A stretch of 54,191 nucleotides of DNA, the filler included, from Sluysia triapertura (lineage: Eukaryota): NCBI GenBank assembly GCA_046118255.1. It is 4 parts of 4 records of this genome, joined end to end, with 100 filler letters (N's around TTAATTAATTAA, not from the genome) between each part and the next. Parts side by side here need not be neighbours in the genome. Positions count along the whole stretch, not along the records: positions 1 to 12,600 come from JBJNIA010095776.1; positions 12,701 to 27,552 come from JBJNIA010247204.1; 2 more parts are not named here. One strand, given 5' to 3'. Below, piece by piece: positions 1 to 54,191 of this stretch. The notes under the pieces are model-generated. The model was not told the DNA's origin. It ran no database searches and worked only from the letters and a program-made list of their open reading frames with translations. How positions within the stretch are numbered: the stretch's first letter is position 1; the number at the start of each line of letters is the position of its first letter. Both the position numbers and the translations under genes were made by a program.

Positions 1-63
1 CAGGTGGTCAAGTACTTCTATACTACATATTACTTCTATACTATATAATACTATATATTATAT

Positions 64-153
64 CAGTGGTGTCAAAGGGGCGGCCCATGGGCCGCTTGCG
101 GCCCGCGGAGGCAAATCATGCGCCCCGTAAAGCAAAAAGGTTTGACACCACTG
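64..153. mobile_element. 90-bp hAT-type (Charlie/Buster-like) MITE
   Basis: Perfect 13-bp TIRs CAGTGGTGTCAAA (64-76) / TTTGACACCACTG (141-153). GC-rich interior with GGCCC/GGGCC/GCGGCCC subterminal motifs typical of Charlie-group hATs. No intact 8-bp TSD (tattatat vs ttataacg). Confidence 0.8.
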
Positions 154-1479
154 TTATAACGCAAATCATGAAAAACGTTTTGAAAACCGTAATAGTAATA
201 ATACAATCTGATAAAAATAAAATTTTCAACACTTGATATAATTAAAAAAATATTAAAATAAAAAATATTACTAATAGTTAACATTAATTGAAAATCAATT
301 TTAAAAAAAGAGGTAATAAATTTAATTAATATTTTATTAACGTAGAAAATTAATTTAAAAAAACATAATTAAAAATATTTAAAATTAAACTAACACAAAA
401 ACATTTATTCATACTTTATCTAAAATTTTGTAAAAATATTCTTATAATAATAAAACGAATATAATAATAATTATGTTATTAAGACATTAAAGATTATATT
501 TTAAAATTTATTCGTGATTTTTAAAATCAGAATAAAAAACATTCTTCGTTCTAGTCTTTGAAGTTAATTAAACTTCAATTTATTGAATTTAATTTCATAT
601 AAATGTGATAAATGTTTAATCAACAAAATTTATTAATTTAAATAAATAATTAAACAAGAATTTTAAAGTTTAGATCAGTCACAATTTAAATCAAAATTAA
701 TTAATAAATAAAGCTAAATTTTGTTTGTATTTTTTTATAAAATTTTAACTGAAAACGAAAATAATCGTTAATTTTAATTAATACTGTGTTTTATTTGAAA
801 TTATGTTATAATTAAATATATAATTAAAGAAGATTAATTATAAATAAAATTATTATTTATCATTATAACGAATAATTTGATAACGAATAAATAGGACAAA
901 ATATGGACATGTATTTTTTGCAATGAATTGTCACTTTAAATTTAAAATAAATTAAATATAAAAAATTTACCAAATGTGATAAATAAAATTTATTTTCCAT
1001 TTTGAATTAATTATAATTTTTAAATTAAATATATTTGACGTATAAAACAATTTTTACTTCATTTTATCAGTTAAAATAAATTTTATTTATTTTTCGTTAT
1101 CTATTTAAATGTAAAAATGTAAAAAAATTTAATCTTCAACGAATTTTTGAAATATTTTTATATAAAATAATTTGGTGCATATCAGATGTATGCAGCTTAA
1201 TAAATTAATAAAAAAGACAATACATTGTTTTTGTCAGCAATATTAAATCATAATTTAAATAATAATAATAATGATAATAATAATAATAACGCAATAATGT
1301 TTAATTAATTTAACATTAACTAATTACTTAATAAAAACACATAGTTTCGGACTTGTTATTTATGGACCTTTTTAAATATTATAAATGATTTATGAAATTG
1401 ATAAATTAAAGAAATTATAAAACAAAAAGTATTACTTTTTATATGAAATAATACTATTGAAAAAATATTTCTAATTCGG

Positions 1480-3807
1480 TAAGTTAAATAAAATGAAGGA
1501 ATGTATTATTTCGTTTATGTCGAAGTATTTAGAGTTAATGGGTTTATGATTATTTTTGTTAAGATTTTATTATTAATTAAATGATTCGAATAAAAATATG
1601 TTAAACTTTGTTAACTCATTATTAAAAGAATTTGTTAAAATTAATTTGAAATCTTCATAATTAATATTTAATATTTAATAATTAATAATTAATATTCATA
1701 TTTACTAAATTAATCCAATGAAGACAGAAAATTTTATTACTAAGTATATGAAATAGAATTTTAACAAAAAATATCAAAAATTTTAAGTTAGTTCTTATTT
1801 CCTATATATTTCCATACGGTGCAGGTTGGTTTGTTTGTGGACTCCTTAAAAATAAATGATAGAGATAAAATTTATGTTCATGAAAAAACAAAATTATAAT
1901 TACTTGCAGTCTTAATTTATTAACTCTATAATAGTCACTGTAAACGAATTTGGTAATTGTTAACTTTTGATTTGTTATCAAAACGGCTGGATTGTAAGGA
2001 TGTTAATAAACTGCTTAATCTTTGCATGTGTTCATTTGTATCTTTGTCATTGTAATACATTTCGAAGACATCGTGGTAATGGCGGCAGGATATGCCATAT
2101 TTGTTACAGATTCCAATTTTATTTAATTGAGATGGGCCTTATGTCAAACGGTAAAACTTGGGTTGAAAATAAAAGGATTACCATGATGTCTTTTGTGATA
2201 GTTTAACTTGATTGGTATATTATATCGATATTTGGCTTTAATATTCTTATTTATATCTTTTGAATATAGAATGTATCTTGCAGAAAAATTTTCTTTAAAA
2301 ACAAATGTAGACAAAACATCTTTTGGAAATATAATCAATTATAAGTTTAAATATCTCGATCTCTTGATATAAATGTTGTATTTCATTATCAACGTTGAAT
2401 TTAATCATTGAAATAAATTGATTAATTTATAATTCAGTTTTGTATAAAGTTAAAGCATAATTAACTAATTGTTGTAAATGATATTTGCCCATCATAAACC
2501 GTTCAACTACTTTAGAATTTTCATCAAAATTATAAAATTCGTTTAATTTTTCTGTACTGAATTTGATTGACACTTTAAACATTTTTAACATCAATTACAT
2601 TTATTGATAAAAACTACAAGGTTGATATTTCTACACGTTTTCTAAAACAGCTAAATTACAAATTTCTATTATATCTTTTAGCGTTTCAAATTTTCGACTA
2701 TTAATGCGTATTGTAAGTGTCTAAGCAGTAATTATAAATTATAATGAATCTTGTGTGAATACACTTTTTTATTGAGTCTTAAATTTTTTCCCTGTCTATA
2801 TTTTAACTTTTCTAATTGCGCTGGCTTTGTACCTTTCAAATTTAGTCATAAATAATGACACTGTAAAATTAATCGTGATTGGGCGTCCAATAAAATAAGA
2901 AATGTTAACATACAAAAATAGCATTGATAGTGTCATCGTTTATTTCAAATGAGTGTCAAAAAATGGTATGACCATAAAATTATATTGACGCACTAAGCAA
3001 CCGTTATCAATCGACAGTTAACAAGATTGGCTGAGTTGATTTTAACTAAACTGTCGACCGGTGATAGACTATGTAATGAAAAATAGTGTAATAAAAATGA
3101 AAAAAAATAATAATTAATATATAAATGACAAAAAAGAATAATAATAATTAATAATAATAGTGAAAATAAATAAAATAATAATAACAATATATGTGTAAAA
3201 GAAATACATAAACTTATATTCTTTTCTTTACTTTATTTTTTAAAAATTATTTACATAAAAATGTTAAATTTCTTTTCTTTAAAATAAAATTTTATAAATA
3301 AAATTCTGTTAGCTTAAATTCTTTTAAATAAAATTCTTTTTGATTCTTTTCGTTCTTGGTTATGAAAATACTTCATTTCTTTCTTTAAATGCTTTTTGCA
3401 ATATTAGTTCAAATCATATTTTCTTTGAAAGAGACTTTATTCGGTGATTACAGATTTATGAAATGTGGAAAGAGCTGATAAGAGATGTTTAAAGATAATA
3501 ATACATAACTAAAGGTGTTAAAGAAATGCCATTTTGATTTCTATGTTTAAAATGGTTTTAAAATGTGAATTTAATGTTTTTCAGTGATGAATTGTAAACT
3601 TGAAATTTTTTGGATTAATTTTAAAATGTACATTTGATAATATGAGATTTAAATTGTGATTTTAATGTTGTGAAGTTGCGAATTAAAATGATTAAAAGTA
3701 CTTAAAATTTTATTGAGTCTGAAAAGGTAATTTGTAAAATGTTAGGAAATGTGATATTTCGTGTATGATAATGATTAGAATTTTAAATGAAAAGGTTGGT
3801 CACCACA
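1480..3807 (-). mobile_element. Composite dispersed element, copy 1 (TGTGG-terminated family; cargo ORF type A, decayed)
   Basis: Colinear similarity to 14480-16783 over about 2.3 kb, e.g. ccatacggtgcaggttggtttgtttgtggactcc vs ccataggttgctggttggtttgtttgtggagtcc, and tttaacttgattggtatattatatcgatatt in both. Terminus GGTTGGTCACCACA ends at 3807. Left boundary approximate. Confidence 0.8.
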
Positions 3808-3849
3808 AAGTAAATGTTTAAAAAGTTTATGTTTAGAATGAAATAATAG

Positions 3850-3903
<54 letters not shown>

Positions 3904-4909
3904 TAAGTTTTTAAATTATTATCTTATTTCATATTTAATTTACCATTTAAGTATGAAGTAACCCATAAGTAAGGTTATCTTTATCTATTGCAAATTTTAA
4001 AATTGAAACTTAAGAAATATTCTAAATAGTCATTCATATTAAAGGTAGTATTTGTAAGCTTCACTTGTGTATCATTGTTGGAGAAATGGAAGGTACAACG
4101 ACGTTGTAAAGATTTACATATAAAAGAAAATAAATAGCACGTTTAGAAGTTACAAGGACTTTCTCATCGAGTGAATTTGAAATTTGGAACTGCTAGAAAA
4201 GACTAATCCCTGTCGGAAAGAAATATTATTTGATTTGAATAAAAATTCAAGAAAGAAAAGATGACACATTTTCAATTATTTGATAAAATTGTTTAAAGGA
4301 TGGTTAATCGTGGCTAATAGTAGTGATTAATAACATAGAAAGTGAAAACATTAAACATTTCATGATAATTACTCTAAGTTAATCTATCAAAACTTATCTA
4401 ATTTATCTATTTTGTGTCGAAGATATTATGATTGCTTGTTATCCCACATTAGTGAGCAAGATAAAGATAAACATGAAACAGCAAAAATTATTTGATAATC
4501 TCGATATTTGATATGAAGTAAGTGAAGTAGTTGAAATCTTGTTCTTTCAGACAACTACTCATTTCATTTTTTAATATTATGACCTTCAATTTCGATGAAA
4601 AGATGTATTATCATTGGATTATATTTTGAATATTAAATGTACAGTTTAAGGGAAAACAGTAAACTACTTTATAATATATTATATTTTACTTGGACATTTC
4701 GAGTTTATTTTTAATTATTAAAAATAATTAATAATGTCTTTTCTGATAATATTTAGAAATTAAGAAGAAAAAGAAAAAATTGTTGAATTATATAAATAAC
4801 TTTAAAAGTGACTGATAAATTTTGTTTTATTTACCATTTCAAAGATTACACTTTTATTGATTTTTTAAATGTTCGATTTAAATAATTTCGATTTAAATTC
4901 AGAAGTAAT

Positions 4910-5055
4910 AGTAAGCTGGGCGACAAGTTATATACTATATACCGTTTATGTTTCAAAAACACACAAAAAACTACCAGGAAAAGTCAAATTAATGGAACAT
5001 TATGAAATATTTAAGAAGAAAAAGTTATTTCTGTTTCCAAAATATCGTAGTGAAT
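4910..5055 (+). repeat. Dispersed repeat, copy A (partner at 12423-12562)
   Basis: aagctgggcgacaagtt...accgtttatgtttcaaaaa...attatgaaatatttaagaa...aaaagttatttctgtttc aligns with 12423-12562. Confidence 0.8.
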
Positions 5056-5534
5056 AATTTATTTTAAACACTGTTGAGTATTTAATAATAAATTAAAAAG
5101 AATTAATTTTTAATTTCTAATTGAAATTAATAATAAAAAAACAGATTTTTAATAAAATAAAGGAATAAATTTTTTAATATTTATATGCAAGTATGAGTAT
5201 ACAAACAACAAAAATAAAGATTATACTTTATAAAAATAGAAATTAATTTATATTATAATTAAATTTTGATATAAAATTATATCACGAAAACAAGAAAATC
5301 CCAGCGAACTTCTAATCATTATCAACGATGCAATAAATGATTGTTAAGTGTCATATAACAATCAGAAGGATAAGAATAAAGTAAAAATAGAGTAAAATCA
5401 AAGTAGACATAATATAGAATCCAATATTTGATAACGAATATCTGTAGACGACATCAATTATGTAAATTTCTTACCTTTTTCTTGCTTTATTTTGATTACT
5501 GACTATTGCTTAGACATTTGCAATTTCTTGTACA

Positions 5535-5580
<46 letters not shown>

Positions 5581-7799
5581 TTAATAATAGCGCTTATGTC
5601 TACTATGAAATAAGTGTAAACTGTTTAGAATATGATTAGTAAAACGTTGCATTCTTAAATATATCATAAACCTCCTGTTATTTGTCATTCTATGGTAGCA
5701 CGGTGTCGATTTTTCAAACTAATCTCTATATAACCTATTATCAGAGTATATTTTGAATTAATTGTTATATCTTAAAGATATTCATTTTGGTTTCCTAGTC
5801 TGCAATATTTATCCACAAGGTCAGTATTGTAAGAAGAAAGTCTAGTGAAAAAGGCTTTTTAATTTGTACTTATTCTTTATTGTGAGTTCTTTACAATCTT
5901 AGACTTATGCACTTAAGGGCTAAGTTGTAAGCAGTATTTTAGAAGAACTTATATGAAGGTAAGCTTATATTAAGCTTATATGAAGTCAATTATGCTTTCC
6001 TAGGTTACTGTAAAACTATAAAACTAATGTTGACTCTTTAATTTAAAAGTTAAAAATCGGCTCTTTAAAATGAACAATTTTATGAAATATTAACTTAGGC
6101 TTAAAAATAAACTTAGTTCTTTCAACAAACTTGGTTTTTTTTGTAAGGTTATTTATAATATCAAAATTCAAAATAATTTAAGTCAATTTTACAACCTCAT
6201 TAAAAAAACGGTGTTCCTTAAATCTTATCTTTTCTCTATGAAATTTTACCTAGATTTTGCGACCGAATAAAATCGGTGACCTTATTTTAATTAATGAATA
6301 AAATCGAATAAGAAATGAAATATATTAGTTGTACAATTATACAAATAATAATTTTTATACAGAGGATAATAAAAAGTATATAATAACTTTATAAATATTT
6401 TAATGAAGATTATAAATATAATCTTTTATTAATTAATTACCTCCCTCTTAAAAAGGGGGTTAAAAATTAAACTTATCATTTTGCTATCCATTAAAAATGA
6501 GAAAAACTTATAAACAACAAACTAACGGTTACTATGATGATTTATAGATAAGTTTCCAAAAATCAAGTATTGTCCAAAATTCCAAAGGTTTAAATTAATC
6601 GTCGAATGAAGTTTCAAAAGTTTCTTGAAGATCGTCACCGAATGAAATAAATAAGAATTCAGACTTTTCTCGTGATACCAACCTTGTGAATAATTTTTGT
6701 GTGAGTGTATTATGAGTTTTTATGTGCCTTTTATAATAGATGAATGGTAACCTTGACTGTTGTAGTTCAATTTATTTAATTTAATTTATTTAAAGAATTA
6801 AGATAAAGAATTAAGACTTTAAAGATTAAAGAGAAAGAATTTAAATAATATTAATAATGATTTTCATAAATAATAATAATAAAAATAATAATACCAACAA
6901 ACTGTTAAAATTAAAATCAATAATTTTATTTAAACTATTACGATAAAAATTTTATTTATATTGTTAGATTCTATATTTAAAATCAATAATTTATATTTAT
7001 AGACATAACCTAATCAATAATTTACAAACATAAACTATTAAACTTTAGTTAGATTCTACATAAACTATTTTTAGATTATAAACAGATTATAAATATAAAC
7101 TTTACATATTATTATTACTGACATATTGACAGTATCATAAGCATTTATAGATTACCATCATATGTTTGCTTTTACTTAGTAACAACAGTCAGATTTATGT
7201 AATATCCAAATTTTAATTAAAAACATTCTTATAAACTTTAGATTATTTTGTGTAATTTGAAATTAAATAAATACTTTTAAACGTTTAAACAGGGTTATTA
7301 TTGAATTAATATAAAACATAAGAAATGATAACGTATTTTGACTTTAAAAATCAATAAAATGTATAAAAAGAAATTCATTGTCGATGCTTGTTGCGCAATA
7401 TATACAAATCAACATAGTAAAGTTAACTTAAACAAAAATTTGTACAACTTTTTAACTAAAATCATAACGTTTTATTTATTTCTGGATAGTTTTTTTACAT
7501 TTTTGTACATGTCTATTGAATAAATATAAAAATATAATTTTTGTTTTACTAAACTTTCATTTAAAATTTAAACAAATATAAATTTTTATTAATTAAATTA
7601 TAAATTATTTTCAATAAAGATTTTCATATAACTTTTTACTAAAAGAAACTTAATAAAATAAAATTAGTTATAAAAACTATAAATAAAATATTAAAAATTT
7701 GTTTTACGAATGACAGAAGATAAAATTAAAAATATCAGTAAAAATACAGATGTTTAAGATGTACAAATAATTATAATAAAGCTTAATCACAGCAGTTTA

Positions 7800-10675
7800 T
7801 TTTACAGATTCAGATTAATGCCATTGGATTTTCTAATGAAATTTGGATCAAATTGTTGTGGTTTAAAGTTATTAGAAAGCTTGAATTTAAAAATTAATTT
7901 TATACAGAAATTTAATTCACAATTATAAAAAGAGTTTACAAATTTGATCGAAATCTTAATTTTTAAAGTTTTAAAAATATAACTAATAAGAACTAAGTGA
8001 AAATTATACAAAAATCTATTCACAACAATATTAATTATTTTCGTCCCGTAGAAGTCGTCCAATTTTAAGCACGCTTCACCATCTAAACATAAAGAAATAA
8101 AACTTGATTACTTCGCGTTCGTTGTAAATAGCACTCATATCGATTGTTGTTTTGACTTCCTCAGCTAGTTCTGATATTTTAATTTTATTTTTTTCAATAT
8201 GTGATATAATAATTTGACTAAATGTAACAGGAATAACTTTTCTTCACTTTATGATTTACGCAATTTCACATTTCTTAATATAAAATTCGAAAAATCTACT
8301 ACTTTAACTCGATAAACAATAGTTCTATTTCTTTGTTCGCCAAGAATGGCTTCGTTGATTGTGTCAAAAACCAATAATTTTAAATCGATGATGGATGGAT
8401 TCACATTTGAATATATGTTGGCTAGAAGTTGTGCAACTAAACTGGTTACATCTGCGGATTATCGAGTTTACAGCGTAAATAATTTCGAAGACTATGAAAT
8501 TGTTTTACACACATTCTAGATAACAACTGAAGTACTAATTTAACTTGTTACCGTGGATCGGTTTTACAAGGCATGCTGACTCTATGATATTTTCTTGTTT
8601 GGCATCATTTTTTGGATTTCCATTTTTAACATTATCTTTTAATCGATCCGTTTGATTATTTTTAACGACAATGGCTTTCAATTCATAATTTTCTTCATTA
8701 ACATAATTTTGATCAACATGATTGAATCTATTCTCTTTTCTGGAGCATTTTTCACTTCATACGTCCTTCGAGATGGATAACAACACGAATAACAATCATC
8801 CTTTGCTGGACTAGATTTATATGTAAGTACATGTAGCAGCCTTTTCGTTACAAAAATTTCATTATTGGCAAATCTTAATTTTTGATCTTTCAAATAACCA
8901 ATTGCATCTTAAAGTTGATGTGTATTGGCATCGAAAAGAAATTCTTCTTTTGAGTCCAAGAAGAATTGCAACATATCAGATCGTAGTGCAGAATTTGCAT
9001 TAATTAACATAGCTGACTCTAACACAGCAACTTCCTTTCTGACCGAATCAATGGAATTAATCATATGTATTTGAGAACGATTTGAATATTTCTTGTACTG
9101 CATTATCTATTATACGATTTTCCCGATCTGTCGTCAATTGCACTTCTTAATAGCATATTATCGACTAATTTGTAAACATCGCAAATCAAGATCATTCTGA
9201 TCTTGCTTATTAATTGTTTTTAAAGTTTTTCTACTTCTCGAACTTAGATCAGATTCTTCGACATCTTTATATCGTTTGATATCATTTCTAACATAATTTA
9301 AATTCACAAATGTTGTTATATGATCGTGAAGGTCTTTACTTAACGGTGAAGCAATGGGCTCAACTTTGTTGATATACTTTTTATCAATTTTAATGTTGAA
9401 TCGATGTTTTGCAATGTTTAATCCCATATCATTTTGATTTACAAATAATTGTTTTGTAAAATCTTTTACTAATTGCTAATTTTTTGTTGATTATTTGAGA
9501 TTATCATTATTGTTTTATAATATTTGTTTTTTGTGCCAAAAAATTATTTTGTGTTTCTGCTTCTGGATTGGTTGTCCAACCAAAGATATATGAAAATAAT
9601 GATGAAGTTCACTATGGTTGGACAGCTAGTAATAATCATTGCTCATAAATTGATTGATAGGTGAACCACTATCAGTGGTGACACTGACTGTAAATGTAAG
9701 TAAATGCACTCACCACTGGTAGTGGTAGTTACTAAATTAATCGAAAAAATAAATTAGTTTGAATAAAATTTATGAAAATGATAATAATAATAACAATTAA
9801 TTACATAATTTTCTTAAATTCTTTACGACATAAATTTTCTTATACTCTGTTGTCTATTCTCAACATATTTAGTTGTATTTAGAGAAGTTGAATATATTTA
9901 AACGTCTGAGGGTTAAGTGCTATAATTTTAAAATGATACAAATGTTTTACGTGGATTTTAAATGTACACTGATGGTCTGCATGAAGTAATGTTTTAATTA
10001 TTTTAAAATAACATGAGTGTTTAGAATGAAATTAATGTTTAGCTGTTATGATTGTGACATGAAACTGCGTTGAAAAGAGTGTAGTTTGGTGTATGAAAAG
10101 TAGATAAGTTATAGTCTAGCTTTTAGTATGTTCGAAAGGTGATCATACAATGTTAAAAATATAATTTATTTTCTTGATATGTTTAAGTAATATTATCTTT
10201 CTGTGCTATTAGGGATTGACTGATAACAGATCATGAATTTAGAATGTTTGAATTAATTTGAAAGTGGTTGTAGTTGAATTATTATGACATGACGAATAAA
10301 ATATTTTTTTCATGAATTTTTTTAATGTAAATTGATGGTTTTGAATGTCATTATGGTTCGTATGTTATGAGATTGTAGTTTTACAATGTTTCGAAGAATG
10401 GGAGTTGATTTTGGTGGATCTAGAAAGAAATAAGACGAATTCTGAAAGGTTGTTTTGTGGTGTTGAAAAGGATGTGATTTTAGTTATTTTTGTATTGAAT
10501 TGTGAATTTAAAAATGTGAGTTGTAGATTTTGAGGGTGAGTGTTATATTGACAAGGGATTATGTAAAAAAAAATTTTTTTAATGAATTTTAAAGTGTATA
10601 TTGTATATTTTAAAGATGTATGTGGTTTTATAATGTTTAATGAAATTTGTTAAAATTAATGGGTTGGTTACCACA
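7800..10675 (-). mobile_element. Composite dispersed element, copy 3 (same architecture, different cargo ORF type B)
   Basis: Terminus GGTTGGTTACCACA ends at 10675. G/T-rich tract 9830-10660 resembles 3420-3800, 16450-16780 and 22600-23400. Hairpin at 9665-9726, GATTGGTTGTCCAACCA at about 9566-9582, then a long broken ORF. Left boundary approximate. Confidence 0.65.
7802..9427 (-). pseudogene. Decayed ~500-codon ORF of unknown function (element cargo B)
   Basis: Chain of same-strand ORF fragments (9158-9427, 8909-9103, 8678-8893, further open stretches to about 7800) in locally higher-GC, coding-like sequence, interrupted by stops and frameshifts. No family recognised. Confidence 0.55.
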
Positions 10676-10799
10676 CAAATTTTTAAAAATGACAACTTAG
10701 ACCACATCAAACTGAAAGACTTTGGGTCTTTCACTGTCCATTCTATCTCTCCTGTTTACGTCAAAGTACAAAATAAGATTAAAGTACATTACGTTAAGG

Positions 10800-10830
<31 letters not shown>

Positions 10831-11353
10831 CTATAAAGCTTTGATTTTTAAAATAATTTAAAAAGTATTAATGAGTACTTTATAAAAAAATAAGTCCTTT
10901 AAAAAAGATTTTAAATATTTGTTATGAATTGATGAATCAAATTTTTTATTTTGGCTTCTATTTTCGATAATGATTTCTTATACCTATCACATAAGCTTCA
11001 ATTTATTAAAATTATAAATGTTCACATAGGCTTCCTGCATGCTTTAATAGGTGCAATAAACTAAACTCAAACTAATATAATTTATTTCGTCGGCTATATA
11101 ATTTATCCGCTAACTTGAATAATAAAATATTTTAAGTATCGAATTGACATTTGTTTGTGAATTTCCTAAATTAACCCAGCGCCTAGCCCTAACTGGTAAG
11201 CCTAATACGTTGGTGGACTCACTACAAACATTTTCTTTTTATTAATAAGACTAAGTCAAGAAAAAACCTAGCAATTATTATCAACAAACCTCATTGAACT
11301 TTGATATATAATGAGTTTACCATACTTAAGTTGACTTCTATGATTTTTTATAG

Positions 11354-11399
<46 letters not shown>

Positions 11400-12422
11400 A
11401 TTCCAGAAATCCTGCGGAAAACTCGCTAATTTAAATTATTAGATTAAATTATTGTAGATTAAGCATATTTAAACAAAAATTGCATTATTTATAAGTTAAA
11501 CTTATATGTACATCTTAATAAAATTCGAAATTATACACGTTTGACAAAATATGACTGTAATTTAATAACTTTAAAGTTAATCTTTTCAGATACATAGAAA
11601 AATAAACTGCTTTTTGTTGTATATTTGCTATCCTTAAAATATCCTTGTTTTTTTATAAAATGTAATACGACATATTTGTAACATAATATAATATTTGTAA
11701 TATAATTTTATAAAGATGTAAAGGCTGTAATGTTTATGTTATAAATTTATATCTGTAAATCTTAAAACAATGTTGTATGACATTAAAAATATATCAAATT
11801 ACACAATTAAAATACTATTATAAATAAATTATAAAAAAATTAAAAATTTCAAAATTAATTTAACAAATGAAATTTAAATTTCATAATTTTGTCACGATTT
11901 TTCTTATTACAAAAATCCTTTTTATAATTTATTATTATAATAATTTAATAAGTACTTCCATCAATCATTAAAATATAATTCATTTAATCTCAATCAAACA
12001 AATTATAATTAAAAATTAATTTTTATATTGTTAAAAAAATTAAAAGTTGAATAATTTGATAACTTTATATCATACATGAGTAAATCAGTCAGAAAACTTT
12101 AAGATATATTAACTATTTAAATCAGATTCATACTTTTCAGCAATAATAAATTTTTTAACATGTTAACATAACATTCTTATTTATTTTGTGATAAATAATA
12201 TTCAATCAGTTAAAACAAATACAATCCACATTCAGAAATAACATACAAACAATTAAAATATATAATTCATAATGCTTATATTACAGAAATACTGAGTATT
12301 TCTTCGAAGTAATAAAAATTTGGAAACCAAGATGATTGTTCCATTGATAAAGTATAGTAAAGTATAATAAAAGTATAATATAAAGTATAATAAATTATAG
12401 TATACAGATTCTACAGTGGGAA

Positions 12423-12562
12423 CAAGCTAGGTGATAAGTTGTAAACCGTTTACGTTTCAAAAATGTTAAACCAGTTACCAGATAATGTCATATTAGTGGA
12501 AGATTATGAAATATTTAAGAAAGACAAAAAGTTATTTCTGTTTCAGAAATATAATAGTGAGC
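12423..12562 (+). repeat. Dispersed repeat, copy B (partner at 4910-5055); probable DNA-transposon end
   Basis: aagctaggtgataagtt...accgtttacgtttcaaaaa...attatgaaatatttaagaa...aaaagttatttctgtttc. Preceded by TA-CAGTGGG, a Tc1/pogo-like terminus. Confidence 0.75.
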
Positions 12563-12600
12563 ACTTTTAAGTACTTATTTTACAGTATATATGAGCGCAG

Positions 12601-12700
12601 NNNNNNNNNNNNNNNNNNNNNNNNNNNNNNNNNNNNNNNNNNNNTTAATTAATTAANNNNNNNNNNNNNNNNNNNNNNNNNNNNNNNNNNNNNNNNNNNN
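12601..12700. other. Artificial contig linker (N44-TTAATTAATTAA-N44)
   Basis: Identical 100-bp construct occurs three times. TTAATTAATTAA places stops in all six frames. Confidence 0.97.
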
Positions 12701-14479
12701 ATTATTACTATGTTAAACTTATCTTTATTATTTTGAACAAAGATTTTATTTCTCAATTATTTTAAAGATATTATACAATTTATAAGGTTACTAAAGGATC
12801 TCAAATGCCTATCGACATTTCAAGAATACCTAAAGGTTACTAAGGTCTTCAATAATCTAAAGTTCTAAAGTTCAATAATCTAAAAGGTATCTTAATGCTT
12901 GCAAAGGTTTTTCAAGTCCATCTCAAGCTTCCACAAGATCTCAAACCTTATATAGGTCTTTGGAACTCAAAGGTATTCTTTAATTGTTAGGACCATTATA
13001 AATGTTTTCATTATCATGATTCTTATTTCAACAATGTTTATAATGTTCAGTCCATCAATTTGTATAAGTTCTTCTTTGATTTTATAGTTCTATAAGTATC
13101 TTACTCATTTCCTAATCTACAGTTGGGCAATCCCAACAATTGTGTAATTATAATATTTATATTGTACTGAATATAATGAAGTATGAATTTTGTTTTGATT
13201 GATAAAATTTGGAATTTAAGTCTAATATAGAATAAATTTTATTATTTAAAAAAGGTTTACGACTATTAAAGAGTCAACATTATTTATTGTGAATTGTTGT
13301 GTTGTCGGAAAATAAATTGACTGAAAAGATATTGCAGTTTTTTAGAGATCAATATTTTATAAAGTTTTACAAAACATTTATAAGTACATGAATTAATTAA
13401 TTTAATTATAATTATTTGAAAATCATCTTTAATCAATAATTTTCCTTATGATGTTTGCATAGGAGCGGGTATCGCACATAATAAAACACAATCAAGACTA
13501 TGTGAAACATATCAACGTAGATAACGTAAAATCATTATATTTAATTAATTTTCTTCATTATAAAGTTAAATTTCTACGTATTATAATAAGCATACATAAT
13601 AAAAGTATATATCAAATTAATACTCAATAAGAAATCATTCTAAATATGTCATTGACATTAATGTCACTCATCATTAATGTGTTGTTTATTGTATCAAAAG
13701 TTATTATTGAAAACAAGTTTTATAGTTGATTAGATTTATATCAAATTTAAGGTAATGTATTGTATTGATAATTATTATTATTATTATTATGATCTTAAAT
13801 ATTAATTTTATTATGTTCAAAATATAGAAGTTTGTTTGCCATAAAACTCATTATCTTTGGATATTTGCTAGACACTATTAAGACGAAAACTCGACGGAAA
13901 TTTATGTTCAAATTTGATTAATAAAATTGGTCGGCATAAAAATAACTCTAATAAATAAGCATGTCTTGTCGACCTGCACAATAATTAAGTCAAATTCCCG
14001 ACTTTTTAGCAATTATCCAAACACTATGCAAAGAACCACATTTTTCTATTATTAGACACAAAACAGAATAAAAGAAAATTATTATAACTTTTGCTGTAAG
14101 AAGGCTGATTCAATACAGTAGTGGCAAACACTGATTGAATCTTTCAATTCTTTAGAAATCGGACTATATTTGTTAAAAAGCCAATTTATTTATAGTTAGT
14201 TGAATTTTGAGTTTTTATTGTTTATTTATTGTATTCTGGGTAGTAAAATTTATTTGTTTTGTGTAAAATCTAAGATTGAGTATTATAGTTGATTTTTATT
14301 TAGTGAATAATTGAAAAGACTGAGTTATAATGAGGTTATCATTATTTGATTTTTATTGTGATATATTGTGATATATTTTGATATAATTATAATATATTGA
14401 GATTGAGATTCATTTATTGTTTTTTATAATTTAAAGAATATTAAAAAAATAAAAATACCACAAAATTATAAACGTTTTT

Positions 14480-16783
14480 CGTTAAATAGGAACGAAACAA
14501 GAAAAACATATGTCAAATATATGAAAAAATAATATGTATCTTTGAAGTTATTCTTTTTGAAATTATTTTTGTTAAATTAATGGTAAATGTTTGATAAAAT
14601 TTAATGTGAATTAAATTATAAAAATTTGCTGTTTTATTACAAAATGAATTTATTAAATTCAATTTGAAAACTTTACAATTATCTTTATTATTTACAAAAT
14701 TAATCAAATGAAGACATAAAATTTTATTGCTAAATATATATTCAATCTAATTTTTACAACAAAAATTTAAAGTAATTTCTTATTCCGTCTATATTTCCAT
14801 AGGTTGCTGGTTGGTTTGTTTGTGGAGTCCTAAAAAATAAATGATAGAGGTAAAACATATGTTCATGAAAAAACAAAATTATAATTACTTTCAGTCTTAG
14901 TTTATCAATAATAGTCATTATCTTCATACTGGAAACGAATTTTGAAACCACTGAACTTCGATTTGTTGTCAAGATGACTGGACTGTAACGATGTCAGTAA
15001 ACTGTCTAATCTTTGTACGTGTTCGTCTGCATCTCCTTCATTGCAATTCATTTCGAAGACATTGTCGTAATAGCGGCAGGATATACCGAATTTGATACAT
15101 GTTCCAATTGCATCTAATTGAAATGGGCATTGTGCCATACGTTTATGCATAATAACGCTACAACTTTGATTGAAAATAAAAGGATTATCATGATGTCTTT
15201 TGTAATTATTTAACTTGATTGGTATATTATATCGATATTGAGCTTTAATATTCTTAATTATGTGTCTTTTGAATATAGAATATATCTTGTAGATAAATTT
15301 TCTTTAAATATAAATGTAGACAAAATAAAACGACATCTTTTGGAAATATAATCAATCATAAGTTTAAATATCACGATCTCTTGGTATAAATGTTGTATTT
15401 TAATATCAAAGTTGAATTTAATCATTAAGATAAATGGACTATACATATAATCATTTATGTTTTTACCATAATTAAATTGTTGTAAATGACATTTATCCAT
15501 CAGAAACCGCTCAACTACTTTAGGTTTTTCATCAGAATCATAAAATTCGTTTATTTCTTTTTTATTCAATTTCGTTGACTCTTTAGATAAATTTTCATTT
15601 TGTTTAACAGAATGATTAAATAAAATCATATTTACACTTTCATTGGAAGATGAATCGTAATCACTTTCATTATAATCAAGATTTAAAACTTTAAACAACA
15701 ATTTTTTATCATTCTCAATAATATCAAAATTAACGATTGTCATTTTATTCAGCAATTTTATCAATAACAACTTTATATTTCCTTTTAGTGTTTCAAAATT
15801 TTCGACTATTAATGTATATTGTGAGTGCCTAAATAATAATCATAAATTATACTGAATTTTGTGCGTATCTATTTTTAACTTTTTTGTTTGACCTTTAATT
15901 ATGATGCCTTTTAATTCGCTAGCTTTGTGAGTAAAAATTTGCTAATAATTATGATGAAATTGATTGGATATCCAATCAAAATAAGAATTACTATAGGTAT
16001 AATAATAAAATAGATTAACACACTAAGTAACTGTCATCAGTCGACGTTAACAAGACGGCCTGAATTGATTTTAATTACACTGTCGACTGACGACAGGCCA
16101 TATAATGAAAAATGGTAATTAAGTGTTAATTATAATAATGATAGTAACAAAAATGATAATAATAATAATTATATAATGATAATAATAATGATAATAGAAA
16201 ATGGTTTTAATAATAATAATTTGTAATAAAATAGTAATAATAATAATAATAGTAATAATAATAATAATAAGTATATAAATAGCGAAAATAAGTAATAAAA
16301 TAATAATAAAATTATATAAAAACCCAAATTTCTTTATATATAATGCCTTTTCTTTTCTTTAAAATTAAATTATATGGATACAATTCTTTTTCTTTCTTTA
16401 AATGCTTTTTAAAATATTTATTCTGATTCTTACTGACTTTCTTAAAAGTATTTGTGTAATCCAAACTAAAATTGTTAAAGAATTTACATTTTGATTATGT
16501 TTTAAAGTAATTTTGAAATGTGATTTTAATGTTTTCAGATGGTATTTAAGATTGAGTATTGAAGGATTGTGAACTTGAAATGTTTTGGATTAAGTAAAAT
16601 TTGTACCTTTGGTGATTTTCGATGTTGAATACGATTTTAACGTTATGAACTTTTAAATTTAAAATGTTTGAAAGTATTAACAGTTTTGATGAATTCTAAA
16701 AAATGAATTATTAAATATTCTGAGGAGTGGTTTATATATGTTGTGTTAATTTACAATCTTAAGATATTAGGTTTGCATCCACA
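14480..16783 (-). mobile_element. Composite dispersed element, copy 2 (cargo ORF type A, best preserved)
   Basis: Homologous to 1480-3807. Contains broken ORFs 15258-15770, 14905-15150 and 14754-14972, a CCAAT palindrome (15960-15979), a hairpin (16031-16096) and terminus GGTTTGCATCCACA ending at 16783. Confidence 0.8.
14754..15770 (-). pseudogene. Frameshifted ~330-codon ORF of unknown function (element cargo A)
   Basis: Three consecutive - strand ORF pieces join through frameshifts: ...FKENLSTRYILYSKD / KNIKAQYRYNIPIKLNNYKRHHDNPFIFN / MHKRMAQCPFQLDAIGTCIKFGISCRYYDNVFEMNC... The paralogous peptide FKENFSARYILYSKDINKNIKAKYRYNIPIKLNYHKRHHGNPFIFN is at 2144-2338. No family recognised. Confidence 0.65.
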
Positions 16784-16802
16784 GTATAAACTTTACGACA
16801 TT

Positions 16803-16862
16803 AAGTATATCTGAAATAAAGTATATCTGAAATAAAGTATATCTGAAATAAAGTATATCTGA
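16803..16862 (+). repeat. 16-bp minisatellite (AAGTATATCTGAAATA) x ~3.7
   Basis: Directly visible exact tandem units with 16-bp period. Confidence 0.95.
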
Positions 16863-16959
16863 CATTAATATCTGAAATAAAGATTTTATTTCTAATATTA
16901 AACTATTGTTCAGATTTTATCTAAAAACTTATCTGACAATTATGAAAAACTACGTTAAA

Positions 16960-17046
16960 ACGGGTCCGCCTACAATCTAATTTTTATATCTCACGGAAGA
17001 CTTAGTTATAGGATTAGTATATGTCAGTACTACGAAAGAATCCTTA
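16960..17046 (+). repeat. ~87-bp dispersed repeat / probable transposon TIR (inverted partner at 42463-42550)
   Basis: acgggtccgcctacaatctaatttttatatctcacggaagacttagttatagga...atatgtcagtacta matches the reverse complement of 42463-42550. Confidence 0.85.
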
Positions 17047-17261
17047 CTATCTAATAATGGAGGGTCTTTATGTGTATAACTTTAATTGCACTTTTTAAAG
17101 TCAATTTATACTACAAACGTTTTTATCCTTGAATTCAACTTCTTGACAATTAAATTAACTCAGGAATCAAAAACAAAATATGTAATACGTAACGTATTCT
17201 ACGAATTTTTATTGAATCAAACTATGATTATTCACAATAAATAATTTTACAAACAAGATTA

Positions 17262-17660
17262 TTACAAACAAAAATATTCAACAATATAATAATAATTTAA
17301 TTTATTAGCTTTAGGATTGCTCCTAAACAAATTAAAACATAATTTTAAAATGATTTTAACCCAGGTGAATACTTGAGTGTGGAGAATTAATTTAATTTTA
17401 CGTTGATTTAATACAGTGAATCTCTGTATAAATCCTAACATAAATAGCTTACGGTTAATATTTGTAAAGAGATCTGTTAGTTCCAATTTTTCTATTAACT
17501 CTACTGTTTCCAATTTATAATGATGACCCAATTTGAAATCCTCACGTATCAATTCCAGATAAAGAGGTCTTCGAATACCAAGTTGATTAATAAATAATTC
17601 TTCTTGAAACAATTTCAATTCCAACAGATTATGAATTTCGAATACCAAACTCTTTCGCAA
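17262..17660 (-). CDS. 132-codon ORF of unknown function, possibly transposon or virus derived
   Basis: Unusually long open frame for this base composition, but non-ATG start and no recognised motif. Confidence 0.2.
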   Translation of the reverse strand: MRKSLVFEIHNLLELKLFQEELFINQLGIRRPLYLELIREDFKLGHHYKLETVELIEKLELTDLFTNINRKLFMLGFIQRFTVLNQRKIKLILHTQVFTWVKIILKLCFNLFRSNPKANKLNYYYIVEYFCL

Positions 17661-20088
17661 AAGATTTTTAAAAATTTTAATTTTTTTTAACTATATTCTA
17701 GACTAAAACCGTTAGCTATTTATATGTGTAGAATTTTTACTAAGTGTAATATGATAAAAAGATAATTAAATTAAAAGATTTCAAAATAGTTATTTTCGTA
17801 TTACTTTAAAAGATAATAATTATACAAAATAATAGATAATAATTATTTCAATTATTTACTTAAATAATTTCGACTTTGGATTTAAAATTATTTTATCTTT
17901 ACTTTTTATAAGTTATTCAATTAATTATACAAAAGTACTTTTAATATAATTTTAATAATTAATATAAATTTTAATAATATTAATAACTACCTACAATTTT
18001 TACATTTAATTATTATCTACAAAAACAATATAAAAGAAAATGTTGAAGACGATGATTAGGATTTTCTTTTATTGAACCATTTCTTAAAATACGATTAAAA
18101 ATACCGAATTTGCCATATAATCTGAGTAGAACAATACTTGACGAAAGGATTGCGTAAACAACACCAATGCAACCATCCATATCTAAGCAAGGAAGAGGTA
18201 TATGTACGAGAAAGGAAAATAAAAAATATACCAGCTTCGTTTGTAATATTATTTGTAATAACTGTAAAAAAATTTTCTAATTTTCATAAAATGTCTAATT
18301 CTTATAATGTATCAAATATCATTGCATGCCTTTATTAAATTTATAAAATAAAATTCATTTATTGGATGAAATTACACCCATAATACTGTTAAGGGTTAAA
18401 AATGTTTGTTATCACAACTGAAAATAAAATATGCAAGTAGTATTAAACTTTATACAGTCAAAAACCAATTTTATTATGATTCTAAATACATTTTTCAAAC
18501 TTACCTTTAAGTTTTATATGTAACATAACGATATTTTTAAAAAATTTAAGTTTATTTATTATTAAATAAAAAGTTGAATTTCATTATTCATTGAAGTTGT
18601 TATTCATTATTTAAAAGTACAATAATAGTTAATGGAACATACAAAACCCATTAGGCGCGAAAAGGATAAACTTAGACATACAAACATTAAAATTTGTCTT
18701 ACTGTATAAATGCTTTTGATTTAAGATTAATATTTTGATAATTATTTAAAATAAAACTTGGATTTAATGTATATTTTAGTTTTTAAATTATTTCGTTCGA
18801 TTTGATATTATCAGGTACTTGTTTTTTAATTAAAAGTACCATCGTATTTTCATTTATATCCATGTTAAACCCTACTAAAGTACATAATTAGGCTTTTAAC
18901 TATAAAAAAAATGTTTGGTAGCTTTACTCAGCTGTATGAACTTATATAATACCTCAAAATAAATCCTACTTTCATTAATGTCTTTAAAAAAGGCTTCAAG
19001 ATCTATAACAGATTGAAGCAATAGCATTGGTCAAAAAAGTTTAATCGTTTTAAACTAGAATTAGAACAATTTTAACAATGCTCATAAAATGTAAGACTAA
19101 AACTACGTTTTCTAAACATTTATTATTAAATCTGTAGAGGATATAATGTGTCATTAATGTATTATAACAGATTTTCGAATAATCTCGAATCAAAAAATGA
19201 CTTATAAAATTATTCCTCGAATTCTTTCAAGAAATTAACACAACAGAAACTTTAATATATCAATACCTTTATCTTATCGTAGTCACAATTTAATACCATA
19301 GAAAATGTTTGAATATTAATTTTTTTGTAGAAAATGGGAACATAAAAAATATCCAAATGTTTATATTTTATTTAAAAAATCTGAAAATGCTTAAAAGAAT
19401 TTTTAAATGAATAATGTCTTAAATAAGTTTTGTTATTAAAATTTACTTTTATTAATTTGCAATTAAGATTGATTGCTAAAAGTGAAATAATAACAATACT
19501 AAAAAAATAAAAAATATGAAGGACAGTTATGATAGAGAATTAATGAATTGAAGAAATTTCATTTAGTTTATTGTTATTTTTAAATTTTAAATACAAATTT
19601 AATGATCTTTGATGTCATGAGTGCTTTAGGTGTTGTAAAAGTATGATTTTTCGTATAGTGTGATATATTAAAACTTTGTGTAAAGAAGTTGACCAACACA
19701 CCATGAATAAATCCTTTAAAGCTATTCTATGGTATAAAACTGTTTGCAGGTAAATGAATTTACATCTTTAGAATAAAAAAAGAAAACAGATTCTCTGTAG
19801 CGATTTGTACAGATATTTAATGTCAAATAACTGGGAAATGTCAAAAGTAATCATTGGCATTTTAACCCATTAAGCTGTTCTAGAGTTAAAAATGGTAATA
19901 ATTAATAAAATCAAGAGCATTATTATCCTACTTATGTGCAATATTCTTAAAGTATACATTTTTAACTAAAATTAAATACCAAAAGAAAATTTATTTATCG
20001 CGTAAATGAAAATGTTTATTTGAAAATCAGAAAATTTTATATTTTACTTAATACTGTACTTTATTTAGGGAAAATTCACAATAATATT

Positions 20089-20255
20089 AATAAAGTTGAA
20101 TATAGATCAGTGATAAAGTTTTTCTACTAGAAGAAAAGAATAGAAATAATCAAAGAATCGAGCAATGTATATAAAAATGAATGTCAAAAACATACACAAT
20201 TATTAAGAGATGGACTAAGAAATATAAAAATGGAATAACTTCTGTTTTCAAGATT
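20089..20255 (+). mobile_element. mariner transposase N-terminal HTH remnant
   Basis: NKVEYRSVIKFF*...EII...NVY...(frameshift)IKRWTKKYKNGITSV matches the mariner HTH pattern EyRavIkF...eI...vYg...v.rW...Fk.G.tsl. Confidence 0.7.
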
Positions 20256-20530
20256 ATTAGAAACATAATTCGAATAAATTTTTAATGCTTTTAATTTGTT
20301 CAAATTATTATCTTTACTAAAATTCATACTGAGAAATTCATTTTGTCCACACGGGCAAGTCATGTAAAATTAGCGTGGCATTCAACATGTTAATTAGTGA
20401 ATATGCCAAGTTTTTAAGAAATTTTTTGAAGCTTTATTTGTACAGTTGAACAGAAAGAGCCAGTGATGGCAAACTAAAGATACCAAATCAAAAGATGAAA
20501 AATATTGTAATAAATTAATTTCATTTTCAG

Positions 20531-20635
20531 GACGTAGATCATGATGGTAAATTAACTTTCAGTGACTTTGAAAAAGCAGTCGAAAATGATCCTCTACTAT
20601 TGGAAGGATTAGGTCCATGTTTGCCAGATGAGAAA
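20531..20635 (+). CDS. EFCAB1: Calaxin / EF-hand calcium-binding domain protein 1, penultimate coding exon (last EF hand)
   Basis: Splice sites tttcattttcag| and |gtata, 105 nt, phase 0/0. Encodes [35 protein letters not shown], matching calaxin as recalled ([35 protein letters not shown] in human). Confidence 0.93.
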
Positions 20636-22599
20636 GTATATTTTACTTTTTTATAAATGTTAATCAAATTTTAATATTCGAAATAAATTTTCACATACAT
20701 ATCAAACATGCATTAATTTTTTAGTAGATTAGTATATTCTTTTATTTTTTACCAATTTGAAAATCTATTAAATTAATTTTTTCAGATAATTTACAATGTT
20801 TATCAATGATTCAACATTGTAATAAAATTCATATTATTTTATTAGGATCAAAAAAAAACTTTAAAATAAGTTTGAATGTCACTAGTCGCTTTAAGATTAC
20901 TTTTATGAAAATCTAAATTCTTATGAAACTCAAATTCTATCAAAAAAACTTTTAATTCTTTATATAAATTATCGTTATCTGTTAAGTCATGAATTTAACT
21001 TGTCTTAGTATTAAAGATAGAAGTGCCAATTTGTTTTGACATTTAATTCCCTTAATGTTTTTTTAATACTACAAAAGAAAAAGATAAATAGTAATATAAT
21101 ACTCACTAAAAATAAGATTTCAATTGAATATATATATATTCTATTAGTCGCAAAGATTGTCCTCAACAATTCTTTTAAAATACATTTCCAAATGAAGCAC
21201 TTTCAAATATGTAATATATAGTTCTAAATATCTCAAAAATTTTCTCTTTTATCATCAATGTTTATAATTATCTGTCTCACTGTTATAAATATTATATAGT
21301 TTTCACTATTAATTCTAAAAATATTTTTTTCTAAAACTATTAGTTGCTTGTTTAAATTATATACTAGTTTCCACTGGTATCGTATATCACCTAATATTTA
21401 GAAAGTTTAAATTTATGTTTACTGATGGATGATGTGATTAAGCTTGAAGTTGAAGTATTCTCAGAAAATTATTAAATAACGACGTATTTTCTCTTCGTAA
21501 ATTACATTTAAAATATTTCATTATTTCCTTATCATCGAATTATTCATTCCTGTTAAAAAGTGAAAGTGAAATGTTCATTCGAGCAATTCTAAATAAAAAG
21601 ATATTCAAGTACATAAATGTATGGAATTTTTAAGCGATCATCTAAAATGTTTTAGGGGCCTTACAGAAAATGTTTTTGATTTAATCTTAATACCTTTAGA
21701 ATCAATTAATGCTGACAGAATCCTAAAACAGATACGTTTATAACATGAGAGAACTTGGTTATAAAGTAACCGTAGACATTAACAGAATTAAAATATATGA
21801 TCCTAAATTTGATGCTTTGTTTTTAAAGTCATTATACATGATTTCGAACTAAACGTAGATGCTGATATAATTAAAATATGTGATCCTAAAGTTTACGTTT
21901 ACAACGTAATTATAGGTAATTTTAAAATAAATACAGCTATTCATAGAATTTACGTTTATAACGTCATCTGTATAGAGAATGTCAAAAAGGGATTTAACTA
22001 AGAAGTTGACTTCACATTGAGATGGGGAAACAAGTCGCTATTTCAGTGCATACGTTTACATCAAGGATAATAATAATAGTTTAAGCAGATAGAAATTTTT
22101 CCAGATGTGGTCATTCAATTCAAATGTAGTGTTGAATGACATATTAATGCTGTAAACTATTTGCGGCTACTGAAGTAATGTTCGAAAATTCTAATCATCT
22201 TAAAGTTAGACATTTTTGTTATTCTTATTTGCGTAATTTTAATCTATTTTTTATATAAATGCATTAGGGTAACTCTGCCTCCTAAAATAATTTTAGCTAT
22301 TCACTCCAAAAATTATATTTTCATAGACTTAAAAATAGACAAAACATACGCGGCATTTAGTATGAAATTTGAGCCTTATTTTAATTTTTATTCTTTGAAT
22401 TGATTCTTCTCCTTTATAATAATTCCTTTACATGAACTTGGATAAATATTGCATAATATAGAGTTTGAGTGTAAAGTACATGAGTATGAAGAGTTATAAC
22501 ATGATGTTTAAACATAATGATGTTATTGTGATTAAACAATTGCTAAGTGTTTTATTTGTTAAACTTTTTTTCTTTATTTATCTTTTTAATCTTAGAATT

Positions 22600-23400
22600 T
22601 AAATCACATGATCTTACATAAAAAAACAACAAGTTACTTGAAAATAAATATGAATGGTTATATGGAAGTTTTGCCGAATGCTTTGCGATTGAAAAGTGTT
22701 TATATTTCTGTTGATTCTTCTTACACGACCTGTCGCATAATTTAACATATTATTAGATGTATACTGGTGAATGTCTAAAGGGATGTTTAAAGGGATAATT
22801 TTATAAATTGTTTGAGTATCAAAATGTGTGGTGTGCATGATGCGTAAGAGCTTTTGTAGTGATTTCTAAATGCGTGATGAGGAATGGATTCCACTGAATT
22901 ATGTTGTGATGATGTTTTAACATTGCTTAAATATAATTTATTTGAGTTTTAGATGATCTGTTGGATGTGTTTGTTAAAAGAGCCAGATTTGTAAGATATG
23001 GATTTTCTTCTTTTAACTGTTGGTATTCGGTGTTCTAGGAACGTATGTACCTAATACGAATTTCTGGATTATGTTCTAAACTTTCTTCAATATTACATTG
23101 AGTTTATATATGATTTGTAGAGTAAATTTGTCTAGTGTAACTTTATTGTTAAATGATTTAAAATTTAAAATGTTTGATAGATGAGACGCTGTAAATTGTT
23201 TAATTATGAAAGTTTTAAGATGTATAAATGTTTAAAGATTATATAATTTAAGTGAAGAATTTTGTTAAGTATGTTATGTTTTACGAATTTATTATATGCT
23301 GATTTTGTATATCATTGAATGGATTTTCTAGAATAATACCATATTTGGAGAGTGTGTTGTCTTTGTTATTAGTTAGCTAATGTTTGATTTTTAAATTATA
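22600..23400 (-). mobile_element. Decayed non-LTR retrotransposon (I/Jockey-group-like) ORF2 3' region
   Basis: A/C-rich sense strand. In order: QNQHIINS*NITYL (pre-KYLG region), NLLYKSYINS (LYKSxIR), TIYKIIPLNIPLDIHQY (TGH-region-like), C*IMRQVV*EESTEI*TLFNRKAF (eroded CCHC knuckle, EtieHlLfeC). Confidence 0.55.
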
Positions 23401-23744
23401 AATCTTTTAAATCTAATCTTTTTCGAATTTGTCGTCTATTTATTTGTAATCAAAATGATTAATTAACGTGATGTAATATTTATTTTACTTTTAATCCGTT
23501 AGTGCAGATTTATACTTTTATTTATTGCAGTAAATTTTTCACGATTTTGGTATTTTTTAAAATATACATTACTACAAAAACTGTTTCAAATATGCAATAA
23601 GTAGTTCTAAAAATATCAAAATTTTCTTTTTTATTATCAATTTATAACTCTATGTCCCACTGCTATAAATTTTATAAAATTTTCTATTTCACCTAGCTTA
23701 TTATCACTACGGATTTATCTTGGTTTCCAAATTTTTTATTATTT

Positions 23745-24240
23745 CTAAGAGAAAGTCAGGATTTTCGTAATGTTATCATTTGTAAATTATTGTCATGATT
23801 TTGAATTCTATTCTTGCTTTTATTGGCAACCAATGTAATTCCTTAAGATGTTACATAAAAATTACAATTGCTGCTTGATTAATTATTAATTGTAATTTTT
23901 TCACTTTTCTATATGAAATTGATTGCAATATACTATTGTTAAAATTTGTGTTATTAGTTATCAATGAATGAATTAATAAATTTTTTAATGGATATTTACA
24001 CTTTTTAACAATACAATTAATATTTTCTTCTATGTTCATTTTGAATCCATATAACAGCCTATATTTCATACTTTTAGTTTTGCATCTAGTGTGTCTTACC
24101 ACCTTCGATTAACTTTGTTTCGTTTAATTTCGCATTGTGGCTATTTTTATTACCGAAGTTTATAAATTCTGACTTTTCTTCATTGATTTTCAAGTATTTA
24201 TTTCCAAAACATTTAATCAATTCCAGACACTAGTTGTTCT
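23745..24240 (-). mobile_element. L2/CR1-group LINE reverse transcriptase C-terminal remnant
   Basis: CLELIKCFGNKYLKINEEKSEFINFG, then LLIHSLIT...KLQLIINQAA, then HLKELHWLPIKARIEFKIMTIIYK. The LHWLP..RI.FK signature is characteristic of L2-type ORF2. Confidence 0.88.
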
Positions 24241-25536
24241 GTTCTTTGAATAGTAGCACGATAGATTACAGTTAATAATCTAACGTTACCGCGTGGTTCA
24301 ACAAATGTGTTACTTGCGAATAAATTTCGGCAGCTTCACTAACTTTCACAGACTTTGGTAATCTTCTACAACTTCAATAACAGGAACTCTGATAATCTTC
24401 AATGGTAATTGCGCTTTTGTGAATCTTTAACTGCGTTATTTCTACTATGTTATTGTATTTTTGTGCCGTCTTATATATTTATTTAATTAAATAGTATTTA
24501 TTTTAATTAAATTTTAAATTTGCTTCAGATTTATAATAGAGAATGTTATAGTGGAGGAAGTTAGCCATGTAGAGCAAAAAATATGTAGAATAAATTTAAA
24601 AGTATATTTTATTAAAGAATAAAATTGGATACTAGAGGAAATTAATTATAGAGAAAACTTGATTATGAAAAAATTATTTAAAATAAAATCAAGAAAATAT
24701 TCGGCTATTATATACCGAGCTACTTTTCACTACAAAACCATAAGAAAAATTTACTTGTTCATAAGTAACGAATTATTGGAGGAAAGCATACTGATTACTT
24801 TGAATGTATTGATCGAGTTATCAGTGATAATTAAATTAATTATTCTGATAAGTATATTATCACATAAAATTAAAAGTTAAAATTTGTTTATCCGGAATTA
24901 GAACATTTACGAGTGGTATAAAAAATTATCCATTTATTTATCGTTTTTTATTCGTTAGAAATAAACTTTAGTTAAATATCTTATTTTATTTTGAGACCTC
25001 ACTTTTACTTCTTACATCCGAGACAGGTAGGGTGTGTGCCTTAAGGATTTAAGGTTATTTGACATTAATAAAAGTTTTCAGATAATTTAAGTATTTAAAA
25101 GTTATCGATTTTAAAGTTAGACAGAGTAATTTAAGAAAATTAAAGTTTTAAAGTTTATGTTTGTTTAAAACGTACGAATAAAGTCATTAATCATCAATAA
25201 AGAATAAGGTTTATTAAATTTTGTAGTAATAAACCAAATCTGTTTCTTCAGGAATTACAACAGAATCGAATATGCACATAAAAATATGAGTGAATTAATC
25301 GAATTGATTTTTGGAAGACATGGACTTTGAAATTTTATGGAATAATGGTTTTGTGAATTTTGTATAACTATGAAAATTGTTTAACATATTTCATAATATA
25401 AATTCATATTAATAATAATATTTTAATAATAATAATATTTTTGTACATTTTAAGGACACTACTCGTAACTAAAATTAATAGGATATAATTATTAAGATAT
25501 TGTTTAATCATAATAAACACAAATATTTATTTTTAG

Positions 25537-25638
25537 TCTGCTTGTGCGTTTTTGATGACCTTCCAAGAATCAGAAATGTTCCACTCTATTTCTTATATTG
25601 GTAAACACGATCGAATTGTAGCCACAACTGAAAAATAA
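25537..25638 (+). CDS. EFCAB1: Calaxin/EFCAB1 probable terminal coding exon
   Basis: Acceptor atttatttttag|, phase 0 compatible with the previous exon. Encodes SACAFLMTFQESEMFHSISYIGKHDRIVATTEK*. AFLxTF resembles the motif recalled after CLPD in invertebrate calaxins. Implied intron 20636-25536. Confidence 0.72.
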   Translation, partial: SACAFLMTFQESEMFHSISYIGKHDRIVATTEK

Positions 25639-26149
25639 TTCAATTATAAATAATCTACCTTTATCACTTTCGTTTATTGTCCTTGTGTCATAGAATATGC
25701 TAAATTTTATCTAAAATATAAAAATGTGTTTATTATTTGTATTTGATAATGTTTATTAATTTAAAACACTATTAAAATCTAAAAAAAAATTAATTTAATA
25801 ATAATGACAATATTAGAAATTTAATAGTAATAATTAAAAATACTAATTATTATTATCAGAAATGTAATTATCGAAATAACAATTATAATAATTTTATATG
25901 GAAGTAATTATCAAAAAATGAAAATAATTTTTGTGTTTTTTAGATATGATGAATGAGTTGAATATGTTGCTGATTTTCTGACCTTGTGCATTAAGTCGAT
26001 GGTTTCAATAAAGGAAGGTAAAGTAATCATGTCTACTTCGCAAGATCTCATAAGATCGTAAAACAACGAATCTTACAGTTTGCATATTGGTTTAATGTAA
26101 TAGTAAAATATTAATTGGCTGTGAATGTTTGATAAGCGAATTTACATAT

Positions 26150-27070
26150 ATGCGTTTCAATTTTTAATCTGGAATAAGTCCATGTTCTGTGTGAGTATAC
26201 CTTTTACGTGATAAGTACGACATAAAGGTTTTGGATATAACTTATTACTTTTAATATTTTTATATGATATTTCAGCATGAATACCGGTTCTACTAACTTT
26301 ACGATTTATTAGAATTTATATTTTCTTCCAGATATATTTTTCATTCTTACTAATTTTAACTCACTGACTTTGAGAAATTGAACTACCCTAAACAAAAAAA
26401 AGTAAGAATATAAGTTTTTATACATAATAACACTATAAACAGTTGCATGCATAAACAATTTTGAAGATATTAATGTAATAACGTTTTTGTAATTCTTCAA
26501 GCCACCTTGATGACAAGTGAATATAAATTTGCAGATATTAAAAAAATCACAACAGTCAGCTGTCTTTGATTGTTTAGCCATACTTAATTGGTCGTTGAGC
26601 ATCTGTCTGGGTAAGTTCTGAATCGCCACATGCTGCATCTTCATTGTCGTTAGGTTTTGACTCGTACTTATCACCTATTTCATGAGTTAGCTCATCGTAT
26701 TTTATTTTTGGTTCATGTTAACTTTACTATTCGTTAAGTTTGATCTGACATTTAACTTGTCATACTTAATCTTTAATTTAACATTTAATTGATCTATTCT
26801 AATTTATCATTTAACTCATCATATCTTGTGTTTGATTTAGCATTAAATTCGTGACACTTTAAGTTTAGTTTCAGATTCGACTTATCATATTTTATACTTA
26901 ATTTGACATTTAATTAATCATACTTTATATTTGATTTAACATCCAACTCGTCATACTTTATTTTTAATTTGACATTCAACTCATCACATTTTAAATTTAG
27001 ATATTCGTTTGACTCAACATATTTTGTATTTAGTTTGTCATCAACTCATATTTTGCATTTGATTTAGTAT
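26150..27070 (-). mobile_element. Decayed gag-like ORF (Gypsy-type) with N-terminal 11-aa repeats
   Basis: Coiled-coil-like repeats are followed by DFFNICKFIFTCHQGG...ITLISSKL (capsid-like F..Fe..a...gW...l...L) and PLCRTYHVKGILTQN (eroded CxxCxxxGHxxxxC). Many stops and frameshifts. Confidence 0.4.
26690..27070 (-). repeat. Diverged 33-bp coding tandem repeat (~11 units; 11-aa unit like SNIKYDELDVK)
   Basis: Plus-strand unit approximately ttgacatttaactcgtcatactttatatttgat. The minus strand reads LNLKCDELNVK LKIKYDELDVK SNIKYD*LNVK ... SNTRYDELNDK. Confidence 0.85.
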
Positions 27071-27071
27071 T

Positions 27072-27200
27072 TGTGGTGGTTCAACCATTTATCACAATTA
27101 TATCATATCATCGACACCACATACATACACACAAATTTCATCTTAAATACATACCATAACATGTCTCGTGAACACCAAATATTAACCTTAAAATTGTAAA
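27072..27200 (+). mobile_element. Truncated TGTGG-family element end (opposite orientation)
   Basis: TGTGGTGGTTCAACCATTT...accacatacat resembles the reverse complement of the 10675 terminus (TGTGGTAACCAACCCATT...accacatacat). It cuts the 33-bp repeat exactly at TGTGG. Confidence 0.55.
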
Positions 27201-27477
27201 AAAATTGTAGAAAATGTAAGTAACATTAGTAAACTTTAATTTGTAATGCATTGAATTTATAAAATTTTAAAAATAAATCTAATCTATTCTTTTCACCCAT
27301 TACCACTGTAAGATTTCAACTTTCGTAAACAACAGAATTACCATTATCGTCATTGTTACACAACCATTAGTTATACAACGATTTCAGAGGTTATCGAGAC
27401 TCGATTATTAGTTTATTTTATTATAATTATTATCATTATCATTATTATTTTATTAGTATTATTGTTAGACTTCGTAA

Positions 27478-27549
27478 TGGACTGACCGGGGATCGAACCC
27501 GGGACCTTCGATGCGCAGTGCGAATGCTCTACCACTGAGCTATCAGCCC
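27478..27549 (-). pseudogene. tRNA-Ala(TGC)-derived pseudogene / SINE head
   Basis: GGGCTGA-TA-GCTC-AGTGGTA-GAGC-A-TTCGC-ACTGCGC-ATCGA-AGGTC-CCGGG-TTCGATC-CCCGG-TCAGTCC-A. Acceptor (with G3:U70), D and T arms and A/B boxes are intact. The anticodon stem is mispaired and U33 is absent. Followed by an (AAT)n-like tail. Confidence 0.85.
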
Positions 27550-27552
27550 CGT

Positions 27553-27652
27553 NNNNNNNNNNNNNNNNNNNNNNNNNNNNNNNNNNNNNNNNNNNNTTAA
27601 TTAATTAANNNNNNNNNNNNNNNNNNNNNNNNNNNNNNNNNNNNNNNNNNNN
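27553..27652. other. Artificial contig linker (N44-TTAATTAATTAA-N44)
   Basis: Same construct as 12601-12700. Confidence 0.97.
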
Positions 27653-29169
27653 TCACTAATTTTCTTTAATTCAAATTCATTTATGTTCTTCTTCTTATGC
27701 ATTTCTAATATAATGTTTGATCTATTAATTAGATACAATAAAATGAATGAAAAGACAAGTTAATTAATTATTCATGTTATTCCTTTTGCTAAGACAAAAC
27801 TTGATTATCAAAAATTTATAAAATCAGCATTTTATTTTCGTATAAAATTTTTTTAATTATGCCTTTGCAATTTTTAAATTTGATTAGACTCTTAATTTTA
27901 TAAATTTTTAATAAGAAATTTTAATTTATTAAATAAAATAAGCATATTAAAGTTTTGAATTTCTTAAATAACCAAATAGATAAATTTGATTGTTAATTTG
28001 ATAAATAATTGATTAGTGATAATGATGTTGATATTCATAATTAGTATTATATACAGTAAAAATATTTATTATAATTATAATATCAATAATGTGGCTCAAA
28101 GATTATCGTCTTTAGCCATCACGAAATGTTTATTAAACCTTTATTTTGTCAGGTTTAAGAAATTCAAAACTTTAAAATACTTATTTAATTTAATAAATTA
28201 AAATTTCTTATTAAAATTTTATAAAATTAAGAGTGTAATCAAATTTAAAAATTGCAAAGGCATAATTGAAAAAATTAAAATGAAATATGAAAATAATTAG
28301 TAATAACAAGAATAATAAATATTTTCCCATTTAAAGAATCACACTTATGGAAAAATAGAAAAGATTTAATTATTAAGGATGTGGCATCAATTTTAAAAAG
28401 ATAAAAATGATATGAAAGGACTAATAATACAGTTAAAGGCATAAAAGTGAGATAAAATTTCGTTACTCTGACACGAGGAATCCGGCGGAAACAATATTCA
28501 AATAAAAAGCGCAAGATTGAAGTAGATCGATAATTGGAACATCAACAAATTAGACGTTGCATAGTTTGATTCAATTACGAAACATGTATGATCCTACTAT
28601 TAATAGTAGTTTTATTGATTGATATTCTCAAATTTGGCAATCTTTTAATATGCTATCTAAAAATATTATAATATAATCGACAATACTGCATTACCAACTT
28701 TTTTGTTTTATGCGATTTATACATTTTTCATTTTATTATTATTATTATCATTATTGTTATTATTATTATTTATTTATTACATTATTATTATTTATTGTTA
28801 TCAATTTTCAATTTTAAATTCTATTAATAATTTTTATTTTTAATTTCATACTTTTCATCAATTTTATATTGATTCAATTTTTAAAATTAAATTAATTTTT
28901 AATTTTATTTTTATTATTAATTTAATTTTTAGATTTATACCTGATAAATAATTTAATATTTAAGTCCTTTCAATTCAACAACGTAACACGAATAGGTTTT
29001 TTAATAAAAGTATCCTAACAGTTTGATAGCTAGAAAATTTGGCTATAAAAATAAATCGATCTATATTCTAAAAATTGAAGTTAAAATTATTAGTTTTAAA
29101 TACATTTGTAATAGTAATTGTTACTTCAATTTGAGAAGTAATTCAAATGAAATAGATCCATTAGAGTAG

Positions 29170-29400
29170 AAGAAAATGATAGTTGAGTATTAATAAAATG
29201 TTTGTGTTTAGTGTCATGTAATTGTCACAGCTGTTACTGTAGGCTAGATTCTCAAAAATGATTTTATGTGATAAATATGAGGTTACCCAGCTGAAGAAGT
29301 ACTCAAAGATGAAAATTTGTACAAGGAAGAGTTTTATGATGTTATACTAATTTAATCCAATTTGGAATTGTACTCAGTGCTGAAGTATGGTGTATTGATG
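29170..29400 (+). pseudogene. Possible BTB/POZ (SPOP-like) domain relic
   Basis: V*CHVIVTAV...F followed after an apparent deletion by CDKYEVTQLKKY, resembling F.cHk.iLa..S..F and aDKYdv..Lk..c of BTB proteins. Heavily eroded. Confidence 0.3.
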
Positions 29401-32400
29401 TTGGGAGTGAAATGTTAAGCCGAATATTTGTCATTGAAATGGAAATAGTCTCGTCTATTTTATTTAAAATTTTCAAAAAGAATTTAATTACTCATGAAGT
29501 AATTGATAATGTATTTTATTCATGTAATATACTCAAGAAAATATTCTTGATGTAATTTAAAATCACTTTTCTGAGTGGAAAACACAAAATCTATTCACTT
29601 TTTATAACTTTCATCATGTTTGATCTTAAACTTAAGAAAAGCTCTTCATTACTTATCCTTATATGAGTTATCACTTATGGTTTCGAATTTCGGTTGAGAT
29701 TTATTTCAACGAAACTCAGATATCAGAAGCTTAAGGGTAATTTTATATATTTATCGTTTGACGATTTGTCCTAGAATTATCAAAAAGATTATATATAACT
29801 TGATTAATTTTAAAATACAATTGTTTTATAATAACTAGATAAAATTCGTAATAAAAATAAAACTCAGAAGACTTACTAGAAGATTTATACAAAAGTTTAA
29901 TATACAAACTATAACAAACGCCTTTCAGCATCATGAAATTTCTATAGGATAATGATGACTTATCAATTTATCGAAGTAAATATTGAATTTCAACGTGCTA
30001 TTAAAGTAATCACTACTTTCACTGAGTCGTTTGATAATTTTACTTTGTTATTGACTTTGACTCATTTTAAAAGAAAGCATTGAGATTTAAAACATTAATT
30101 TCATGTTATACGTACGTATCGCGGCGTAGTCTAATTGAAAAATTAATTTCTTTTTTACTGTGCAAATGCTTTGTCTCTTAGGGTTCAGCTACGATTTATC
30201 CCAAAGGCGACGTATCCGTATGATTTTTTATGCTAATTTAACTCTGAGGGTCTTAAGTATTTGTTACTTAATTTCTGTTAACAGAATTTAATAATTAGTG
30301 CAAGCAAACTTATTATAACTTCCATTTATTCATGTTAATAGTTTTAATGAATATACTTAATGGTTTCCTATAAAATTTATTTATTATGAATTCCAAATGG
30401 CGGTTATACTGTTTAATATCCAATCGTTTAAGTTTCTCTGTTCCTGTATGTGCTTATTCCTTATTTCACCTAAAATCTATTTATCGATTACTTGAGAAAT
30501 ATTTAAATTGACTGTAAATACTTCATTTCACTTAAATTCTACGATATCTATCTAAATTAAAATTATTAATTTATTAACTGCTTAAAAGGTATATAAACTA
30601 AGACTTCAAAAATAACAACAATTACAAAATTTAGTGGATAATACAAACAAGTGAAATTTGGTCTTCTAGTAACATTTTTTGTATTTTAGTAATAAATTTA
30701 ACATTAACATTAAAGTTAACATTAAATATACGTGAACAGGCGAAGTATCCAATTTTTTAAAGATAAATAAATTCTCAATTAATATTTAAACAATTTTTCA
30801 TTTTGATTACATTAAGATATAATTCTTAGATAACTATCGTGTTCAGTTACTTATTCACTGATATCCTAAAAATCTACAATTCTTTGACAAGGGTAAAAAG
30901 ACAATATATATAGTTGTAATTTAATATACAATATTCGAAGATATAATCAAAAATTTTTCTTATTGTAATAAATCTAAATTTCACACATAATAGATCGTTT
31001 CAAATCACATATAAATTGACATAAAATATAACCTCGCTGAAATATAACCTAACTTTGACTTCCTAATTCTTTTACGCTGACATCTATGTGTCGGTTCTTA
31101 AGTGTTTAAGCTCGGTAAAAGTTTTAAATTTAATTCTCACAAATTGTCACATTTTGTTAAACGTTTTTGTAATAAAATCATAATTAAATTTTTGATATTG
31201 ATAAATAGTAGTTTAATTGCTTTTAATGAATTTTTTTAAATCTATAATAATATTTAAAGATTTTGTAAATGACAAATGTTCATTAAAGTTTAATTGAATC
31301 ATCAATTTTTGTTACGTTCTATATAATCTTTAAAACACTGTCATGTTTTTCTCATATTATAATTTGAGTAACCAAAATTTGCATTAAGGTCAGTAACATA
31401 CAATAACAATAACGTTTTCATGTACTTCAAAATTGATTTCCACTTTGATAAGGACTTCATTACACGACTAATTTACTTAAGCACAATCAATCAATCATAA
31501 TAGATATAAGTAAATTCAATGTTTCTTTAATTATAATAATAATTAATTTCAATTTCATAAAATCTTTATTTTGTAAGCGCCCTCAAATAATCCTATATTA
31601 TTTTAATCTCCATCCTAACATAAAATTAAAGCAGTAAAGAAAGACAAGTAATCCAAAAGGATATTCTGTTAGAAATACGGTGCACTCTAGCGAATTGATT
31701 CTTTCTCTTGAGTAGAACCTTGATAAACTAAATCCTATAGGTTCATATTTTATCGAAGAATAAATCGTTCACTCTAGGCGAACCCAAAAATAAATACTTA
31801 ATTCATTTTTGCAAGTGTTGCAGGATAAATAAATAAATACAAAATCTTGAATACAGAAAAGACTTCAGATTGAACAAGAATAAGAGTGTTACATATGGAT
31901 ATTATTTCATTGAACACAATATATTTGAAGATTCTTATGATCACTTTTTTAAGTTTTCAGATTTTTTTAATTATTCTGAGTTTCATAAATATGTAAAGGT
32001 GTAAAAAAATCTTATTTTTATTTCTGTATTTTATGGTTTTTTGTAAAAATAAAATTATGAAAATATTATAAAAAATTAAAATTTTTATTATTTAAAAAAA
32101 ATTATTATTTAAATTATATAAAAATTAAAAGTATTATTCAATTATTTTAAAATATTACAAAAAAGAAACTTCTAGAAACAAAATTGTTTATTTAAATTAA
32201 ATTTTAAAAGATGTATTTATGTATATATAAAGACATACAAAAAAAAGAAGTCACAATTAATCACGCAAAGAAACCAGAATACTCCATTTTTCATTACAAA
32301 GCAGAAAAAGCTTATAATTACAAAAGAAGATCATCATGAACATTTCTATGTCAATTACAATTAATTTCATCAATTCTTCGATTCATCTTCTAAGTTATCG

Positions 32401-33728
32401 TGTAAATCCAGCATTTTCGATTAGAGGGATAGCGATTTCCAAACATCAACGGCAAAACCGATCAAATCCACTTCGAAAAATATTTCTAGAAGCTGATCTA
32501 CGATTTTTATTAAATTAGTAAGTTCGTTGTATATAGAGTGAATACTCATTCGTTGAGTTAAAATCTAAACTTAAATTACTGCTCTTCACGGTTGGTCATT
32601 AAGGCCAATCACGAAATCAAGTTAAAATATAAAATTTATAATCTTTAGTTGACCCTTAAGGTCAATTACCAAATCGTTATTATAGGGTAGAGTCTCTCGG
32701 CTAGACCCTTATTATAGTTTAATTATTATTGCTATTATAAATTTATCATTTATAAAATTTCTGTATTAATAAGTGTTTTTTAGAATTTTTATAAACTATT
32801 AATATTTTTTTTAGTTTTCCTATATTAAATAATAAAGCTTAAATTTTGTTACATTGTTAATTATTTTAATTGTAATATCAATTTATGCTATAAGTTTGTC
32901 TTATTTTTGGTACACTAAGGATAATCTTTCGAATTGAATAAACCGATTTTTAGAACATCTAACTATTAGTATAAGTAGATTTTTTAAAAGAGTAAAGAAT
33001 AAGAGAATAATACACTATTGTATGAATATTATTCATTTGATTTTACATTAACTTAATTATTACATAGGCAAGCGTTGGTCTTGATTATTTTTTAAGCTAT
33101 TTAGTATCAGTTGACGTAAACGACGATTTTGCCATTATTGTTTAAGTTAAGACAAAGAATACTTTTTATACATTTAATCTTAATAACTGTCTTCGCGTAA
33201 TTTTACAGATATGCCATTAGTAAGTCGTATACTGTAAACGGACTCAGAATAATAATTTATTTTGCTGTAAGTTAGGTTTTTGTATAAAGAAAACCCCAGC
33301 AAATAAATGAAATTGATTTCTTACTTTTTTCTTTCCATTTAATATTAATATACAGTCATATCTCGATTTAATACCAACTCTATAAATTGCTATTTTTATA
33401 TATTGCCAAATACAAATTACCTATGATGATTGCTATTCTTTTATAATATTAACATATTAAATTTTGTCTTTTAGTAAAATAACTTAAGTATATCACACCA
33501 ACATTTAAAATAATTTATTTTGTTAATTTGTTAAAACTTTTATTTATTGCCATTTTTCTTTTCGTGCCATAAAATAAGAAAGACCAAAGATAGCAATAAA
33601 TCAAGATATAGTATTACACCGTTAAAATTTAAATGCATAAAGACTACTGTACATTATGCTTAAAATCTATTCGTATTTTTAAACATAGAGATTTTGTGAC
33701 GTCGATATTTAGTAATACTTAATATTAG

Positions 33729-33850
33729 ATGGCATCAACGAATTACAAGATTAAGTTGGTATCATTAGTAGATGGAAATACTTCCGTAACATCGAACAAT
33801 TCTAAAAAATTTCCCTTTTTTATGATAATGATCATTACATGTTTAAGAAA
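33729..33850 (+). pseudogene. Possible small GTPase (Rho/Rab-like) N-terminal relic
   Basis: MASTNYKIKLVSLVDGNTSVTS...KFP resembles KlvvvGDg.vGKTs...Fp, but the P-loop glycines and lysine are lost. Confidence 0.3.
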
Positions 33851-34058
33851 CATAATATATCTTCGAAATTCCAAGTAATTCTTAAACAGTAATACTGACC
33901 TGACTATAAGAATATGTTTACATTATCAAATGTAAATTATTGTAAATAATTTCTGTGTATTATTTTTGTAAACTTGTAAAATTAATATTTAGTTTTTGTA
34001 AATAAATTTGATTAATAATTTAATTGTAAATAAAATTTTTGTTAAAAAAGAAAAAATG

Positions 34059-34122
34059 TTTTATGAATAAATTAATTTAAAACTTAATAATTTTATGAAT
34101 AAATTAATTTAAAACTTAATAA
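34059..34122 (+). repeat. Exact 32-bp tandem duplication
   Basis: ttttatgaataaattaatttaaaacttaataa occurs twice back to back. Confidence 0.95.
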
Positions 34123-35029
34123 TCATAAAAAATTTTTCATGAAATTTTTATGCCATTTTTATATTTATCCTAAATAATAAAATAATCATTAAAATACATT
34201 TTATATTCATTCTATCTGATTTTTGTGATAATAAAATAATTATTAAAAACACATCGATAAAATCATATAAAAGATAAGAATTTATTTTTGACGAACACAC
34301 AAAAGGTTATTAACAAAAAGAAATTTGCTGGATTATATTGATTTGGATATAAAAAATATATTAATTGTGGTACAATTCAGTTTATTTTGTTAATTGAAAG
34401 ACGTCAATTTTGAGATAAGCTCGATTTAATTTGGTTACTATATTGGTTTAAGGAATTATCGATTTGGAGCTAGTGATCATACCATTAACTTGGAATCAAA
34501 ATTTTGGACTAAGTTGAATGTTTTGGAAAAAATCTTTTGGATTAACGTGAGTTGATAATTTATAGGATCATACAAAAATAAATTTTGTATTAATATTTTG
34601 ACTTAAAATCTTGTTCATGTACGCGAAGTATCATACCTGGTTTAATTAATTTTAAAATTAAAAATAAATATATAATAAATTTTTTATTTTTAAAATTGTT
34701 TATTGTTATCTTATTAAATTTTCCATTTCTTTAATAAAGTTTATTTTTTGTGTATTTTCCTTTTGTCGATTTTAAAAGATATAGTGGAATAATAACAACG
34801 TAATAAGTGCTGTAAATTAATAATATAGGAAGTTTATTGTAAGACATATATTTAAAGAAATATATTAAGTCAATAATTGCGAGTTTAGGGAATATATTGA
34901 ATAAAAATTTACATAGATAAAATTAAGTTAATTTAAGGAGTTTATAGAAAAGCGAAAACTGATGGAGTATACTAAGACAATTCAAGACAGATTGCATTAA
35001 AGGATTTTTAGAATTTTATAATGTCGATT

Positions 35030-35450
35030 AAAAAGAAAGTAGTGACCCTCTCTTCGATCCTTCGATTTTGTAAGAAAGCTTTAATTTATTGTAGTATTAT
35101 ATCTGTAATTGCGTCCTCGTTCAGTCGTAAATCGCAATATACAGACGGACCCATTTATTTAAAATTATAATTGTTGTTTTTTATAGAGAAATCGGACATT
35201 ATGAAAACCATAGAATCACCATGAATATGAAGCACATGTGTTATGGTATCATATTATAATAGTTGAAATAACAGATAAATTCGATACTTGTTATTATGAC
35301 CATATCATTTCCAATTTAATATCATCTGAGTGAATCCGAAAATGTGATGACACATATTTGCAAAGTTAGTAATTAATAAAAAGATTGCGTAAAATTTTCG
35401 CTTCATTCGTCCAAAAGAACTCAAAAAGAAAATATTATAAATTATTAAAT
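35030..35450 (-). mobile_element. Highly decayed Tc1/mariner-superfamily transposase remnant
   Basis: FWTNEAKILRN resembles lWtDEa.F.rnG (first catalytic Asp motif). Downstream VY and IE..GH-like residues lie in the expected order. Confidence 0.35.
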
Positions 35451-36769
35451 GAACAGTTTTATTTATTTATTGTTTTTATTTGCTCAAATAAACCCTTGAC
35501 AGTCCTTATAAACAATAAATCTTAGGATCGTATTATTTTTACTTTGTTATTTGTATGCATTGTAAAATATTGTAAAATATTGTAAAATATGGTCACAAAG
35601 TGGCGGTACGCGCATTCCTATTATTATTATTTTGTTATACTTCATTGTTATATATGTTTTATTATGCGGACAATCTACAGCAACTGTTTGAAATATTTAG
35701 TTTGCTTAAAATATGTGTATGTATATTTATTTATACTTTCTAATATATCTGGATCTATCATTACATAAGTATGTTTTTTTAAATGTATATTTTTTAAAAT
35801 AAAATTTTTTTACTCATAAAAATATTACATTTATATTAAAATATGTAAGAAATATTTATTTATGAAAAATTGATTTTTTGGTTGATTAAGTGGTTAACGA
35901 CTTTTTAAATTATTGAAAATGAGAATATAAAGATTATTTTATTTTATTTTATAATATTATAAATTATAAAAAATTAAATTTTATCAGTGTGTTTTGTATT
36001 GCATTTTTAAAATTATTAAATTCTCTAAACATTCATTTTCCCTTAGTAAATTGGAGTCGCTGTATATACTTTATTATTACATTAAAATATTCTTCCTACT
36101 AATGCCACTTATTTTAATTATGTTTCGGTGTTTTTATGAATGAGCAATATTTAAATATTGTACATGTTCAAAGTGTGTGTGTTATTCAATAATAATCAAA
36201 ATTATTTTTTAAATTTGTACTGAATGTTGCTTTTAGCTAATTATATTTGATATTATTTAAGATAAAATAATTTGTAACTAACATTTGAATGGACATAAAA
36301 AAACATGCATGCATTTTTTAAGATGCACCAACGATATACATACTTAGTCTTAAAGCAATTTGACTTTTTGACCCATAATCGACCTTCACAATCACATTTT
36401 CCTTGATCTTGGCATGAAATTCTTCTATCTTTAGTATAATAAATTGTAAATAATAATGAATTGTAATATTTATTTATAACATTGTTATAACTTCCGTTTT
36501 AATTATTTTAAAATGAAAATTATGATATAGAATTTTAAAGTAAATAAAAAATCGTACTGTACTTACTGTGCAACTTAAAACTGTCAGAAATCTTTTAAAA
36601 AACTTAAAATACTTCTTACAAAAGGACTCAACTTAAAAAGCAACACGAAGGAAGAAAAGAATAATCAAAAGTATCAATGGATTAAACGTAGACGCCAATA
36701 AAAATAGGAAAATCCGTTATAAGGCAAACAAAGCGGATATAATTGAATAAAGTACATAGTTAAGAATTA

Positions 36770-37720
36770 TAATACAGAGAAAATGTATAGCCAAAACGAT
36801 AGTATTTGACAACCAACATTATGCGAAAACATTATTATACATAAATCCTAATAATTTATTCTTGAAACTAAATAAATTAATTGTAAATTTAACAAGCACA
36901 GATACTGTAAAAAGCAAAATAGGTTATACATTTGAAATTGACCTTATCATTCCACCTAATGTACGCGATAAGTTAGATTACTTTTCTTGAGCTCAAGAAT
37001 CTAAATGTTCATCAATTTTAAAAGTTAAAAAATTATTATTAGCTCATGAACCTAAATTGAATTATGCAGTGCATTAGCGTGTCCTAAAAGTGAATGCAAA
37101 ATTAGAAGCAATTGTTAGTAAAATTCGTACAGCAGTTAAATTTAATCAAACTTGTATATTGGTTATAATTCAAATAAGCGCAACGAAGCAACAAAATTAC
37201 GTATATCAGTAAAACACATTTTAAAAATTCAATTAATGTTTCTACCGATTTGATTGCACTTTTATAGGAAAAGATGTCTTTTGTTTAGATAACCAAATTA
37301 TGTAGACTTAAGTAAATTAAATATGTATTAATTACAATATGAAGAATTAGAAAAAATATCGTCAGCAATTTAATAGTAAAATTAAAAATGTAGCTGGAGA
37401 TAGTGATAGTTTCTTTTTGAAATGCACTAATGTTAATTTAGATACTTTATTAAATGAAATGATAATAGTTGAATAAAGACGGACGTCAAGATAAAGTTAA
37501 ATATACCAAATATATATATTTTTGAAGTCAAAATGGTATTCCTTACTCTCTAATACTACTGAATACAATAAGGCTAAAGGAGTCACTCTCTAAGGCACCA
37601 ATATAAGTCACGAAGAATATAAAATATATTCTGTAGATCAAACCAGAATTGGCTCCAAAAACCATCAATTGTATACAATTAAATTGCACTCTCTAACAGC
37701 GACGACAAGAGGTACTGGGC
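36770..37720 (+). mobile_element. Polinton/Maverick-type protein-primed DNA polymerase B relic
   Basis: Ordered motifs: LLYINPNNLF (YlDaNNLYG), GYTFEIDLIIPPNVRDKLDYF (GyilEvDL.yP..lHD), KKLLLAHEPKLNYAVH, KIRTAVKFNQ, GDSDSFF (DTDS), KAKGV, QTRIGSKNHQLYT, DDKRY. Contains stops, frameshifts and internal deletions. Confidence 0.88.
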
Positions 37721-37799
37721 GATAAAAAATCAAAAGTTCATTATCTACAATGTATTATCTTCTTTTGCATTCATAATAAAAAACAAAAATTCTTGTAAT

Positions 37800-38180
37800 T
37801 TATGATGTTTCATGATTACAACACAACAAATTCAACGCAGTAAGACAACAAATTTTATTCGCACAAATATGACATACACACTCAAGACTTCGTTGCCCTC
37901 GATCAACATCATCTCTTAGAAATAAATAGTCAGTATTCTTATGGTAAACCACACATATGAAATTTACGTAATAAATCGCGATATGCCGATGCATATCTCC
38001 ACAAACTTTAAGAGGAGCTTTTATTTTAAGTGAATTAGATTGAGTCGAAATTATTTTTGGAACTACATGATTCAAGATTAAAATATTTTAAAATGTAATT
38101 TACTTGGTTTTCCTGGTTTATTTTGAACAGACGATAATTGTTCTATTATTTCCGTTAAATTTAAAATTAAATTTTCGTAT
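37800..38180 (-). pseudogene. Intronless, 3'-truncated serine/threonine protein phosphatase 1 (PP1 catalytic subunit) pseudogene
   Basis: LNLTEIIEQLSSVQNKPGK, then IKAPLKVCGDMHRH (GDIHGQ), DYLFLRDDVDRGQRSLECVC (YLFLGDYVDRGKQSLETIC) and LLCCNHETS (LLRGNHECAS). Catalytic-motif substitutions and frameshifts. Confidence 0.9.
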
Positions 38181-38479
38181 TTAATAACAAATATCATCAT
38201 TGATTTAAAAATTAATTAATTAAAAAAAAATTAAATTAACTGAGGTAAAATTAATAAAAATTATAATAATTATAATTATGACAATAGTTAAGGTTTTTCA
38301 ATCTATTACGTAAATGTTGCCATCAATTAAGTTATGTCAATATTTAAAAAATTAAAAATATTGAATTAGTTTAAAAATTCGGCATTATTGATCATAAAAT
38401 ATTTGATAAAGCAGTTACTGGAAAAGATTACAAAATAACTATTAAAGAAATAAAATCAGCATGTGCAAGATCCTATTTT

Positions 38480-38620
38480 TATAATGGATAATACCATAAT
38501 TCACTTTTATCGAGGATTAAAAGATGATGATGAGATTTCGAGAAACACTTGCTAGCTTATTCTTCTACTTTTAAATCCTATAGAAAATGTAAAGTTTTAT
38601 TTCTAATAAATTTGGAAAAA
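38480..38620 (+). mobile_element. IS630-Tc1 DDE transposase fragment
   Basis: IMDNTIIH (DNa.iH) followed by YS..LNPIENV (YSP.LNPIE) at the expected spacing. Confidence 0.55.
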
Positions 38621-39615
38621 TAAGAAAATGCTTTCATATTTAAATAAAATTGTAAAGAGAGAAATAATCCTACAATAAAAATTAATTTCTATTTTTGATT
38701 TCCATTTTTAAACTATTTTTTCAAATATTTATATTACTTAATTGATCGCATGCATTATTCATGCAAAATTTAATAGTTCGAAAAACCCTATAATAATAAA
38801 TAAATATTATTATCATTATTATGAAACAATAATAATAATATTTTATTTAAAAATGTAAGTAGGATGCTAATGAATAATAATGGAATAATAATAATTATAA
38901 TAATAAAATATGCATGTGGAACATTTAGTTCAATTAAATTCTATAATATTTGAGTAATACTTTATTAATATTAATGCAGTTCCACAAAGGTAAAATTGTA
39001 ATATTCAGTATAAAGAAGACCACAAACTTACTTCTGATAAATCATTGCAACAAAGTAATTCCAAATTTAAATTGGTAAATTTTTCTGTTATTTTGCAGTT
39101 CTTTATCCGTAATACTAATAAAATGTAAACTAATACGACAAATTTGCTTTTTCAGATTTCTGTTTAATATTTCATCAATAATGAATAATGATATTTGATG
39201 ATCAGAAGTATGTTCTAAAGTCTCAAAAGCTTTTGATAATTTTAAAATTATCATCTTTATCTATACTGCTTAAAATTGATACTGATTTTATTCCAAAACT
39301 ATTATGATGGATTTCGAGAATTTCATGTTTTACAAGTTAAACAAAATGCTTAAATCATTTACTGAAGAGAAAGAATAGAAATCTGGCAAAGACCACATAA
39401 AAATAGCTTTATTACACATTTAAATTTGACAATGAAACTTTTGGATAAAGATGAGACTTTGTTAAATAATTATTACTTAAATCGTCTTTAGTGTTAGTAA
39501 GTGAAGCATTACTTATGGATATTGCTAACTGATGCATTATTTGTATTTTGTGTTAAATGTGATGTAAAAGTAGGATAATAAATAAAAATAAAATGGTAAA
39601 AGTAGAAAGACAATG

Positions 39616-39663
<48 letters not shown>

Positions 39664-39969
39664 GATGATGCTACAAAAGAATAAAAGGATGTAAATATCA
39701 CAATAATAACAGAATAGCAATAATATAATAACAACAATGACACAACAATAGCAATTTGAATAATAAAATTGAATTTTGGTTTATATCTGTGTGTAAATGT
39801 TGAAATGAATAATGTTAACATAATTATGACTATTATTGTGAAGATATATTGCATTTGCGTATGAATATTGTTTCCGTTATATGTATTATTTGTTGATTTG
39901 ATGTTTTGATTTATGATTTTGCTAGATTGTTAGATTGTGTTGATGTTTGTCTACAATTGTGTTTTGGTT

Positions 39970-40019
39970 TCACCTCTTTTCCCGGAATAGCCTCTTGCTT
40001 AAGTTTCTGATATTTTCTT
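39970..40019 (-). CDS. Probable terminal exon of the same gene (EENIRNLSKRLFREKR*)
   Basis: Follows a 94-bp AT-rich intron (40020-40113) ending aacag|. The phase-1 join stays open to TGA at 39970-39972. Confidence 0.45.
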
Positions 40020-40113
40020 CTGTTGTTTAATTAATTTAATAGATTTTAAATGTATAATTATAATTATTATAAAATAAGTTATAATAATTTAAGGGAAATA
40101 AATGTAGAATTAC

Positions 40114-40171
40114 CTGATTCTCTTTTTTTTAAGTGTGATCCGGGAAAAATTGGTTTACCATTTTTGTGATT
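40114..40171 (-). CDS. Internal exon of an unidentified gene (NHKNGKPIFPGSHLKKRES)
   Basis: Strong acceptor ttttcttcattttag| and donor CAG|gtaatt. 58 nt, only one of three frames open, GC above background. Confidence 0.55.
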
Positions 40172-42190
40172 CTAAAATGAAGAAAATATAATTTAAAAAT
40201 TTTTTATTATATATACAATATATATACATTAATATCAATTAATATCAATCTTCAAAAAACTCGACTATGAAGAGAAAAAAACCTTTATTTTAAAATTAAT
40301 ACTTTTAAATTTAATTTATAAATTAAAATATTTTAATTTATATATATTAATCTAATGAGAATTTCTCACAAATTTATTATAGGATTTTGATTTTGTGTAA
40401 AGAAGATTGATTATTGTATTTAATTTATGTGTTTTGATAAATACGATACACATTTGTTCTGCATTTTTAAGGTTGATGACGTCAGAAACCCTTTTTGGTA
40501 TGTATTAATAACAAAAATAGTAATAGTAAAAATCTAACTTTAAGTAGAAATTATCTACTCACAAAAATGAGTAGATAATAAATATTACTTTCACAAATAA
40601 TTTTAAAATTTTCAATTGCTTGTTAAAGTAGGTAATAAATGATAATTTTAGAAATAAATAGTTTGGCACATAAATTGTTAACGCACGGAATACGAGTGTG
40701 ATAGGTTAAATAAATGTATATCATCTGGCTCTTTTTAAATCACGCTTACAATTCAATTTATCAAGTATTTTTCCAACTATGAATGTCATATCATTCAATT
40801 TCAATTTTATTGGCATCTATTTGTCAGCCATGATAAATTTTTTATCTAAATACAGATTTACATCTGACGATTTATTGTAGTAAATTTATTAATTTATAAG
40901 GTATATTTAAATAATAAAATAGACTTAAATTAATTTCTTAGAATTGTTAACCTAATTTAGTGAGGATCAAAATCACAATTAAAATTATATAAAACAAATT
41001 AAAGCTTAGAAAGCTTTATTTATTTATTTTTATCATCTACATTCATTTTTATATAACCTTTTACTTAATCATTTTATGATATTCAAGAAGATCCATTAAG
41101 AACTTGATTCACAGTTTGATAAAGTTGTAGAAACGGACATTTTCAACACTTCATTTTGATTTTTTATTTGTTATATGATTTAAACAAAGTTAAAATTTCA
41201 AGTATTTAAGAGTTAAATTATTTAAATAAGCATAATTAAATTAATAATTATGACTATTTAATTGATTTAATGGGTAACGAACTACAAAAATGGAATAAAA
41301 AGCTGCCAACAGAGTTAACTTTATCAAAATACTATTCTGAGTGATAAAACATCAAAATGCGTGTCATTATTAGACCAATTAGAAGTCGTACATTTGAAAG
41401 CACTTTACTGTATAAATCAATATTTCACATATTTAAGTTTAATCCAATACTAAAAATATTTTTACAAAAAAGTTTAGTAAATTTTCATTTAAAAATTTGA
41501 AATAATTTTTTCAATAAAACTTACTTTAATTCTGATTTTTAACATCAAATAGTTATAACAAATATTTCATTCAATTATTTATAATAACTTCCTCAGACAT
41601 TATTTGGTATTATAAACATATCTAAAAATAGAATTGCGGTTTAAAATTAACGATTTAGTAATTAAATTAATACGTAATCAATAAGATAAATCAAGATAAT
41701 ATATGTTATGTGTAAACACATTTAAGTTATAATTAATTGATAAAACAATTTTATTTCAGATCAAACAATTTTTTATCACAGAAGTCACAATACATAATTT
41801 AGAAGTAAAGTAGTTTAGAATTCAGATATTGACATAATCTAATAACCTAACATACAGCAAATTAATTAATTATTGTGAGTCCCTTGACATTATGCGACTT
41901 ACTAATGACATACCTGTAAAATTAATCGTACAAAAAATATGCTTTGCCTTAACTTAACAAGAATGGGCAAAAATCGTCGTTTTACAACAGATAACTCAAA
42001 AAACAAAGTAAGACCAACGCTAGTTTAATAGATATTCAAATTAAAATTAAGAGAATAATAATAGCATAAGAACGTACTCTTTCCTATATTTCTAAATTCT
42101 AATATCACGACCATTAAAATTTAATAAAAATAATATCAAAATCGACGTAACTTTTATTTCTTAAAAAATATTATTAATTAAGAGTTATTT

Positions 42191-42290
42191 NNNNNNNNNN
42201 NNNNNNNNNNNNNNNNNNNNNNNNNNNNNNNNNNTTAATTAATTAANNNNNNNNNNNNNNNNNNNNNNNNNNNNNNNNNNNNNNNNNNNN
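42191..42290. other. Artificial contig linker (N44-TTAATTAATTAA-N44)
   Basis: Same construct as 12601-12700. Confidence 0.97.
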
Positions 42291-42292
42291 TT

Positions 42293-42327
<35 letters not shown>

Positions 42328-42462
42328 CCTATATTTAATTTTGTATATTTATTCTCATTTTGTTTAATACATATATTAGAGTGTTAATCGTATTTTTGTC
42401 ACTAAGTAAATATATATTGTTAATAAAGCGACATAATTAATTAGCAAATCGTGCATCAAGCT

Positions 42463-42550
42463 TAAGATTATCTTTCCATAGTACTGACATATTATTTCCT
42501 ATAACTAAGTCTTCCGCGAGATATAAAACTTAGATTATAGGCGGACCCGT
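42463..42550 (-). repeat. ~87-bp dispersed repeat / probable TIR (partner 16960-17046)
   Basis: tagtactgacatatt...tcctataactaagtcttccgcgagatataaaacttagattataggcggacccg followed by TA. Confidence 0.85.
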
Positions 42551-43756
42551 AAAATAATTATAATTGTTCATTAAGATGAAAGTAAAGTAAAATTTTGAAC
42601 ATATTTAATTGATCGAAAAACTTTCTAAAACTGGCACATATTTGTAGCTTATTTATTATGATGAAAGAACTGAAGTAGAAACTATTGATCAGGGAAGTAG
42701 TGATTCTGAAAATAAATCAAATGATTCTTGTTCAAATGTCCAAAATGAAAATTGTGACCAGTTAACATTGGATGATGCAGAGAATGTGCTCAAATTCAAA
42801 GAGAATAATTCTTGTTTTACAGAAGTCTGCAAATAGAAATAGCTAAGCAGACGTTTTAAAGTGGTCAAAATTCCGACTCTAGAGACAGCCAAGTACCCAA
42901 CAAATGAGTTAATAATTGAAAAGCTCGAAGTTATAGCATCAACCAACTGCAAAATTAAATATTAATATAATTTGGTTAAGCAGTCAATACTTAAAAGCGT
43001 ATAAAATTCATTATCTAATTTTCAGTATCTGTAATTATGTATATACAGTTACAAAAATACACTTGTTTGATTTTGCAAATCTTTTATTTTAACTAAAACT
43101 AACTTCTTTCTGAAACTGGAACAACACTTCAAAAACACAATTTTCAGATTTACAAATTTATATTTAAAATAATATTATAGTTATAATAATTTTTAATAAT
43201 GATGTTTCAATAATAACAATAACATTTAAAAAAATATTATGCTTTTAACAGCAAACTATTACATAGACAATTATATAAATTATCAATATATTTGCTGAAT
43301 TTATTGATAGATTGAATTTTTTCCACTTGTTTCATTATTTCATAATAAATAAATTAATAATACTATATAATTATTTTCATACTAATCTGCATCAGCTTGT
43401 AGATAATTGAAATATTTTATTTATTTAAACAAATATCAACACAAACCGGTAATAAAATGTGAATATTTGTATGAGATAAATACCATAAAGGTAATTTTAT
43501 TATTAGTTTGTTTTATTTATATAATTAAAAGTATGCATGTATAAGTGTAATAAATTGTTTTGTGCACTATTACCTATTTTAATTTGAAAGTAAAGTAAAT
43601 TATCATTCAGAAAATTCAATGAAAGAACCCTTGTTAAAGTTTTTTTGAATTTTGTACATGTAAATGAAATTAAGATGAAAATAAGTAATAATAATAATAA
43701 TGAAGTGATATTTATTGATAATAATATTATCTTCGAAAATTATTTATAATACGAAA

Positions 43757-44805
43757 CAAAGCTCTGAAAAGTATAGGACACCCCCTGCTTTTTGCTGTAT
43801 ATACAAACAATTTATATAATAACAAATTAATATAATAAATAAAACACGAATAAACACTATTACTTATTTATAGTTTCTAATTTTAGAACACTTTTAATTA
43901 CTCTATATTGCATTTAGTTAAATAAATTTCGTTTTATTCATGAATGTTACTGAGTTTTTCACTACCTTATCGAATTAATCAATGTTATTTCAATCTTTTC
44001 CCCAAAGCATCCAATATTTCATTTTTTAACTCAAAAAAGGAGAAAGTAATGCGAGTATTGCCAAAAAAGTTAAACAGATCAAGACATGAGATATCCAATT
44101 ATAAAAAGTAATGGAAACAAATGAGCAGAAAAGAAGTTTAATGAGGTATACGAAAAATACAACATTGTCTACATCTCGCATAATGTCAGATTTAGACCTA
44201 AACTGCAGTAAAACAACAGTATGGAGAATATTAAAAAATAATGGTGAGGTCGCATTCATTAAAGTACTTACTATACCTCCACTTACAAGAATTCACTTTC
44301 CCGAAAATCATATTAATAACCACACTGATTGGACCAAGATAATATTCTCAGATGAGAAGAAATTTAATTTGGATGGTCCTAATTCAAAAGAATCATTTTC
44401 TCAGAGAATTTGTGGTGGTGGATCAGTTACAGTATGAGGTGCCATAATTTATGATAAAAAGCTAGCTTTATTACGTGTGGTTCCATCAACTCTTAATGGT
44501 AATAAGTACTATGATTTAGTAAAAGAAGTAGTAATTCCGTATGTCAAACTTCCAGAAAATATCATTGTCATCGATCTAAAACTACACTTAATAAGTTCAG
44601 TGACGATGGATTAAAAGTGTTAAAGTGACCAGCAATCCAACAGAAAATGTAAAGTCTCAATTATTCTTTAAGGTGTACAGTCAAGGAAACAGTATAACAA
44701 TATATCCGTAACATCAATAAAAGTTCTAATTTTGTACAATACACTATATAGTCCCTTAAATAAAAAGTTTGCATAATATGTGTCTTATACTTCTAAAATA
44801 TGGTG
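43757..44805 (+). mobile_element. Tc1/Tc3-family DNA transposon, decayed, with remnant TIRs
   Basis: Transposase ORF 44111-44437: LNCSKTTVWRILK (HTH), DWTKIIFSDEKKFNLDGP, GGGSVTV*GAI. TIR cores aagtataggacac (43769-43781) and gtgtcttatactt (44780-44792). Right end followed by TA. Confidence 0.92.
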
Positions 44806-45284
44806 TAAATAAACAATTTGGAAAATATTTAATACAATACAACGACACAGAGTTTTATAAAAGGGGCTTTTTTACAAATTTTCATTTCGCGAAGAAATAT
44901 TATTATATTATAATTATTAAAAAAATATGTTTTATTTATGAATTATTACGAATTAAGAAAGCGTGAAATAAATTTTGAACCATAACGTTAAATTTAATTA
45001 AAAATTCAACAAATAAGCATATTTCAAGTCTCGTGATGATGAAACTGATGATAATGGGGATGCGTGTGGTTTTGCACANNNNNNNNNNNNNNNNNNNNNN
45101 NNNNNNNNNNNNNNNNNNNNNNNNNNNNNNNNNNNNNNNNNNNNNNNNNNNNNNNNNNNNNNNNNNNNNNNNNNNNNNNNNNNNNNNNNNNNNNNNNNNN
45201 NNNNNNNNNNNNNNNNNNNNNNNNNNNNNNNNNNNNNNNNNNNNNNNNNNNNNNNNNNNNNNNNNNATCCCAATTCCATTTTTA

Positions 45285-45951
45285 TGATAAAATAATAATG
45301 ATAATAATAATGTTAACAATAATAACATTGATAATAATAATGTTAACAATAATAACATTGATAATAATAATGATAATTATGTTAATAATAATAATTATAA
45401 TAATAATGATAATAATAATGTTTAATGATAATGATAATAATAATAATAACAATATAATAATGATTATAATAATGATAATAGTAAGAATTATGATAATAAT
45501 GATAACAATGATAACATTGATAATAATAATGATAACAACAATAATAATAACGATAATAATAATGATTACAATAATAATGATAATAATAATAATGATAATA
45601 ATAATAGTAATATTGATGATAATGTGATAATGATACTAATGATAACAATAATAACATTAATGATAATAATGAAAATATTAATGATAATGATATTGGATAA
45701 AATAATAATGGTAATAATAATGATAGTAATAATGATAACAATAATGATAACAATAATGATAATAATAAGAGTAATGATAATAATAATAATAGGAATAATA
45801 ATAATAATAGGAATGATAATAGTAATGATAATAATAATAATGATAATAAAAATAATAATAGCATTATAATTATTAAAAATGATAATAACAATAATGATAA
45901 TAATTATGGTAATTATGATAATTATCATGATGATAATAATAATCATAACAT
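45285..45951. repeat. Degenerate (AAT/GAT/AAC)n trinucleotide satellite
   Basis: Directly visible and flanked by N gaps. Explains the poly-Ile/Leu/Tyr ORFs in the track. Confidence 0.97.
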
Positions 45952-47929
45952 NNNNNNNNNNNNNNNNNNNNNNNNNNNNNNNNNNNNNNNNNNNNNNNNN
46001 NNNNNNNNNNNNNNNNNNNNNNNNNNNNNNNNNNNNNNNNNNNNNNNNNNNNNNNNNNNNNNNNNNNNNNNNNNNNNNNNNNNNNNNNNNNNNNNNNNNN
46101 NNNNNNNNNNNNNNNNNNNNNNNNNNNNNNNNNNNNNNNNNNNNNNNNNNNNNNNNNNNNNNNNNNNNNNNNNNNNNNNNNTGTTATTAAATTCATTTTA
46201 TTATTTCAATATTAATATCGGATTAAAAAGAATTATTAAAAACTAATATAAATAAAGATGGAGCTTTTTTAAATATATAAATATCAAATAAAAGATACTT
46301 TATTTTGATTTTGTAAATTTTGTTTTTTGTTTCTTTATTTTTGTTATTTTATTTTAAATTTTGTTTATGCTAAATAAAAAAATAAATATTATGAAAAATG
46401 AAAAGAAAACATTAGTAGAGTAATAAAGGAGTATTATGAGGAAGAAAACAGTATTCAGATCAGTATGAATAAAGAATGATTTATGGCCGGTAATTGAAAA
46501 TAATGAAGATGCAACAACAATAATGTTATTATAATTATAATAATAGGAATAATAAGAAATATTTTCATATTTTAATAAATATTTCTTAATAAAACTTAAG
46601 ATAATGTTAAATAATATAAGTAAATGTTGAATTCGTTGAATTCTTGATTCGTTGATGCTCTGATAGATCTACTTAGTATTTGAAATACATTGAAATTTTG
46701 ATTGAAAGATTCTATATGTTTAAGAATGATATTTACTATTGATTTGTATAAAATAATAAGTTAATTCAGTGTCCAGATAAGTGTATATGATGGAAGAACA
46801 ATGCATCTACATACGATTATATAATAGGCTTAAATAAATGAATTTTCATTTGCATAGTACGAAATTATTAAAAATTAAATTATCTGTTTTGTTATCTAGG
46901 GTATCGAATAATCTTACGATGTGTTTGTAGTAATAATTTGGAAATTATTTAATTAAATAAACTAAAAGATTTATGTTTGAAGCATTTTTTCAAATCAAAA
47001 CTAATCTATTTCGATCAAGATTTAGATTAATTCTCTTCAATAATTTCAAACTTTCTTCTTTTATCGCTGCATAATTCTGTTTGTATGCGAACTAATCCTA
47101 TGTCATCATTATCATCATCATCATTTTCATAATCATAATAATAATCATCATCACAGTGCTAAGTTCTTTAGTTGAAGGTCTTATTCTTGAGTTTTAACAT
47201 CACATCATTTTATTTCTCTTAAATCCATTTATCTATTAATTCTTCTATTTCAGTACAACTATTAAAATAAGAAATATTTCTTTTATAATTATGTTGTACA
47301 ATTCAGAAATTTGTAAATATTTAAGTGAACTATTAATAATATTATTTATTATTTAAGCAATAACGACTGCACTTATTCTATCTGGTATTTAAATAATGTA
47401 GATTTATATACTTAATATATGTTATCAGTGAAATATTGTATATTAAAATAATATAAATAATATATAAATGAATATTTAGCTAGTATCATTTTGTTTATAG
47501 TCGTCTAGCGATAATAAGTAAGAATTTACTTTCCATATGTTTATTTTATAATAATATAGTGTAACTTTCTTCGAATCATTAATTTTCAATGTGTCATTTT
47601 AGAGATTATGTCCATCTATTATTGATTTTAATATTGATTTTATCTCCTATTTATTCAAAGCATATTCAAAACATAAAATGTTCTTTTATTAAAACTTATA
47701 AAACTTATTTCCGCTTTTATTTCAATTTTGGAATTAATTGTAAATCATTGTCACAAAAATATAAATAAAAATTTAAATAAATAAAATAAGAAATAATAAA
47801 ATTTAATAATTATAACATAATTGAAATAAGGTGGAAATTCTGTATTAAATTTTAGAGGGTTTTGACCCTTATTTCGATTTTGCCTATTTTAATTTTGTCA
47901 ATGATTATTTCAATCCTATCAAGCCTTAT

Positions 47930-49061
47930 TCCTTTAACCGCCGATGAGCGCGTTTTTGTGAACATAAATTTATTTGAAAGATTATATGAAATATATGTGA
48001 GAAAAGCCATTAAAAATATGGTGCAACTTGCGTTAGTGTTAATTTCAAAATTAATAAAAAATGTATAATTTTCCATGAATTTTCAATAAAATAGCATAAA
48101 ATGTGAAAATTGGTTAATTTATTATTCTCTATCAAGGTGTAATATAGTGTGGAATGTTCTAAAGCAATCAGACACACAGAGAGGCACTCCATTTTCACAA
48201 CTTTCACACATATAAATTGTTCTCGTCTCTCTTCCTCTGGCACTACATACGTCTACGATTAGTTCTACTGTCATTGTTTGAATTCAAACTAGGAAAATGT
48301 CGCCCAATGTGTCTTTGAGTTTGGTCTTGGATAAGCGGTCGCTGAGCACTATATTTCTGAAAAATGTTTCTCACTATCTCCAGTTTATATGAAATATTCA
48401 ATTTGTTGCTTTTTTGAGTAAATGGCATAATAATTGAAGACAGAAAGATCAAGAAAATGAAAAAACACCTTCTTGTATGACTTAACAGATTTACAAAATG
48501 CACTCACAAAAGGACATCTGCACATCAACCTTATCGACTGTATTCATGTGTTTGTTGTAATCGAGGATACATTGAGACTTCATTATTGGTTGATTATCCA
48601 TCGAAGTAGCCACTTCAATGCGAGAACTGTTCCATTATTTTGATGTTGAACGTAATCCGGCATGTATAATTATGAAAATTTGTTTGAAAGTTCGTATTTT
48701 GGCCATGTCCATGTATCATTCAATAAATCAGGGTCAATAAACTCTTCGACATCAGTATCTTCGTCAACATCGTAGTTTGACATGTTATCAGCCATAAATT
48801 CATCGTAATCATCAGTATCTGCCATCTTCTAACAAAAGTAATAATAACTTTAGACTTTATAATATTTTCACTTATTTTATTTCATTTAAATATTTTTCTC
48901 ACAAAATGGTGGTATATTATTGAAATAACGTTGTGCACACAGTCTAAAAGCAGAAATGATTATGCAAAACATTGTCATTATTTAATCCTCTAAAACAATA
49001 TGTACCATGACCTGCTTAAGCCTGAGAAACTTGCAGAAATACGAGTGGGACGGCGAAAGGG
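47930..49061 (-). mobile_element. piggyBac (PGBD4-like) transposon, internally deleted
   Basis: Right end ...GGCGAAAGGG-TTAA (49062-49065); left end TTAT-TCCTTTAACCGCC. The - strand has an acidic N-terminus MADTDDYDEFMADN (ATG about 48825), then CILDYNKHMNTVDKVDVQMS...KSVKSYKKVFFHFLDLSVFNYY, RHIGRHFP, and an eroded C-terminal Cys-rich domain ending CFRTFHT. Confidence 0.92.
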
Positions 49062-49553
49062 TTAATTTCAATGTTGTTATAATTATTAAATTTTATTAAT
49101 CCTTATTTCATTTATTGTTAATTTAAAACTTAAATTTAAATTTTGTAAAACTTAATTATTCTTTTTGCATTGAAGTGTGGCAAAATTGAAATAAGGATAG
49201 AAACCTTGTTACTGTTACGTTAGTGTGTCACCATATTAATAATGAGAATCATAAAAACGTGATCTATTTAAACATATGTTACTTTGTTTAAATAATTAAA
49301 CAATTTTATTATCAATTTTTTAAATGTTTGAATGAGATTTCTTCCATTTGCAAACTGCTATTGGAAAATTATTCAATAAATTAATTAATTTATTCAAAAT
49401 TAACATTCGTGCTTAAAAAAATGATAGATTTTTTCTTGGATTTATTAGAAAATTCGTGATTGCGTTTTATGAAAATATAAATATATAAAATATTTAGTTC
49501 TCGTTACTGTCAAATTAAAAATATATTATTATGTATCATGTATCGATTCAATT

Positions 49554-49890
49554 CAGGGGTGGACTAAAGCCTAGGCAACCTAGGCACGTACCTAGGGCCC
49601 ATAATTTTTGGGGCCCGAAAATTAGGTTTTTAATTTGTATTGTTATTTAACAGAAAAACGTGATATTCATAATTATTGATGAAACATCCAAATTATGCCA
49701 AATCGTTGATTGATAAAGTCGGCAAGTGTGGACGAACGTTCTCGTGCTTATGCATCCACACCATGCGAGTGTCGATGTGTGTAAATACGATCGAGCCTTT
49801 ACTATGCACGTGTTTAAAAAATCATGATTGAAAAGTAGGGCCGGAATTACAATGTTGCCTAGGGCTCGCTTTGGCCTTAGTCCGCCACTG
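49554..49890. mobile_element. 337-bp hAT-superfamily MITE with perfect 8-bp TSD
   Basis: TIRs CAGGGGTGGACTAAAGCC / GGCCTTAGTCCGCCACTG (15/18 match). Subterminal CCTAGG and GGGCCC motifs. TSD ATTCAATT at 49546-49553 and 49891-49898. Confidence 0.95.
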
Positions 49891-50503
49891 ATTCAATTGA
49901 AATAGTGAAGATAATAACTGTGAAGGAATGAAATTAATACATTATTTATTTATTGTAGAACAACTGGACTATTAATAACAATATCAAGGTGGGGAAAATG
50001 TATCGATTTACAAATATGCTGGTGCTTTACATTAATTCAGAGATTACGTCTAGCTACACGNNNNNNNNNNNNNNNNNNNNNNNNNNNNNNNNNNNNNNNN
50101 NNNNNNNNNNNNNNNNNNNNNNNNNNNNNNNNNNNNNNNNNNNNNNNNNNNNNNNNNNNNNNNNNNNNNNNNNNNNNNNNNNNNNNNNNNNNNNNNNNNN
50201 NNNNNNNNNNNNNNNNNNNNNNNNNNNNNNNNNNNNNNNNNNNNNNNNNNNNNNNNNNNNNNNNNNNNNNNNNNNNNNNNNNNNNNNNNNNNNNNNNNNN
50301 NNNNNNNNNNNNNNNNNNNNNNNNNNNNNNNNNNNNNNNNNNNNNNNNNNNNNNNNNNNNNNNNNNNNNNNNNNNNNNNNNNNNNNNNNNNNNNNNNNNN
50401 NNNNNNNNNNNNNNNNNNNNNNNNNNNNNNNNNNNNNNNNNNNNNNNNNNNNNNNNNNNNNNNNNNNNNNNNNNGTCATTATTACTATTACTATTATTAT
50501 TAC

Positions 50504-50546
<43 letters not shown>

Positions 50547-51400
50547 AGTTGGCTGAGATCCACGCGTAAGGCAAGCCCATAGGATTTTTGCTTTTAATTT
50601 TTCGATGCGGATCCATGTCACTATCTTACAAATCTTTTCTCTCACATGTTTATTATACATGTTACTATTGCTTGTTTTTGACCAATGAGATTTAAAATTT
50701 CCTTATATTCCTTAATCTAAATTAACTATTTTTAAACTTAATCTTATACTTAACTCTAGATTTCTCTAGTTCAATAATTTGGATCTATTCAAATACCAAT
50801 AATCAAATGCAATGATATATTCGCAAATTGTACAATACAATTAAACTTGATGTATACTTACAATAATTATAATATAAATTTGTCAGTATAATAATATTAA
50901 ATACTTGAATTTTAAAAACTAATATTACACAGAAAATATTAAATTATTATAAGTTACGTGAGAATTTAACCTTACTTAAATAATGAATAATTCATGAAAA
51001 TTAGCTTACAATATACAATAAAGGATGGGTATGTGTAGAAAGGTCAAGTCAACAAAGTAGAATAAATGTAAATACTTTGTAAATACTTGATGAATATATA
51101 AAAGGTATCCAAGAAAGATTAAAAGTATAATAAGTTAATCCGTTATTAGAAGTATTGGAAAAATCAACGACTACTATTAATTCTCACAATATCAGATTCA
51201 AACAAACAGTTCTTTCAAAAGATTAATCATTTTTCTCCATGTCAACCGTAAGTTTTATCATTGTACAGTTTGTTTAACATAAAATAGACTTAAAATAGAT
51301 TAATTTTCCATACTGTGATAAAACAATCTCAAAATCGTTTAAAATTAAATTTTACTAATATTAGAGTGAAATCTTTAAAATTTCAAATGGAATAAATTGG

Positions 51401-52500
51401 TGTGGAATTTTGATATCAGTCTGTAAGACATATTTTCCTGTCCTAGTTGTATTTAGATCTTTACACATTTTATTTTCTGTTATTGAGAAGTAATTGAACT
51501 AATTTCTCAAAATTTTCAACACATCAACATAACACTACCTTTACAATCACATTAGATCCAGACAACTTAAATTTCCATAATTTAAAATCGTTATATAACT
51601 TAAAATCTTTACAATTAAAAAATTCAAATTTAGCAATAAATGAAATTTCTATAAAAAACACTTTCAACTTTTCTGAATTCTCTCTACTATAATTATTTTT
51701 CTTATTCTCTCTTTTTCGTGTTAACTAATTACAAAAATAATCCTTGTTACAATTATACCAATTTATATAACCAAAAAAATTATGGTTATAATCGTTACAT
51801 CAGTGCACCTGCAGTTACTAATGCATCTTTTCAAATTCAAGTTCAAGTTATATAATATTCAATAAAAACCTATTCAATCAATAGGTGAATGTACATGTTG
51901 ATCAAACAATTGTTCTGAAAACTGAACCTATTGATTATGCAACATGTGAGAATACTAACAGTATCTAGGATTGTCACAGCCAGGCCTAGAATGGAAAATA
52001 AAAATGGATGAGCATCAGTTTCCAAAAGAATTCGTGTTTCAGACAAAATCGGAAGCGAAAACTAAGCATGTTAAATCAAAAAATGAGTTTATCATTCACT
52101 CGAACTTCCAAAAGCAAATTAATTAATTTCAAATTTATCATCGAAACAGAAAAATGAATTTAAGAAAATTAAGGCTGCATTTGAAGCGCGTGTTCGTGAA
52201 AAGTATAAATCGCACTTCCTTCAAAAATCTAAACTGGATAATCTGATTATAGAACATCGAGAAAGAACGATCAAGAAAGATCAAATGAATACAAATTTAG
52301 GAAATCATTGAAAATAATTTACTAAATAATAAGTTATAATTGGTAATTAAAGGACTTGAAGAATAAGTACAAAACAATCAAATTTTAATCGATAATTTAA
52401 GCAAAATTAAACCAGAAATTGATCGTAGAATGATAATGTTGCAAGAAAATTTAGAAATAAAAGAAGAATCAAATTTTACTAATAAACTCACTTCAAAATT
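51401..52500 (+). mobile_element. Possible diverged TGTGG-family composite element (cargo ORF type C)
   Basis: TGTGG at 51401. A/C-rich tract with cataatttaaaatcgttatataacttaaaatc, similar to the reverse complement of 16615-16650. Hairpin at 51876-51936, then a broken ORF from about 52005 (MDEHQFPKEFVFQTKSEAK...EFKKIKAAFEARVREKYK). Confidence 0.35.
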
Positions 52501-52809
52501 AATTTTATTATAAATATATAATTAAGATGTGTTTGATGATATTTTGGATCGTAACTTCACATTTTGCATTTTGGGTATATTTATGCATATTTTCCAACTG
52601 TATTTTTAAAATGAATAAAGCAAATAACAACACATTTGTTGGTGAATATTATAATATTAAAATGCTTAAAAACAAAATACGGCAGCGTGTCAAATTGCTT
52701 TCATTGATTCTATATATGCACTACTAAAATTAGTAGTGAAGCACAAAATTTTATTTCCACAAAGATCTTTATACTAAGACTTAATTGCGTACAATTAAAT
52801 CAATGTAAA

Positions 52810-53201
52810 ATGGCTCCTAATATGCCAGTAGTCATAAAGGAAATTGATGTTATTGATAACTCGAACGTCCAAGATGGTGAAGAAATACTATAAGTAGAGA
52901 ATAAGTATAATGCAGCCTTTATTTCAGTAATGTGTTAATCCACTCCAAGTTTCTATGATCTGTAGTTAGCTTCGACGTCGATGAATTTGATGAGATTAAA
53001 TCAGAAGTTAAAGCATCTTGTGTTGCAGTGGAAATGAACATAAACACATTATGATCGTGAATGAGTCAGTCAATAAAGTTGGTTCCTTTAACAATGAATT
53101 CAGTATTAATCCTTTTAGTTTCACATAATTTTAATTCTATGATCAAATGTGGCGAACTCATGAAGGATGATTCATGGCCTAATCCTTTCCTAAATGAATG
53201 A
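52810..53201 (+). pseudogene. Intronless, internally deleted SET/TAF-I (NAP family histone chaperone) pseudogene
   Basis: EIDVIDNSNVQDGEEIL*VENKYN ([21 protein letters not shown]), VDEFDEIKS (EFEDIKSG), LQWK (IKWK), GELMKDDSWPNPF (GEVIKDDIWPNPL), all in the correct order. Confidence 0.82.
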
Positions 53202-53654
53202 AGTAATACTTTTTAACTATCTATTGTTTCCTATCTCTAATGATTTTATCTTTGTAGGATTCTTTCCCCAAATGTTATAACAATTTTATTTTCATAATTT
53301 TAAATTAATTGTGTTCTTCAAGATAATAATAATTGTTTATTTCAAATAGGAATTTTCAAATAAAAATTATATAAATATTTAGCTCAAAAATAATAACAGT
53401 TAAGTGTTGTCATACTTACAGTTACGCCCTCTTTTGTAGACCCACAATTTAAAAGTCTGTACTGGTATATCTTAAATATGTTCGTTTTTTAAATATATAG
53501 TCAGAAATTCTATTCTTTCTTTACTTGAAAATTTTTAAATTAATTTTATCGAAAATAATATTGATATGGGACTACACCCTAAAATTAATTTTTTATTTAT
53601 GAATAATGATTAATTATTAATGAATATTACGCTTTCAATGATATCAAATTATTT

Positions 53655-53915
53655 ACTTATTATTATTATTATCATTATTGTCATTATTATTATTATCATT
53701 ATTATTGTCATTATTTATTAATTTATAAATAATAATTTAATTTATCAATTTTATTATTATTATTATTATTATCATTATTATTATTATTATTATCATTATT
53801 ATTATTAGCATTATCATCATCATTATTATTATCATTTTTATTAGCATTATTATCATCATCATTATCATTATTATCATCATTATTATTATCATTATTTTTA
53901 TTATCATTATTATTA
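53655..53915. repeat. (ATT/ATC)n degenerate microsatellite
   Basis: Directly visible. Shorter (AAT)n tracts also occur near 3851-3903, 5536-5590, 11357-11397, 39613-39663 and 50477-50544. Confidence 0.95.
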
Positions 53916-54191
53916 CTGTGGAGGGCAATAAATACTCGAATTTAAACAATCTATTACAATTTTTATTTACTTTTAGTTTTTTGTCAAAATTATTTATAAC
54001 ATTAATTAAACAAAACATTTTAACTTTAATTTAATTATCTGTAACAAAATAGGCGTAAGGCCCATAAAATTATGAAATTTAGAATAATAACAAAATTTGG
54101 CATTTTTTATTAAAAAACAATAAAGAAAAACACAACGAGTAAATAATAAATACAACCGAGTTTAACAATAAAACTGGCTCGATTAACTTGG

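Follow-up and report, generated by a model that had tools for sequence, protein, structure and literature searches.

The window analysed here is a 54,191-nt stretch of the Sluysia triapertura assembly GCA_046118255.1, made of four parts joined with 100 filler letters between them (positions 1 to 12,600 are JBJNIA010095776.1 and positions 12,701 to 27,552 are JBJNIA010247204.1). It contains 2-3 kb repeats of two or more families, which share a sharp TGTGG end; each family carries its own broken orphan gene. Copies 1 to 3 lie in the same orientation and share a common order of parts, as an earlier reading made from the sequence alone (the sequence-only reading) had stated.

Ends of the form TGTGG-N4/5-MAACC occur four times in the window against 0.04 expected: at 3807 (-, TGTGGTGACCAACC, 3794..3807, copy 1), 10675 (-, TGTGGTAACCAACC, 10662..10675, copy 2), 16783 (-, TGTGGATGCAAACC, 16770..16783, copy 3) and 27072 (+, copy 4). 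The pattern was derived post hoc from the ends already proposed, and none of 100 shuffles attained four. In a leave-self-out scan the same ends were the top sites, with scores of 12.7-17.8 compared with at most 9.9 for the 144 other sites kept. This bears out both the TGTGG terminus of the sequence-only reading and its fourth example at 27072. The end is also discrete, as had been claimed from the unlike flanks: the 30 nt beyond TGTGG show no kinship in any of the six pairs of copies 1-4 (p 0.21-0.74). The base preceding TGTGG varies (T, G, C and T in copies 1-4), so there is no fixed target. Copies 1 and 4 fit the 5' signal of CsRN1 Gypsy elements, given as TGTGGYG in Table 3 of PMC3601003. 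All four copies fit TGTNR, which PMC2836005 describes for Ginger and Gypsy termini, and the far end of copy 2 reads TGTTG.

Copies 1 (1518..3807, -) and 3 (14511..16783, -), each about 2.3 kb, form family A. They are homologous from TGTGG to the far end (67.8% over 2432 columns), with an identity that is uneven, from 0.50-0.80 in the tract to 0.77-0.98 in the 3' part of the gene. Their far ends are uncertain: similarity of copy 1 to copy 3 is firm to about 1600 and fades to about 1516, and copy 3 ends somewhere within 14474-14640. At the end of the BLAST match both read ...GACA, where the flanks agree at 2/5 and 3/5 positions, with no convincing duplication. Behind the terminus, copy 1 has a C-rich, G-poor tract (3250..3793, -), a TTA-rich spacer (3089..3206, -), a decayed homologue of the copy 3 hairpin (3004..3062, -; z -1.6, 19/200 shuffles) and an ATTGG-N4-CCAAT palindrome (2878..2891). 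The corresponding parts of copy 3 are a C-rich tract (16330..16769, -), a TTA-rich spacer (16127..16321, -), a 66-nt hairpin (16031..16096, -; z -3.8, 0/200 shuffles) and the palindrome ATTGGATATCCAAT (15963..15976). The pairing of copies 1 and 3 as the two LTRs of a single element was considered and rejected, as the intervening DNA is single-copy in run X1, the public run described below.

The family A gene is of coding origin. In copy 1 (1788..2850, -) it is interrupted by several frame breaks and stops, includes a C-x9-C-x6-C-x3-H motif and has a tentative 112-nt 5' intron (2721-2832). In copy 3 (14767..15900, -) open stretches of 193 codons (15258-15839) and 132 codons (14905-15303) are accompanied by frame breaks near 15260-15300 and 14900, and the last exon is short. 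A 59-nt GT-AG intron candidate occupies the same place in both copies (1845..1903, -, and 14830..14888, -; 55/59 nt identical) and is followed by an in-frame exon. Since it is conserved more than the exons, it may be something else. The dN/dS ratios (1.42, 0.51 and 0.47 on 99, 105 and 52 codons) indicate no clear purifying selection.

Copy 2 (7854..10675, -) represents family B. It is 2822 bp long, runs from TGTGG to CACAACA and is flanked on the + strand by CAAAT (7849-7853 and 10676-10680). It includes a C-rich tract (9870..10661, -), a 64-nt hairpin (9664..9727, -; z -3.4, 2/200 shuffles) and a second 64-nt hairpin, overlooked in the sequence-only reading (9567..9630, -), one arm of which contains a TTGG-N4-CCAA palindrome (9567-9579). 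Its broken gene (7900..9475, -) has about 500 codons in stop-poor stretches with shifting frames and is unrelated to that of family A.

The grouping of the genes thus differs from the one first proposed, in which copies 1 and 2 had a common ORF and copy 3 an unrelated one. It is copies 1 and 3 that share theirs (z 74.9); copy 2 differs (z -0.6 compared with copy 1 and -0.2 with copy 3). The 62-67 nt hairpins exceed chance in copies 2 and 3, and that of copy 1 does so less clearly. The inverted CCAAT pair was correctly located, with ATTGG-N4-CCAA at three loci, one in each of copies 1-3 (0.26 expected), except that in copy 2 one half is CCAAC. A cis cassette with a sequence conserved between copy 2 and copies 1 and 3 is not borne out: the hairpin-CCAAT regions give z 1.5 and 0.9 and the tracts z 3.1 and 1.6, with two collinear matches (E 0.14 and 0.39). 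What copy 2 has in common with copies 1 and 3 is the 14-nt end, the palindrome, the hairpin geometry and at most trace tract similarity. These features fit two old related families equally well as an exchange of cargo behind one conserved cassette.

Copy 4 (27072..27452, +) consists of the terminus, a tract of about 330 nt and a TTA-rich tail, with no gene before a tRNA-like insert and the gap. TTAGTATT is present at both of its sides (chance about 7%). The weak fifth candidate (51401..52500, +) includes TGTGG, a skewed tract and a possible ORF remnant. Its hairpin of about 58 nt, near 51890-51947, is real (z -4.1), but the end match is poor, the supposed third ORF is no longer than chance and comparison with the other copies gave no sequence link.

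Both genes are multicopy. The evidence is from contigs of one public run (run X1), in which variant letters occur in 11-33 contigs at six listed places of the copy 1 gene and in 14-37 contigs at five listed places of the copy 2 gene, the latter also being matched by two diverged paralogous pieces of 300-350 nt. Unique-contig depth is 27-86x for the copy 1 gene and 28-58x (three bins) for the copy 2 gene, compared with 448x and 824-999x for the tracts and 3.6-5.4x for three flanking bins. The terminal tracts are therefore about 10-30x deeper than the genes, although copy number cannot be read from summed contig depth, and depths of 12-33x also occur in AT-rich bins beyond the units. The host animal genome is itself AT-rich. 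In copy 1 only the outer 300 nt or so of the tract are very deep (2700-3700 at 3515-3679 compared with 308-347 at 3413-3484). In copy 2 the tract is very deep and background begins directly beyond 10675; the far end is not deep, unlike that of a typical two-ended MITE family. The DNA between the copies is single-copy. Among the 12 listed of 3366 rows in the loose-end table of run X1 there is none at 10675, so that sequence common to other copies past TGTGG is neither shown nor excluded by them. Run X2 (organism B) was excluded: its depth on the same repeats is 0.1-0.5% of that in X1. Since this depth is tiny and the longest record is identical in both runs, carry-over between them is possible. 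Linkage of end, hairpin and gene is known from this window alone.

Multiple copies and a discrete TG end agree with the earlier description of non-autonomous gene-carrying elements. We do not favour the other option raised there, the end of a large virus-like element, since copy 2 seems to be a closed unit of 2.8 kb and single-copy DNA separates the copies. The sequence-only reading had also found no target site duplication. This is superseded by a candidate in copy 2, where the far end CACAACA fits YNYAACA, a general LTR 3' signal, at 7/7 positions and the 5 bp beyond it repeat the opposite flank exactly. The junction was identified post hoc, with a chance per 1.5-kb stretch of 0.0097 for YNYAACA, 0.046 for YNACA and 0.21 for CA alone, and can alternatively be read as a 7-of-8 duplication. 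The matching far end and 5-bp duplication support the suggestion that the TG end is typical of substrates of retroviral-type integrases. In copies 1, 3, 4 and 5 the search for a CA accompanied by a 5- or 6-bp duplication was negative. Eight-bp candidates exist in three of the four copies (7/8, 7/8 and 8/8), those of copies 3 and 4 being weak (p 0.15 and 0.07), and copy 1 has none. Comparison of the two ends revealed no TIR similarity past the first 5-6 bp, and 12 tests for a second LTR at the far ends were negative (top z 2.3).

The cargo genes have no homologue in Pfam above cut-off, PHROGs, NCBIfam, word-seeded searches, the ESM Atlas or viral contigs. Specifically, Pfam found no transposase or integrase domain, and the cargo searches gave no match to gag, pol or env. 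The best Pfam match is a weak zf-CCCH_UNK (E 0.0066; 16.8 bits compared with a cut-off of 31.1). The copy 3 frame with the 193-codon stretch found no homologue among 1.84 billion representatives. AlphaFold models built from single sequences were too poor to use (pLDDT 40.3 and 45.5); a Foldseek search with the first gave 0 matches at E 0.001. PDB searches with two frames of the copy 2 tract returned only noise.

The tracts had been described as LINE-derived, an origin that the searches do not support. A CR1/L2 profile of 51 ORF2 pieces gives no signal in copies 1-5 (z at most 2.6, compared with 7.8-16.2 for an L2 control), and the same search detects a real L2 remnant in the window at E 9e-8. 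For the other LINE clades (L1/Tx1, RTE, I, Jockey and R2), Pfam scans of the tract frames gave nothing above cut-off. No Penelope protein was found in the tracts by plain or frameshift-aware searches, in which 15/15 controls scored, with a profile of 25 Penelope/Poseidon-type ORFs that does not extend to Naiad, Neptune and other clades. Nor do the units include pLTR repeats or a hammerhead motif, the latter also being absent from Naiads according to PMC8557442. Penelope and CR1 readings of the tracts and of 22400-23450, made by eye, failed the profile tests; the latter stretch scored z 3.7 under one of four settings and 1.8 when this was repeated.

The repeats fit no transposon group tested. 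Our preferred reading, to which we give a probability of roughly 0.38, is that these are old TG...CA elements which are non-autonomous and were mobilised, probably as DNA, by a retroviral-type (LTR/Ginger-like) integrase acting in trans. The conserved 14 nt would be the recognition site of the integrase, since only the terminal 15 bp or so, the span that an integrase reads, are conserved between the families. The integrase of another element would join the TG...CA ends to the target at cuts staggered by 5 bp, to judge from copy 2. The hairpin and palindrome would serve the cargo gene as its promoter or leader, and the retained 59-nt sense intron candidate points to a DNA or unspliced intermediate. 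Short gene-less relatives (for example, copy 4) may outnumber gene carriers, which would explain the excess depth of the tracts. Copies 1-3 are situated upstream of a calaxin exon and antisense to it, and their location, likely within a calaxin intron, would explain their common orientation. Against this trans-integrase reading, a TG...CA end with a 5-bp duplication is seen in only one of the three gene-bearing copies, and neither the integrase nor a partner element was found.

The main rival, which we consider unlikely, is that these are remains of Gypsy/BEL LTR elements, either giant solo LTRs that enclose an accessory gene, or a 5' LTR made up of the tract and TTA-rich part, followed by leader hairpins and the first of the internal genes. 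The att-like ends of copy 2 and its 5-bp duplication would be expected, solo LTRs would yield the excess of tracts, and section 7 of PMC6431247 records both accessory ORFs and LTRs of 1.9-6.5 kb. The TTA-rich part of copies 1 and 3 ends in CATTACA/CATTATA, followed by TAG/TGG at the hairpin start, which resembles an LTR end and primer site. However, no far end has a second LTR, gag, pol and env matches are absent, the sense intron candidate is retained and very high depth is limited to the outer 300 nt or so of the copy 1 tract. The single-copy DNA between copies is a further difficulty, although it does not exclude solo LTRs.

Copying of the units in trans by a Penelope-like or other non-LTR reverse transcriptase is distinctly improbable. 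Such copying would fix the 3' end at CCACA, leave the far ends ragged, produce 8-bp duplications and preserve introns, and both ragged far ends and 8-bp candidates are indeed observed. PMC3846280 describes a Penelope that moved an intron-containing gene in Adineta, with an 8-bp TSD and palindromic pLTRs. Against this, each 8-bp candidate is weak, Penelope protein, pLTR and hammerhead signals are missing as above, and depth changes in steps with no taper. More improbable still is that copies 1 and 3 belong to a rapidly evolving family of host genes that have a CCAAT promoter and multiplied through segmental duplication, an abundant short repeat lying upstream. The introns, the absence of a transposon domain and the presence of two paralogues 13 kb apart, a clustering that random insertion would hardly give, are in its favour, but the copy 1/3 similarity begins exactly at TGTGG, the unrelated copy 2 gene has the same layout, both copies are broken and their dN/dS ratios are as given above. 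The original model of a single family, in which a LINE-derived tract and conserved cis cassette swap cargo ORFs, is the least probable: the same part order with two, perhaps three, unrelated ORFs, the trace tract similarity and the uneven copy 1/3 identity, which suggests recombination, favour it, but the tracts have no CR1/L2 signal and the A and B hairpin and CCAAT regions do not align.

Among known systems, the Gypsy LTRs of the CsRN1 and Sushi clades, as described in PMC3601003, resemble the units in their TG...CA ends (with the TGTGGYG start in copies 1 and 4 and the YNYAACA end and candidate 5-bp duplication in copy 2) and in conservation of only the terminal 15 bp or so. The units differ in having no paired LTR or gag-pol and in enclosing a gene of 1.1-1.6 kb, which in family A has a candidate intron. 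Ginger1 and Ginger2/TDD, from the account in PMC2836005, share the TGTNR ends, a 2.6-7 kb size range, introns and, in TDD-4/5, a 5-bp TSD; their 40-270 bp TIRs and integrase-like transposase are absent from the units, where the Ginger1 target CCGG/CCGT is not seen either. The Penelope-mobilised host genes of Adineta vaga (PMC3846280) are alike in the intron-containing passenger gene, promoter-near palindrome and possible 8-bp TSD, but the units have no flanking pLTR pair, hammerhead or Penelope-derived sequence. With Polinton/Maverick, as outlined in PMC8097293, the likeness would be the retroviral-type integrase; the AGT/AG/AC-repeat ends, long TIRs, 6-bp TSD and intronless genes given there are not encountered here. 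Zisupton/Dileera/Kyakuja (PMC12730594) have 7-8-bp TSDs, the 8-bp reading being weak here. Kyakuja, as presented in that source, has no TIRs and carries extra genes, as the units do, but its ends are CA...TG and its KDZ transposase is absent from the units.

Helitrons have TC...CTRR ends, and the end here is TG. The bases before TGTGG do not correspond to insertion between AT or TT, which PMC10288648 gives for Helitrons together with the lack of a TSD. A literature search, which did not extend to subscription journals and supplements, found no non-autonomous transposable elements with TGTGG/CCACA termini; a Repbase-type supplement entry could therefore hold the family.

More broadly, the units might exemplify an undescribed class of animal 'gene cassettes', a proposal that we regard as doubtful: 2-3-kb DNA units with no boundaries other than minimal integrase signals (TG...CA, 5-bp TSD), without an LTR pair or TIRs, mobilised in trans by a retroviral-type integrase. 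Each family would carry an orphan gene of its own, containing introns and preceded by a promoter with hairpin and palindrome, and short derivatives that have no gene would be about ten times as numerous. Should the ends be sufficient by themselves, integrases of the retroviral type would be able to move passenger genes with introns in the absence of LTRs and TIRs. Orphan multigene families in animals could then arise by a route like that of Pack-MULEs, and the units would be living intermediates between the LTR elements of the Gypsy type and the Ginger DNA transposons, a transition termed unclear in PMC2836005. If the units are instead LTR remains, the result would be more modest: an unannotated retrotransposon lineage with unusual accessory genes. 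Elsewhere in the window a Polinton-like polymerase remnant was observed by eye.

The gene-carrying units fall into two families. Copy 1 (1518..3807, minus strand) and copy 3 (14511..16783, minus) can be aligned from TGTGG to about 1516 and 14509, respectively (67.8% over 2432 columns). Compared with dinucleotide shuffles, their ORFs (z 74.9), hairpin regions (z 19.3) and tracts (z 14.1) all match, whereas copy 2 (7854..10675, minus) against copies 1 and 3 gives -0.6 and -0.2 for the ORF, 1.5 and 0.9 for the hairpin region and 3.1 and 1.6 for the tract. We therefore place copies 1 and 3 in family A and copy 2 in family B. The sequence-only reading had given copies 1 and 2 the same ORF; it is copies 1 and 3 that have one in common. 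The families share a 14-nt end and a layout (TGTGG terminus, C-rich tract, TTA-rich spacer, hairpin, TTGG-N4-CCAA palindrome, broken gene) with almost no alignable sequence, and two weak collinear matches of an A-tract profile to the B tract (E 0.14 and 0.39) hint at a remote common origin. The group proposed earlier is real, multicopy, gene-carrying and unclassified, although Dfam or Repbase, which lay outside the comparison, may already have an unclassified entry for it; it is less modular than was proposed and its ends are better defined.

The four TGTGG termini, the palindromes and the hairpins are all present and all above chance. Only three GC-containing stems of 14 bp with loops of 10-60 nt turned up across the whole window, all in copies 2 and 3 (loops of 36-38 nt); the decayed hairpin of copy 1 did not qualify. 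C-over-G skew of at least 0.44 in the next 300 nt occurs at 7 of 45 TGTGG sites; windows with a skew of at least 0.4 make up 3.4%. Five of the seven are copies 1 to 5, including copy 4 (27072..27452, plus) and candidate copy 5 (51401..52500, plus); of the other two, one lies 31 nt outside copy 2 and one, at 14462, is new. As had been noticed, the flanks beyond TGTGG are unrelated among copies 1-4, and a 33/66-bp tandem array (26748-27071) stops at the TGTGG of copy 4. Directly behind the TTA tail of copy 4, beside an assembly gap, is a tRNA match (27478-27549, minus; Rfam E 1e-8), possibly a SINE head. The site at 14462 lies directly behind the far end of copy 3 and starts a C-rich tract of about 300 nt (14462-14110, minus) with a hairpin of about 35 nt (z -2.2) and no similarity to other tracts. 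It may be a sixth element in head-to-tail arrangement with copy 3.

Copy 3 contains two stretches without stops, of 193 and 132 codons (maximum in 300 shuffles, 120). In copy 1 the same two frames have one stop each (99 and 105 aligned codons) and the other minus-strand frames 5-15; family A is therefore of coding origin. A 59-nt GT-AG segment, a candidate intron followed by a short in-frame exon, occupies the matching place in both copies (55/59 identical). Copy 1 has a C-x9-C-x6-C-x3-H motif, whose final histidine is missing from copy 3; the only Pfam match is a sub-threshold CCCH. Stops are scarce in the B region (114 versus 140 +/- 8), and the longest stop-free run there has p 0.007 within the region and p 0.06 across the whole unit. 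No homologue of either gene was found in Pfam, PHROGs, NCBIfam, ESM Atlas or word-seeded searches, nor of the copy 3 frame with the 193-codon stretch among 1.84 billion representatives.

Genome-wide evidence comes from Logan contigs aligned to 1000-12600 only, using public sequencing run X1, from which the assembly may derive; a second run, X2, was excluded from counts. Depths are summed and given as multiples of unique contigs (depth 10-13); they do not equal copy numbers, and AT-rich bins elsewhere reach 12-33x. The copy 1 gene lies at 27-86x and the copy 2 gene at 28-58x (three bins), the tracts at 448x (copy 1) and 824-999x (copy 2). Since variant letters inside these genes are carried by 11-37 separate contigs, and two diverged pieces of 300-350 nt match the B gene, both genes are multicopy; the tracts have far more relatives. 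Depth falls to 5.4x in the bin starting at 10675, which marks the end of copy 2 only and is no proof that other copies end there.

In twelve tests neither the TGTGG end nor the hairpin region recurred at any far end, in direct or inverted orientation, so the units have no paired LTRs, no paired pLTRs and no TIRs. No target duplication had been found before. Copy 2, however, fits a reading in which TGTGG...CACAACA (7854-10675) sits between two copies of CAAAT, a candidate 5-bp duplication. Its far end fits YNYAACA, the general integrase signal of LTRs, and the TGTGGTG of copies 1 and 4 fits the CsRN1 signal TGTGGYG (PMC3601003, Table 3). The chance of a YNYAACA end with its own 5-mer is 1.0% per 1.5-kb stretch (4.6% for a looser signal, 21% for CA alone). 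Alternatively, the junction is a 7/8 duplication around TGTGG...CCACA, the sole case in 97 facing pairs (0.25 expected); the two readings are one observation. Where the BLAST match of copies 1 and 3 stops there is GACA, with flanks matching at just 2/5 and 3/5. Copies 3 and 4 have weak candidates for an 8-bp duplication (p 0.15 and 0.07, respectively), and copy 1 has none.

No transposase of their own was found in the units. In our main reading (probability roughly 0.38), a retroviral-type integrase supplied by another element would read the terminal 15 bp or so, the span that PMC3601003 gives, and insert the unit at a cut staggered by 5 bp. The intermediate would be DNA or unspliced, as for intron-bearing Ginger elements (PMC2836005), since the sense intron is retained. 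The hairpin and palindrome may act as promoter or leader, and short gene-less relatives would account for the tract excess. We suggest only tentatively that these are undescribed animal gene cassettes with minimal integrase signals, neither LTR pair nor TIR, and an integrase in trans. The units would behave like a Ginger substrate but lack the TIRs of 40-270 bp that Ginger elements have. Polintons differ in end type and do not fit the introns (PMC8097293), and Kyakuja ends are CA...TG (PMC12730594). Text searches, with subscription journals and supplements outside their scope, found no paper on transposons with TGTGG termini.

The units may instead be LTR remnants, a somewhat unlikely origin: LTR elements resemble them as substrates, but the units have no LTR pair or gag-pol. 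As such remnants use the same enzyme, insertion by an integrase, by whatever route, is moderately favoured. Trans-mobilisation of the Penelope type has precedent (PMC3846280) and is less likely still, the units having neither pLTR nor hammerhead. Profiles were built from long ORFs of motif-scanned loci (25 Penelope-type, 51 CR1/L2-type; other clades and untranslated regions fall outside their coverage), and plain and frameshift-aware alignment gave no signal of either type in any of the five tracts (copies 1-5; z no higher than 2.6). By comparison, 15/15 held-out Penelope loci scored and a decayed L2 at 24060-23710 reached z 7.8-16.2. A host gene family is improbable; dN/dS over three stretches of the family A gene (1.42, 0.51 and 0.47) shows no clear selection, and copies 1 and 3 are both broken. 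Least credible is the original model of a LINE-derived tract with exchanged cargo, given tracts devoid of CR1/L2 signal.

The window has a G+C content of about 22%, with plentiful TAA microsatellites and transposon remains. Calaxin together with Tc1, hAT-like and L2 remains makes an animal the most likely source. The calaxin (EFCAB1) exon lies at 20531-20638 (plus; PDB match E 2e-10); as a motif scan found no further calaxin exons upstream, copies 1-3 probably lie inside a long calaxin intron. The 100-nt gaps (12601-12700, 27553-27652 and 42191-42290, each with a TTAATTAATTAA linker at its middle) are artificial joins, which leaves the order of the parts on either side uncertain; copies 2 and 3 are separated by one, and another lies just past copy 4.

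Two more C-rich tracts (19700-19300 and 39975-39610, both minus) are possible short gene-less relatives: one begins TGTGTTGGTCAAC (score 9.3, equal to background), the other begins GAGGTGAAACCAA and ends (ATT)17. A 1-kb C-rich tract at 22440-23450 (minus) has no TGTGG end, LINE/Penelope signal or relation to copies 1-5. A C-terminal piece of a decayed L2 LINE ORF2 lies at 24075-23710 (minus; CR1/L2 profile E 9e-8, best tblastn E 2e-12). The decayed coding stretch at 36640-37740 (plus) resembles, by eye and in its motifs, a Polinton protein-primed DNA polymerase, a candidate label for which Pfam, PHROGs and NCBIfam gave no match and viral contigs one weak match. Other remnants are a Tc1/Tc3 transposase (44105-44437, plus; HTH_Tnp_Tc3_2_like, E 2.7e-7) and a piggyBac-like element (47934-49065) recognised by eye from TTAA-CC ends and an acidic N-terminal frame, with no Pfam match. 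MITEs at 64-153 and 49554-49889, with terminal inverted repeats starting CAG, are presumably hAT-like. A short repeat at 4927-5060 and 12431-12567 reaches a summed X1 depth of up to 819,000, compared with about 11 for unique DNA.
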